Of a stretch of 64,000 nucleotides of DNA, positions 1 to 64,000 are shown piece after piece. This stretch comes from Synechococcus sp. (lineage in GTDB: Bacteria > Cyanobacteriota > Cyanobacteriia > PCC-6307 > Cyanobiaceae), in contig JBJBDC010000001.1 in NCBI GenBank assembly GCA_047285535.1, positions 1,440,136 through 1,504,135 of the forward strand. The letters run 5' to 3'. Position 1 is the first letter of the stretch, and each line of letters opens with the position of its first letter. Under the pieces are notes generated by a model that saw nothing but the letters and a program-made list of their open reading frames with translations, ran no database searches and was not told where the DNA came from. Position numbers and translations under genes: made by a program.

Positions 1-1107
1 CAAACGCTGATACCCATCTAAGAGCCTCTGACGCTCTTCTCGGTTCTCCAGCAGAGGAATCGCCAACTTCACAAGCTTGTCAGCATTGAAGTCATCCTGT
101 AGTAGCTCAGGAACTAAACGCTCCTCCAACAGAAGGTTGACTGGCGAGATGTGATCAACTCGAAAACGGAGAAGATGGCGTGCCACCCAAGCCGTGACCT
201 TGCTGACGCGATAGCCAACGACTTGAGGAACCCCCTGAAGAGCTAGTTCCAAATTCACTGTGCCCGACTTTCCCAGTGCCAGGTTTGCAGCTGCAAACAT
301 GAAAGGCTTCAGCGCATCAGTCTGGGTAGCAGGGATTATCTTGCCGCGAACCCCAGCCTGGTCCAAAGCCAGACGCAAAGGTTCCTCAAAGCGTGACAAC
401 CCCGCAGGAACCATGACGTTTAAAGATGGATCGCGAGCCTGAAGGATGGCGGCGGCCTGCACCAACTCAGGCATGAGATATCGCATCTCCTGAGGACGTG
501 ATGCAGGCATCAAAAGAAGAAGGGAGCCTTCCGAAGGCAGCTCCAACTCACGGCGCGCTGCTTGCTGGTCAAGAGAAAGAGGAACGGTATCGAGGAGGGG
601 ATGACCGACCCAGGTGACCTCAGCACCACGTAGGGCATAAAACTGCGCTTCCTCTGGGAAAATTGCCAGAATTCGATCCGTGAACCTCAACAGACTTTTG
701 GTCCCTCCATCCCCAATTCGCCAGGCCCATTCTTGGGGTGCGATGTAGTAGGTGATTGGGACATCGGGCAGACGATGCCTGAGGTTATGGCCTAAGCGCA
801 CATTGGCGCCCATGTAATCAATTAAAACCACTCCATCGGGCGGACGATCTTTCAACACACGATCAACCCTGGATTGCAATCGAATCGTGGGAACAATCAA
901 AGGGAGGGCTTCCCAAAGGCCAATCGCTCCCATCGGAGAGGTATCAGCAAGCAACTCAGCTCCGGCAGCCTGCATGCGCTCACCACCAAGGGCAAGAACT
1001 TCTAAATCAAGTCCACGGCGTTGAGCGACTCGCCAAAGCGCCTTAATGAGCAGACTTCCCTGCAAATCTCCTGACACCTCACCTGTACTGATCAGCAATC
1101 TCACCAT
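1..1107 (-). CDS. lpxB: Lipid-A-disaccharide synthase (3' end runs off the window)
   Basis: Not in the ORF track. Manual translation from ATG 1107 gives [17 protein letters not shown]...LIDYMGAN...[10 protein letters not shown]...VGHPLLD, which are LpxB motifs. The start overlaps the lpxA stop. Confidence 0.95.
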
Positions 1108-1958
1108 CAGCGACTCGATGGAGGAGGCATCGGTCCCCTTCGACCTGATGACAAAGAACCTTCAAGAAAGGTGCAAAGATGATCAGCTGCGGGCTTGAGA
1201 GCCTGTTTTCTAGCCAAATTCAAGCCATCAGCAATCACTAGATCGGAGCGATAAAGCAACGACCAAACCTCCTGAAGCTGTTTAAATTCATGCCCCCCGT
1301 CATGGCGATGCAAGCCCTGGCGGCGCAGACCAACACGGTTCAGACCCCGAACCCTGCCTGGATGCCCTTCGACGAGACAATAGGGAGGGACATCGCGATC
1401 CACACGGGTCATCCCGCCAACCATGGCCATTCCTCCGATGTGAACGAATTGATGAATCCCTAGACATCCGCCGATCACAGCACGGTCTTCAATCAGCACA
1501 TGGCCTGCAACTTGGATGCCATTCGACATCACAATGTTGTCTCCAAGCAAACAATTGTGCCCTAGGTGGCAATAAGCCATGAGCAGATTGTTATCGCCAA
1601 TCCGGGTCTGCTCGCCCTCGTCCGTTGCACGATTAATCGTGACGCATTCACGAATGGTGTTGTGATTACCAATCACAACCTCCGTAGGAGCACCTTTGTA
1701 TTTCAAATCTTGAGGTTCTTGCCCCAAGCAAGCACCTGGATAAATGCGGTTATGGGCACCGATACGAAGATGACCATCGAGCACAACGTTGGGACCCACC
1801 CAAGTGTTCGGCCCAATCCTCACCTCAGGACCAATAACAGCCCCAGGACCGATGACGACGCCAGAAGCCAGGTCGGCCTTGGAGTCAACAACCGCCATAG
1901 GATGAACCTGAGCGGGGCGATCATCCGTGATCACTGATGTGGAGTGTTCCTCACCCAT
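1107..1958 (-). CDS. lpxA: UDP-N-acetylglucosamine O-acyltransferase
   Basis: Hexapeptide repeats, [30 protein letters not shown]; lipid A operon context; ATG 1958 chosen as start. Confidence 0.96.
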
Positions 1959-1963
1959 CACTC

Positions 1964-2428
1964 TCAATCCACCAGAGAGAACATCAGATCACCGGAGCAG
2001 ACAAGCTGTCCCTCAACGGTGGCCTCAGCCTTGACTTTCCCAAAACGCTTGCGCTTGAGGCTTAGCAACACGCAGTTGATTCGCAATTGATCTCCAGGCA
2101 CCACCGGGCGACGAAAACGAACACCATCGATTCCAGCAAACACAAACAAGCCCTGGGGGAGGTCGGGCATCTGCGTGACAATTAAGCCACCAACCTGGGC
2201 CATCGCTTCCACAATCAAGACTCCAGGCATCAGAGGACGTCCTGGGAAATGGCCTTGAAATTGTGGCTCATTCAGAGTGACGTTTTTGATGGCGACAGCA
2301 CGCTCACCCGGAACATGTTCAATCACCCTATCTACTAAGGCAAAGGGGTAACGATGCGGTAGCAACCCCATGATTTGCTCGGCATTGAGCACCGCAGCGG
2401 ACGTGTCGGCAGAAGCAAGAACGGTCAA
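1964..2428 (-). CDS. fabZ: 3-hydroxyacyl-ACP dehydratase
   Basis: [30 protein letters not shown]. Confidence 0.97.
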
Positions 2429-3288
2429 GTGGCTAAGCCCTGGGAGACGTATTGATCGGCAAGTGCCGCGGCCAGGTCAGTATGAAGACCATGGGATCCG
2501 CGATAGGCCAGCACCTGAGCTTGAGGGAAACCCACAAGGGCTAGATCACCGATCAGATCCAAGATCTTATGGCGCACTGGCTCATCTGGAAAACGCAGTG
2601 GTGGATTCATCCAAGTATCACCGTCACAAACGAGCGCATTCTCTAAAGCACCGCCGCGAATCAAACCAGAAGCTCTGAGATATTCAACTTGCTCGCGGAA
2701 ACCAAAAGTTCGAGCAGGGGCAATGTCATCAACAAACCTCTGAGGAGTGAGTTCCACACAAAGTTGCTGACAGCCAATCGCTTGTTGCGGAAAATCAATC
2801 ACGCCTATCAGAGTGAAGCGCTCGGCAGGCGTGGCAATGATGGAACTACTGCCGCGATACAAAACCAAAGGGGTTGTTAAAACCAAAGGGGCCTGACGTG
2901 GAGTCACAGCCGCAGACAAACCCGCCTCAGCAATGGCCTCTACCCAACCCAAGGCTGAGCCATCAAGCAGTGGGACTTCAGGACCAGACACCTGGAGTTC
3001 AGCATGAGAGACCCCGCATCCCGCCAGTGCTGCAAGCAAATGCTCCACAGTGACAAGTTGCTTATCACCAAAATCCAACGTGGTGCAAAGCGGGCTGTCG
3101 CGAACCTGTGAAGGCTTTAATCGAACAGGTTCTGAGCCTTCATCAAGCCAGCGCACATAAATACCCTCCTGACTTGAGGGGGCAAGGGTTACTTCACTGT
3201 GCTGCCCACTGTGGAGCCCAATCCCCGATCGAGAGACGCGAGAGGCCAGCGTCCAGGCTCCGTTGTAATCCGAAGGCCAGCACACCAT
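2425..3288 (-). CDS. lpxC: UDP-3-O-acyl-GlcNAc deacetylase
   Basis: [37 protein letters not shown] 3288 overlaps the bamA stop. Confidence 0.96.
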
Positions 3289-5546
3289 CAAAACTTCCAG
3301 CCAACACCAAGGTTGAAGCGCCATTCGCCGGTGAAGTCTTGACTAGCCACCTCAAGCCGGAGAGGTCCAACTGGCGTCGTAACAATCACACCGGTACCCA
3401 CAGAGAACCCGGATCCAGGCTTTTTGAGCAACGTGCCTGGCTTTCCAGGCACGTTGCTCTGAGAGCCGAAGTCTGTGCCAGCATCCACGAATAGCTCTCC
3501 TTGGAAAATACTGATGATCGGGAAGCGATATTCCAAAGTTGCCTCGCCATAACTGCGTCCAACAGCTAAATCACAGTCGTACCAACCACGCACGGAATTC
3601 GAACCACCCAGACAAAACGCCTCATAAGGGGGGAGATCGCCAACAATGGAACCAGCTTTCAACTGAATACCAATAGCTTGCGGGCAATTTTCTTTTTCAC
3701 CTGGCTTAGGCCTGCAACCCTTGGCAATTTTCAACCAATTCACAGGGAAAAACTGGGTGTAACTTGCTTTAACACGGTTAAATGTTGGAGAGTTTTCACC
3801 AACAGAAATAAACTGTTCAGTACCAAAGCTAAAGAAGTTACCCGAAGTTGGGTTGCGAGGGTCATTCAAAGTGTTATATGTAGCCGCCAGGCGTAATCCA
3901 GCAAGATTGTTCTCATTAGCGCAATCATAAGAGATACAAATTATATTTTCGTTCAAGACGCTATCGTCAGCGCTTCTACTTGGCGTGCCATAAATACGCG
4001 TCTTACCCTCAAAATTAATCGGTCTTACATTCTGCACGTTCAACCCTGCCAAAATCTGCCAGGGAACATTTTTGTAAGGGTCCCCACCATTAAGAGGCCG
4101 AGCAAAGATGATATTCCCTCCAACTCTTTGCAAAGCTACAGAATCACCTTGATAATCAAACCAACTTACATCTGGGAACAACTCTGAAGCTTCAGCAACA
4201 TTATCAAACTTCCTTCCAGCTGGATTTCCCGTCCTGCTAATTTCATAAGCAAGAGTAGAGTTATTGTCTTGATAATCAGTAACTGTAACAATGTCACCAT
4301 TGTTTTGACTCTGAAAAACCTGGGGGACTTCTCGGCTCAGGAAAATAGAAGTCCGGAATGAGGTGCGATGAGAATCCCCCTTAATCCATGGATCAGTAAA
4401 TGTGAAATTTGCAAGTCCGCCAAATTGTCCATAAGTCAGATTGAGAGCCAGGTTCCAAGCTCTACCAAACAGATTGCTATCTTGAAGCTGAACTTGCCCA
4501 AAGACGCCCTGACTTTGGCTGTACCCCAAGCCACCGGAAAGTGAACCTGTGGATTGTTCAACAATACCCAAAATAATATTGACGTTTCCAGGATCTCCTT
4601 CAACAGGCTTCAAAGTAACTTTCACGTCACTAAACAAAGACGTCCCATAAAGACGCTTGATGTCTGCCTCAAGCTGATTTCGGTTGAACGGTTCGCCAGG
4701 CTTGATCGATATTTCTCGAGTCACAACCCACGGTTTAGTTTTCCCACGAATTGGCTCACCTTTCTCATTGGTACTCTCACCTTCTTTGTTTAGAAACTGC
4801 ACCTCAACACCAGCCACCGTACCGATGACCAACTTGAGTTCGACGACACCATCAGGACTGACTCGAGTTGGTCCAGTGACCCTTGCAAGTGAGTAGCCCT
4901 CACCTGAAAACCACTTTTGTAATTCCTTGATGCGAAGCTGAAGTTCAGCAAGATTCAGCGTGCGACCGTAATCAGAACTGAAAGTATCCTCAATGACCTC
5001 TGGAGGAATTTCATTATCTTCCGGAAGCAGTTCAACCTTGGTGAGGACTGGATTTGGAACAACCTGAACAACAAGCTGAACTCCTAAGGGGCCATTGATC
5101 GGTTCAATACGTACATCAGAGAACCAGCCAGTGGCATAGATCGCATCCAAATCGACTTTGAGCTCTTCTCTTGTCACACGACTGCCAGGTCGAACGGTCA
5201 TAGCGTCATAGGCCGCTAGTTCAACACGCTCTTGCTCGGGATGGCCATCAATCCCATCAATGAGAACCTCTGTAATCAGCACTCGAGGCTGTTCAGGAGT
5301 TTCATCAATTGCAGCACTAGGGTCTGCGTCAATCTGCTCGAATTCATCGACTTCAACGCTTTGAGCAGGAGTATTCCCCTCAATCAAAGCCTCCTCCAGC
5401 TGAATCTGTTCATCTGGGGCTTGATTGGAATCCGCCTCAGATTGAGCATGAGCAGGGAGTGAGGTCAGAAGCGGAAGAGCTAGAGCGAGCCCCAAAGCTC
5501 CTCTCCGAACGACGTTCCGAGGTCGGACTGAGGAGGGAGTGACCAT
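3288..5546 (-). CDS. bamA: Omp85/BamA outer membrane assembly protein
   Basis: Signal peptide, POTRA-like repeats, LGGSNSVRGW, C-terminal GVGWKF. Confidence 0.93.
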   Translation of the reverse strand: MVTPSSVRPRNVVRRGALGLALALPLLTSLPAHAQSEADSNQAPDEQIQLEEALIEGNTPAQSVEVDEFEQIDADPSAAIDETPEQPRVLITEVLIDGIDGHPEQERVELAAYDAMTVRPGSRVTREELKVDLDAIYATGWFSDVRIEPINGPLGVQLVVQVVPNPVLTKVELLPEDNEIPPEVIEDTFSSDYGRTLNLAELQLRIKELQKWFSGEGYSLARVTGPTRVSPDGVVELKLVIGTVAGVEVQFLNKEGESTNEKGEPIRGKTKPWVVTREISIKPGEPFNRNQLEADIKRLYGTSLFSDVKVTLKPVEGDPGNVNIILGIVEQSTGSLSGGLGYSQSQGVFGQVQLQDSNLFGRAWNLALNLTYGQFGGLANFTFTDPWIKGDSHRTSFRTSIFLSREVPQVFQSQNNGDIVTVTDYQDNNSTLAYEISRTGNPAGRKFDNVAEASELFPDVSWFDYQGDSVALQRVGGNIIFARPLNGGDPYKNVPWQILAGLNVQNVRPINFEGKTRIYGTPSRSADDSVLNENIICISYDCANENNLAGLRLAATYNTLNDPRNPTSGNFFSFGTEQFISVGENSPTFNRVKASYTQFFPVNWLKIAKGCRPKPGEKENCPQAIGIQLKAGSIVGDLPPYEAFCLGGSNSVRGWYDCDLAVGRSYGEATLEYRFPIISIFQGELFVDAGTDFGSQSNVPGKPGTLLKKPGSGFSVGTGVIVTTPVGPLRLEVASQDFTGEWRFNLGVGWKF

Positions 5547-5593
5547 GAGGTGATCAGGATGTCGGCCTAAATGGCCAGAAATGTCCGGTGACC

Positions 5594-6346
5594 TTACCTG
5601 TATTTGCGTGGTTTAGGCATGGCCCCTTGGACCCGTTTGTAGACCTCCCCGTAGGCGTCGATCACTCCTCCAAGATCCTGACGGAAACGATCCTTGTCCA
5701 AAATTCGCTGTTTTTTATCCTGGATGCACAAATCCCAAAGCCGGCAGGTATCAGGACTTATTTCGTCAGCAACAAGTAATTCACCTGCTGTATTCCATCC
5801 AAGCTCGAGCTTGAAATCCACCAATTGAAGATTGAGATCAAAGAAGAAGGGGATCAAAACAGCATTCACCCGTCTTGCTAAAGTCTCGATTTCCTGACGA
5901 CATTTCTGACTGACTAAGTCAAGCAAAAACAGACGAGAGTCCGTCAGAAGAGGATCGCCAAGATCATCATCTTTGTAATAGAGATCTAGCAAGGCTGGAT
6001 CCAACAATGTGCCTGGGGGAATAGGGGTTTGGCGGCATAGAGATCCCGTTGCCACATTACGCAGCACAACTTCAATTGGAATCACCTTCACGGGTTGGAC
6101 CACCATCCAATCATCCAACTCGAGTCCGCAGTAGTGAGTTCGAATTCCTTCACGTTCCAACAACTCAAATAGACAGGCTGAAATCAGACAATTAAGTCGC
6201 CCTTTACCATCAAGTTGTTGGTGCTTTTGGGCATTGAAAGCAGTGGCATCGTTTTTGAATTCAACCAAGACTTCCCCCGCTCGGCCCGATGCATAAATAC
6301 GTTTAGCCTTCCCTTCATAGAGGAGCGGTCCATGGGTCATGGTCAT
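5594..6346 (-). CDS. purC: SAICAR synthase
   Basis: [43 protein letters not shown]. Confidence 0.97.
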
Positions 6347-7329
6347 GGTGTGGCCAACGGGTTGGGAGCCGGAGCTTCAGATGAATTTGATTCTCCCAGG
6401 GAGGCATGGCCACCTGCCGCTCGAGGCGAGCGGATCTGATCCTCCAGCTGCTGTAAACCTTCAGGATCCAGAGCAGGAGATGACTTCTCGAGCTCTAGGA
6501 GAGTAAATCGGTCATCAACCCTGGTCGCCAAACGACGCAATCGCTCTCGAGGTCGATCAGTATCTCCACCATGCTGAAGCGCCAACCGCAATTGCAAGCG
6601 GAGTAACTCTTCCGCAAGCCCCCAGGCTTGCTCAACCGCGGCCTGATCCAAGGCCGATTCCAACAAAACAGTACTGCGGTGTGAATCCAGAGACGCCAGG
6701 AGCTCGGCGACAAGGCCAAGCCTGCGAGCAGCCACAACTCCTGGGGTGCGTCCTGCCAAGAGCACAGTGACGGCATCTTCAGGACGCCCTGCTGCCAACT
6801 CATGCTGCGCGAGTACATCAAGCGCTGATCGTGTGAGCGGCAATCCATCATCCGATTGGCCAACAACCAACATTTCGCCATCGAGGCGGGTCAAATCCCC
6901 ATCGGCAAGACGTCTAAGCGCAAGCACAGCACGATCCTGATCCAGGGCGGCACTGGCTGCTTGCCACGAAAGGAGCAACCACTGCCTGCGTTGTGAACCA
7001 GGCGCAGGCCCAAATCGACTCAACACGGTCTGAGTGCTGTCTGGCGCCTTGCAGACCATCAGAGCCCTGGCATTGGCCATCACAACTGCAAAGGGCTGTG
7101 GCGATGGCGCCACCAGCATCAAACGATCACGAAGCAAACGAAGGCGCTCTTGCAAATTGAAGAGATCGGCATCGGCACACGCCATCGACAACTGTTCAAT
7201 TCCACCTTGTTCCAAGACCAATTCAAAGGCCTCCGGCGTCATCGGCATCAGAGGGGATTGCACAGGAGCCGAATCCAACGGGGGTGCTGCCGCCAGCAGG
7301 ATAAAAAGTGGCAGGGAAAAGAGCCCCAT
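6343..7329 (-). CDS. Hypothetical protein, predicted secreted and helical
   Basis: Long ORF with a signal-like N-terminus, overlapping the purC start; start codon uncertain. Confidence 0.75.
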
Positions 7330-7430
7330 GGACTGACAGTCGTTCAACAAAGATGGACATCAAGGGCAACGCGTTAAACATTGCCCTTGATGTCCAAACC
7401 TAAGGGTCACAACCCGTTCAGCACCCTCCT

Positions 7431-8768
7431 ATGTCCATCTCCAATACCCGTCCCTTCTCATTACCACCGTTGCGCAATCTGCTCGTGGTCGGTGGTGGCG
7501 GACGAGAGCAGGCTTTGGCTTGGGCGCTTAAGCGCTGCCAAGACGTGGAGGAGATCTGGATCACGCCCGGGAACGCCGGCACCTCCACCCTGAAAGGATG
7601 CAAGTCACTTGAGATTGCCGAGGATGATCACAACAGAATCATTGCGGAGTGCAAATCTCACAGCATTGATCTTGTTGTAATCGGGCCAGAAGCCCCCTTG
7701 GCTGCTGGGCTCGCTGACAAGCTTCGCGGAGAGAGCATCGCTGTGTTTGGCCCTAGCGCGGAGGGCGCACAGCTGGAAGCGAGTAAAGCTTGGGCGAAGC
7801 AATTAATGCAGGAAGCAGGGATTCCCACCGCAGGGCACTGGACTGTGGCAAGCGAACAGGAGGCGCTTTCCCTGCTCCAGCAACTCAAACGTCCATTAGT
7901 CGTGAAGGCGGATGGTCTTGCAGCAGGGAAAGGTGTAACGGTGGCAACCTCCGTGGAAGAAACAGCCGCCGCAATCCACGCCGCTTTCCAGGGTCGCTTC
8001 GGAATGGCAGGCGAACAGCTTGTGCTGGAAGAACTGTTAAGCGGGCCAGAAGTATCAGTCTTTGCCCTTTGCGATGGTGAGCACATGGTTCTGCTTCCAC
8101 CTGCGCAGGATCACAAACGACTGAAGGATGGTGACCAAGGTCCTAATACAGGAGGCATGGGAGCTTATGCACCGGCCCCACTTCTTGATCAAAAGGGTCT
8201 CGAGCAGGTCCGCCTACAGATTTTAGAGCCAACCCTTAAAGCTCTCCGACATCGAGGAATCCACTATCGAGGAGTGATTTATGCAGGGCTCATGCTGACC
8301 TCCGATGGTCCACAGGTCATCGAATTCAATTGCCGCTTTGGAGATCCTGAATGTCAAGCCCTCATGCCGCTCATGGGACCTGAACTGGCTCGGGTTCTAC
8401 AGGCCTGTGCCCTGGGACGTCTCACTGAAGCTCCGCCCCTCACTGAGGTGGAGCTCTGCAGTGCCTGTGTCGTTGCGGCAGCCGCTGGTTATCCAGACAG
8501 CCCCCGAAAAGGCGATCCGATTGCGATTGCTTTGAGCGCAGACCAAACCCGAAAGCAACAACTTCAGTTGTTCCATGCGGGCACGTGCCACAGCATGAAT
8601 GGAGTGCTTGAGACCGCAGGCGGACGTGTGCTTTCGATCGTGGCCCAAGCCACTGATTTCGATCAGGCTTTCGCGAAAGCCTACGAAGGCCTTAAGCAGG
8701 TCGAATTCAAAGGTATGCAATTTAGAAAAGATATCGGCCATCAAGTCCGCGGACCTAAGCTTTTATAA
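7431..8768 (+). CDS. purD: Phosphoribosylamine-glycine ligase
   Basis: GGGGRE, VIGPEAPL, KADGLAAGKGV, QDHKR, GPNTGGMG, EFNCRFGDPE. Confidence 0.97.
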   Translation: MSISNTRPFSLPPLRNLLVVGGGGREQALAWALKRCQDVEEIWITPGNAGTSTLKGCKSLEIAEDDHNRIIAECKSHSIDLVVIGPEAPLAAGLADKLRGESIAVFGPSAEGAQLEASKAWAKQLMQEAGIPTAGHWTVASEQEALSLLQQLKRPLVVKADGLAAGKGVTVATSVEETAAAIHAAFQGRFGMAGEQLVLEELLSGPEVSVFALCDGEHMVLLPPAQDHKRLKDGDQGPNTGGMGAYAPAPLLDQKGLEQVRLQILEPTLKALRHRGIHYRGVIYAGLMLTSDGPQVIEFNCRFGDPECQALMPLMGPELARVLQACALGRLTEAPPLTEVELCSACVVAAAAGYPDSPRKGDPIAIALSADQTRKQQLQLFHAGTCHSMNGVLETAGGRVLSIVAQATDFDQAFAKAYEGLKQVEFKGMQFRKDIGHQVRGPKLL

Positions 8769-8795
8769 CCATCTACGCGCCATCATTGATGCACC

Positions 8796-10886
8796 ATGAG
8801 TAGTGGTTCGGAACCCGCTTCTGCGAACTACACTCCGTCCTCATGGGCCGGACAAGTCTCTTCGGAAGCAACCCATGAGGAGACGGGTCTTTGGCATGGG
8901 ATCAGGCTCTGGTGGGCCGAGTTCAGCCTTCAAACCAAACTGCTGGCCATCGCCACGCTCGTGGTGAGCCTGATGATGACCAGCATCACATTTTTCGCAC
9001 TCAATGGCATCCAACGTGATGCAGTAATGAATGACACCCGCTATGCGCGCGATCTGGGATTGCTGCTAGCAGGCAATGTCACTGAACTGGTGGCAGACGG
9101 ACATGATCGAGAACTGGCCAATGTGGCCGAACAGTTTTGGCGGTCAAGTCGAAGCCTTCGTTACATCTTTTTTGCTGATCCACAAGGCGTTGTTTACCTC
9201 GGGATTCCCATCAGTGGAAACGATAATGAAACAAGAGGGGATCTTCGTCTCAACAGACGCCTTGAACTACCAAGCGAACTGCGATCTCGACCTAAAAATC
9301 CCTTAATCCGGCAACATCTCACTCCTGATGGCCAGGTCACTGATGTTTTCGTGCCGTTAATCCAAGAGGGTCGTTATCTCGGTGTTCTTGCTCTTGGAGT
9401 CAATCCCAATGATTCGGCATTAGCAAGCGCCTCTCTCACCCGAGAGGTCACTGTTGCGGTTTTTATCTCAATCTGGGTGCTCGTGATCCTTGGTGCTGTC
9501 TTCAATGCCTTAACGATTACAAGACCAGTCAAGGAGCTTCTGCGTGGTGTTCGGTCTATTGCTGATGGAGATTTTCAAGCGAGGATTGGTCTTCCAATTG
9601 GTGGAGAACTCGGTGAGCTATTGGATGGATTTAATGCAATGGCCTCACAGCTTCAAGTTTACGACGCAGCAAACATCGAGGAATTGCAAGCCGCCCAGGT
9701 CAAGCAAGCATCTTTAATCGCGACGATGGCGGATGGAGCAGTCTTACTAGATGAAAAAGGTCAGATTGTGTTAGCCAATCCAACCGCTCGACGGTTGTTT
9801 CGCTGGGAGGGTCGCAATCTAGAAGGACAAGACTTTCTCAATGAAATCCCTGATCTTTTAGCAATCGAGCTTCATGACCCGCTCGACGGTGTTTTGAATC
9901 AAGGTCGTGACAGCAATGAATTACGCAGCAGCATCGGTGAGCCACCCCGCACCTTGCGATTCGTACTCCAAGCCGTCCGCGAACCCAGTGGAGAGTCTTT
10001 GAAGGGCATAGCGGTGACAATGCAAGACCTCACCCGCGAAGTGGAGCTCAACGCGGCTCAAAGCAGATTCATTAGCAACGTGTCCCATGAACTACGCACA
10101 CCGCTGTTCAACATCAAAAGCTATGTAGAAACCCTCTACGAAATGGGGGATCAACTCAGCGTTGCAGATCAACAAGAATTTCTAGGTGTTGCCAATTCAG
10201 AAACAGATCGGCTCACGCGACTCGTCAACGATGTACTCGACTTATCAAGACTGGAATCTCATCACAGCGTTAAGTTTTCCGCACTTGATCTAAGACCTGG
10301 TCTTGAACAAACCCTTCGTAGCTACCAATTAAATGCTTCAGATAAACAAGTCCATCTAGAATTAAATGCTTCCATCGATCTGCCAGACATTCTTGGAAAC
10401 TGGGATTTACTTCTCCAGGTCTTTGATAATCTCGTTGGCAACGCCCTCAAGTTCAGTCGAAGCGGCAGTCGCATTGTCTTACGCGCCTACACATGGCCGG
10501 ACAGCTGTTTCATGCGCCCACTACCGGAAGACTCAGTCCAAGCACCTCAGTGTGAGCTTGTTTCACCATTACCAAAACTACGGGTTGAAATCAGTGACAC
10601 GGGTTATGGGATCAGCGAGGACAAACAACAACGAATTTTTGAGCGCTTCTACCGGGTAGAGAATGCTGTACATACAGAAGCTGGAACTGGCCTAGGGTTG
10701 TCCATCGTGCGAGGTATTTTAGAGAAACACAGCAGCGTCATCAGAATGGCAAGCGAACCAGATGTGGGAACCACATTTTGGTTCGATCTTCCACTCGCTC
10801 AATCTGATCATGACGAAATCAGACTTCAAGCGGAAAGACAAAGTCGATTTGATCGAGATGAAGTGGTGGAAGGTCCCACGACTTAA
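8796..10886 (+). CDS. nblS: Sensor histidine kinase NblS/Hik33
   Basis: Two TM helices, HAMP, PAS, SNVSHELRTPL H-box, HATPase; MNDTRYARDLGLLL. Confidence 0.93.
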   Translation: MSSGSEPASANYTPSSWAGQVSSEATHEETGLWHGIRLWWAEFSLQTKLLAIATLVVSLMMTSITFFALNGIQRDAVMNDTRYARDLGLLLAGNVTELVADGHDRELANVAEQFWRSSRSLRYIFFADPQGVVYLGIPISGNDNETRGDLRLNRRLELPSELRSRPKNPLIRQHLTPDGQVTDVFVPLIQEGRYLGVLALGVNPNDSALASASLTREVTVAVFISIWVLVILGAVFNALTITRPVKELLRGVRSIADGDFQARIGLPIGGELGELLDGFNAMASQLQVYDAANIEELQAAQVKQASLIATMADGAVLLDEKGQIVLANPTARRLFRWEGRNLEGQDFLNEIPDLLAIELHDPLDGVLNQGRDSNELRSSIGEPPRTLRFVLQAVREPSGESLKGIAVTMQDLTREVELNAAQSRFISNVSHELRTPLFNIKSYVETLYEMGDQLSVADQQEFLGVANSETDRLTRLVNDVLDLSRLESHHSVKFSALDLRPGLEQTLRSYQLNASDKQVHLELNASIDLPDILGNWDLLLQVFDNLVGNALKFSRSGSRIVLRAYTWPDSCFMRPLPEDSVQAPQCELVSPLPKLRVEISDTGYGISEDKQQRIFERFYRVENAVHTEAGTGLGLSIVRGILEKHSSVIRMASEPDVGTTFWFDLPLAQSDHDEIRLQAERQSRFDRDEVVEGPTT

Positions 10887-10903
10887 ATAAACTCCCGTAT
10901 CAC

Positions 10904-12442
10904 TTAAGACTCTGGCGCAACTCCACGGGCAATACGAGAAAGTTCACTCCGCTCATCCATCGTTACCCGATGAGGAACACCGCTAATAATCCTCTCAAAA
11001 TTCGAGAATGAATCCTTGATTTGGGGTCCATTCCCCGTGATCAGGAATTCACGAATACCACGGTCATGCCAAGATCCACGCATTTTAAAGACATTGAGCG
11101 CTCGAGCCATTTCACCTCGTATTTCAACATATTGCAGCAACAAAATAGTATCAGTGATCGTCGATATATGCGAGTCAGTTATTGAATGACTTCCCATGAA
11201 TTCTTCGGAGGTATTTGTAAAAAAGCCTGCAATTTCCTCCTGCTTGGCATATCCAGTCGCCCCAATCACAAACTGCCTGAAAGCGTTATGGCTAACACCA
11301 CGAGCCAGAGCAGACAAGGAATCAATTGCCATCCGTGTTGGCTTGAATTGACTGATTTCAGTTTTAATAATCTGCAAATGATCTTCAAGACCAGTGGACT
11401 CCGGATAAGCGCAGATAATCTTCAACAAACCATCTTGCTCCATCTGCTCAAAGTCAATCCCCCAACTCGCCCCGTTACGTAGCAATTGAGCCCGTGATTC
11501 TTCATAAGCAAACAATATTGCACGCTCTTTGTTATTACATGCATCCTCAATAAATTTTGAGACCAACAAGGTCTTGCCTGTACCTGTCGCTCCAGTCGCG
11601 AGGATGATCGAATCCTTGAAATAGCCACCGCCACACATCTCATCAAGCCTAGGAACGCCAGAGCTCACGCGTACATTTGATGAGCGCTGAGTAAGCCTCA
11701 TTGCTCCAAGCGGAAAGATGCTTATCCCATGCGCACCCATCGTGAAAGGGAACTCTCCCTTCATATGAGTAGTGCCCCTCAACTTGAGAATCTCTACAGT
11801 GCGACGCCGACGTTCCCCCTCAAGAACATTGCGAAGTATCACCACATTGTCAGAAACAAACTCTTCAACTCCATAACGAGCGATAGGCCCATATTCATCG
11901 ATTCTCTCAGTGGTCATCACAGTAGTCACCCCAATCTCTTTAAGACGGGCAATTAAACGAAAGATCTCCCTTCTCACAACAAAAACAGCGTCGTACTGCT
12001 GAAATACAGCTGTAATTGAATCGATTGCCACCCTTTTGGCTTTGTATTTGCGAATAGCGTAATTAATTCTTTCAATCAGACCAGATAGATCAAAACTTCC
12101 AGCCACATCCTGACCATCTGGATCTGGAGAAGCATCAAGAATAAAGAGCTTGTCTTGCTCTACCATCTCTTGCAAATTCCAGCCAAAGCTTGCGGCATTA
12201 CGCAGGATATCGAGAGGTGACTCTTCAAAAGTCACAAAAATGCCTGGCTCTTCGTAATGAGCAATTCCGTTATGGAGAAAATGCAATGAGAAAACGGTTT
12301 TACCCGTTCCAGAGGTCCCGCTGATCAGAGTGCTGCGTCCAATCGGCAACCCGCCATGACACACATCATCAAATCCGTCGATCCCAGTCGGAAGTTTCTG
12401 GACCTGCATATGAGGGGAACCACTTGAGCTAGAAATCTGCAT
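10904..12442 (-). CDS. kaiC: Circadian clock protein KaiC
   Basis: Two RecA-like domains (GTSGTGKT, GATGTGKT) and the SHISTITD phosphosite. Confidence 0.98.
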   Translation of the reverse strand: MQISSSSGSPHMQVQKLPTGIDGFDDVCHGGLPIGRSTLISGTSGTGKTVFSLHFLHNGIAHYEEPGIFVTFEESPLDILRNAASFGWNLQEMVEQDKLFILDASPDPDGQDVAGSFDLSGLIERINYAIRKYKAKRVAIDSITAVFQQYDAVFVVRREIFRLIARLKEIGVTTVMTTERIDEYGPIARYGVEEFVSDNVVILRNVLEGERRRRTVEILKLRGTTHMKGEFPFTMGAHGISIFPLGAMRLTQRSSNVRVSSGVPRLDEMCGGGYFKDSIILATGATGTGKTLLVSKFIEDACNNKERAILFAYEESRAQLLRNGASWGIDFEQMEQDGLLKIICAYPESTGLEDHLQIIKTEISQFKPTRMAIDSLSALARGVSHNAFRQFVIGATGYAKQEEIAGFFTNTSEEFMGSHSITDSHISTITDTILLLQYVEIRGEMARALNVFKMRGSWHDRGIREFLITGNGPQIKDSFSNFERIISGVPHRVTMDERSELSRIARGVAPES

Positions 12443-12508
12443 GACAGCGACCTTGCCTACCAACGCTAATAAGAAAAACCAAGTACAAGCTCTAGATCAC
12501 ACCCAGAC

Positions 12509-12868
12509 TTAAGAATCTGACTCGACGATGTCCGAGTCTTCCAACGCATCCATCAGTGAAGAGCTAAGGCTATTATCAACAAGCTCATCATAAAGAAGAT
12601 CGAGGCCAATCAAAACGCGTTCTCGGTCGGAAAGATCTCCAATAATCCGACGAACGGGAGGCGGGAGAATTTTGGATAATGTCGGCGTTGCGAGAATTTT
12701 ATCTTCTTCCGCAAGCTGAGGATTTTTAAGGACATCAATAACTTTTAAGGCATAAACTCCCTTAAACTCAGTCTCAAGAATATTCCGAAGTGTCTTCAAT
12801 GCTCGCATTGAATTTGGCGTATTACCGGCAACATAAAGTTTGAGAATGTAGGTCTTACGTGGACTCAT
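12509..12868 (-). CDS. kaiB: Circadian clock protein KaiB
   Basis: [34 protein letters not shown]. Confidence 0.98.
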
Positions 12869-13767
12869 GAGATCACCTCCGAATCCTGACGCAAAAGACG
12901 CTGAGATCCCGATGAAAACAAAGGAATATCTGCAGGGATGGACCGTCGATACATTTCGCAGAGGTGAGCCATGACATCCAGTAAGGCGAGGCGGTAATCC
13001 TGAAGAAAGTCGTCCTTGTGGCCCTCAAGTCTGAGTTGTTTCCAAAAGTCGTCAATCAGATTCATATGGATCTCAACGGTTTGGGTGATTGGCAAGTCGC
13101 CAAAAAAGGCTGTATTGACAAAACTCTCTAAGGCTTGGTTGGCTGCTGCAGGGTCGCGGAAATAACTAATCAAGAGATCTCGATAAGTTCGCTGAAGCGA
13201 CTGAATTAACTCCCCTTGTTCATTTGGAGAAAGATTAGCCAAAAACCGTGAGGGGTCTCGTTTGTAAAAAACCCCCAGATAACCAAGCCTCTCCTGCAAG
13301 CGGTTCGATAATTTCCAGGCACTTCCAGCGGGCTGCCCCCCTACTTGTTCCGAGTCAACAGACCCAACATCAGGATCAGGCCTGAAATCTTTTTGTCCGT
13401 GGCGTAGAAAGCGAGAAATTGCGGCATCAACGTTGTAGCCGAGCTGCTCCAGCTGATCACCTGGCAGGTGAACCTCCTCAGGGTGGTAATCCACATGCCC
13501 CATTAATTCACCCACAACAACAGCGGGGAAGAGCAAGCCACGCCCCAGTAAGGCCTCGCGCGTCTCGGCTTGAAGGAGAGATTGCTCTATGACCACGGCA
13601 TCAACAGCCTCGCGTTGTTGCGCCAAAGCTGTAACCAAATCAACTTCGGAGTCTTCCAGACCTAGATCCAATGGGGTATAGCGATTGCTAGGCAACCACT
13701 GGCAACAGGCCGATTCGAGCTCAGGCGACCTCAACAACAACGCAATCGTGAGTGCCGGCCTGGTCAT
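12865..13767 (-). CDS. kaiA: Circadian clock protein KaiA (full length)
   Basis: [44 protein letters not shown] 13767. Confidence 0.96.
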
Positions 13768-13902
13768 CCAAAACGAAAGGTGTTCTGTTAAATCTTGACG
13801 AAAGAGAGCTCGAAGGTCGAAGATCTTTGTTTGTCTTTCGATTGCGGCACAGGCCAAATCGGTAGTTTTCAAGCCACCGAGCCTTGTCGCGTCCAGCAGC
13901 CC

Positions 13903-14274
13903 ATGGCAGACACCAGCAGCACAAAAACGACTCCAGAATCAGGGGCATACGCCATTGTTGAAGCCTCTGGGCAGCAATTCTGGCTTCAGCCCAATCGTTA
14001 CTATGACCTCGACCGGCTGCATGCTGAAGTCGACGCCACCATCACTGTCGACAAAGTTCTTCTTGTCAAAAGCGGAGAGAAGGCCACCGTTGGGAAACCC
14101 TATGTCGAGGGGGCAAGTGTGGAGCTCAAAGTTATGGCCCATCGTCGAGGTCAAAAGGTCATCGTTTACAAGATGCGCCCCAAAAAGAAGACAAGACGTA
14201 AGAATGGGCATCGACAGGAGCTCACACGAGTGATGGTCGAATCCATCTCCGTAGGAGGAAAGCCCATCAGCTGA
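13903..14274 (+). CDS. rplU: 50S ribosomal protein L21
   Basis: YAIVEASGQQF, KKKTRRKNGHRQ. Confidence 0.97.
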   Translation: MADTSSTKTTPESGAYAIVEASGQQFWLQPNRYYDLDRLHAEVDATITVDKVLLVKSGEKATVGKPYVEGASVELKVMAHRRGQKVIVYKMRPKKKTRRKNGHRQELTRVMVESISVGGKPIS

Positions 14275-14323
14275 ATGCTGAAATCAGCATTTTTAACGAC
14301 ATCATCTTTTCAACCAACTTCCC

Positions 14324-14593
14324 ATGGCACATAAGAAAGGCACAGGTTCAACGCGTAATGGACGTGACTCCAATGCCAAACGCTTAGGAGTGAAGGCCTA
14401 CGGTGGCGAGAGCGTCACAGCAGGATCCATTCTCATCCGCCAGCGTGGCACCTCCGTTCTTCCCGGCGTCAACGTTGGCCGCGGCAAAGACGACACCTTG
14501 TTTGCTCTCACCGACGGGATTGTCAAGTTTGAGTCCATCCGTCGCGGACTTCGCAATCGCAAGCGCATCAATATTGCTGAAGCTGCTCATTAA
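14324..14593 (+). CDS. rpmA: 50S ribosomal protein L27
   Basis: [16 protein letters not shown]. Confidence 0.98.
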
Positions 14594-14645
14594 ATCCTCT
14601 CTTTATCTTTGATTTAGGGCGCACAATTCGATACTTCTACCTGTG

Positions 14646-14681
14646 AGACCAATGACCTGCAACAGGCTCATTGGTCTTTTT
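14646..14681 (+). terminator. Intrinsic terminator after rpmA
   Basis: AGACCAATGACCTG-caa-CAGGcTCATTGGTCT followed by TTTT. Confidence 0.7.
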
Positions 14682-14779
14682 AATTTATGATCATTTATGA
14701 ATGATTAACCCGCACAAACAAACTCATTGATAGCTTTTCCAAAAGATCTAAACGACAACGAATACATCAATCAGTGACC

Positions 14780-15535
14780 TTAATTCAGGGGTCGATAAAC
14801 CCTCGTTGTGATCAAAAGCGGGTGAAAAACTTCAAGAAAATGCGATTGCAATGTTCGAAAAAAAGTCTCAATCAGAGCAGGATCGTCAAAATGAAAAGGA
14901 TACTCACCACTGTAACCTTTAAAAAAGTACCAGTTTAATAAGGCCCGGCCATCGGCATTCATCAATGCGTAGAACTGCATGAGTTGCGCGGAGGGGTCAG
15001 GAAGATGTTCCAATACATCAAGGCAAACGATGGTGTCGAAACGTTGGCTAGTGAGATCTTCAAGGTCACGATGAACCGACATTTTCTGATCCAGACCCAG
15101 GGCCATAGCCCTAGACCAAACAAAAGCCCTGTTTTGCGGATTCAGATCAACAAAGTGCACCCTATCGACAGATTCCAGCGCTGCTGCTGCCAATGCATGA
15201 GTGCCAATTCCTCCTCCAAAATCCAAAACAACGCCTCGTGCAAAGTCTTGCTGTAAGCGAAGGGTATCTGCGATGTAGTCAGAACTACTGAGATGCCATG
15301 CCGCCAACTCAAAGAGATGACCAGTTCCTACCGTGCTTTCATAAAAGTCCGTGGCCTGATCCGGCTGAAAAGCACCTGGATGCAACGCAGCTAAATCCTC
15401 TTTGCCAACGGGAAGGCGCTGATCAACCTGCTCCAACGTGAGCTGGAGGTACTGTGCCAAATGGGCACGAATAGAAAAACCGCTATCCAGAAAGTTCTCG
15501 AGATCCACGCGGGGAGATTTACTCAGACTCTGCAT
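14780..15535 (-). CDS. Class I SAM-dependent methyltransferase
   Basis: VLDFGGGIG motif I, FDTIVCLDVLEHLPDP. Confidence 0.88.
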   Translation of the reverse strand: MQSLSKSPRVDLENFLDSGFSIRAHLAQYLQLTLEQVDQRLPVGKEDLAALHPGAFQPDQATDFYESTVGTGHLFELAAWHLSSSDYIADTLRLQQDFARGVVLDFGGGIGTHALAAAALESVDRVHFVDLNPQNRAFVWSRAMALGLDQKMSVHRDLEDLTSQRFDTIVCLDVLEHLPDPSAQLMQFYALMNADGRALLNWYFFKGYSGEYPFHFDDPALIETFFRTLQSHFLEVFHPLLITTRVYRPLN

Positions 15536-15564
15536 CTTCTGCCGGTGGGATATCTTCAATTTAC

Positions 15565-16509
15565 GTGCAGGCACGATGCAACATTCAGAACAGCAACCCT
15601 TCCAACCTCTTGAATCCACCACTTGGCTTTGTGGTGATCGACAAGCCCTCAGGCCTCACTTCCCATGCCTGCGTCAGCCGCATGCGTCGAGTGCTTCAAA
15701 CCCGAAGAGTGGGTCACGGAGGCACGCTTGATCCTGCCGTCACCGGAGTCCTTCCGATTGCAGTCGGCCAAGCCACGCGATTACTTCCGTTCCTTCCAGG
15801 AGACAAGACATACCGCGGGGTCATTCAGCTTGGGGTCAGTACCAGTACCGATGACCTGGAGGGAACTGTCCTTGCAGTTCACGATTGGCCACGTCTGAGT
15901 CTGGAAGACATGAATCAAGCCCTGAATAGGTTTCGCGGCACAATCAAACAGTGTCCTCCTCAGGTTTCGGCAATTCACGTCAATGGCGAACGCGCCCATG
16001 CCAGGGCACGTCGAGGGGAACTGATGGATCTGCCAGCCCGCAGCGTGACCATTCACTCTCTTTCTCTTGAACATTGGGATTGCCGAGAAGGCAAGCTCGG
16101 CCTGGAGGTGCACTGCTCAGCAGGGACCTACATCCGTTCTCTGGCTAGAGATCTTGGCAAGGTCCTGGGATGCGGCGGCCACCTGAACTGGCTTAGACGT
16201 ACCCAAGCCCTTGGATTCGGCGAAGACATTGCCATAGCACTGCCTGAGCACCCAAATGACCAGCCCGCTTCAACGTTGATGCCCATCAGCCTCATCCCCC
16301 CCCAGCAAGCCCTGACTCACTTACCAAGCCGCCGGATTACCGAACAGGAACGTCAAGACTGGAGCTACGGCCGTAACATCATCCATCAAAGTTCAGACGC
16401 TAATGGGCCCACGGTCGTCCTCAGTTCTGAAGACATCATGCTGGGGGTCGGCATCGCCACCGACGACAACCAGCTAAGGCCGAAGATCGTGTTTGAAGCG
16501 TACGGCTAA
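15565..16509 (+). CDS. truB: tRNA pseudouridine(55) synthase
   Basis: [28 protein letters not shown]; true start may be slightly downstream. Confidence 0.95.
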
Positions 16510-16526
16510 TTCATACCCCTCTGCTT

Positions 16527-17312
16527 ATGGCCGGCCACAGCAAATGGTCACAAATCAAACGCACCAAGGCGGTAGTCGATGGAAAGCGCAGTGCACGTTT
16601 CACGAAGCTCGGGCGCGAAATCACTGTGGCCGCTCGCAATGGAGCAGAGCCAAGCGGTAATTTTCAACTTCGAACGGCGATTACAAAAGCACGGGCTGCT
16701 GGAATGCCTGCAGTCAACATTGAACGTGCCATCACGAAGGGATCTGGCACAGAAGAAGCTGGATCGAGATTGGAAATGATTCGATATGAAGGCTATGGCC
16801 CAGAAGGCATGGCCGTGCTTGTGGAAGCGCTAAGCGATAACCGAAACCGCACAGCCGCAGAGATCAGACTGGCCTTCAGCAAAAACGGAGGCAAACTTGG
16901 CGAGTCAGGATGCGTGCGTTATCTCTTTGTGCATCGCAGTGAAGTAAGACTGAACGGACACGGCGAAGAAGAAGCCCTTCTCGAAATCCTGCTCAACCTA
17001 GATGCTGAAGGCTACGTATTAGATAGGGATGGCACCACCGTCGTCCACGGTGGATTTGAAGCACTTGAACATCTACAACAAGGATTGCAAGACGGTGGCT
17101 GGGAGGTCATCAGCTGGGAACATTGCTGGCACCCACTTGCATTGATTGAGATCAAGAGCCAAGACAGTTCAAAGATCTGCCAACAATTGAAAGAAGCTTT
17201 GGAGTCCTTGGATGACGTTTGCAGCGTAAGCACCAACCTTGCGCCCAATGGAATGGATAATCACTTGCAGGGACTGAATGATAATAGTTCAAAAACAGGG
17301 ATTCAGAGCTGA
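16527..17312 (+). CDS. yebC: YebC/PmpR family protein
   Basis: [24 protein letters not shown]. Confidence 0.95.
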
Positions 17313-17330
17313 GGAATTGGCGTTAGACAG

Positions 17331-17504
17331 ATGATGCGCAAACCCTGGCAGCATGAACTAGAAGACACTCTGAATGCCTTCCGAAACAAAAACAGAGACG
17401 AACGAATTTCCATGCATGAACTTGTCCATATGCAAGAACAATTCAAAGAATATCTGATCAGCCATGAAAAAAAGAATCCCAGTGGTCATTCGAGTAATGA
17501 ATAG
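17331..17504 (+). CDS. Putative 57-aa protein with an EF-hand-like loop
   Basis: Manual translation MMRKPWQHELEDTLNAFRNKNRDERISMHELVHMQEQFKEYLISHEKKNPSGHSSNE; starts 18 nt after the yebC stop. Confidence 0.35.
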   Translation: MMRKPWQHELEDTLNAFRNKNRDERISMHELVHMQEQFKEYLISHEKKNPSGHSSNE

Positions 17505-17803
17505 CCGAAACAACTATGGAGTCTTCGAAAAGAGTTTAGACCAATAAACATCAACAAATCCACAATTCTTCAGACCAAACCTATGTAAAACCCGAGCAGA
17601 ATGCTGATGTCCCGAGTTCAATAACGACTACCGAGGACATCCGTCTCTACCAATTGCTTTACATACTATTGCCAAAGCAGCTCTCCATTGATCAACAAAC
17701 TCGTCTTAACAATGGTCCAGGCGCCATCGCACGATCAAAATATACCCAGGCCTTATTGCATCAAATTAACTTTAGACCTAGATTGAAGCAGCTTGCTCTA
17801 TTC

Positions 17804-18295
17804 ATGATGTCTTCGCTTCGGATTTTTCCTGCTGTGTTGGCCACAAGCCTGGTGTTGGCAGCCTGCCAGTCGGCCGAGCAAAAAGCCATCAACAATGAAA
17901 AGAGCGTTGTTTCCGACTTAAATCTAGTTTGCGAAGCACAAGCCAATGTTGACACTGCACTTGTATCCGTCAGCGAATTAACTCCACAGTCAACAATCGC
18001 AGAGGCCGAGAAAGCAGGAAAGTCACTCGAAACAGCATTATTAGCGTTAGACAATGCAGAAGATAAGCTAAAAAAAGCAGAGGTTCGTGAATATCGAGAT
18101 CAAGTTGAGATCTTCCAAAAGCACGTTGACACGATTCGCAAGAATAAAGAGATGACTCTTGAGCAGGCTGCCAATGAGCTAAAAAGCAAAGTAGCACCAT
18201 TAATAGCAGCCAGCGAACAACTCTCAGCGGTCATCACTTGTGATGATAATGGAGTTCCTAGTGATGAGACGCCCGATTCCGAATCGCAATCCTGA
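17804..18295 (+). CDS. Putative helical lipoprotein
   Basis: Signal peptide with lipobox LAAC from ATG 17804; helical body. Confidence 0.8.
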   Translation: MMSSLRIFPAVLATSLVLAACQSAEQKAINNEKSVVSDLNLVCEAQANVDTALVSVSELTPQSTIAEAEKAGKSLETALLALDNAEDKLKKAEVREYRDQVEIFQKHVDTIRKNKEMTLEQAANELKSKVAPLIAASEQLSAVITCDDNGVPSDETPDSESQS

Positions 18296-18374
18296 AGCGA
18301 TCAAAGAACATAGCTCATAGAAATTTGACCTTGCTTCTGCGAATAGCAGAAGCATTTATAAAGACTTTCTGCCA

Positions 18375-18578
18375 ATGATTAGTTTTCCAAAACGACTGTT
18401 AAATCTCCTCTTAAATTTTATCTTTGTGATGTGCTTAGGACTAAGCTTTTTTGTGACGGCATGTAGCAATAGCACCTCGGCAAATACCAATGACTCGGTT
18501 CAAGCCGCCGCCTCGGTAGAGCTAGGAGACCTTGATCAAGACGATAGCGAAGTGATGGATTCGATTGATATTTTATAA
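18375..18578 (+). CDS. Small putative lipoprotein with an acidic tail
   Basis: Hydrophobic N-terminus, VTAC lipobox, tail DLDQDDSEVMDSIDIL. Confidence 0.6.
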   Translation: MISFPKRLLNLLLNFIFVMCLGLSFFVTACSNSTSANTNDSVQAAASVELGDLDQDDSEVMDSIDIL

Positions 18579-18976
18579 AAAAATAGGACCAACCATGTTT
18601 CCCATTATCGGTGACTTTTCATTGAGAGCATTTGTCGACTAATCCATAATCAATAACTTACAATATAAAGATCCACCTCTCTAAATAACTCATTGAATAC
18701 TGGATTCGACTAACCCTTGAGATGTATCTTCTATAGAAACACACATCATGACTAGGTGCGACAAACAGAACTGTCAGTCCCCTATTGAGAAGTAGAGACG
18801 ACATTGTTTAAATGGGAAATACACGCTCGACCTGTGGACAACTCTCTAGATTCTCCTTTGACTCGCTACAACCATTTAGATCGTGCCAATCTGAAGATAG
18901 AATTAGAATTTTCCCGATATAAGCCGTCGATACTAGAAAAATATACTGAGCCAATTAGATCATCATAAAGCAAACT

Positions 18977-20431
18977 TCATTTAGCATCTGAACATGCAAT
19001 CACCTTAAGTTCCAGAAACTCTTTAATCCCATCGGCCCCACCTTCCCTACCAATACCAGATAACTTATAGCCACCAAATGGAGATCCTGGAGCTATAAAT
19101 GCACCATTAATATTGATCGTACCGCTGCACAACGATCGAGCAACGCGTTGCGCACGATCATGATCTGAAGTCTGTATGTATGCTGCCAATCCATAAGGAT
19201 TGTCATTCGCTATTTCAATCGCTTGTTTTTCCGAATCAAAAGGAATCATGCACAAAACGGGGCCAAATATCTCTTCTCTAGCAATTTTCATGGTATTCGT
19301 GACATCAGCAAAAATTGTCGGCCGTGCATAATAACCCACCTGAAATTCCTTTGGCTTGCCAAGACCTCCAGAAATGCAGCGTGCTCCTTCCTTAATGCCA
19401 CATGCAATAAAGGATTGAACCCGTTCAAATTGAATCTGACTCACCAATGGCCCTAGGTGATGCCCTGCATCAGCGGGATCACCAACAACGACTTGATCAC
19501 ACTTTGTACAGGCCAACTCAATAGACTCTTCATAAACAGAGTGCTCAATTAGCATTCGAGTGGCTGCATCGCAACTCTGTCCAGAGTTAATGAAACATGC
19601 GTCAATTCCTTGATCAATAGCACGTGGCAAATTGCAGTCTGCAAAGACAAGATTGGGAGACTTTCCTCCTAACTCAAGGGTCGTCCTAGCTATCCGTTCG
19701 GCAGAATTACCAATAATGCTACGACCCGCTCCCGTTGAACCGGTGAAGGAAATCATCGCAACATCTGAATGTCTTGAAAGTTCCAGACCTGCAACCTGAC
19801 CAAGTCCATGAACTAAATTGAAAACACCTTTTGGAACTCCCGCTTCATGCATCACTTCGGCAAAAAGAATTGCAGAAAGAGGCGTTAATTCTGAAGGTTT
19901 TAAAACCATAGTGCAACCAGCAGCAAGTGCTGGAGCAACCTTGAGGACAATCTGATTAATTGGCCAGTTCCAGGGTGTGATTAGGCCACAAACTCCTATC
20001 GGCTCCATGACAAGAGTGTCACCGTTATTGAGTTGTTTTTCAAATTCAAAAGCATTGACATCCTCAATGAGAGCAACCAAATGATCGATTCCAGACTGCG
20101 CTTGAGAATTCCTCGCAAAATCTTTTGGCGCTCCCATTTCTAACGAGATCAAAGCAGCAAATTCATCAACTCTTCGCTCATAGATTGAAAGAATGTTGTT
20201 CAACAGAGCTAAGCGATCTTTTTTAGGATAATATCGAAAAGACTCAAATGCTAAAGAGGCAGAAGCGACAGCATTGGTGACATCAAGTTCGTTGCCAAGT
20301 GCAAGACTTCCAAGGCTATCTTCAGTCGAAGGATTAATAATAGACAGCCTCTCATCACCTATAGCCTCTGTCCATTTACCATCAATATAAAACAACGATA
20401 GCTTTTCAAATACCTCAGAGGCTTTAAACAC
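18977..20431 (-). CDS. NAD(P)-dependent aldehyde dehydrogenase
   Basis: PWNWP, KPSE, FTGS, ELGGKSP, NSGQSC (catalytic Cys), EEIFGP, PFGGYK.SGIGRE. Confidence 0.95.
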   Translation of the reverse strand: MFKASEVFEKLSLFYIDGKWTEAIGDERLSIINPSTEDSLGSLALGNELDVTNAVASASLAFESFRYYPKKDRLALLNNILSIYERRVDEFAALISLEMGAPKDFARNSQAQSGIDHLVALIEDVNAFEFEKQLNNGDTLVMEPIGVCGLITPWNWPINQIVLKVAPALAAGCTMVLKPSELTPLSAILFAEVMHEAGVPKGVFNLVHGLGQVAGLELSRHSDVAMISFTGSTGAGRSIIGNSAERIARTTLELGGKSPNLVFADCNLPRAIDQGIDACFINSGQSCDAATRMLIEHSVYEESIELACTKCDQVVVGDPADAGHHLGPLVSQIQFERVQSFIACGIKEGARCISGGLGKPKEFQVGYYARPTIFADVTNTMKIAREEIFGPVLCMIPFDSEKQAIEIANDNPYGLAAYIQTSDHDRAQRVARSLCSGTININGAFIAPGSPFGGYKLSGIGREGGADGIKEFLELKVIACSDAK

Positions 20432-20921
20432 GAGACAAATACATGGATATCAAATTCTAACCAATATTCCTTTCTTCGCCTCCTTAGAAGAAGCAGAAAC
20501 ACACACTCTCTTTGCGAAATACAAAAGCCAAAAGCATCCTCAACTCTTACACGAAGACGCAAAGGAAAAACCGGAATCACTGAAAACAGGCATTCATTAA
20601 AAAGAATATTCATTTAAATTAAGGAAGCAAAGGAATTCGCAGAGGCATAATATGAGCATCCAAAAAAAGAAAATATTGAATTCAAGTAGCATCTCAAATC
20701 AAAGCAACAGATTCCGATCAAATCATTCCTATACCTCCTACTATGCAAAAGCCCAATCAAGCACAAACACAGTGTGCAGATAGCAGCGATAAAGAAATGA
20801 CTTAGGAATGATCATCAACCATTGAGTCGTTGCCATTCAAAGGTCTCAAAATACCTCAACAAAATTCTGCTTGAGACTTGCAGTCTGTCCGAACCAAGCA
20901 TGCTTCCTTTGCCTTACCAGG

Positions 20922-21824
20922 CTAAGTCCGTTGAAGTTGATGGATAAGTAATGCCAAAAGAATCATGGAAGCACCGAGTATTGCCGAAACTCCAAGGGGT
21001 TCTCCTAGAAACAGATGGGCTCCGACTAAAGCTACGACTACTGTAAGAGAGCTCCATAAGCTGATCTGTGCTGCGCCCAGATACTGATAGCACTTCATCA
21101 AGGTCCATTGGCTGCCAAGGCTAATGCTGATTCCATAAAGACCGATAACACCCATAACCCACCAGAGCTGAAGAGACATGAAGTGGTCAGGTCCGTAAAC
21201 GATCAGCGCAAGGATGGCAAAGACAGCGGCTGATGCAGTACTACCAAGTCCAACGGTTAGGCCAACACCCATTCCTCGGCTAGTGCAGATGCGATTCAAC
21301 ACACCACCTATTGCAAAAGCTATTACGGCAACGCTTCCCCAAGCCAAACCTTGCCATTCCTGCTGCTGAATCAGCCTGGACATCACCCCACCAGTACTCA
21401 TAGAGCCCAACACCACACCAGCTGAGATCAGAGCCAAAGTGAAAGGAAACTGCTTGGGTAATCTTTCCTTGAGAAATGCTTTCGCTGTGAGTGTAGAAAG
21501 CGGAACAGTGAGGCTGAACAACAGGGTCTGCGTGACAACACTGAGATGTTCCAGAGCGAGATAAAAGCCCACAGGTCCAAGGAAATATCCCAAAAATCCT
21601 TGCCAACCAAGAAGCCAGCGCTCTGCCAGGGGCAATTGCGGCAGTTGGACTTTGACCATGGATCGATCCAGAAAAAGCATCACGACTCCAGTGATCAGGC
21701 TGGAGAAAAAAAACACATTGCAAAAACTGATGAGATCACCACCACCTCGTTGTAGCAGCTTCAACACATTGCCTTCCATGCCGCGTAGAAGAATGAAAAG
21801 CAAAAGTACAAAAACTGGTTTCAT
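20922..21824 (-). CDS. DMT/EamA family transporter
   Basis: About 10 TM helices in two repeats ending FLKERL and LFLGEPL. Confidence 0.85.
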   Translation of the reverse strand: MKPVFVLLLFILLRGMEGNVLKLLQRGGGDLISFCNVFFFSSLITGVVMLFLDRSMVKVQLPQLPLAERWLLGWQGFLGYFLGPVGFYLALEHLSVVTQTLLFSLTVPLSTLTAKAFLKERLPKQFPFTLALISAGVVLGSMSTGGVMSRLIQQQEWQGLAWGSVAVIAFAIGGVLNRICTSRGMGVGLTVGLGSTASAAVFAILALIVYGPDHFMSLQLWWVMGVIGLYGISISLGSQWTLMKCYQYLGAAQISLWSSLTVVVALVGAHLFLGEPLGVSAILGASMILLALLIHQLQRT

Positions 21825-22371
21825 TAAAAACTCAGCAGAAGTCCAACGAGGTCAAGCGAGATAAAATTCAAAGCATTTTTCAATACTTGTGCACAGATCA
21901 GCTGCATCCAACGACTCCTTCCATAATGAATATCACACTATAATCGCACTTAATCATGGAAGATACGAAGAAGAAACACAATGTCGAAAATGAACATTGA
22001 GACAATGAGATTTATGGGCCAACCCAATTTGAAACACGCGAAAGAGCTTAATAAACCACAAAAGCAGAACAACTCAATTTGGGCAGGCAAGATCTAAAGA
22101 CCAAGCTCTTACTCAGGCAAAGAAATAGCAAAAGCAGGTAATAGCAGTCAATTTTTCAAAGCATATTCAATACCAACCACAAACCTACAACGCACCGAGC
22201 ATCCTTAGACAAAGCAATTAAAGCGCCTAGAAAAACTTACAAAGCGAAAAGTCAGGATCAACTTGGAAAACAGCGCCCAGTTGATGATCATTAATTTCGA
22301 AGATCGAAACCATAAATAAACCACAAATGCTTGATGCATTGCCACCACTAGCGTCAAGACAAAGAGATTAC

Positions 22372-22395
22372 AAAAAACCCCACCAATGGCGGGGT
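22372..22395 (-). terminator. Intrinsic terminator
   Basis: Minus strand reads ACCCCGCCATTGGTGGGGTTTTTT. Confidence 0.75.
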
Positions 22396-22549
22396 GAGAA
22401 TGAGATCCAAGGAGCTATGATGAGACTTCAGATGACTATTTTTGACGTCGATGCTGATAATAAACTACTAACAACATGGAGCCAAAGTAAATGGCATCCC
22501 ATCTCAATCATCTCTACATTCAGGTGAGCACCATATTGAATGGAGGGAA

Positions 22550-22747
22550 TTACATATTGACCTTTTTCCAAGCCGCTACTTTCTCGGCGATGCAATTCTC
22601 GTCGGATTGATCTGCTTGGCTGTTGCCAGCAACAGCTTCGTTACATTGCTCAGTGATTTGACTCATGACTGAATCGGGCACCTCTCCAGCTGAAACAGCA
22701 AGGGGGGCAGCGATGGCAACAATGATGGCGGCAAATGCTGTTTTCAT
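22550..22747 (-). CDS. Small secreted protein (65 aa, two Cys)
   Basis: Signal peptide MKTAFAAIIVAIAAPLAVSA from ATG 22747. Confidence 0.75.
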   Translation of the reverse strand: MKTAFAAIIVAIAAPLAVSAGEVPDSVMSQITEQCNEAVAGNSQADQSDENCIAEKVAAWKKVNM

Positions 22748-23779
22748 TGGGTTTGAAGGACTCAACAGAGGTCTAGCTCCAAAAAAACAGTGCGTCATCA
22801 CCAGAAAGACCAATCGAACCACTTTGCACTATGAATGTACGCATTGAACACACGATTGAATCAAATAGCACATCATCGTGTTGATATGGATTTAGCAATG
22901 ACTTGCCTCGATTCGATCTGAGCCATATGTCACAAAATGCTGATAGGGGCTTCGTTCATGAAGCCACGGAGCTTAATGGCATGACCAATTGACTCATGAG
23001 TCAGATATTTATTGGAACAAAAGCCTGAGCGCTCCAATAAAGTATCGGATAAATTTAAAAATGATTAGAGATAGAGTACAAAAGAGACACGAAGGAAGGT
23101 GATAATTCACAGTCAATCTCAATAAAAATGAATAATTAATTGCCCATGAAGTGAACTCAGAATGCATGCAGGGGCGTAAGCATCAAGAACCAAGATCAGA
23201 GGCCAAATGCGGACAGTGATTGCTCAAAATGGTGTTACGATTTTCGAGCACTAATAACTAAGGTTAATGAATTGAATCAGACCTAGAAGGAGAAGAAAAT
23301 GCAGCTCATTAAATATAAAGCAGATGATTATAGGATCTCAACAAAGCAAAGCAAGGGGAACACGCGAAGCAAGAGGGCAACAAAGACGCTAATAGAATAT
23401 AAAATAAGACCATAACGACTGGTGCTATAAATCTTCAAGAGATAACTACAAAAAATCAAGCTAAAAAGGAGCCTGTCAAAAATTCACCTCTCCAAGTCCC
23501 CCATTGCAAAGCATCCATAAAGTGAAAACCAGTCTATGACTTGACAATACAAAACAATACCTAAAAGAGGACAGGAATCGTCTATTAATAGCAAGAGAAG
23601 AGGAAGTACGAATTAACAAGATCAATCATTTTGAAGTAGACAAGCAACTTCAATCCTAGAGACTCAGGATCTCGGAATGAAATGATATAGCTCATATGAA
23701 AAGTTTCAAATCAGAGCATGCTCTTGACGATTGATGTGCTACAAAGCTCTAATTGACTCGTGTTCTCTATAACAACGTC

Positions 23780-24229
23780 ATGAAACGGATATTGCTGGCA
23801 CTATCGCTACTGATTGCCTACTCACAATTATCTCCAGCACCTATCTATAGCCATGATGCTCATGGTGCAGAAAAGCTTGGAGTCGTTGTTGATGAGATAT
23901 TGAATGATAGCAAAATGTGGAACGGAAAACTGCTTACGAGCTATCCGGATGGGCAACCCAAAATAAAAATACTGCGCATAAAAATCCCCAAAGGAATCAC
24001 ATTACCTTGGCACTATCATCCAGTTATTAATGCGGCTGTAATTCTCAATGGGGTATTAGAACTTAAAACAGTAGATGGCAACACAAAGACCTTCAGTGAA
24101 GGAGATGCTCTCGTAGAGGTTGTCAATATAATTCATTCCGGCAAAGCAGTAGGCGATGAAGACGTTGATTTAATTGTTTTCTATGCAAGCGAGAATGGAC
24201 TACCAACAACAGTTCTTGAAAAACCCTAG
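23780..24229 (+). CDS. Secreted cupin-domain protein
   Basis: Signal peptide; cupin motifs PKGITLPWHYHP and GDALVEVVNIIHSG. Confidence 0.85.
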   Translation: MKRILLALSLLIAYSQLSPAPIYSHDAHGAEKLGVVVDEILNDSKMWNGKLLTSYPDGQPKIKILRIKIPKGITLPWHYHPVINAAVILNGVLELKTVDGNTKTFSEGDALVEVVNIIHSGKAVGDEDVDLIVFYASENGLPTTVLEKP

Positions 24230-25518
24230 AGCAATCTATATCTTCACTTGATTCACCATAATGAGAGAAGGATAGTTTCAAAAGTAATACTACCCTCATG
24301 TAAATTTTTACAGCATGCCAGACAAACTAGAAAAATCGAGAATGCATAGACATTCGAATAAAATCAATCGCTTACAGGATTATCAGTATAGTCCACAGGA
24401 GTTTTTCCCTGATGAAAAGTCATTAAATTAAAACTGATCCTCAGTATTCAGGCAAGGAAGCGTGCGTTTTGGCATGAATAATATTCCAGCCAAGGAGGCA
24501 ATCATGCAAATCTGTTTAGCATACGGCTTCACATCAATTTTACTGTTTCAGTGATGAGTCTAATTGACATTTCGAATCAACATGATTTAAAAATGCACCT
24601 TCGACAAAATCAAACAAATTGTCATAGTCAGTATCCAGATCTGGTTCTTCACTGGATCAGATCACAAATTATATTCTAGAAGAACCTGGTTTAGACTATT
24701 AACAGCATTCCGAATATCATACCTACTCGCCCCCCTATTGATTGAACCGTGAGAATAGTCAAATGGATACCTCAGAGGCTTACCAAGTTACTCGATAAGG
24801 TGAGACGTCGAATTGCCTATGTACCAAAAGTAAATGACACTATCTCTTCAATGAAGGAACTAGGTGTCGATCTAAAAGATGATCGACAAATCAAATGACC
24901 AAGGGATTATACAGACTTGAATTATTTAATATTCCAGAGCAAAAATTACTTTTTTAGGATCTCTATGCACAAGCGCTCTCGTTCTCATGAAAATCAAATT
25001 TAAAACAAAAGCGCTTCACAAAGGCCTTTGGAGCAACACCGAGTGAATAAATATTTTCCTAGCAGATCTGGACATTGATCAAAACCATTTTCAACAAATG
25101 GACTTGACGCTTTCAATTGTCATGGGTTAGCGATCTGAGTCGCCTCTTCATTACAAATCCGAACAACGCGAATCGAAGACAATTTATGCAACGAAAAATG
25201 CAATTAGACATGAATCAAACAAAAACCACTAAAAAGAATCCTACAAAAAGGAAAGATATCATTCATTAGGTCAACGGGTCACAGCCAGCAGGCAAAGCAT
25301 CATCAATGTCTTTCACTCACATCACCCAGAACCTTTATTAGTGTGGGGCCAACGCAGATCTCAATAATAAAAACAAACAATAAATTCTAATTACTTGCCG
25401 CGACGATACTATCTCATCTAAAGCAATCGAAGGACATCAAAACATCTGTTCACAACAAAAAACTGGCAAACCAAGAGACATCCTCTTAAGCAAAAGGATC
25501 AGCCAAGAATATAGGTAA

Positions 25519-26397
25519 TTAATTATCACATTTATCGGCAGAATCTTCCAGCTGAAACGTACAATGATGGATGCCTAGAGAATTCATCCTATCCCTAGCA
25601 TTTATGATCAACTCATAATCCTCTTGATTCATTAATAGAGAGCGGACGACATGGGCTGTCAAAGCCACTCTTGATGTACTTAGAGGCCAAACATGCAAGT
25701 GATGAACTGATTGAACTCCTGGCAAAGTTTTCAAACTACTCTCCACTTCATGCAAATCAATATGAGTTGGAGTTGCATCTAACGCTTCTGCTAAAGCTTT
25801 TTTCAACAGATCAATACCCATCCATCCGACACTGCAGCCGACAAGAAGTCCAGTCAGAGGATCCAACCAAAGCCAACCAGTCGCACCCACGAGGAGCGTA
25901 CTCAGAAGCACCGTGGCGGATACCGCAGCATCACTGAGCAAATGTATAACCGCGCTCTTGCGATTAAGATCATGTCCATGATTTCCAAAGAGGCTGGCGG
26001 AGCAAAGATTCACCGCAAGACCAGCTACTGCGGCCCAAGCAATAGGTCCAGTAATAAGGGGAATTGGATTTCCAAATCGCTGCACTGCCTCAACGCAAAC
26101 CACAGCAGAAGCCATCAAAATAAGAACTGCATTGGCGACTGCTGCCATTTGCGTAGAGCGTCCAAATCCATAGCTAAAACGGCCTGTCGGGGCCCTATGA
26201 CTTAGAGATTCCGCTCCCCATCCCAACAAAAGTCCAACAACATCACCGATGTTGTGGACTGCATCGCCAATAAGGGCAATTGAGCCAAACGCGATACCGA
26301 TTGCAATCTGAAGACCACTTAGACCAGCATTAAGCAATACCGTCCAACGAAAAGCCCCATGGTGATGGTGGTGGCTCTCAGAATGATTACTGCTCAC
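25519..26397 (-). CDS. Cation diffusion facilitator (CzcD/ZitB-like)
   Basis: His-rich N-terminus, SIALIGDAVHNIGD, FSYGFGR, HLLSD, VHHLHVWPL; start GTG 26397 or TTG 26421. Confidence 0.92.
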   Translation of the reverse strand: MSSNHSESHHHHHGAFRWTVLLNAGLSGLQIAIGIAFGSIALIGDAVHNIGDVVGLLLGWGAESLSHRAPTGRFSYGFGRSTQMAAVANAVLILMASAVVCVEAVQRFGNPIPLITGPIAWAAVAGLAVNLCSASLFGNHGHDLNRKSAVIHLLSDAAVSATVLLSTLLVGATGWLWLDPLTGLLVGCSVGWMGIDLLKKALAEALDATPTHIDLHEVESSLKTLPGVQSVHHLHVWPLSTSRVALTAHVVRSLLMNQEDYELIINARDRMNSLGIHHCTFQLEDSADKCDN

Positions 26398-26617
26398 AGG
26401 ACAACACAGAAGCAATCCCAATATGGATCTAGTTCAGCGATATTGGTAAAGATTCGAAGTGACAAATGTTACGCAGAGAATCCGCAATTATAGGCTTTCT
26501 TCTGCCAATACAATCTCACAGCGATGCAACGCAAAGACTAGCCAGCATCAATTGCAAAAGAGTATCAACAACAATTAGCCTCCTTGCTGAACAGAATCAC
26601 TGCAAAGAATACAGCTA

Positions 26618-26634
26618 TTGATTGTGATTCTCAA
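26618..26634. promoter_or_regulatory. Fur/Zur-family box candidate
   Basis: T-TGATTGT-G-ATTCTCA-A matches 11/14 of TGATAAT-N-ATTATCA, between the divergent CDF and ferritin genes. Confidence 0.5.
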
Positions 26635-26727
26635 CAGCAAATCTTGTCTTGATAATGTTCGGTTCATTCGCCTTACATCGTCGAAAAAATGTAATAGAAC
26701 GGAGGAGTCCTCGTTTCGGACACCCTC

Positions 26728-27309
26728 ATGACTCAATCCACAACCCAAGCCAAGATCAGCATCGCCACCGGACCTGCTGGTCGTGCCATGGCAGAAGCCA
26801 TGTCACCGGAGATGGTCAGCCAATTGCAGGCCCATCTCAATCTGGAACGGCAATCCTCTGCTGACTATTTCGCTGCAGCCGTCTGGTTTGCAGAGCGCGA
26901 ACTCACTGGTTTTGCTGAACATCTGCGTAATGAAGCCAAGCAGGAGCAGGAGCATGCCGCAAAATTCGCCGACTATCTGATCTCCCGGGGTCAAACCGTT
27001 GAACTCGATACGATCGAAGCACCTCGCCAGACATGGCCCGATCCAGAAGAGGTGATCGCCAACGTTTTCAAGATGGAAGCGGATGTCACCAGTTCTGTGC
27101 TGCAGCTGTATGCCACAGCAGAGCGCGATGTTGATCAACGCACAACGGTTTTCCTTGATCCCGTTGTTGATGATCAGCGAGCCTCAGAACATGAAGCCGC
27201 TTACCTGCTGGGCCGGGTGAAGTATGCCAATGGTGAGCGTGCGGCGATGATGATCATTGACGCCGAACTCAGAGAAGATGAAGCGGAACCCGCAACGCTT
27301 CAGGCTTAA
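26728..27309 (+). CDS. ftn: Ferritin (picocyanobacterial SynFtn-like type)
   Basis: IATGPAGRAMAE extension; ferroxidase ligands in LNLE, Y, EQEH, MEADV, DQ. Confidence 0.93.
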   Translation: MTQSTTQAKISIATGPAGRAMAEAMSPEMVSQLQAHLNLERQSSADYFAAAVWFAERELTGFAEHLRNEAKQEQEHAAKFADYLISRGQTVELDTIEAPRQTWPDPEEVIANVFKMEADVTSSVLQLYATAERDVDQRTTVFLDPVVDDQRASEHEAAYLLGRVKYANGERAAMMIIDAELREDEAEPATLQA

Positions 27310-27380
27310 GCCTCAGTTCAAGCTTCTTGAACAATGCGTTTTCAATGTGGTCTGAATACGGCATGGCCTTACAAATCAAC

Positions 27381-27407
27381 AAAAAACCCCGCTAACGGCG
27401 GGGTTTT
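27381..27407. terminator. Bidirectional terminator between the convergent ferritin and porin genes
   Basis: AAAAAACCCCGCTAACGGCGGGGTTTT. Confidence 0.85.
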
Positions 27408-27432
27408 CTAATCACTTCCCAATCGAAACTAA

Positions 27433-29142
27433 TTAAAAAGTGAATGTTGTCCTCATAAAACATCCCAATTGATTAAAGCTCCCATTACTGGTCGCCGTAA
27501 ATTGACCCAAGGGTCGGCTCAGGTAAAAGAGTGCTGGAGTCACTGTGATGTTGTCGGTGACTTGGAATCCATACCACCATTCCCAAGCATAATTTCCATC
27601 ATCAGGCGTTTCACCTCCGACCAGTGCAGTAGCAAAGGTTGTTTGGCCTACAGCCATTCCAGCTGAGTTTCCTTGGAGAAAGACATCCTCCCACTTAAGA
27701 GACACTTGCCATGATTGCGACGTCAATACGTAGTCATCTGGAATGTTGTCTTCTTTGAAGTTAGTGGTGTTAATACCCCAGCCTGCGCTGATTGCAGGAA
27801 TCCAACCAGAATCTTCAGGCTGCCAATACGCAGAAAGTGCAAAAGCATTCAGTGATTGGTCTACGTCTTGAAGATAACTTAATTGTGTGTAGGCAGTGGA
27901 ATAAGGAACCAACTCAGGGCGTTGAAGCCAGCTGTACACACCTGCAATCCCCCACTGCTCAGCTTGATAACCAATCTGAACCGTTCCTACACCGTTGGCA
28001 TTATCGGTGAGGATTCCACCTTCGCTTGGGTTGCTGACAGGTCCAGAACCAATGTCGGACACATATTGGAGACTTACAACCCAACCGTTTTTCTCAAAAT
28101 TCAATGCTGCGCCAGGGCCTTGAATTTTGTTGTAGGCCGCGGGCGCACCGTTGAGAGTAAAGACATCAAGCACTGTGTTGCCATCACCCTGTGGATAAGC
28201 AGAAGGCCACATCGGCATCATGTCGTCTTGACCGACTTGTGCACCAAAAATGAAAGTGAAATCACTTCCAATCGGAGTGGAATAAAAAATCTTATCGATA
28301 TAGACGGAATTACCGCCACCACCTGACTCTTCCGAATTTGATGCCACTTCAAGTGTTGAAAGTGTGGTTGGACCACCACCAAATGGTGAGCTGCCGAAAT
28401 TACCTGCACGCAGAGTTGTTGTTAAAAGATCCTTACCGGTGAAGCTAGTGTTGAAATTAATTTGGGTGTCGTAATTGAAGGTGGTGGCCCCATATCTAGT
28501 CTTGACATACTTGGAATATTTTTGCCTGGTTTGAAAATCTACAAAGTCGCTATCTGAAGCCAAGAGCAAACCGAAACCTGGATTACCTGTGTCGCCACCG
28601 TCGATTGGAAAAAGGTTGTTGATTTGAGCAACAACATCTGGTGTGAAACGGAAATCACCCCCGAAGTTGTTAGCACCGATGACAAAGCTAGTTTGACCAT
28701 CAAGCTTCGTAGTTGTAGAGAACTGAGTGGCTTCCAGTTCACCAACACGGGCTTCCAGTCCGTCCACACGGCCCTTGAGGATGGCGAGTTCCTTCTCGAA
28801 CTCTTTCATCAGGCGCTTGAGCTCGTCGGTCACTTCGGTGACGCGATCGAGACAGGCATTCAACAGAGCCGCCGCTTCAAAGCGGGTCATCGCCCTGTTG
28901 CCGCGGTAGGTGCCGTTGGGGTATCCAGCGACGCAGCCATAGCGTTCGATCAGGTTTCTCAGTGCCTGATAGGCCCAATCCGTGGGGTACACATCAGAAA
29001 ACTGAGTGATGCTGGTGACTTGCTCACCAGTGGCGGTGTAGTCAGAGACACCGTTGATGTTCAACTCAGTGGCGTTCGCAGCCATAGGGGCCAGAAGGCC
29101 CAGGGCTGCTGGGGCGACCAGCAGTTGACGAAATAGTTGCAA
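27433..29142 (-). CDS. SLH-domain outer membrane porin (Som/iron-uptake porin family)
   Basis: Signal peptide, FSDVYPTDWAYQAL...GYPNGTYRGNRAMTRFEAAA SLH domain, coiled coil, QFSTTTKL, beta-barrel ending TFTF; TTG start. Confidence 0.95.
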   Translation of the reverse strand: MQLFRQLLVAPAALGLLAPMAANATELNINGVSDYTATGEQVTSITQFSDVYPTDWAYQALRNLIERYGCVAGYPNGTYRGNRAMTRFEAAALLNACLDRVTEVTDELKRLMKEFEKELAILKGRVDGLEARVGELEATQFSTTTKLDGQTSFVIGANNFGGDFRFTPDVVAQINNLFPIDGGDTGNPGFGLLLASDSDFVDFQTRQKYSKYVKTRYGATTFNYDTQINFNTSFTGKDLLTTTLRAGNFGSSPFGGGPTTLSTLEVASNSEESGGGGNSVYIDKIFYSTPIGSDFTFIFGAQVGQDDMMPMWPSAYPQGDGNTVLDVFTLNGAPAAYNKIQGPGAALNFEKNGWVVSLQYVSDIGSGPVSNPSEGGILTDNANGVGTVQIGYQAEQWGIAGVYSWLQRPELVPYSTAYTQLSYLQDVDQSLNAFALSAYWQPEDSGWIPAISAGWGINTTNFKEDNIPDDYVLTSQSWQVSLKWEDVFLQGNSAGMAVGQTTFATALVGGETPDDGNYAWEWWYGFQVTDNITVTPALFYLSRPLGQFTATSNGSFNQLGCFMRTTFTF

Positions 29143-29147
29143 ATTGA

Positions 29148-29157
29148 ACTCTCACAC
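29148..29157 (-). promoter_or_regulatory. Degenerate Yfr1 sRNA target site in the porin 5' UTR
   Basis: mRNA GUGUGAGAGU ends 5 nt before the start codon; the full complement of the Yfr1 motif ACUCCUCACAC is GUGUGAGGAGU. Confidence 0.55.
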
Positions 29158-29175
29158 CAGAAGATTCAAAATGCA

Positions 29176-29190
29176 TCGCAATGATTCTAA
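29176..29190. promoter_or_regulatory. Weak Fur/Zur-family box candidate upstream of the porin
   Basis: TCGCAAT-G-ATTCTAA matches 9/14 of the 7-1-7 consensus. Confidence 0.35.
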
Positions 29191-29476
29191 TGACCAAAAC
29201 ATATAAACAGGCAGCTACAAATACTACAATTGGACTGATAAAAAGATCATTCACACAAGAATTAGTGAGCCCTAGCATTTCTCTAAGATGATCCGCGTGA
29301 GGCATCGCCCCCCTCAACAAGAAGAGAGAAAAGAGCTCGACCTAACAATCAACAATTACCATTGAATGATTTGCTACATGATCACAAAAGCAGACTTAAC
29401 AAGCCAAGTTAGAATCTCCAAAAGCGTACAAATCACTTTGACCAAAACCGAAGACTACAAGCATCTCACAAAAAAA

Positions 29477-29764
29477 ATGAAAGAGTTTGATAAATTTGAA
29501 TTCTATAATAATATCAACTTGCATCACAAGGAATACAGCATCGGAATTGCCCTTGCTCTCACACTAGGATGGTGTGGAGTTCACAGATTCTGGCTAGGGG
29601 ACTACAAAGGTGGGATTATTTACCTGGCATTCTTCTGGACTTTATTACCATTTTTTTTCTCAATAGTTGACGCGATCTGCATGAAAAAAACGTGTAAAAA
29701 AATAAACAACACTTATGCTGTTGGCGCCTTTAAAAAAGCCTCTCACTCTAATCGACTCACTTAA
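29477..29764 (+). CDS. TM2/NINE-domain membrane protein
   Basis: LALTLGWCGVHRFWLG...IIYLAFFWT; start uncertain (the ORF opens at 29366). Confidence 0.85.
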   Translation: MKEFDKFEFYNNINLHHKEYSIGIALALTLGWCGVHRFWLGDYKGGIIYLAFFWTLLPFFFSIVDAICMKKTCKKINNTYAVGAFKKASHSNRLT

Positions 29765-29855
29765 GCCATTAAAAACCTTAAGTGAAATTGCATTTCAAGT
29801 TTGATTTTATCCACACACAATTAGGAGGCTTAGCTTCTCAGTCGATACCAAATAT

Positions 29856-30389
29856 TTATGCAACAGCAGCAGAGTTGAGATTAGAAGCACCTTGCAAATT
29901 TGCTAAAAATGTACCATCAAAAAATTGCTGATCAAGCAAAAGCATTGCGGCAGTATTTGTATTAGCCAATCTCAGTCGTTTGCAGATAAAACGGGCTTCT
30001 GATTCTTCTTTCACCTGTTCATCAATAAACCAATCCAGCATAACCGTTGCAGGCCGGTGGTTGCAGCGCTCAGCAATACCATAAATATGATTAATTGAGG
30101 CTGTTACTTCTTTCTCCATAGAATAAACATTTGAGAACAAATCTTCTAAAGAGTTCCATTCACAAGCTGGGGCCTCAATCGATGGAAGCTCAACTTTTTC
30201 ATCATTATCCACAAGGAAAGTAATCATGCGGGATGCGTGGGTTCTTTCTTCATTACTTTTCGTTTCCATGTATGCAGAGAATCCAATCAGATCCTTTTCT
30301 CTTAGCCAGATGGACATCGCAAGATAGGTATGACTAGCTTGGAATTCGCAAGCCAGATGATTGTTAATAGCAGAAGTGAGTTCTTTCAT
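29856..30389 (-). CDS. ftn: Ferritin (FtnA-like type)
   Basis: HLACEFQASHTYLAM, EERTH, MEKEVT, LDWFIDEQVKEE; ATG 30389. Confidence 0.93.
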   Translation of the reverse strand: MKELTSAINNHLACEFQASHTYLAMSIWLREKDLIGFSAYMETKSNEERTHASRMITFLVDNDEKVELPSIEAPACEWNSLEDLFSNVYSMEKEVTASINHIYGIAERCNHRPATVMLDWFIDEQVKEESEARFICKRLRLANTNTAAMLLLDQQFFDGTFLANLQGASNLNSAAVA

Positions 30390-30497
30390 GAGAAAAACAA
30401 AATTACGAGACAAGAAGAAAAGAGTGAGACAAACTATTATCAAAGCATGCAATCCACCACGAACACAAAAGAGAAGTGCATGATTGATAACGTATTT

Positions 30498-32336
30498 TCA
30501 ACCAAATATTAAGCCCCAAGATTGATAAAAACTAAAGGCAACAACCCATGCCACTATTATTGATACAATAATAGAAAAAATAGTGAAGCGAGCCGACTTA
30601 GTTTCACCCCAAATTGTTGCGACTGTAGTCAAGCACGGTACATAAAGCAAGCTAAATAGACAGTAACTAAAACCTTGTTGGAAATTAATAACACCGCCCA
30701 AAGTTGTTCTCAAAGCATCACTTCCTTCTCCAAATCCATACATGGTAGCAACAGCAGCAAGCTGCACTTCCTTAGCCACAAAACCAATGATCAAAGATAC
30801 TGTTAGATATGGATTAATACCTAAGGGCGACATCAGTGGCTGAAAAAATGTTCCAATTCGTCCAGCATATGTATTCATTCCTTCAGCCCCTCCAGGGAAA
30901 TTAGTGAGATACCAAGTTATACATGTGCCGATAATCATGAATATGGCAAGGTTCCTCACAAAGGTTGTCATTTCACTCCAAACATTTAAGGCAACTTGCT
31001 TAAAAGTAGGAGTTCTATATGGAGGCAGTTCAATCACAAATGGATCTTTTGACTTAAATTGCCCGCTAAAATTAAATATCATGGCCAATACAAATGCAAC
31101 CACAAAACTAATGATATAAAGCAACCAAAGAGCAAAATAACCCGTACCAGGCAGTATGATTCCCAGAAAAAACACAAAAACCTGCAATCTGGCTGAGCAA
31201 AGAGCAAATGGTATAATTAAAATAGATAGTAATCTTTGAGTTTTAGATCTAATTGTTCTTGTGCCCATGATGGCTGGAACATTACATCCAAATCCGAACA
31301 GTTGAAGAACAAATCCTCGACCATCTAAACCCGCAGCACGCATCAGAGCATCCATAAGATATGCAGCTCTTGATAGATAACCACTATCTTCCAGAGCAGT
31401 CATAACAACAAAGAAGAAAGCTACTAAAGGAACAAATCCAAGCAATGCCGCGAAACCAGCATAAGGACCATTAATGATGAATTCACTAAAGCCCTTCGGG
31501 AGAAAAGAAAGAGAGGGCTCAATCACTGCGCCTTGAAGCCAGTCAGTAAAATTTCCTACTGGATCTTGCAAAGGCATCCCCACGAACCAAATCGCCGCAA
31601 ACACCGCGAGCATTGAGATAAAAAATATTGGCAGACCAACAACTCTATTTAATAAAATTGAATCCAATCGATTACTGAAAGTAGTGACATCCTCAGAAGG
31701 CATTTCAACACCTATTCGAGTCACTTCATCCATATCATCATCTGTAACCTTGTTAACTTTAAAAAATCCTGCTATATCATTACATTTGTAGGAATTGTCA
31801 AGAGTTTGCAATTGGTCCCAAATTCCCTGGACTGCCAATGCGCATCCACTTCCATATTTTGCGCTAATTGTAAAGACTGGCATTTTTAATTCATCCGCAA
31901 GCTCCTTAGTGTTGATTTTAACTCCAAAACGTTTCACTTCATCTGCCATATTCAACATCAATACGCATGGGAGACCCAATCTCTGAATTTGAAGCGGCAT
32001 CAAAATTTGCCGATCAATCTGAGCCGAATTAATAACACAAACAATAAGATCAAAATTATAGTTCTCTAAGAATTTTTGCACCACTAATTCATCTTCAGTA
32101 AAACCCTCTAGGTCATATATTCCGGGGAGATCAACAAATTCGTATGTTTTACCGTTGTAATCAAGATTTGCCTGCATGAAATCAACAGTCAAGCCTGGCC
32201 AGTTTGCAACTCCAGCATTGGCTTTAGTGACCGTATTAAAGAAAGTAGATTTGCCTGTATTTGGCTGCCCAATAAAAACAATTCGAGGGATTTTGTTTTT
32301 GGCCTGGGTTGATGAGGCAGGACTAGCAACAATCAT
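30498..32336 (-). CDS. feoB: Ferrous iron transporter B
   Basis: GQPNTGKS, NWPGLT, DLPG, NMAD, LEDSGYLSRAA, GFGCNVPA, ELPPYR, LYVPC. Confidence 0.96.
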   Translation of the reverse strand: MIVASPASSTQAKNKIPRIVFIGQPNTGKSTFFNTVTKANAGVANWPGLTVDFMQANLDYNGKTYEFVDLPGIYDLEGFTEDELVVQKFLENYNFDLIVCVINSAQIDRQILMPLQIQRLGLPCVLMLNMADEVKRFGVKINTKELADELKMPVFTISAKYGSGCALAVQGIWDQLQTLDNSYKCNDIAGFFKVNKVTDDDMDEVTRIGVEMPSEDVTTFSNRLDSILLNRVVGLPIFFISMLAVFAAIWFVGMPLQDPVGNFTDWLQGAVIEPSLSFLPKGFSEFIINGPYAGFAALLGFVPLVAFFFVVMTALEDSGYLSRAAYLMDALMRAAGLDGRGFVLQLFGFGCNVPAIMGTRTIRSKTQRLLSILIIPFALCSARLQVFVFFLGIILPGTGYFALWLLYIISFVVAFVLAMIFNFSGQFKSKDPFVIELPPYRTPTFKQVALNVWSEMTTFVRNLAIFMIIGTCITWYLTNFPGGAEGMNTYAGRIGTFFQPLMSPLGINPYLTVSLIIGFVAKEVQLAAVATMYGFGEGSDALRTTLGGVINFQQGFSYCLFSLLYVPCLTTVATIWGETKSARFTIFSIIVSIIVAWVVAFSFYQSWGLIFG

Positions 32337-32375
32337 TGAATTTGAATCAGAGAAACTGTAATTAGTTTGTAGAAT

Positions 32376-32633
32376 TTAAGCTTTGGAGATTAAAACTAGT
32401 TTCGCTTCATTTTTACGAATTGCAATTTCTGTTGTACTTCCTACGCGAACTTGATAGGGGTCCCCAGCAGGAGCTTTTCTCAAGACCTTTACTGTCTTAC
32501 CTTTGCGTAAGCCCATTGCAATTAATCGATCTCTAAATCCATCTCCTAGCTGCGAGCCATCAGTAATCACCTCAACAACTGTGGCAGCACCATCTGATAC
32601 ATCAAGATCACTTAATGTTAAATCTGTAGTCAT
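32376..32633 (-). CDS. feoA: Ferrous iron transport protein A
   Basis: RLIAMGL..G..VKVLRKAPAGDP...IAIRKNEA; directly upstream of feoB. Confidence 0.93.
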   Translation of the reverse strand: MTTDLTLSDLDVSDGAATVVEVITDGSQLGDGFRDRLIAMGLRKGKTVKVLRKAPAGDPYQVRVGSTTEIAIRKNEAKLVLISKA

Positions 32634-32910
32634 TTTGAAAAGACAATGGAATCAAAGCTTGATAATGATGAAGAGAAAGGGAATAAATTACTTCGATACC
32701 ATTCAATACAGAGAATACAAAAACCCTAATCAGGTAATAATTTCAGGCAAGTAGCAATTTATAATCAAGCTTGCACTAAAAGATACATCCCAAACACCAT
32801 CTTCTTAGGGAACTGTTGTTTGTTATCGTTTTTGCCGCAAAAGCAATCATTTGAGAGCTTACCTCCACAAAGCAAGCGTGTAATGTGAATTTATAAAATC
32901 AAAATCAATT

Positions 32911-33402
32911 ATGCTTTTGCTAGAAGTTGAGATTATTATTTTACTCATTGTTCTCATCATTGCTTACTCCAGGCGATCAATAATAGTAAAGTATTTGGCC
33001 AAGCAAAGATATGAACACGCGGCAAAAAAAGCAATTAATGCTTTCAAAAAGTTAGATGATAGCGGTGGGCAAACTGCCGTATTTAATCACTTGATCAAAC
33101 AGGGGCATATCATTAGGTCCAAAAGAAGGGTGGGTAAGTTTTATATGATTCCCAATTTTGAGGTTAATGGGGAAAAGCAAGATATTTTGCTCCGAATGTC
33201 AGACAATAGCGAGCCATTCTGGGTCGCTATTGCCGCTTTATACAAAGCGGCAATCAAAGATAATTATTTCAACCCTGATCTTTCCATTCCAAATCTATGG
33301 AGTGAAGAATTTGATCAGCTATACATCCACTGGCGCAATAATTTTCACGCAAACTTGTTTTATTCAAGTCCTCAAAATATCTGGGTTGAGAATAACACTT
33401 AA
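32911..33402 (+). CDS. Hypothetical protein with an N-terminal membrane anchor
   Basis: 163-aa ATG ORF in AT-rich DNA; hydrophobic residues 1-19. Confidence 0.7.
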   Translation: MLLLEVEIIILLIVLIIAYSRRSIIVKYLAKQRYEHAAKKAINAFKKLDDSGGQTAVFNHLIKQGHIIRSKRRVGKFYMIPNFEVNGEKQDILLRMSDNSEPFWVAIAALYKAAIKDNYFNPDLSIPNLWSEEFDQLYIHWRNNFHANLFYSSPQNIWVENNT

Positions 33403-33658
33403 ATCAATCCCATAACGCTAAATCTAGCTCTATACTGGAAATTATCAATATGATTGCCATTTAAGCATTTGGACCCATGTTGAATTACCCTTATGAATAA
33501 AACAAAAAGCTGTTCGACCTGTTCAGGCCTGGCAGACAATGATTGAATTCCTTTAGAAACAACTACATGCTTGCAACTTGCAAAACAATAGCCACGTAAA
33601 ATAGATCTTTATTTGGAGAAGCACTATTTCATTGATCAAGACGCTACGAACCATTGCT

Positions 33659-36600
33659 TTATTGACTTGACATGGCGCGTCCCCAGCCGCCTCCACCAGG
33701 AGTTGCAATCCAGAGTCGATCATTCATCTGAACCTTCTGTTCAAAACATGCAGGTTTTTGCTGCCATGGACCTCCAGCTTCACTCATCCAAGTGACTCCC
33801 ACTGCTCCTGATTCTCCACCAGCCAAACCAAACGGTGCCACCCTTCGAGACCCTGACAACAAAGCCACCGTCATAGGAGCAAGGAATCGGATCTGACGCT
33901 CAAGCCCATCACCACCTGACCAGCGTCCCTTGCCTCCACTGCCACGGCGAACCTGAAAACGTTCCAATCGCACTGGAAATCGTTGCTCAAGGATTTCTGG
34001 ATCAGTGAGTCTTGAATTAGTCATGTGGATCTGAACTCCCGTAGATCCGTTAAAACCCTGTCCAGCTCCTCCACCTCCAGTAATCGTTTCGTAATACTGA
34101 GAGGATTCATCCCCAAAGGTGAGGTTATTCATGGTTCCCTGCGATGAAGCCATCACACCCATGACGGCAAATAAGAGGTTGCAAAGCGCCTGAGAAGTTT
34201 CCACATTGCCAGCAACAACAGCAGCCGGAGGTAAAGGATTGAGCAGCGAACCTGGTGGAACCACCAAAGTTAACGGCTCAAAACAGCCTGAATTCAGGGG
34301 TATCGACTCATCGACCAAACAGCGCAGCACATACAAAACCGCGGCTTTGGTAACCGCCAACGGGGCATGAAAGTTGTGCTCTCCCTGAGAACTGGTTCCC
34401 GAGAAGTCCAAGCAAGCAGTTCGTGCCTTGAGATCTACGCGCAAAGCAAGTTCCAAACGGGCGCCATGATCAAGCTCCACGATGCAATGGTGATCAGCCA
34501 ATCGACTGATCAATCGACGAACCGTTTCAGCCGCATGGTCTTGAACAAAACGCATGTAGCTACTCACGCGCAAGGGGCCTTCACGATCCATCAGCTGTTC
34601 AAGATGATCAACTCCGAGGCGATTGGCCGCTACCTGAGCCTGCAAGTCCGCCCAAAGGACTTCTGGGGAGCGGGGGGGCTGACGCTCTCCTCTCAATAGT
34701 TCATGCCAACCTTGCACATTCAAGACGCCTCCGCGCAGAAGCGGCCAGTTGCGTAGACGAAGGCCCTCATCATCAATCGTTCGACTGAAGGGAGGCATGG
34801 AGCCAGGCGTTAATCCCCCAACATCGGAATGATGTCCGCGACAGGCGACGTAGTAGTGAGGTCTTTCGCCATCCCCAAACACTGGTGTAATTGCCGTGAT
34901 GTCTGGCAGATGGGTCCCTCCGTGATAGGGATCATTGCTGAGCACTGTTTCACCGGGTTCCAGCGGCGGGCGCTCACCCCGCTGAATCTGTAGAAGCAGG
35001 TCAACCACCGACTCACCCATTGAGCCCAAATGAACGGGAATATGGGGAGCATTGGCGACCAGTCCACCGTCGCGATCAAACAAAGCGCAAGAAAAGTCCA
35101 GTCGCTCACGGATATTGACGGAGCGACTGGACTGCCGAAGCCGCTCTCCCATCTGTTCAGCAATCACCATGAAGCGGTGATGAAACAAGCTGAGGTCCAC
35201 CGGATCTGGAGCTTGAATAAATTGATGCCTATCTGAAATCTGAGCAGGGGGCTGAGCTCCAGTCAGGAGCAAACTTCCAGAGCTCTCGCACTGTGCCGAC
35301 CAACCAGGCTCGAGCACAGTGCAACCTGTGGAATCAATGATCAAGGCTGGGCCATGCAGAGGCTGAATCAAGGGAAGCTCCCGGCGCTGCACCACAGGAA
35401 CGTCTTTCCAACCAAGCCCAGGCCAGTGACTGGTGGCAGTTTTGCTAACAGCAGCAGACATCAACAATGACGCTGATGCGATCTGGCTATCGTCTGCAAT
35501 CTCCTGCGATGTAGTGAATACTTCGATTTCCAACCGCTCAAGCATCAAAGGTGAGGTCCTTAGAGGCGAATAGCCAAAGCGCTTGCGGTGAGCAGCATCA
35601 AAATCTCGTTCCAACTGCGTGATCTGCAGAGTTGAGTTGTTCTCTGCAATCGAGATCAGCAATCCCTGCTCGGAGTCAACATCCCGAAGTTCCAGCCGAA
35701 TGCAATGCTCAAATTGGGACGCATTCGATGCACCTGCTTCCTTCAGCTGCTCTTCTGCGGACGTCATCTCCTGATGAATGATGTCGGGAAGGCTCGCCAA
35801 CAATTTCGCCTCAAGAGTCTTCCTCACAGCGATTTGACGCCATTCGCGCAGGCTTGCCTGACCTATGCCGAAGGCCGACAACACTCCAGCGAGTGGATGA
35901 ATCAGGACCTTGCGAAGACCCAGCGCCCCTGCGACTCGACAAGCCAATTGTCCTGCCGCTCCGCCATAGGCCACAAGCACTCCACCACGAATGTCATGGC
36001 CTCGAAAGAGAGAAACCTGCTGGATTGCACCAGCCATCGTTTCCACAGCTAATTCAAGAGCTCCCTCCGCAAGCGCCTCAGGCTCGCAATCCAGTCGGCA
36101 AGAAAGCTCATGGAAGCGATGCCGCACGATCTCCAGATCCGGGCCTAAGTCCGCTGAAGGGCCAAAGACAAGCGGAAACGCCTCCACCTGTAAACGACCT
36201 AGAAAAAGATGGGCGTCTGTAATTGTCAAAGGGCCGCCGCGGCGGTAACAAGCGGGGCCAGGGTCTGCTCCGGCGGAGCGAGGGCCTACCTGCAAACGAC
36301 CACCCTCAGTGAAAATAATCGAGCCCCCGCCCGCGGCGACGGTATGGATCGGGAGTCGTGATGCCGAAAGTTCTAAGCCTGCAATTTTAGTTTCAGAGCT
36401 TCGCTCCCAGTTCCTATCGGAGGCTCCCGCGGGTAAGCAGAACACATCCGTGCTGGTGCCTCCCATGTCCACACCAACAATGGCCTGCAGGCCAAATCCA
36501 GCAGACTCGGCGGCAGCCACCGCCCCGACCATTCCTCCAGCAGGCCCAGAGAGGATCGTGTCCTTCGCTAAGAGCTTCTCAGGACATTGCAAGGCCCCAC

Positions 36601-37324
36601 TCGAAGTCATCACACGCAGCCGTGTCTGACCTCCGAGAGCCTTTCGCACTTGTTCGAGGTAACCAAAGAACACCTGTTCGACGGCCGCCTCAACGACAGC
36701 GGTCTGAGCCCGGGGGACTAACCGAGGCAAAGGACTGACCTGATGGGAACAAACCACCGTGGAAAAACCAATCTTTTTCGCCAAATCAGCGAGCTGCCTC
36801 TCATGGCGCGGCTCACGCCACGCATGCATCAGGGCAATGGCACAAGCGCTGATGCCAGAACGTCGATAGGCGTGCAGCTTCTCCTCCAGCAGTGCGTCGA
36901 CGCAGAGGGGTTCCACTTCCTCGCCAGCTGCATTCAATCTCCCACCCGTTTCAAGATGCGCTGCAGCAAGTGACTTGGGCAGGGGAATCTCCAGTGCAAA
37001 AAGATCAGGTCGATGCTGATCACCAATCAACAGCAAATCAGCCATCCCCTGATTGGTCATTAACAAAACCGGGGTCCCAGCACCCTCCAGCAGGGCGTTT
37101 GTAGCCACTGTTGTCCCTAACCGAACCTCCTGGATCAAACACGAAGGGATCGGCACCTCAGGAGGCAAACACAACACCTCTCGGATGGCTCCAACAGCTG
37201 GATCACCAAGATCGAGCGATTGCTCTGAAAGCACCTTGCGCACTACAAGCTGACCGCTAGGTCCCACACCAACAAGATCTGTAAACGTTCCCCCACGGTC
37301 AATCCAAAATCGCCAATGGTTCAC
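33659..37324 (-). CDS. Fused hydantoinase A/B / ATP-dependent 5-oxoprolinase
   Basis: [55 protein letters not shown]. Confidence 0.93.
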
Positions 37325-38088
37325 CGTCCTTCCTCGCCCAGTGCTTCCTCACCCAGTGCTGCATCGTCCACCCACAACCAGAGTCTTGGGTGACGCTGTA
37401 ACCAACTGGCCGGCACCTCTGGATCATCATCACGATCCAAGGCCTTACGGAGGATTCCAGCCTTGAGTGCACCTGTGACGATCAGGTGCAGTTCCTTTGC
37501 CGCCAAGATTTCTTGCATGCCAAGAGTGATGGCGGCCTGGGGCACCAAGGTAGGAATCCCATCAAAAGCAGGAGCGTTTTGAGTTCGTGTGGTGGAGCTC
37601 AGTTTGACTACACGACAGCGCTCATCAGGACCACATGGGGGTTCATTGAATCCCACATGGCCATTGCGGCCCAATCCCAACAGCTGCAATCCAATCCCCC
37701 CTGATGCACTTAGAGCTGAGGAATAGCGCTCAGCGGCCACTTCAGGATCTGTAGCCGTTCCATCTGGCAACAACACCTGATTCGAATCAAGCCCTAGAGG
37801 TCGCACTAAGTGCTGTTCCATAAATGCAGCAAAGGAGCTGGGATGGAGAGGAGGCAAACCCACATACTCATCGAGGTTGAAACTGATCCAGCGCTGACGC
37901 AAAAGCTGCAAACGGTCCTTAGGCCATGCAGACAGGCGAGCCACCAAGGCGGCATAGAGAGGCTCCATGGTCCTTCCTGTCGCCAGACCAAGGGGCCGAA
38001 ACTCTCTTTGTTCCAGAAAATTCAGGAATCGATGCTCAAGATGATCAACAACAGCCTCCATAAGCTGCTCGGGATTGAGCCTGCGCAC
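37321..38088 (-). CDS. nagB: Glucosamine-6-phosphate deaminase
   Basis: LGLATG.T, FNLDEYVGL, GLGRNGHVGFNEP, PASWLQRH. Confidence 0.93.
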   Translation of the reverse strand: MRRLNPEQLMEAVVDHLEHRFLNFLEQREFRPLGLATGRTMEPLYAALVARLSAWPKDRLQLLRQRWISFNLDEYVGLPPLHPSSFAAFMEQHLVRPLGLDSNQVLLPDGTATDPEVAAERYSSALSASGGIGLQLLGLGRNGHVGFNEPPCGPDERCRVVKLSSTTRTQNAPAFDGIPTLVPQAAITLGMQEILAAKELHLIVTGALKAGILRKALDRDDDPEVPASWLQRHPRLWLWVDDAALGEEALGEEGR

Positions 38089-38136
38089 GATGGTGATCGT
38101 GTCCGGGATTTTGAGAACGATGAAAGGTCATAGACA

Positions 38137-39573
38137 TCAACCCCAACAGGCTGACTCTGATCGCAGACCAAGCGCCACAGTTGGGTCATCACTGGAGCGA
38201 TAGGGACGAATCTCAGCACCTCGGTAGTAATGCAAAAGGATCTGACGAAAATCAGCGCCCTGAAGAGCCAGACCATGAGCCCCCCACTGACTCATCCCGA
38301 CCCCATGCCCGAATCCTTGTCCCCGAGCTTCCAGAACCATCTCCTCCGAGTTGAGACCTGAACGCGACTGGATGACATCTGAAGTTTTGACACGTGGAAG
38401 AGGAGGAGGAGCCACCGGCAGATCTAAGGCAAGATCTGCTTGCAAGGGACCACTAGCAGAGTCCTGCCAAAGACCAATTAAAGGAGGTTTCCCTAATTGG
38501 TGAGCTCTTGGATCCTCAAACGAGTCAATTGAATGATTCATCAATCGAGCGCTGGATGGATCAGTAGCGCTATTGATCAACTTGAATTGAACCATCGTGC
38601 TTTTCAGTCCGAGACGCTGACGAAGCTCCCTACCTGTTAAAAGCAGAGAACCACGAGGGCCCTGCACACGCGCCGATCGCACCCGACCGGTTGAACTGGT
38701 TTTGAGCACCTGCAAGCGCTTCACCCCTCCCGTTTCACGAAAGAGATCACGCAGCTCATCGTCATCAAAACGTTGATTCCAACGATGCACAGGACTGTGC
38801 TGATCATGATCCGCAACACTGACCAAATAAGGGAGTTGATGGCGCCAGACCTCACCACTGGGCTCTGTCTTCCCTCCCGAGCTGCTGTGAAAGACCGCGT
38901 TAATCAGCCGGCCAGCATGCACCAGCACAAGTGAACGTGTGCTTTGCACAGCCTTGATGGTACTGGGCGTTTCGGATTCAACCCCGCGGTAAACCTGGCT
39001 GGCGACGGTGGCCTTAACATCAAAATCTCCAGCCTTGCCGCGTTGGCGAAGGGCATACGTTCGCGCGGCAACCGCCTGGGCTTGCAATGCAGGCAAGGGC
39101 CACTGATGAGGCATTTCACTGCCCACAACACTGGCCAAATAGGTTTCAATCCCAAGGTGATTCACAACCTGCACCTGACCGTTACGCATCAGAAATTTCA
39201 ACCTGCCGCGATAGCGACGAGGACCAAGCCAGATGCCTCGGGGATCGTCACTATGGACCTCGATCGCTGAGCGAGATGACGTTCGGCGAGACGATCCATT
39301 GCTCATTTGACCGCTGATCCACAGACGTCCATCACGCAAACTCACCTCCATGGAGCGCATGCGCTGGTCGGTGCCGCCAACACCCCTGACCAGAAATGTC
39401 TGATCGCCATCAGCTCGAAGACGAACCACTCGGGCCTTTGACAGCAACACCCGCATAGACGGCTCCTGTTCAGCCTGTACAGCCCGCTGATCAAAGCTGA
39501 CTGCCGCCATAGCCATTGGGATGGTCAAGGCTGAGGTCAGCACAGGGAGGAACGCTGAAGCAGGAAAGACCAC
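38137..39573 (-). CDS. SpoIID/LytB domain protein
   Basis: YLASVVGSEMP, LQAQAVAARTY, SQVY.G, GFGHGVGMSQWGA; start uncertain. Confidence 0.9.
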   Translation of the reverse strand: MVFPASAFLPVLTSALTIPMAMAAVSFDQRAVQAEQEPSMRVLLSKARVVRLRADGDQTFLVRGVGGTDQRMRSMEVSLRDGRLWISGQMSNGSSRRTSSRSAIEVHSDDPRGIWLGPRRYRGRLKFLMRNGQVQVVNHLGIETYLASVVGSEMPHQWPLPALQAQAVAARTYALRQRGKAGDFDVKATVASQVYRGVESETPSTIKAVQSTRSLVLVHAGRLINAVFHSSSGGKTEPSGEVWRHQLPYLVSVADHDQHSPVHRWNQRFDDDELRDLFRETGGVKRLQVLKTSSTGRVRSARVQGPRGSLLLTGRELRQRLGLKSTMVQFKLINSATDPSSARLMNHSIDSFEDPRAHQLGKPPLIGLWQDSASGPLQADLALDLPVAPPPLPRVKTSDVIQSRSGLNSEEMVLEARGQGFGHGVGMSQWGAHGLALQGADFRQILLHYYRGAEIRPYRSSDDPTVALGLRSESACWG

Positions 39574-39664
39574 TGCGAGCTGAGACCAGGCAGCTCAGTG
39601 TGCCCTGATGATTCGGAGGCCGCTAGGTCCCCATGGCAGATTTGATGACTTAGCGCGTTGAGAC

Positions 39665-40609
39665 GTGCAGGTCACCTTTCTTGGAACCAGTTCAGGCGTG
39701 CCTACTCGGTGCCGAAACGTTTCGGCTGTGGCACTGCGATTGCCTCAGCGATCGGAACTTTGGTTGTTTGACTGCGGGGAAGGAACGCAGCACCAGTTTT
39801 TGCGAAGCGATTTGCGTCTCTCCCAACTGAGGAGGGTGTTTATCACCCATATGCATGGCGACCATGTCTTCGGACTCCCTGGCCTTCTGGCCAGTCTGGG
39901 TCTAGGGGGAACGAGCAAAGGTGTGGACTTGTACGGCCCGGATCCCCTGGATTCCTACCTTCAAGGAGTTTTTCGGACAAGCTCCACCCGCATCGGCTAT
40001 CCGCTAGCCATCCATCGCGTGCGCGAAGCTGCCGAAAAGAAAACGGTTGTTTTCGAAGACGAGGATCTGATCGTTACGGCGGTCCCCCTCCATCATCGAG
40101 TTCCGGCCTACGCCTACCGGGCCGAACAAAGACCGAGAGCGGGTCGCTTTGATGTTGAGAAGGCACGACAACTCAAGATTCCACCAGGGCCTGTCTATGC
40201 CGCGCTGAAACGAGGAGAATCCGTGACGCTTGAGGACGGACGCACGATCGATGGTCGAGCCCTCTGCGGCCCCAAACAGCCTGGCGTCAGCGTCGTTTAT
40301 TGCACCGATACCGTTTTTTGCGAAGCAGCGGTGCAGCTGGCGCAAGGAGCCAATCTGCTGATCCATGAGTCGACCTTCTCCCATGCCGAAGCAGAGATGG
40401 CTTTCAAGCGGCAGCACTCAACGAGCACCATGGCCGCGCAAACCGCTGCAGAGGCCGGAGTCAAACAGTTAGCTCTGACCCATCTCAGTCCGCGTTATGC
40501 CCCTGGGAACCCAGTCAGCGCAGACGATCTACTTGCCGAGGCCCGCGCCATTTTCCCAGCCACAATCTTGGCCAAGGATTTCCTCAATCTGGACGTGAAT
40601 GCCTCTTGA
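39665..40609 (+). CDS. rnz: Ribonuclease Z
   Basis: [35 protein letters not shown]. Confidence 0.96.
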
Positions 40610-40726
40610 TGAGCGGGAGCGCGCTGCAACAGTTCGTGATCACTAGACCCCCTAGGGCCTCATCCTCATCCCACCCCGTGATACAAGGACTTGGTGCGCT
40701 GTCTACGTCAGTCTCTGACATCTTTC

Positions 40727-41239
40727 ATGGCCTCTTTTTTCTCCACATTGCGTCGATCATTGAATCGACTGCTGATCGCCCTGCCAGTGCTGCTTGGACT
40801 GTTGATCAGTGCCCCCGCCCAGGCCGCCCAGTGGGATGCCGAGATCCTCACGGTGCCAGCTGACGGCGATGGCACCCTGGTCACCTTCAGTGAACAGGAA
40901 ATCAAGACAGGGCGGAAGGTGTTCAACGTCAGCTGCGGCACCTGCCACGCCGGCGGCATCACCAAAACCAACCAGAATGTGGGCTTGGATACTGAAACGC
41001 TTGCCCTGGCCACACCAGCCCGTGACAACGTTGCGTCTCTCGTGGATTACCTGCAAGACCCCACGTCCTATGACGGGGAATACAGCATCGCCGACTTGCA
41101 TCCCAGCATGCGCAGCCGCGATCTCTATCCCGCCATGCGCGATCTCACCGATGAGGATCTTCGCTTGATGTCTGGATACATCCTTGTAGCCCCCAAAGTC
41201 TTGGGTGTTGAATGGGGCGGCGGGAAAATTTACTTCTAA
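40727..41239 (+). CDS. psbV: Photosystem II cytochrome c550
   Basis: Signal peptide, CGTCH heme motif, PTSYDG, WGGGKIYF. Confidence 0.97.
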   Translation: MASFFSTLRRSLNRLLIALPVLLGLLISAPAQAAQWDAEILTVPADGDGTLVTFSEQEIKTGRKVFNVSCGTCHAGGITKTNQNVGLDTETLALATPARDNVASLVDYLQDPTSYDGEYSIADLHPSMRSRDLYPAMRDLTDEDLRLMSGYILVAPKVLGVEWGGGKIYF

Positions 41240-41279
41240 TCTTTTGATTAGATAATCACTCCACACAAAGAATCGGCCG

Positions 41280-41311
41280 AGGGCCTTAGGACAACCTGAG
41301 GCCCTTTATTT
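41280..41311 (+). terminator. Intrinsic terminator after psbV
   Basis: AGGGCCTTAGG-acaa-CCTGAGGCCCT followed by TTATTT. Confidence 0.7.
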
Positions 41312-41536
41312 ATGCATCGATAACGCATGTCAGCCAGCGACAAAAGCATCCCGAAGCTTGAGCCGAATATTTCCAACAACGAGACCAACCAAAGACTAAA
41401 ACGACAAGCCGATAAACACATATCAACCTACTTTAAACAAAATGTTACCACCTTGCGAAACAAAAATTTTAATCAGACTGCCTAACAATTCAAGATAAAT
41501 TAACTCCAGCAAAAGAAATTTGGAGTCTCTTCAACA

Positions 41537-42442
41537 ATGCTGTCTTCCACGTCAGTCATCACAAGCTTTGGCGGTGAACGCGAGACGAAGCCTTCTATCT
41601 CATTCAAGAGTGGACAGACTCAATCATCCAAGTCCGCAGCACTTAGCAATAGCGAATTCCAGCGAAGACAGTGCGAGGGAATGAAACTAGCGATCGGCCC
41701 TCGCCTGCACGATCAATGCGGGACCAAAGTCACTTTCGAGGAATTTCCAGACATCTCTCAGGAGGCACTAGAAAACGCGATAAGCGCTGCCTATCAACAC
41801 GTCTATGGCAATGCACATGTCATGGACAATGAGAGATCCACGTCTCTTGAAGCACAATTAAGAGATGGTCGCATTTCGATTCAAGATTTCGTGCGTGGGC
41901 TCGCAAAATCCGATTTCTACAAGAAAAACTTTTACGACACATGCTCACCAGAAAGAACGATTGAGCTTGATCTCAAACATCTTTTAGGCAGAACACCTCA
42001 TGATCAACGAGAGGTTGCGGAATACATTCAAATCCAAGCATCAAAAGGGCATAATGCTGTGATTGATTCAATAATTGACTCAGCTGAATATTCAGAAACC
42101 TTTGGACGGCACACTGTTCCCTACATGAGATCCTGGCTTTCGCAAGCAGGCACAGCCCAAGCGGCCTTCAACAGAACTGCTGCGATCTGCCTTGGATATG
42201 CATACAGCGACAAAGCTATCGGAATCAGCTCAACGCTAAGCAACGGCTTAAAAACAGGTCACGCCGATAGTATTGCGTTCCCGCATGCGTCAAAACTAAA
42301 TTTCAGGGGATCAAGCTTAATCCTCAAGGGAGGGAAGCCACCTGTATTGGTCAGCAAACTCGGCACGATTTTAACGATTGCCTGTTTAATCGAAGTGAGC
42401 AGAATCATTCTCACGATTGCAGCAAGCGCTATAACTTCTTAA
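41537..42442 (+). CDS. Phycobilisome linker polypeptide (phycoerythrin-linker-like) with a C-terminal hydrophobic tail
   Basis: AAYQHVYGN, FVRGLAKSDFY, KHLLGRTP, IDSAEY..FG...VPY linker domain; Cys-bearing N-terminal extension; hydrophobic C-terminus. Confidence 0.9.
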   Translation: MLSSTSVITSFGGERETKPSISFKSGQTQSSKSAALSNSEFQRRQCEGMKLAIGPRLHDQCGTKVTFEEFPDISQEALENAISAAYQHVYGNAHVMDNERSTSLEAQLRDGRISIQDFVRGLAKSDFYKKNFYDTCSPERTIELDLKHLLGRTPHDQREVAEYIQIQASKGHNAVIDSIIDSAEYSETFGRHTVPYMRSWLSQAGTAQAAFNRTAAICLGYAYSDKAIGISSTLSNGLKTGHADSIAFPHASKLNFRGSSLILKGGKPPVLVSKLGTILTIACLIEVSRIILTIAASAITS

Positions 42443-42457
42443 TCGGTTTTTCGAAAT

Positions 42458-42488
42458 ATAGGCCCTGGACAAAGCCTCCAGGGCCTAT
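42458..42488. terminator. 12-bp perfect hairpin after the linker gene
   Basis: ATAGGCCCTGGA-caaagcc-TCCAGGGCCTAT; no U tract. Confidence 0.5.
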
Positions 42489-42860
42489 GATCTCCACAAA
42501 AAGTTAATTCTCAATAGCACATCAGTCTTAAAAGAAGAGGCTCTATAGACAAAGCAAAGAGCCTAGATTATTTCAATGTGGGGAGTCTCTTCGATGCGAG
42601 CTTTTTGCATATTTGCACTCGCAAGGGTATTCAAGCAAAACAAAAGCCTGGAGAGTCTTCAATCGCATCAGCAGATCCCAGCTTTTATCGCTGACCAATT
42701 TAGAAGAGGTCAATAAAGACTCAGGCAAGAGAATTCCACCGAGCTCGAAGCAAAAAGAATGGAAGCACTGACCTGGTAAAATCCTCCAAATCACTCAATC
42801 AAGTTACGTAAAAATATTTATGAGACTTTAAGAGTGGTTGGGTTCTACAGCACTAAATCC

Positions 42861-43154
42861 ATGGCGAAAGGTTTCTGGATTCTTACAGGCAACATTCACA
42901 CTCCTCTTGGGATGGTTCCCTATATTAAGCAATTCACCTCTTGGCTCCCAAAAGTTGGGGCTCGGATGCTCGTTCGCGATCTTCAGGGTGATGTACGCGA
43001 AGGAGCACCAGGCTCAGTCAATATTATTGTTGAATTCAACTCAAAAGAGGATGCCGTCACTGCTTATGAGTCGAAAGAATACCAAGAACTGATTGATTTA
43101 AGAACTCAACATTCAGATCTTAACCTCACCATTACAGAAGAACTTATTGACTAA
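42861..43154 (+). CDS. DUF1330-like protein
   Basis: MAKGFW..., IVEFNSKEDAVTAYESKEYQ..IDLR pattern. Confidence 0.8.
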   Translation: MAKGFWILTGNIHTPLGMVPYIKQFTSWLPKVGARMLVRDLQGDVREGAPGSVNIIVEFNSKEDAVTAYESKEYQELIDLRTQHSDLNLTITEELID

Positions 43155-43463
43155 AAGAAGCTTCAAGCGAATCAAATTTCTTATTTAAGACATCGCTTCT
43201 TTCCAATTCAGCTCAAGAGATGCAACCAAGCACGCTCACTGACCATACTCAAAAAGCCTATTGAAACTTGACCTCTTCTATCATCCTCCAAGAGGATTCA
43301 CGCCCTAAGCAATTCAGAGTGAATTTCCAAAAGACCTTATGCCATTGCATTGGAGTGATGTCTTCATGCTCTCTTTGCGATCCAGCAAGCATTTCTCGAA
43401 TCAACTAAGTTTGATCTCATTGCATCCAGCCAACGAATCAAACCTTGGTTGGGCCTCCAACTT

Positions 43464-43877
43464 TTAATTCGTTGGCTTGTCCGCTGCGTCAGGAGACGAA
43501 GGTGAATGATTCGAAGGAACCATTGATTTTGGCTGACGGCTGTACCACCACTCCTGCAACTCTGGCGTCAATCGCATCGAAAAGAGTGTCAGCAAAGTCG
43601 AAGTTGGACGAGAACCAGGCTGGAGCAGCTCAACGGAATAGGAAGGACAGCGCCTGGACGCCAGATCTGCCACAAAACGACGACCAATTCGGCGCCAACT
43701 CGGCTCCTTGCTACGCCAAGCCAAACGACAACAAGGCCAAGGCAACTCCTCACGGTCAAACAAACGGCAACAAGGACCTATCACCCGAAAGCTGTACTGC
43801 CCTCCTGGACTGGCATGCACCGTGCCATGCCCAAGCAATGCTTGAACATCAGACCGAAGCGCAGGAACAGGTGTCAA
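43464..43877 (-). CDS. Hypothetical protein downstream of petF
   Basis: GPCCRLFDREELPWPCCRL.W..KEPSW; recalled as a picocyanobacterial petF neighbour. Confidence 0.7.
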   Translation of the reverse strand: MTPVPALRSDVQALLGHGTVHASPGGQYSFRVIGPCCRLFDREELPWPCCRLAWRSKEPSWRRIGRRFVADLASRRCPSYSVELLQPGSRPTSTLLTLFSMRLTPELQEWWYSRQPKSMVPSNHSPSSPDAADKPTN

Positions 43878-43912
43878 AGCGATGGTCGAAAACTTAAAAC
43901 TGCATTCACATT

Positions 43913-43936
43913 AAAAAGCCACCCCTAGGGGTGGCT
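43913..43936 (-). terminator. Intrinsic terminator after petF
   Basis: Minus strand reads AGCCACCCCTAGGGGTGGCTTTTT. Confidence 0.85.
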
Positions 43937-43980
43937 GGAAAGATCTCTCATGAGACGTCTTCAGATGAAGACGGAAGGGC

Positions 43981-44280
43981 TCAATACAGCTCTTCTTCAG
44001 CGTGGGTTTTGATGGTGCAATCTGAAGTGGGGTAGGCCACACAAGTCAAAACGAAACCAGCTTCGATCTGGTCGTCGTCCAGGAAGCTCTGATCAGACTG
44101 ATCAACAGTGCCGGCAGTGAGTTTGCCTGCACAAGTGGAGCAGGCTCCTGCACGGCAGGAATAGGGCAAATCAATGCCCTGCTCTTCAGCAGCATCGAGG
44201 ATGTACTGATCGTCAGGAACTTCGATGGTCTTGTTGAGGCCTTCGCTCTCGCTGACCAGGGTGACCTTATAAGAAGCCAT
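43981..44280 (-). CDS. petF: Ferredoxin [2Fe-2S]
   Basis: [13 protein letters not shown]...LTCVAYP. Confidence 0.98.
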
Positions 44281-44422
44281 GGATGGATGTAATGCGCAGA
44301 GATCGGGGTTGATCTGAATCTGCTGGACCGGATACTTCTACATCGGACAGACGCCGTGATACAGGATTCATCAGGGTTTTCTGTCCAAGCCCAATCTAAG
44401 ACGAGGCATTGATAAGCAGGAC

Positions 44423-45319
44423 TTATCGATGAAGGTGTTTGATTTCTAGGAGGCCCCAGCGTCCTTGCTGAGCAATTGGCCTTGCCTGCCAACCAGATTC
44501 AGCCAAAACCTGAATGAGCCGAGGAGCCTGATCAACCAAAAGGCCGCTAAGAAGACCGCGGCCCGTTAACTTCAAGACAGACTCAAATTGTGGAGCCAAG
44601 GCTTCGATCACCGGAGCAAGGATGTTGCACAGAAGCAAATCCGCCGCGACTCCTTGCAACAAAACCTGAAGTGTATCGATAGATCCATGACCAACAGTGA
44701 GTTGCGCGGCCTGGTGTCCATTGAGCAACAAGTTATCCGTCGTTGCTCGAACCGCAAGAGAGTCGGTGTCTGCAGCAACCACCTCTTGAGCTCCTAGGGC
44801 CAATGCTGCCAATCCCAAAACTCCGCTACCACAACCCAGATCGGCCACTCTCTGATTAAGCGGTGTCTTGGCCTCAAGAGCCTCAAGGCAAAGACGGGTC
44901 GTTGGATGACTACCTGTACCAAAAGCGCTGCCAGGATCCATCTTCACGACCAGGCGGGATTGGTGCTCATCGGGAACATCCAGCCAGGCCGGGAGGATCA
45001 ACAAATGCTTGCCAACAGGATCCGGTTGCCAGTGTTTTTTCCAGCTATGACTCCAATCCTGGTCTTCCAATTGCTCCCAAAGTGGCTGTGCCAACTCAAG
45101 CCCGAATGTCTCAGCCATCGGGCGAAGGCTATTCAGCAACTGATGACGCTGATCTTGAGGCCACTCGGAAGACGGGAGCCAAGCGAGCAAAGTGAGCTGA
45201 TCAGGGGATTCCGGGGCATGTTGCACAGCCACTCGATGCAGCCCTAAGGACTTCAGCTTCCAGAGGAGAGATTCCTCAAGCACAGGATGCAGAGGAAGGG
45301 ATAAGCGCCACCACATCAC
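44423..45319 (-). CDS. prmA: Ribosomal protein L11 methyltransferase
   Basis: DPGSAFGTGSHPTT, DLGCGSG, CNILA. Confidence 0.95.
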   Translation of the reverse strand: MMWWRLSLPLHPVLEESLLWKLKSLGLHRVAVQHAPESPDQLTLLAWLPSSEWPQDQRHQLLNSLRPMAETFGLELAQPLWEQLEDQDWSHSWKKHWQPDPVGKHLLILPAWLDVPDEHQSRLVVKMDPGSAFGTGSHPTTRLCLEALEAKTPLNQRVADLGCGSGVLGLAALALGAQEVVAADTDSLAVRATTDNLLLNGHQAAQLTVGHGSIDTLQVLLQGVAADLLLCNILAPVIEALAPQFESVLKLTGRGLLSGLLVDQAPRLIQVLAESGWQARPIAQQGRWGLLEIKHLHR

Positions 45320-46902
45320 AGCGTGACGGGATGAGCTTGCTGGATGCCATTGATGTTGTGGATGGTGGCCAACAAAGCGGGCGGGATCGGATCATCAATA
45401 CTGAGAACCATCACCGCATCACCACGCACGATGCGGCGCCCCACCTGCATCGAAGCGATATTGACGTTGTGCTCTCCGAGTAGCGAGCCCAGATGTCCAA
45501 TGATGCCTGGCATGTCTCGGTGCCTCGTAAACAGCATGTGGCGACTGGGAGGAACATTCAGAGGAAATTCATCAATACTCGTGACGCGCAAATCACCATC
45601 TGCGAAGACCGCACCAGTCACGCTGTGTCCTCCCTGACCACCGCGGGTGGTGAGCTGCAGCGACCCACCGGCAAAATCGCGACTGGCATCGTCCTTGACC
45701 TCAAGCACGTGAATGCCACGGCCCTTAGCCTCCAAGGATGCATTCACGTAGTTGATTCGATCCCCAAGCGCGCTGCTCAGCATGCCCTTCAGAGCAGCTA
45801 CAACAAGCGGTTGAGACGGATGGCTGGCGAATTCACCTTGCAGACGCACCTCCAATTCCTGAATCTGCCCGCCATTAAGTTGACTCACCAGTAAGCCAAG
45901 AGTTTCCGCCAGCTGAAGATGAGGCTTTAGTTGCTCCATGATCTCGGCACTGAGCCCGGGAATATTGACAGCGCTACGGGCTGGCAGCCCCAGCAAAACA
46001 TCACGAATTTGTTCGGCAACATCGACCGCCACATTTTCCTGAGCCTCTTCCGTAGAAGCTCCAAGGTGAGGAGTCAGCACGAGCCCTCGTTCCACAGCTC
46101 GCAAAGGAGAATCTTTAGCCAAAGGCTCAGATGCAAACACATCCAGTCCGGCTCCAGCGATCACACCGGACTCAATCGCTTCAGCGATCGCCGACTCATC
46201 AATGATTCCGCCCCGGGCACAATTGACAATCCGTGCTGTGCTCTTCATCGTCCGAAGCAACTCTGCATTCACCAGATTTTCTGTGTCAGGTGTTCTTGGA
46301 ATGTGAAGGGTGATGTAATCAGCCTGCTGAAACAGTGCTTCAAGAGTGGTCAATCGAACCTGCATCTGCTGTGCACGCTCTGAAGAGATAAAAGGATCAA
46401 ACGCGATCACTTCCATTCCCATCGCTTTTGCCACGCGAGCAACGTGAGAACCGATTTTGCCCAAGCCCACCACGCCAAGAATTTTTTTATAAAGCTCATT
46501 GCCCACATATTTTTTGCGATCCCACGCTCCAGACCGCATCGAACCATGGGCTTGCGGAACATGGCGAGACACGGAAAGCAACATCGCAAGCGCATGCTCC
46601 GCAGCTGCGATGGTGTTGCCTTCGGGTGAATTGACCACCAACACCCCGCGTTGTGTAGCGGCAGGTACATCGACGTTGTCAACACCTACACCGGCACGCC
46701 CGATGATGCGCAAACGATCAGCAGCCTCAATGACATCGGCTGTGACCTGGGTCCCGGATCGAATCATCAGTGCTTCGTAATCACCGATAATCGATTTGAG
46801 CTCTTCCGGCGCAAGTCCCGTGCGGTAATCAACCTGAGCAACTTGGCCAAGGATGTCGAGCCCCGCCTGGTCAATGGGGTCTGAAACGAGAACTTTTGTC
46901 AT
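45316..46902 (-). CDS. serA: D-3-phosphoglycerate dehydrogenase
   Basis: GRAGVGVDNVD, GLGKIG, NCARG, TPHLGAST, C-terminal ACT domain. Confidence 0.97.
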   Translation of the reverse strand: MTKVLVSDPIDQAGLDILGQVAQVDYRTGLAPEELKSIIGDYEALMIRSGTQVTADVIEAADRLRIIGRAGVGVDNVDVPAATQRGVLVVNSPEGNTIAAAEHALAMLLSVSRHVPQAHGSMRSGAWDRKKYVGNELYKKILGVVGLGKIGSHVARVAKAMGMEVIAFDPFISSERAQQMQVRLTTLEALFQQADYITLHIPRTPDTENLVNAELLRTMKSTARIVNCARGGIIDESAIAEAIESGVIAGAGLDVFASEPLAKDSPLRAVERGLVLTPHLGASTEEAQENVAVDVAEQIRDVLLGLPARSAVNIPGLSAEIMEQLKPHLQLAETLGLLVSQLNGGQIQELEVRLQGEFASHPSQPLVVAALKGMLSSALGDRINYVNASLEAKGRGIHVLEVKDDASRDFAGGSLQLTTRGGQGGHSVTGAVFADGDLRVTSIDEFPLNVPPSRHMLFTRHRDMPGIIGHLGSLLGEHNVNIASMQVGRRIVRGDAVMVLSIDDPIPPALLATIHNINGIQQAHPVTL

Positions 46903-47033
46903 CCAGCGGCGGAAGAGAGCCACCTCTGACTGTAGAGATCAGCCTGCAGATTCTCTTTTCACTGTCTGCCAGCCCGAACAGATTCAAAAGACACAGTTGC
47001 AGGAGACAATGAGAGCTCGGCTGCTGCTTTTTC

Positions 47034-47591
47034 ATGCCTGTTTGCGTTCTGGTTCTCAATGAGCGCACGAGTGCCGACCGTCTTCGCCTGTCGCTTCAGG
47101 AACTCGGCACGCCATTGCTGAGAGTGGCCCTGGTAGCACCCTCCCCAGATCAAAGGACTGGATCACAGCACGATGAGGTCCCTTCGTCTTCTGATCTCCC
47201 AGCTGAAGCATTAGACGAAGTCGAACTACTGAATCCCAATTTGACTCGTCGTCGGCGTCAGAAATCAATGGCGCGCTGGTTGATGCCCTTCGGTTTTTTC
47301 GCCGGAATTACTTTTACCCAAATCACTACTCTTGAGACATTTGCACGCTTTGGTCCCTGGGGTGCTGCATTCATGGGTGGCCTACTGGGCATGGGATCAG
47401 GCCTCATGGGCAGCTATGCCGCCGCAGCGAGCGTCCCCTCAGAGAATGAGGATGGAGTCAGGATCCTTCGAAATCGTCATCTAGATGGCTACTGGCTACT
47501 TCTCCTGGAGACCAGGCCAGGGATCGAACTGCCGTGGCAAACCGTCCAAAAGGCACAACCCCAGCAAGTCGTTCGCCTTAGCGAACTATGA
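47034..47591 (+). CDS. Hypothetical membrane protein
   Basis: WLMPFGF.AG and Gly-rich TM pair; overlaps the next gene. Confidence 0.75.
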   Translation: MPVCVLVLNERTSADRLRLSLQELGTPLLRVALVAPSPDQRTGSQHDEVPSSSDLPAEALDEVELLNPNLTRRRRQKSMARWLMPFGFFAGITFTQITTLETFARFGPWGAAFMGGLLGMGSGLMGSYAAAASVPSENEDGVRILRNRHLDGYWLLLLETRPGIELPWQTVQKAQPQQVVRLSEL

Positions 47592-48370
47592 GTCTCCCTC
47601 GCGACGATCTCCTGCGGTTATGCAGGAATCGCACAACCATGGCCGCGTTGATTGACATCGCAGAAGACGTTCTGCGCACCTGGCAACCGCAATGGAGCCC
47701 CTTCTTAGACGCGTTAATGCTTGAGGAGGTCAGCCACCTCGACACACTGGCAGAACTGCAGATCAGCCGTTATGGCGGTTATTTAGGAGCAGAACGGAAG
47801 CGGTTACTCATCCAACATGCAGAATCAACAACACAAGAACAGCTCCCATGCCCTCTGGCAGGTCTCAACGTGGAGGGGAACTTCCTCTTTGACCCCACCA
47901 CTCCAGATGAAATTCGTCAGGCATTAGAAGACATTGGCGTTGCTGGCGAGAGTCTCGGTGATATTTGGATCCGTGGGGACAGAGGTGCTCAGGCTATTGG
48001 CACACCAGAGGCGGTGAACCTGCTGCAAGGACGACGAGCCAATCTTCGCGATGTTGTCATCGTCTGCGAATCCTTGCCACTCGAGGATCTTCAATGGCCT
48101 GTTCAAAGAGCCACTCGACGTTTCAGCAGCGTAGAAGCCTCCTGCAGACTTGACGCTATCGCCTCTGCAGGCTTTGGGATGTCTCGATCGAAAGTTGTCA
48201 AACAAATCAAAGAAGGACGTTTAAGGCTTAATTGGGAGCCAGTTCGGCACGCAAGTCGAGATTTAAAAGTTGGAGATCGCCTGCAACTTCAAGAAAGAGG
48301 CAGCATTGAAGTCATGAACATCGAACGCACGAAACGAGAACGATGGCGCGTCGACATCCTCCGGAATTAA
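47588..48370 (+). CDS. Photosystem II S4-domain protein (YlmH/Sll1252 family)
   Basis: GGY.GAERKR, LGDIW, SCRLDAIASAGFGMSRSK S4 domain. Confidence 0.9.
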   Translation: MSLPRDDLLRLCRNRTTMAALIDIAEDVLRTWQPQWSPFLDALMLEEVSHLDTLAELQISRYGGYLGAERKRLLIQHAESTTQEQLPCPLAGLNVEGNFLFDPTTPDEIRQALEDIGVAGESLGDIWIRGDRGAQAIGTPEAVNLLQGRRANLRDVVIVCESLPLEDLQWPVQRATRRFSSVEASCRLDAIASAGFGMSRSKVVKQIKEGRLRLNWEPVRHASRDLKVGDRLQLQERGSIEVMNIERTKRERWRVDILRN

Positions 48371-48467
48371 GAAAGCTGAGTTGGATAGGCACGTCAACTG
48401 CTAACTTCAGGCACTGGTTGATGCAAGTGCAACAACCACTCATCTCACAAGACAAATTTGAGAGTTG

Positions 48468-48539
<72 letters not shown>

Positions 48540-48566
48540 CTTCCCTTTAGGGACAGGAGTAGGCCA

Positions 48567-49949
48567 ATGGCAAGGAGCTTGATCGTGGGGCTTGGACGCT
48601 CCGGGATCGGAGCAGCGCGCCTCCTTCATGCCCAAGGCCATCACGTTGTTGTGATTGAGAGCGATGCTGGTCCCGAACAACAAGCGAAAGCGCAACAACT
48701 GAGAGCTCAGGGCATCCAGATTGAACTGGGATGTCCCCTCCAGCTATCTAGCTTTACGCAATGGATTGATCAGATTGAGCAAGTCGTGATCAGCCCAGGA
48801 ATTCCTTGGGACCATCCCACTTTGATGCGACTGCGGGATCAAGGGGTGACCGTGAAGGGAGAAATGGCGGTGGCATGGCAAGCCCTGCAAGATTCTCCTT
48901 GGATTGGAATCACCGGAACGAATGGAAAAACGACCGTGACGCATCTTTTACATCACGTTCTCAATCAAGCTGGGTTGCATGCGCCAATGGCCGGGAACGT
49001 TGGACATTCAGCTGCCGAATTAGCACTGCAATGCATGGATCAATCGCAAACCAAACCTGATTGGATTGTGATGGAGATGAGTAGTTACCAAATCGAATCA
49101 GCCAATGAGATATCACCACAAATCGGGATTTGGACAACGCTGACCCCCGACCATCTGGATCGACACGGTTCAATCACTGCCTACAGAGCCATCAAGCAAG
49201 GACTTCTTGAACGCTCTAAGTATGCAGTTCTCAATGCCGACGATGCTTATCTTCAAAGCAGGAGGGCGCATTGGCCAAAGGCTCAATGGGTCAGCGCAGC
49301 CCCTACCAAGAGTGAGCCATCAGGCCTTGAGCTGTGGATTAATCAAGCTGGTCAAGTGTGTAGGAAAAACGGTCCACTCTTCCCAGCGAACGCACTCTCT
49401 ATGCAAGGAGATCACAATCGTCAAAACCTGCTGATGGTTACTGCAGCAGCATTGCAAGCCGGAGTAGATCCTTGCGCGATCGAACGTGGGTTTCGCAGTT
49501 TTCCAGGAGTGCCCCATCGTCTAGAAGGCCTGGGAACACTTCATGGCATGAGTGTGTTTAATGACAGCAAAGCCACGAATTACGACGCGGCTGCCGTTGC
49601 GCTTCAAGCCGTGCCTGCTCCAATTGTGCTGCTTGCCGGTGGACTCTCCAAACAAGGGGATGCCAGTGGTTGGCTTCAGCTCGTGCAAGATCGAGTTTGC
49701 ACCATTGCACTGTTCGGAAGTGATCGAGACATCTTGCTGAACATGATTCAAGACTTCGGGTACACAGGGACAGTGACATCCCACCAAAAAATGGAGGATG
49801 CCTTGACTGCAGCCATCGAATTCGGACTCAATCACAAGGCATCCTCGCTGCTGCTATCGCCCGCCTGCGCCAGCTTCGATCAATACAAAGATTTCGAAGC
49901 CAGAGGCGATCATTTCAAGGGAATGATTAAGCAATACTCCCAAGATTGA
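48567..49949 (+). CDS. murD: UDP-MurNAc-L-Ala-D-Glu ligase
   Basis: GLGRSG, SPGIP, ITGTNGKTT, EMSSYQ, NDSKATN, SPACASFDQY. Confidence 0.97.
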   Translation: MARSLIVGLGRSGIGAARLLHAQGHHVVVIESDAGPEQQAKAQQLRAQGIQIELGCPLQLSSFTQWIDQIEQVVISPGIPWDHPTLMRLRDQGVTVKGEMAVAWQALQDSPWIGITGTNGKTTVTHLLHHVLNQAGLHAPMAGNVGHSAAELALQCMDQSQTKPDWIVMEMSSYQIESANEISPQIGIWTTLTPDHLDRHGSITAYRAIKQGLLERSKYAVLNADDAYLQSRRAHWPKAQWVSAAPTKSEPSGLELWINQAGQVCRKNGPLFPANALSMQGDHNRQNLLMVTAAALQAGVDPCAIERGFRSFPGVPHRLEGLGTLHGMSVFNDSKATNYDAAAVALQAVPAPIVLLAGGLSKQGDASGWLQLVQDRVCTIALFGSDRDILLNMIQDFGYTGTVTSHQKMEDALTAAIEFGLNHKASSLLLSPACASFDQYKDFEARGDHFKGMIKQYSQD

Positions 49950-50138
49950 TCAACTGATCAAAGCTGATGCATGCCACGCTATTGATGATCAGATCAGGAT
50001 CAAAAACACCAATCATCCCTTTAAATTCACCAGCAGGCGCAAAACTTCAACTGCAATCTCTGCCCTTATGAATTCGCAACCCTTGAGGCATCCAAGGAAC
50101 ACAAGTGCAGGAGAATCAAAACCTCCTAGAACAGTTTA

Positions 50139-50357
50139 ATGAAAGCGTCTAAACTACTGCTCTGTTTAACCATTTTTCTGTTAATAGCCTCCTGCGAATC
50201 CAAGGGGTCAAGAGATAAAAAGATTTGCGCTCTTTACGAAGAGGACAAGATTGATGCCGTCAAAGCACTAGACTCCCTAGGCCTTAAGCCGAATGAGAAT
50301 GGCGGAAGATTTAAACCAGTGGAGCTTTTCTGCGGCAAATTCAAAGTAACCAATTAA
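50139..50357 (+). CDS. Small putative lipoprotein
   Basis: Signal with LIASC lipobox and two further Cys. Confidence 0.7.
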   Translation: MKASKLLLCLTIFLLIASCESKGSRDKKICALYEEDKIDAVKALDSLGLKPNENGGRFKPVELFCGKFKVTN

Positions 50358-50781
50358 AGCAGAAAAACAGCAGGCACCAAACAGTCATTAACGCTGCAGA
50401 GCAAGCAAACAACAACTTCATTACTTTAACCAAGAGGAGGAGACACTTCTTCCCAGAACGAGAAAATCAATCCAACACGCACTCTTCTCTACAACAACAA
50501 GAAAGTCAAGCCAAAGCAATAACAGAACCACAATAATCAAAGAGCCTAAACGAGGTCTTGGCTATGAATGGACCTGAAGCATCAGCCTCTTAGCCGGTAC
50601 CTAGCAGCCATTTTTATTATAAAATTTGTTCCAGCACAGGGAGGACGTTGCCCTTGCAAAATTCACGCCAATACACTTTAGCCAAGCAGAATGTACATTA
50701 AGAAATTTTACCAGGACGGCAATTCTCAAACAATCCAATCACCGTGCTATAGCAAACACTTTACCACTTGCGCCTCTTGAC

Positions 50782-51252
50782 ATGAGTAACTCCTCATATT
50801 GGCTAATGAAAAGTGAACCCAATGTGTACGGTATTGAGCACCTAAAAGAAGAAAAGACTACTTTATGGGACGGCATCAGGAATTACCAGGCTCGCAACTT
50901 TATGCGCAGGATGAAGATCGGAGATCAAGCATTTTTTTATCATTCCAATTGCAAACCTCCCGGCATTGTTGGACTGATGGAGGTCACAGAAATTGGCCTT
51001 GTCGATCCTACACAGTTCGATTCTAGTTCTAAATATCACGACCCCGCCTCCAAAAAAGATTCTCCTCGCTGGGATTGTGTACGGCTTGTCTATTGCGGAC
51101 AATTTGAAAATATGCTGTCGCTTAATCAGCTACGAGAATTCTACGACGTCGATAAACTTGCCGTCATTCGCAGAGGAAATCGGCTGTCCATACTTCCGGT
51201 TGACACAGACATCGCGATGGATTTACTAAAGAGACTTGGACCGCTTAAATGA
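50782..51252 (+). CDS. EVE domain protein
   Basis: YWLMKSEP, WDGIRNYQARNFMR, FFYHS, RLSI. Confidence 0.93.
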   Translation: MSNSSYWLMKSEPNVYGIEHLKEEKTTLWDGIRNYQARNFMRRMKIGDQAFFYHSNCKPPGIVGLMEVTEIGLVDPTQFDSSSKYHDPASKKDSPRWDCVRLVYCGQFENMLSLNQLREFYDVDKLAVIRRGNRLSILPVDTDIAMDLLKRLGPLK

Positions 51253-52006
51253 TCCGGTCGCAAGGATTCCTGCCGAGCGACTTCCTCTCACGACGATTAT
51301 TCCAAGAGCCTGGATTGGCTTTAGCACAGCTCCATGGTCATTCATTGGGCTCACAGCCCTGATACTGATCAGCCTGATGGGCCTAGGCGTGATGGCACGA
51401 GATCTGCAACTCAGCAACAATGCTCTTCTACAGCGTGCTGGCGATGTTGTGCTGGTGATGGCTTTTATCGTTCCTCTGTCTCCTCTATTGGCTCTTCTAC
51501 AACTGGCCGATGAAAGTCTTCCAGGAGGAGTCAACAGTGATCCCCAAGGACCTAATAAAAGACGCCGATTTCACTGGCTGCTTAAACAAACTTTTGGACT
51601 ATTGATTTTAGAAGGCCTCATCGCTATAGGAGCAATCAGCACTATTCATCTTTTGAGTCAATTGTTAGCACCTCACAGCGGTGTACTGGCCAGCATGGTT
51701 GTTGTATTGGGTGGTATAGGGATTGCTATTTGGTTAATTGGCCAGGTTCTCGCTATTCCGCTGCTCATTCACCATGGTCATCGTCCCCTCCGGGCGATGG
51801 AGCACAGCCGAAAACTAGTTCAAAGGAATCGCCTCAAAGTACTGGCTCTAATGGGACTTCTTCTGGGCATTAATTTAATCGGCCTCATGGCTGCAAGTCT
51901 TGGACTTCTCCTCAGCCTTCCCTACAGCGCCCTTTTAGTGATGGCAAGCTGCCGGACTCAAACACCATGGCCTAGGGAGTCTCGTCGAAACATTTCACCG
52001 ACATAA
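51236..52006 (+). CDS. Hypothetical integral membrane protein
   Basis: Multiple TM segments; start uncertain. Confidence 0.75.
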   Translation: MDRLNDPVARIPAERLPLTTIIPRAWIGFSTAPWSFIGLTALILISLMGLGVMARDLQLSNNALLQRAGDVVLVMAFIVPLSPLLALLQLADESLPGGVNSDPQGPNKRRRFHWLLKQTFGLLILEGLIAIGAISTIHLLSQLLAPHSGVLASMVVVLGGIGIAIWLIGQVLAIPLLIHHGHRPLRAMEHSRKLVQRNRLKVLALMGLLLGINLIGLMAASLGLLLSLPYSALLVMASCRTQTPWPRESRRNISPT

Positions 52007-52257
52007 AGGCGGGTCAGTTCTCGAGATTCGACACCATTCTGAACGAGAAATCCAGCTAGAGCAGCCTGAACCAGTCTGTACTGATCCCAATTCGGACAAC
52101 GCTCGATAAATGCCGACATGGCCTGATGCAAAGGCAAAGGCAAATTGGTGTGAAAACTAACGATGTCGCCTGACAGAACTGATTCCAAAGGAGTTTCGTG
52201 TGGACCCAGTGCTGAGGAAGGAACGCCCACCTCTGCTTCTAGCTGACCTTGAACCAC
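51958..52257 (-). CDS. DUF2811-like protein
   Basis: FIERCPNWDQYRLVQAALAGFLVQNG; start uncertain. Confidence 0.8.
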   Translation of the reverse strand: MVQGQLEAEVGVPSSALGPHETPLESVLSGDIVSFHTNLPLPLHQAMSAFIERCPNWDQYRLVQAALAGFLVQNGVESRELTRLYVGEMFRRDSLGHGV

Positions 52258-52261
52258 ACTG

Positions 52262-52550
52262 TTCTCCGCATTTGCTCGGCATGAATATATGCCTAGTTAT
52301 CCACAAGCACAACCGCCCAACAGAAAGCAAGAACCAATCCAATCTCAACAATTCCCACCATGAGATTGAGACTGTCAGGCCTGTTCAGGACTGGAACGGC
52401 TCAACAAACACGGTTGAAGCCAACTCCGCAAGAGCGACGACAGAACAAATTTAAATTCAACACTTTTCCACAGACTGAAGCCCTTAGCCAGCAAACAGCA
52501 ACCCAGCCTGTGGAAAAGCTGTGAACAGCCACCCTTCGGAAGGTGGAGAA
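52262..52550. promoter_or_regulatory. DnaA-box cluster
   Basis: TTATCCACA 52297, TTTTCCACA 52464, TGTGGAAAA 52509, plus 2-mismatch boxes at 52262, 52520 and 52542. Confidence 0.75.
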
Positions 52551-52590
52551 ATCAATAAAACCTGATCCATCAGAAGAAATAATCAAAATA

Positions 52591-52959
52591 TCAATCCCAC
52601 ACAGTTCTCAAAGCAGCCAGGAAAGCCTGAGCGGCAGGAGCAGGCCAGGCGCACTCCAGACCTCGCCGCTGCTCTCCAATTCCTTGAAGAATTACCTGCA
52701 GGGACCAGCGATCTCGGGTGCCATCAAGACAGCCCCACCACTCATGGTGTTGCAACTCCAAACGGATGGATTCTTCTGACATCAACTGAACTCGAATCAG
52801 CTTGAGTTGATGCTCGAGCTCCACGAGAAGGCTATACAACTCCTTGACTTCCACCTCTGTGAGCTCGACAGCCCATTGCTCCCCTCCAATGAGAAAGGGG
52901 AAACCCTTACGGCTTAAATCGTAGGCGAGCCTCCAGCCTGGACCCTCCTGTTGGATCAT
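52591..52959 (-). CDS. DUF1818-like protein
   Basis: [19 protein letters not shown]; overlaps the rpoZ stop. Confidence 0.8.
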
Positions 52960-53183
52960 CCAGGCAAGAGATCAGGCTGATCCTGCTCATCGGAGAGCTC
53001 AACAATTGCACGATGAACAGGTTTGACACTCGATTCTTCAAGCAGCCCATCAAAATCATCGAATCGACGTTGCTTGGCGCGAAAAGCAATCTTGACGGTC
53101 GTCAAATAACGATTGGTGGACTGGCGAATCAGGCTTTCGCCTCGTTTGGCAAGGTCTCTTGAGTCCACACCTGCAGAAATCAT
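52956..53183 (-). CDS. rpoZ: RNA polymerase omega subunit (Ycf61)
   Basis: [27 protein letters not shown]. Confidence 0.93.
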
Positions 53184-53209
53184 TTTGAATCACTCACTCA
53201 CTGTAGATC

Positions 53210-53506
53210 TTAAGTGAGTAGATCGCTCCGAAACGGAACTTGCATTGGATAAGCACGATGGGGACGACCCTGGACTCGCAAAACGATCTGACGGCCTAAG
53301 CCCATGGCAACGAGAGGACGTCTGAGATGACTCAGCAAACCACTCACTTCTTCAAGATGTTGGCTGTCAACACATTCAATGCGAATGCAGCCCCAACTTC
53401 GGGACATGCGGCAATCGCGCAGCGGTTCTAATTCAGCTTCTATATCTGGATCCTCTCTATAAAAAGAAAACACCAGGCGTCTCAACCGATCCATCAATGG
53501 CCCCAT
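53210..53506 (-). CDS. Hypothetical protein
   Basis: 98-aa ATG ORF directly upstream of rpoZ. Confidence 0.7.
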   Translation of the reverse strand: MGPLMDRLRRLVFSFYREDPDIEAELEPLRDCRMSRSWGCIRIECVDSQHLEEVSGLLSHLRRPLVAMGLGRQIVLRVQGRPHRAYPMQVPFRSDLLT

Positions 53507-53526
53507 AGTCTTTATCTCTTATCAAG

Positions 53527-55164
53527 ATGCCTATGGCTGAGGATCAGCCCCCACAGCACGAACAAAACCTTCATCTTTCCTCTCAAGGAACCCTTGCGAT
53601 CGATCTAGGAAGCACCAATACGGTGGTGGCCTTTCATGACGGAAGCGCATCGTCGCCTGAACTCCTTGATCTTTCACCGATTAGTCAACGACCTGGGGAG
53701 GTTCCAAGCCTCATTTGGAGTAGCGCTCCTGACAATCAACAGCCTCTGGTGGGCCGACAGGTTCTCGAATGCGGACTCTCTCATGAGTCTTCGCTTGATC
53801 TCCATCGTGACTTCAAACGTTGGATTGGAGTTTTAGATCAGTCCAATCTTCCTTCACATCCGCTCAGCCCCGAACAGGCTGGCGAAATCCTCTTGCATCA
53901 AATCTGGGAGCATCTGCCAACAACATTGTCAGTCAAGCGGCTGGTGCTAACGGCTCCAGTGGATCAAGCGCTCGGGTATCGCCAATGGTTGTTAAAAGCA
54001 TGCGCAGCGCTTCCGGTTGATGAAGTTGCTCTCGTGGATGAACCAACCGCTGCTGCCATGGGTGCAGGTCTCCCTGCAGGATCCAAGCTGTTGGTGGTGG
54101 ATCTCGGTGGTGGCACTTTGGACCTATCCCTAGTTGCTCTAGAAGGAGGCGAGGGAAGAGCTGCTCCATTGGCTCAGCTTCTGCGCTTCAAAGGACGAGA
54201 CCTAAAAAACAGTAAGCAAACCATCCGTTCCGCAAGGGTGCTAGGGAAAGCTGGTATTTCCATTGGGGGAAGAGATCTCGATCATTGGATCGTTGATCAC
54301 CTGTGTTCAAAGGATCAAAGCCTGATCCTCCACAATCAGATCAGCCTTCTGAATGCGGCTGAACGATTGAAATGCCGCCTCAGCAATCCCAGGATCGGAG
54401 AGAAAGAGACCATCAATGAGATAGCTAGCGACATTCACCTCTCCAATCCGATCACCTTGTCCCTCAATCGCAAACAATTCCATGAGCTTCTCGAACGCCG
54501 CGGATTGCTCAAGGTGCTGGAAGGACTCCTAGATCGAACTCTGGCCTCTGCTCGCCAGCATGGTTGCCGATTAGAAGATCTAAACGCAGTCGTAGCTGTT
54601 GGCGGTGGCGCCCAGCTGCCGTTGATACGTCAATGGCTTTCAGAGACCATGCATCCAGTCCCATTGCTGACTCCTCCACCCATTCAAGCCGTTGCCACCG
54701 GTGCTCTCAAACTTACCCCTGGGGTTCGAATCAGAGATCTTCTCCAAAAAGGGGTGTTTTTGCGTTGCTGGGATCGTCGTCGTAATGCACATCACTGGCA
54801 TCCATTATTTCTGAGCGGCCAACCATGGCCCTCTCTTCAACCATTAGTCCTGATTCTGAGCGCCAGCCGCAACGATCAAGAAGAGCTTGAGCTTCTGCTG
54901 GGTGAACCCCTTGGCGAAAAGCGACATGAAGTGGTGTTCATCCAAGGGCTGCCCACAATCAGGGAGAACAACAACGTTCCCGAAACTATCAATCCACTAT
55001 CCCAAAAAAGAATTGTTCTTGATCTCAAACCTCCAGGCCAGCCTGGCGAAGACTGTATGCGACTCTCTTTTCATCTAGACGAAAATGCGAACCTCGTCCT
55101 GAGCGGTCATGATCTAAGAACCGGTGTAGAAATCGAACCTCGTCACCTGTTAATTGTGCAGTGA
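53527..55164 (+). CDS. Hsp70-family protein (atypical DnaK-like)
   Basis: AIDLGSTNT, DEPTAAA, DLGGGTLD, GGRDLD, VGGG; short divergent C-terminus. Confidence 0.88.
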   Translation: MPMAEDQPPQHEQNLHLSSQGTLAIDLGSTNTVVAFHDGSASSPELLDLSPISQRPGEVPSLIWSSAPDNQQPLVGRQVLECGLSHESSLDLHRDFKRWIGVLDQSNLPSHPLSPEQAGEILLHQIWEHLPTTLSVKRLVLTAPVDQALGYRQWLLKACAALPVDEVALVDEPTAAAMGAGLPAGSKLLVVDLGGGTLDLSLVALEGGEGRAAPLAQLLRFKGRDLKNSKQTIRSARVLGKAGISIGGRDLDHWIVDHLCSKDQSLILHNQISLLNAAERLKCRLSNPRIGEKETINEIASDIHLSNPITLSLNRKQFHELLERRGLLKVLEGLLDRTLASARQHGCRLEDLNAVVAVGGGAQLPLIRQWLSETMHPVPLLTPPPIQAVATGALKLTPGVRIRDLLQKGVFLRCWDRRRNAHHWHPLFLSGQPWPSLQPLVLILSASRNDQEELELLLGEPLGEKRHEVVFIQGLPTIRENNNVPETINPLSQKRIVLDLKPPGQPGEDCMRLSFHLDENANLVLSGHDLRTGVEIEPRHLLIVQ

Positions 55165-55239
55165 ACGGTCCGTCCACACATCATTGAGACTCCTTCCTCA
55201 GATCCATAGAAAGGAGTCCTTATAGAGAGGCTTTGGACT

Positions 55240-56079
55240 TTGGCGCTGCGTCGCCACCTGCCCCACTTTTGGATCAGCGTGACCCTTGGCGGAGTCGCAG
55301 TGCTTTGTGCTGGAGCTTATTTGTGGGAGCAACAGCTACCGCGAAAATTGAGTATGGCGCTAGCACACGATGACTTGCCAGCCTGCCTACGTTATGCAGA
55401 GCAATTGGCAGCGTTGCGTTGGCTTGGTCAGGAAGCCCCTGAAGAACTGGCCATTTGTCGCCGAAGGCTGGCTCAGCAAACCTGGGATCAGGCTGATCCT
55501 GGTGAAGCTTTGCTACTCCAGGAGAAGCTTGTCAATTCAGGTGTTGGCTCCCCACTGCAGAACGAGCGTGATCAAAAGCAGCTGAGACTCTGGCGTGATG
55601 AATTGCGCGAGCAGGCCCTGTCACAATTTCGCGCTGGCAACCTCACCAAGGCTTTGACCCTACTGCGTCCGCTGGAGAAGCACGATGGAAGACAAGGGAG
55701 TCGTCTAAGTGACAGTCTCCAAGAAAGTTGGAACCGCAATCGTCTTGAGCTTGAAAAGCTGAACGAGCACGTCACCCAAGAACGATGGTGGGAAGCTCTA
55801 AGCGCTCTGAATCAGCTTGATCACCCCTGGTGGCAACAACAAGCCAAACCGATACGTCAGAAGGTTGAGCAGGCCATTGACGATCTACGTGATCAAAAAG
55901 AACACCACAGTCACGGAGCCATGCCGGCGCATACCGTGGCTAGAGATCAATTGAATGATGCAGTAGAAGCCCATCTCAGTGCAGGACTGGCTCCCTGGGA
56001 CGCGTTCATGGCGGGATGCTCCGATCTTGGCGGCACCATCATCGAAGACGGCCCAGAAACCCTTTGTCGGGCGGAATGA
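55240..56079 (+). CDS. Hypothetical helical protein with an N-terminal TM segment
   Basis: 279-aa ORF filling the gap between core genes. Confidence 0.7.
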   Translation: MALRRHLPHFWISVTLGGVAVLCAGAYLWEQQLPRKLSMALAHDDLPACLRYAEQLAALRWLGQEAPEELAICRRRLAQQTWDQADPGEALLLQEKLVNSGVGSPLQNERDQKQLRLWRDELREQALSQFRAGNLTKALTLLRPLEKHDGRQGSRLSDSLQESWNRNRLELEKLNEHVTQERWWEALSALNQLDHPWWQQQAKPIRQKVEQAIDDLRDQKEHHSHGAMPAHTVARDQLNDAVEAHLSAGLAPWDAFMAGCSDLGGTIIEDGPETLCRAE

Positions 56080-56134
56080 TTAAGGCAACTCTCCTGCTCT
56101 CCGTGAGACAATCACCTGACTTGAACGGACGTCC

Positions 56135-56356
56135 ATGCAACCGGGTGACAAGGTTGTTGTCTCCACCAGTGTTGTGGTTTTCAACCACCCCCAACATCGC
56201 GGAGAGAGTTTTGATATGGAAGGGATAGAGGGAGAAGTGTTCAAGGTGCTCGACAAATGGAATGGACGTCCGATCAGCCCAACACTTCCAGTTGTTGTGG
56301 CTTTTGGCAGGTATAAAGCTCACTTCCGAGCAGACGAACTCGCTCCAGCTGCTTAA
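56135..56356 (+). CDS. ftrV: Ferredoxin-thioredoxin reductase variable chain
   Basis: VVVFNHPQHR, WNGRPISPTLP, AHFRADEL. Confidence 0.92.
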   Translation: MQPGDKVVVSTSVVVFNHPQHRGESFDMEGIEGEVFKVLDKWNGRPISPTLPVVVAFGRYKAHFRADELAPAA

Positions 56357-56365
56357 GGAAGTGCC

Positions 56366-56938
56366 TCAGCAATCAGGGTTGTTTTCTGATAATCGTCGAA
56401 GGAAAACTCCTTCCTCTCCATCTAGCCCAAGCAAGCGCAACTCAACGGTTTCCGATCGACGTGTCGGAACAACCCTGCCGCAAAAGTCAGGCTGGATTGG
56501 CAATTCTCGATGACCTCGGTCCACCATCACAAGGAGAAAGACTCGGCGCGGTCTACCCCAAGCTTGAATCGCTTCTAATGCTGCTCTGACAGTCCTCCCT
56601 GTAAAAACCACGTCATCAACTAACACCACATCCCTTCCCTCAACACTCACGGGAAGATCAGTGGCCTGCACCATGCGAACTCCTACTCGACCCAAATCAT
56701 CGCGATGGAATGTGGGGTCAAGGGTGCCGGTGGAAATAGCATGACCGCTCTGATCCTTTAATGAGTGCGCAAGTACACCAGCTAATTGCACGCCCCTGGT
56801 AGGGATCCCTAAGAGAAGCAGAGATTCAACCGAGGTCACCGACTCCAACACCTGAGACGCCAGACGGGTCAGAGTCTTCCTTAACTCCTCTTCGGAGAGG
56901 ATTTCAATTCGATCATCCCCGATGTCGCTAGCTGCCAT
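56366..56938 (-). CDS. pyrR: Pyrimidine regulatory protein / uracil PRTase
   Basis: LGIPTRG, LVDDVVFTGRT.RAA, DRGHRELPIQPD. Confidence 0.95.
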   Translation of the reverse strand: MAASDIGDDRIEILSEEELRKTLTRLASQVLESVTSVESLLLLGIPTRGVQLAGVLAHSLKDQSGHAISTGTLDPTFHRDDLGRVGVRMVQATDLPVSVEGRDVVLVDDVVFTGRTVRAALEAIQAWGRPRRVFLLVMVDRGHRELPIQPDFCGRVVPTRRSETVELRLLGLDGEEGVFLRRLSENNPDC

Positions 56939-57078
56939 AACTTTTTGGAGTTCAGTGTATGAACGTTTTTTGCCAGCCCGATCAGCTTTTGCGAACCGAA
57001 CAGGTATCAATCAGATCCTTTTGGACAATAGGGAGGTAACTTGAATCCGTGGAGGGTCTTAAGAACTGAGATTAACGA

Positions 57079-58710
57079 GTGAACGTACCGAACAACATCG
57101 AAGGAAATTGTCTCCGCAGCGATTCAGTTGCCCCTGTGGTTCTTGCGATTCTTGATGGCTGGGGGATTTGTGACTCAACTCAGCACAATGCCATCCGCAC
57201 AGCATCCACACCCATCATCGATGCGCTCTGGCATGCATACCCCCACGCTTTGATTGAAGCGAGCGGATCGCATGTGGGGCTGCCCGACGGTCAGATGGGC
57301 AATTCAGAAGTCGGACATCTGACCATCGGGGCTGGTCGAATCATCCGCCAAGAGCTTGTGCGCATAAGCGAAACAGTAAGAGAACAACAGCTTTGCAGTA
57401 CCCCAGCTCTTCAATCACTCGCAGAACGTTTACGCAGGACAGGTGGCACGCTTCATCTGCTTGGTCTGTGTTCCGATGGCGGAGTCCATAGTCACGTTGA
57501 CCACTTATGTGGACTTCTCGAATGGGCAGGATCAGAAGGCCTTGAGAATGTGGCAATCCATGCCGTAACTGACGGGCGAGACACACCAACCCAAAGCGCA
57601 CCAAAGCACTTAGCCAAAGTGGAAAGTGCTATCAAACGTTATCGAACCGGTCGAATTGCAAGCCTCTGCGGACGGTACTGGGCGATGGATCGGGACCATC
57701 GATGGGAGAGGACTGAACGGGCTTATTCCCTTCTTACCGATCCAAATTGGGAATGTACCGGGAATGATCCTTTGTCCGTTCTGACACGCAGCTACACGGA
57801 AGGCATCACCGATGAATTCCTTGAACCTGTTCGCCTCTCCGATGACCCTCTACGCGACGGTGACGCGCTGGTGATGTTTAATTTCCGACCTGACCGAGCC
57901 CGACAGATCATCCAAGCACTCACACTTCCAGAGTTTGAAGGCTTCACTCGGGTTCACCAACCATCGCTGGAGGTAGTGACATTTACGCAATACGAAACCG
58001 ATCTGCCGGTCTCAGTTGCGTTTCCACCCGAATGCCTCGATCAACTTCTGGGGCAAGTCGTTGCTGATGCCGGTCTCAAGCAATACCGCACAGCCGAAAC
58101 CGAGAAATATCCCCATGTCACCTATTTCATGAACGGCGGCATTGAACAACCCCTTAGAGGCGAAAAAAGACATCTAGTTCCTTCGCCCCGCGTTGCCACC
58201 TATGACCAAGCTCCTGAGATGTCAGCAGATTCGCTCACCGAAAGCTGTGTTGCAGCAATCAAACAGGGAGAACACTCCTTGGTCGTTATTAACTACGCCA
58301 ACCCCGACATGGTGGGACATACAGGCAATATGGAGGCTGCAACAAGGGCAATTGAAACCGTTGACCGTTGCATCGGAAAACTCCTTGATGCCGTTGGTCA
58401 GATGGGTGGCACCTTGCTAATCACTGCAGACCATGGGAACGCAGAACTCATGCAAGGGCCTGATGGTCAAGCCTGGACTGCTCACACGACCAATCCAGTG
58501 CCTGTCATTTTGATTGAAGGAGAGAAGCGTAAGGTTCAAGGTTTAGGAAATTCCATTCGGCTACGCGACAATGGAGGTCTTGCAGACATCGCTCCGACTC
58601 TTCTTCAGCTTCTTCATTTGGACAAACCCGAAGCGATGACGGGCACCTCCTTGATTGAACCGATCGAAGCCACAACACCAGCAACGACCAAGCTGCCTCA
58701 ACCCGTTTAA
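57079..58710 (+). CDS. gpmI: 2,3-BPG-independent phosphoglycerate mutase
   Basis: [38 protein letters not shown]. Confidence 0.97.
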
Positions 58711-58723
58711 GTATGATCGATCC

Positions 58724-58954
58724 ATGCTTACGTCTGTTCTCTCCTGGGTTTGGATCGGCAGTGGAGCCGTTCTGATTCTGCTTGTCCTGTTGCATAGTCC
58801 CAAGGGGGATGGCATGGGAGGTCTTGCAGCAAGTGGAAGTTCATCGTTCACCAACTCCAGCAGTGCAGAAGCAACGCTGAATCGCATCACCTGGACAACA
58901 CTTTCTTTTTTCCTTGCCTTAGCCGTCATTCTGAGTGCAGGCTGGCTTAGTTAG
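58724..58954 (+). CDS. secG: Preprotein translocase subunit SecG
   Basis: LVLLHSPKGDGMGG, AEATLNRITW. Confidence 0.95.
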   Translation: MLTSVLSWVWIGSGAVLILLVLLHSPKGDGMGGLAASGSSSFTNSSSAEATLNRITWTTLSFFLALAVILSAGWLS

Positions 58955-59300
58955 TTCAGTCAAATCTCGGACGCCGCTCGTCCGCCAAGACACAACTTAA
59001 TCCATATTAAGCGCTTGATTAATTTTGCATGTTATGTTCTAACTCCTGAATGTCTTGGATCAAGTGAACATCCCACGGCCTATACTTTTCCAAGCAAATG
59101 TCAAGGCTTTCAATTTCTTCTGCTGGGAGAAATCTCAGAGCCACCCTAAGCAGTCCTCGAACAATCAATGATACTGAGTAGCTTCGATTTTTCAGTAATC
59201 ATTAAGGACTGGTCAAGAGTCTCGCCACACGAAGGCATCTCAACGATGCAAGTTATTTACTGACCAAAGAAAAATATAATTTATAGAGAAGCACATCCAT

Positions 59301-59329
59301 AAAAAAAGCCCCCGGATAAACGGAGGCTT
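59301..59329 (-). terminator. Intrinsic terminator after groEL
   Basis: Minus strand reads AAGCCTCCG-tttatc-CGGGGGCTTTTTTT. Confidence 0.85.
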
Positions 59330-59356
59330 AGGAAGATATAGAGAGTCGGTGATCGA

Positions 59357-61000
<1,644 letters not shown>

Positions 61001-61063
61001 TTAAAAGAAAGTGAAGGGAAAATTTGGCCTGTTCTGAGATAACACTCAGTTTGAGTGCTGTGG

Positions 61064-61375
61064 TTAGCTCACAACAGCGAGGATGTCTTTCTCAGACAGA
61101 AGCACGTACTCATCACTACCAAGCTTGATATCAGTACCGGCGTACTTGCTGTAGAGAACTTTGTCGCCAACACCAACTTCTGGAGCCTGACGGCTGCCGT
61201 CATCGTTGGATTTGCCAGGACCCACCTGAACAACCTCACCAACTTGTGGCTTTTCTTTTGCTGTATCAGGAAGAAGGATCCCACCTGCAGTTTTCTCCTC
61301 AGATTCGGAGATTTTCACAAAGACGCGATCTCCAAGGGGCTTAACGGTGGAGACGCTGAGGGAAACAGCTGCCAT
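61064..61375 (-). CDS. groES: Co-chaperonin GroES
   Basis: KPLGDRV, GGILLPD.AKEKP, KYAGT. Confidence 0.99.
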
Positions 61376-61427
61376 AAGTAGTTAAAAAGCGGGAACAGGG
61401 CGCTTGGCGCCACTCAAACGACACGAG

Positions 61428-63061
<1,634 letters not shown>

Positions 63062-63132
63062 TTGGCATCGGGGCGCTTATGCCCCGAGAATGACCACCGA
63101 TTTGCCTACCCACTCTCCGCAGCCTTCTTTCC

Positions 63133-63540
63133 ATGTCCCTCACCCTCCGCGTTCTGGCACCAGACCAGAGCGTGTTCGATGGTTCGGCCGATGAGGTGAT
63201 CCTCCCTAGCACCACTGGCCAGGTTGGCATCCTTCCAGGCCACGTCTCACTACTTGCGGCGCTGGACGTCGGAGTTTTACGCGTCCGTACCAACAGCAAT
63301 TGGCAATCCATCGCCTTGATGGGTGGATTCGCAGAGATTGAATCAGATGATGTCACTGTTCTCGTGAATTCAGCTGAACTCGGCGTCAACATCGACTCCA
63401 CTTCCGCTGAAAATGATCTATCAGCAGCTCTCACAGCTGTGACGAAACTCGAAGGCCAACCGTCCTCACCTGACAAAGTGAAAGCACAACAAGTTCTTCA
63501 ACGAGCAAGGGCACGAGCTCAAGCGAGCAAATCCTCTTAA
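63133..63540 (+). CDS. atpC: ATP synthase F1 epsilon subunit
   Basis: LPSTTGQVGILPGH, GGFAE, RARAR. Confidence 0.97.
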   Translation: MSLTLRVLAPDQSVFDGSADEVILPSTTGQVGILPGHVSLLAALDVGVLRVRTNSNWQSIALMGGFAEIESDDVTVLVNSAELGVNIDSTSAENDLSAALTAVTKLEGQPSSPDKVKAQQVLQRARARAQASKSS

Positions 63541-63577
63541 GTCCAATTTGTAAGATCAACTGTTAATCATTGAAGGC

Positions 63578-63606
63578 AAGCACTCCAAAAGGGGTGCTTT
63601 TTATTT
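63578..63606 (+). terminator. Intrinsic terminator after atpC
   Basis: AAGCACTCC-aaaa-GGGGTGCTT followed by TTTATTT. Confidence 0.85.
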
Positions 63607-63632
63607 GGGATTGATGGGATTGATGGGATTGA
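63606..63632. repeat. Short tandem repeat (TGGGATTGA)x3
   Basis: Three perfect 9-nt copies between convergent terminators. Confidence 0.85.
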
Positions 63633-63661
63633 TTGCACAGCGCCCTAAGACTTAATTGAAT

Positions 63662-63689
63662 AAAAAAAGCTCCGTCAAAAACGGAGCTT
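63662..63689 (-). terminator. Intrinsic terminator after ycf65
   Basis: Minus strand reads AAGCTCCGT-ttttg-ACGGAGCTTTTTTT. Confidence 0.85.
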
Positions 63690-63728
63690 GCCAAGCAGTC
63701 ATAACTTTTTAGAGCGCCTATCACCAAT

Positions 63729-64000
<272 letters not shown>

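Follow-up and report, generated by a model that had tools for sequence, protein, structure and literature searches.

MpeF of marine Synechococcus, a phycobilisome linker that joins a PE-II-type domain to a CpcL-type tail

Results

The mpeF locus

We analyzed a 64,000-nucleotide stretch of Synechococcus sp. DNA (hereafter, the window). An open reading frame (ORF) on the plus strand, at 41537..42442, starts with ATG, ends with a TAA stop that is included in these coordinates, and encodes a 301-residue phycoerythrin II (PE-II)-type phycobilisome (PBS) linker with a CpcL-type C-terminal tail. A GGAG sequence is found at 41522-41525, 11 nt 5' of the ATG. The N terminus, MLSSTS.IT.FGGER, is kept in the homologues, with M1, S6, F11, G12, and E14 nearly invariant among 42 sequences.

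Upstream lies psbV (40691-41239; TIGR03045, E value of 4.6e-74) and downstream, on the minus strand, petF (43981-44280; TIGR02008, E value of 3.4e-53). The initial annotation described the gene as standing alone between these two. The position was right but "alone" was not, as two further plus-strand ORFs intervene before petF. The first (42834..43154) encodes a 106-residue DUF1330 protein and adjoins mpeF in 4/4 clade-I-type loci; to our knowledge, it has no connection to mpeF. The second (43445..43897) encodes 150 residues, matches no family, and represents a candidate gene that is 58 to 63% conserved in the same number of loci (4/4). The ORFs scanned in the window, which lie beyond position 12,800, included no other PBS gene, in agreement with the statement that none is nearby. 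The closest other PF00427 gene of the genome, apcE, is beyond the window, at a distance of about 46 kb downstream.

Flanking elements, composition, and transcripts

Amid an otherwise variable upstream spacer, a 39-nt block (41432..41470, plus strand) is conserved in all five clade-I-type sequences compared and possibly represents a promoter or operator. The conserved motif CACCTTGCGAAAC upstream of mpeF occurs only once in the genome as an exact match, and copies with one or two mismatches showed no pattern around PBS genes. On the 3' side, a 13-bp hairpin (42457..42489, plus strand; -25.4 kcal/mol, z score of -4.2) begins 15 nt past the mpeF stop. It is likely a terminator or 3' stabilizer, which suggests that mpeF is monocistronic. 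The hairpin was missing from the consensus terminator scan because it lacks a T run; the promoter and terminator scans both returned hits at chance level (4 versus 3.9 expected and 6 versus 3.3 expected, respectively). A match of Rfam BjrC68 to the psbV terminator hairpin stayed below threshold (26.7 bits versus 39), and we took it as chance.

The GC content of mpeF is 0.467, compared to 0.52 to 0.58 in the flanks and 0.437 in the rod region. We rejected this value as a sign of a foreign island, since the genome averages 0.506 (standard deviation, 0.059) and 20% of 900-bp windows are equally low. The composition of mpeF alone is therefore unremarkable and merely resembles that of the rod region. 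No tRNA genes were found flanking the mpeF cassette.

A search of metatranscriptome runs returned the mpeF region in three libraries, with small shares (0.05 to 0.08). The short contigs of these libraries cover 41518-42110 plus a small piece near 41240-41273, and none falls on the DUF1330 ORF or the 150-residue ORF. Such libraries can contain DNA, and the contigs on mpeF are thus no proof of transcription.

A composition close to that of the rod region fits a transferred cassette. This would suit a silent or decaying relic of mpe x cpcL recombination, whose tail has no function. We nevertheless consider this highly improbable, since intact mpeF-type ORFs of conserved length, with the tail motif preserved, are found across clades at 40 to 86% identity. 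Furthermore, gene order is maintained in 4/4 close loci, both the N terminus and the 39-nt upstream block are conserved, and the metatranscriptome contigs on the ORF add weak support.

Identity of the gene

The 116 homologues retrieved at an E value of <=0.001 include a 301-residue protein of strain CC9311 (WP_011620161), with which the predicted protein shares 85% identity over 100% coverage. This CC9311 protein was named MpeF, an unlinked putative PE-II linker (Six et al. 2007), and in Table 2 of that study mpeF is the sole unlinked PE-II-type linker gene of CC9311. The same study reports MpeF as an unlinked PE-II-type linker in CC9311, BL107, and CC9902. MpeF corresponds to Cyanorak cluster CK_00008031 in Table S2 of Grebert et al. 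(2022), where UW140 and GEYO, whose proteins are among the relatives we found, appear as mpeF carriers. By sequence, the gene at 41537..42442 is thus the little-studied mpeF of marine Synechococcus, and the initial annotation was correct in expecting a named but neglected Mpe paralogue. Elimination leads to the same identity, because the remaining nine linker genes of the genome (those for MpeD, MpeC, MpeE, CpeC, CpeE, CpcG1, CpcL, and CpcG3, and apcE) are all assigned otherwise.

We found no catalytic or regulatory domain in MpeF with the Pfam and NCBIfam models. The NCBIfam CpcG1-4 models matched its linker domain below threshold (87 to 106 bits versus cutoffs of 420 to 440), and no equivalog was assigned. 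In the literature consulted, no function has been assigned to mpeF since its naming by Six et al. (2007). The searchable text of the papers naming mpeF makes no mention of a hydrophobic or membrane segment. While mpeF is a known gene, its tail is apparently an undescribed, testable feature.

MpeF has a PE-II-type linker domain

The two-cysteine N-terminal extension that had been noted corresponds to the segment EFQRRQCEGMKLAIGPRLHDQC (residues 40 to 61; 41654..41719, plus strand), with Cys46 encoded at 41672-41674 and Cys61 at 41717-41719. The C-x14-C spacing is common to MpeF and to MpeD (N-terminal half), MpeC, and MpeE of the same genome. In PE-II linkers, the two cysteines carry a doubly linked phycourobilin (Six et al. 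2007; Grebert et al. 2022). By analogy, Cys46 and Cys61 would form a putative double thioether attachment site for phycourobilin.

The segment is followed by a PF00427 linker domain (residues 74 to 198; 41756..42130, plus strand; E value of 5e-47), whose score of 159.5 bits against a cutoff of 28.7 places MpeF in the phycobilisome linker polypeptide family. The domain is intact, with 33 invariant columns among 42 sequences, and was modeled by AlphaFold2 with pLDDT values of 76 to 93. In linkers, the PF00427 domain sits in the central cavity of the phycobiliprotein hexamer.

In a linker-domain tree of 39 rows, MpeF grouped with the PE-II linkers (MpeD N-terminal half, MpeC, and MpeE), within a 33-row PE-II set (87/77 support) and, inside it, a starred subclade (96/94). 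The CpcG1/CpcL/CpcG3 group was separated from the PE-II linkers at 100/100 support, and the protein as a whole thus does not group with ordinary CpcG2/CpcL. Similarly, phmmer searches against the PDB scored MpeF at about 150 bits with rod linkers and at 80 to 104 bits with CpcG/CpcL. Judged by these comparisons, the linker domain of MpeF is of the PE-II type and not of the CpcG type. The N terminus had been called MpeE-like: the kinship with PE-II linkers stands, but the closest classes are MpeF and the N-terminal half of MpeD, which makes the reference to MpeE imprecise. The domain is followed by a spacer (residues 199 to 264; 42131..42328, plus strand) that resembles the segment after the first linker domain of MpeD and was modeled with low confidence (AlphaFold2 pLDDT of <50 over residues 197 to 231 and 251 to 267).

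The C-terminal tail is shared with marine CpcL

The tail (residues 265 to 301; 42329..42439, plus strand), which we call tail A, consists of a GGKPP hinge, K274, and a predicted single helix (270 to 300) that includes G283, E286 (42392-42394), R289 (42401-42403), and S297. The described order of a linker domain followed by one hydrophobic C-terminal segment starting from GGKPP at residue 265 was thus recovered. Kyte-Doolittle values above 1.6 in 19-residue windows were reached only by windows starting at residues 269 to 282 (maximum, 2.12), compared to 0.79 for the best window outside the tail. AlphaFold2 modeled the tail as one helix of 31 residues (270 to 300; pLDDT of 72 to 84), with a mean Eisenberg hydrophobicity of about 0.5 and a low hydrophobic moment (0.05 to 0.26). 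These values point to a predicted membrane helix. Charges such as those of E286 and R289 in the middle of a helix are costly for a lone transmembrane segment.

We searched the genome, as 59,193 six-frame ORFs, with a profile built from 39 unique homologue tails, excluding the MpeF studied here. The profile retrieved mpeF (E value of 5.4e-17) and the CpcL of this genome (5e-05), the next match being at 0.093. It also matched 4/4 CpcL tails of other strains (E values of 4.7e-09 to 5.2e-05). Seven MpeF and five CpcL tails could be aligned without gaps over 48 columns, covering the last 48 residues of MpeF; E286 and R289 were invariant, and P, K, G, and S were at least 90% conserved. Among 1.84 billion representative proteins, the profile gave 29 matches at an E value of <=0.001, all C-terminal, and all six matching proteins of at least 227 residues were PBS linkers with PF00427. 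Besides MpeF, the tail module was carried by CpcL-type linkers. On this sequence evidence, the tail of MpeF is homologous to those of marine CpcL (CpcGII), and the similarity is significant and specific. The proposed CpcL/CpcG2-like tail is thus borne out and, at the sequence level, so is the chimeric linker, in which a PE-II-type domain is joined to a CpcL-type tail. The tail behaves as a portable module, and linker domains of three or more classes bear it: those of CpcL and of MpeF, and a divergent one from sponge-symbiont metagenome-assembled genomes (MAGs). When the CpcL of this genome was compared by phmmer with the solved CpcL chains, the alignment ended at about residues 190 to 193, and the tail therefore has no sequence link to the solved transmembrane helix.

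Discussion

A possible membrane anchor for PE-II

A PE-II-type linker with the same tail module as CpcL may tether phycoerythrin directly to the thylakoid membrane. We thus propose, with about even confidence, that MpeF is a modular linker anchoring PE-II discs at the membrane, possibly at PSI, and bypassing the allophycocyanin core. The PF00427 domain, which is followed by a flexible spacer of about 70 residues, would nucleate or occupy a PE-II hexamer. The tail-anchored helix would enter the thylakoid membrane with the N terminus remaining cytoplasmic and lysines preceding the helix, and it would pack on a partner via the conserved G283, E286, R289, and S297. PSI, in analogy to the solved PSI-CpcL-PBS complex of Anabaena, is the leading candidate for this partner. 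Such an arrangement would keep PE-II discs at the membrane with neither the phycocyanin/PE-I rod base nor the allophycocyanin core. PE-II emission overlaps poorly with the spectrum of chlorophyll a, which counts against such an anchor, as do the central E286 and R289 of the helix and a spacer of about 70 residues compared to 12 in Anabaena CpcL.

The RS9916 and RCC307 relatives were not detected by mass spectrometry in isolated phycobilisomes (Six et al. 2007). This observation fits a membrane anchor, and it concerns genes with another tail (tail B, below) and not the tail A MpeF. The same study reports marine CpcGII in a phycobilisome fraction of WH8102, which indicates that such a tail is compatible with residence in phycobilisomes.

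Nondetection of these relatives, though not of MpeF itself, would also suit a transient, membrane-bound factor for the assembly, storage, or turnover of PE-II subunits, or a photoprotective sink, rather than a light-harvesting structure. The patchy, lineage-specific distribution of mpeF, with a location that depends on the clade, points the same way, as do CRD1 forms that keep the tail but have lost the bilin-binding cysteines. However, PF00427 is wholly intact, as in structural linkers, and MpeF has no catalytic or regulatory domain. We regard such a role as quite unlikely.

Genomic placement and relation to CA4-A

mpeF lies outside the rod region: the gene is at genome position 1,481,672 and the rod-region linkers are at 2,843,437-2,856,027. 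According to a note in Table S2 of Grebert et al. (2022), the CA4-A island of clade I has mpeF upstream of it at a distance of <20 kb. The ORFs scanned up to 20 kb to either side of mpeF included neither AraC nor lyase genes, and a CA4-A-like island is present at about 2,764,500-2,769,200, 1.28 Mb away. The <20-kb placement, a note on location and not a defining trait of MpeF, thus does not apply here. mpeF is patchily distributed in specific lineages, and its genomic location varies between clades. As counted in part 2 of Table S2 (Grebert et al. 2022), it is present in 16/20 strains whose pigment type bears the CA4-A suffix versus 0/36 other PT3 strains, which hints at a tie between mpeF and chromatic acclimation of normal rods.

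This distribution would favor MpeF being an ordinary rod linker within the hemidiscoidal phycobilisome, for example, a conditional substitute for MpeC or MpeE, with no separate core-less antenna. The tail would then merely tether rods or phycobilisomes to the thylakoid or pack inside the complex. Indeed, conditional replacement of another PE-II linker was proposed by Six et al. (2007), the CpcGII of the WH8102 phycobilisome fraction bears the same tail, and the linker domain and spacer of MpeF are close to the N-terminal half of MpeD. On the other hand, the RS9916 and RCC307 relatives were absent from isolated phycobilisomes (Six et al. 2007), and the tail is otherwise found on CpcL-type linkers, of which Anabaena CpcL gives core-less rods on PSI (Mao et al. 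2026). Additionally, MpeF and CpcL strictly conserve the E, R, G, and S positions that they share, which suggests a specific common docking partner and not a generic tether. An ordinary rod linker therefore appears rather unlikely to us, and a membrane anchor for PE-II remains our preferred reading.

Implications

Marine Synechococcus are among the most abundant phototrophs, and their capture of blue-green light relies on PE-II. If a CpcL-type anchor indeed operates on a PE-II linker, a fraction of the PE-II pool could deliver its energy straight to a photosystem, bypassing the classical phycobilisome, and models of antenna size, PSI/PSII balance, and chromatic acclimation in marine Synechococcus would change. 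The tail provides a concrete hypothesis, testable by knockout, for a gene that has been without a function since its naming in 2007. Moreover, with its occurrence on several linker-domain classes, the tail nicely illustrates domain shuffling during the evolution of antennae.

Comparison with known systems

The MpeF of CC9311 has the same length as the protein described here, is likewise encoded outside the rod region, and has an MpeD-like N terminus. The tail is not described in the searchable text of the papers that name mpeF, whereas we read a CpcL-type tail from the sequence. MpeD (N-terminal half), MpeC, and MpeE share C-x14-C and a PE-II-type PF00427 domain with MpeF. However, MpeD ends in a CpcD-like domain, MpeC in ...RPFG, and MpeE in a hydrophilic sequence, and none has the hydrophobic ending of MpeF.

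CRD1-type forms of 259 residues keep the tail and have no Cys segment, which suggests that the MpeF family can do without a linker-bound bilin. We rejected their assignment as MpeH, made by gene order in one locus (L019), as no ggt gene was found nearby. Cluster names put a GEYO protein among them, which identifies this group as CRD1-type MpeF.

Like MpeF, MpeG (RS9916 EAU74453.1, 312 residues) is an unlinked PE-II-type linker with a Cys segment, and its hydrophobic C-terminal extension also opens with GGKPP. It differs in the longer tail B (...KLWRGLALVGGAHLAGML...FLGL). A tail B profile matched 3/4 CpcL tails of other strains (E values of 5e-05 to 1.6e-03) and missed the CpcL of this genome. 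Among the ORFs of the genome, its best hit (E value of 0.12) was an unrelated multihelix membrane ORF, and nothing was significant. One tail B protein, P0018, falls within the tail A clade of the tree, which points to tail exchange.

The Prochlorococcus-labeled MAG protein P0068 (287 residues) and P0069 (298 residues), which is related to it, resemble MpeF in their Cys segment and PE-II-type domain. Their C termini are strongly hydrophobic (Kyte-Doolittle maxima of 2.59 and 2.34, respectively) but unrelated in sequence to the MpeF tail, and P0071, also labeled Prochlorococcus, ends in a CpcD-like domain, unlike MpeF. The Prochlorococcus phycoerythrin linker akin to P0068 and P0069 is presumably PpeC. 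Prochlorococcus phycoerythrin is membrane associated. We tentatively suggest, as a rather doubtful extension, that MpeF and MpeG, along with those Prochlorococcus linkers that bear a tail, form a widespread, overlooked membrane-anchored class building small, allophycocyanin-free, PUB-rich PE antennae directly on a photosystem, with tail A docking by the same E/R-marked helix as marine CpcL. Such a class, if real, would explain the absence of these linkers from isolated phycobilisomes as well as the membrane association of Prochlorococcus phycoerythrin.

CpcL (also CpcG2, CpcGII, or CpcG3) is a PSI-associated rod-membrane linker, solved in the PSI-CpcL-PBS complex of Anabaena (Mao et al. 2026); the CpcL-PBS of Synechocystis is a second solved CpcL system. 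Anabaena CpcL has been characterized as carrying core-less rods on PSI, and its C-terminal helix is transmembrane, lodged between PsaA and PsaB/PsaM (Mao et al. 2026). In both MpeF and CpcL, the PF00427 domain precedes a hydrophobic helix at the C terminus. However, the linker domain of CpcL is of the CpcG type, whereas that of MpeF is of the PE-II type and is preceded by an extra two-Cys N-terminal extension of about 73 residues. Furthermore, the spacer between domain and tail measures about 70 residues in MpeF compared to about 12 in Anabaena CpcL (Mao et al. 2026).

Assignment of the gene to mpeF

The open reading frame at 41537-42442 (+) starts with an ATG, carries a GGAG 11 nt upstream of it, and encodes a protein of 301 aa whose N terminus is kept among its homologues. 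The homologue search returned 116 proteins (E ≤ 0.001) among 1829 candidates, and the best named match was a 301-aa protein of Synechococcus CC9311, with 85% identity over full coverage. A census of the PF00427 linker domain across the genome gave 14 matches in 10 genes, namely apcE (4 matches), MpeD (2), MpeC-like, MpeE-like, CpeC, CpeE, CpcG1, CpcL/CpcGII, CpcG3, and mpeF. Taken together, the CC9311 match, this census, and the naming by Six et al. (2007), who treated MpeF of CC9311 as an unlinked putative PE-II linker, identify the gene, by homology, as mpeF, and the named Mpe paralogue suspected in the initial annotation can thus be specified. The RS9916 and RCC307 counterparts were given the name mpeG by Six et al. 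(2007). In one place the text of that study speaks of the "mpeF gene of RS9916," yet RS9916 is put under mpeG both in Table 2 and in the paragraph on naming, an inconsistency that bears on the reading of its mass-spectrometry result.

Domain architecture of MpeF

The two-cysteine N-terminal extension, the linker domain, and the hydrophobic tail described in the initial annotation are all present. The extension comprises 73 aa, contains EFQRRQCEGMKLAIGPRLHDQC with Cys46 and Cys61, and precedes the PF00427 phycobilisome (PBS) linker domain (aa 74 to 198; Pfam E 5e-47), which is followed by a spacer of about 66 to 70 aa and then by GGKPPVLVSKLGTILTIACLIEVSRIILTIAASAITS. Hydrophobicity is confined to the tail: the Kyte-Doolittle maximum over 19 residues is 2.12, values above 1.6 occur only in windows starting at residues 269 to 282, and the best window outside the tail reaches 0.79.

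An AlphaFold2 model was built from 42 homologues (mean pLDDT of 64). The linker domain was confident (pLDDT 76 to 93) and residues 270 to 300 formed a single unbroken helix (pLDDT 72 to 84), with E286 and R289 placed mid-helix; the N-terminal extension and the spacer were of low confidence. On the Eisenberg scale (standard values), the 26 residues following K274 average about 0.55 in hydrophobicity, their helical moment being low (0.16), which is the predicted pattern of a membrane-spanning helix and not of a surface helix.

Separate affinities of the linker domain and the tail

The linker domain was analyzed on its own in an IQ-TREE phylogeny of 39 rows and 146 columns, comprising 29 hand-picked homologues out of the 116 and the paralogues from the same genome. 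CpcG1, CpcL, and CpcG3 were cut off by a 100/100 branch, and MpeF was not among them but fell in the starred clade of tail-bearing forms (96/94), within the PE-II set that also contains MpeC, MpeE, and the N-terminal half of MpeD. Similarly, the C-x14-C segment of MpeF is common to MpeD, MpeC, and MpeE of the same genome.

For the tail (tail A), a profile was derived from 39 unique homologue tails, excluding the protein under study, and searched against the complete six-frame set of 59,193 ORFs (30 aa or longer) from its genome. It recovered mpeF (5.4e-17) and then CpcL (5e-05), followed by noise (0.093). With E values scaled to a search space of that size, it also matched the CpcL tails of four of four other strains (4.7e-09 to 5.2e-05). 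A gap-free alignment of 48 columns was obtained for the tails of seven MpeF and five CpcL proteins, with E286 and R289 invariant and P268, K274, G283, and S297 at least 90% conserved. The likeness to CpcL/CpcG2 noted in the initial annotation is thus one of homology, and MpeF is a chimera of a PE-II-type N terminus and linker domain with a CpcL-type tail. On these sequence grounds, the structural interpretation of MpeF is supported.

CpcG3 of the same genome (G000:C1 478,618-479,379, minus strand) likewise has a hydrophobic C-terminal segment (...LKIWILTLSIIIPGIAWISILILRTTISIN). It was not matched by the tail-A profile, so the genome encodes three linkers with such tails, of two unrelated types.

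Distribution of the tail among linkers

Among 1.84 billion representative proteins, the 48-column tail profile matched 29 (E ≤ 0.001), with a C-terminal position in every one. PF00427 was found in all six matches of at least 227 aa, in P0028 by precomputed annotation and in the other five by domain scan; most of the shorter matches look like gene fragments. A PF00427 scan of 10 matches placed 7 above the cut-off and 1 below it, with none in the remaining 2. Once trimmed of their tails, two of the long matches were CpcL-like, and P0218, P0221, and P0222 did not exceed 36% identity with any of the genome's linkers. Given the PF00427 domain in the long matches and these divergent carriers, the tail module is specific to PBS linkers and carried by at least three linker-domain classes. 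P0218, P0221, and P0222 (227 to 252 aa) constitute a third, divergent PF00427 linker class with the same E/R-marked tail, and one cluster among them includes proteins from metagenome-assembled genomes (MAGs) of Aphanocapsa feldmannii, a sponge symbiont.

Sorting all 116 homologues by C terminus gave 51 with tail A (including the protein studied here), 23 with the longer tail B, 9 with a CpcD-like end of the MpeD type, 3 with an MpeC-like and 3 with an MpeE-like end, and 27 truncated or other. MpeG of RS9916 bears tail B, unlike MpeF with its tail A. Of four CpcL tails taken from other strains, the tail-B profile matched three (5e-05 to 1.6e-03) and scored 0.71 against the remaining one; it did not match CpcL of the genome studied here. 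P0018, an MpeF-type protein with tail B, nests beside its near-sister P0017, which has tail A, in a three-row clade (99/96), and this suggests a recent exchange of the C-terminal module. The entire Cys segment is missing from tail-A forms of 259 aa, and among the members of their cluster is a protein from strain GEYO, given as an mpeF carrier in Table S2 of Grebert et al. (2022).

PE-II-type linkers with a two-Cys segment, like MpeF, also include P0068, from a MAG labelled Prochlorococcus, and its relative P0069. However, their C terminus is a third tail, unrelated to tails A and B and very hydrophobic (Kyte-Doolittle 2.3 to 2.6). P0071, a sister form, has a CpcD-like domain at the C terminus instead.

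Genomic context of mpeF

The initial annotation placed the gene alone between psbV and petF. Both flanks were confirmed (psbV, 40691-41239; petF, 43981-44280, minus strand), but a DUF1330 ORF (42834-43154) and a 150-aa ORF of no family (43445-43897) also lie before petF. The latter is overlapped by a 137-aa antisense ORF, and either strand may be the coding one. Given a hairpin 3' of psbV and a strong 13-bp hairpin 3' of the mpeF stop codon (z of -4.2), mpeF looks monocistronic.

The order spoIID-rnz-psbV-mpeF-DUF1330-orf150-petF-prmA-serA is retained in all four public loci with an mpeF orthologue at least 74% identical (L015 to L018; L015 stops inside prmA), where psbV, petF, and serA are 96 to 99% identical versus 74 to 80% for mpeF. 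The DUF1330 and 150-aa ORFs accompany mpeF in these four clade-I-type loci and are absent beside the genes of two other lineages (L019 and L020), whose surroundings are quite different. This is in agreement with the "clade-specific" location given for mpeF in Table S2 of Grebert et al. (2022). The mpeF stretch has a GC content of 0.435 versus about 0.52 to 0.58 in its flanks, a value that is ordinary in this 50.6% GC genome and equals that of the rod region (0.437), where other PBS rod linker genes cluster.

Upstream of mpeF, a 39-nt block at 41432-41470 (TTTAAA..CACCTTGCGAAAC..AAATTT) is kept in five of five clade-I-type upstream regions, the remaining spacer being variable; no informative second copy was found in the genome. 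Further upstream (26728-32336) lies an iron-handling cluster of two ferritin-family genes, an OprB/SLH porin, a TM2-domain protein, and feoB.

Association with CA4-A

By our count in part 2 of Table S2 of Grebert et al. (2022), 16 of 56 PT3 strains carry mpeF, and the pigment type of each bears a CA4-A suffix (3dA, 3cA, or 3aA). This amounts to 16 of the 20 strains with this suffix versus 0 of the 36 others, a count confounded by phylogeny because the carriers fall into clades I, IV, CRD1, and XVI. The genome has a CA4-A-like island at G000:C1 ~2,764,500-2,769,200 (4521-9160 of locus L028), encoding a Nif11-domain protein (107 aa), a 344-aa ORF without a Pfam match, an AraC-type regulator (333 aa), and a HEAT-repeat lyase (413 aa). 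Whereas the same table places clade I mpeF less than 20 kb upstream of the CA4-A island, the distance here is 1.28 Mb.

Proposed role and relation to known linkers

The mpeF family is already catalogued, its function being uncharacterized in the literature. The relatives in RS9916 and RCC307 escaped detection in phycobilisomes in the study of Six et al. (2007), whose authors offered conditional expression or "inherent biochemical properties" as a guess. The word "hydrophobic" does not occur in the article itself, nor do "hydrophobic," "transmembrane," or "membrane" in the main text of Grebert et al. (2022). Other searchable literature combining "mpeF," "phycoerythrin," and "linker" merely lists the gene, and no such tail is described in that on CpcL, marine Synechococcus and phycoerythrin, on mpeG and cpcL, or on ppeC. 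One paper reports that the hydrophobic helix was often gained and lost within the CpcG/CpcL family, with no mention of a transfer to a phycoerythrin linker. Within the searchable, mostly non-subscription literature, a CpcL-type anchor on mpeF is apparently unreported.

In Anabaena, according to Mao et al. (2026), CpcL's C-terminal helix (Asn205-Phe237) is transmembrane, wedged between PsaA and PsaB/PsaM, and holds a core-less rod on PSI, as also stated in a review. By analogy, we infer that MpeF anchors a PE-II hexamer to the thylakoid membrane: its PE-II-type domain would insert in the hexamer and its tail in the membrane, where, since the E/R/G/S positions are common to both, it may occupy the docking site of marine CpcL. 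The mid-helix E286 and R289, the spacer of ~70 aa, and the report of marine CpcGII in a phycobilisome fraction (Six et al., 2007) call for caution, and no sequence link was found between marine CpcL tails and the solved CpcL helix. Overall, mpeF is a named gene with a putative, apparently unreported CpcL-type anchor, which would make MpeF a variant on the CpcL kind of linker.
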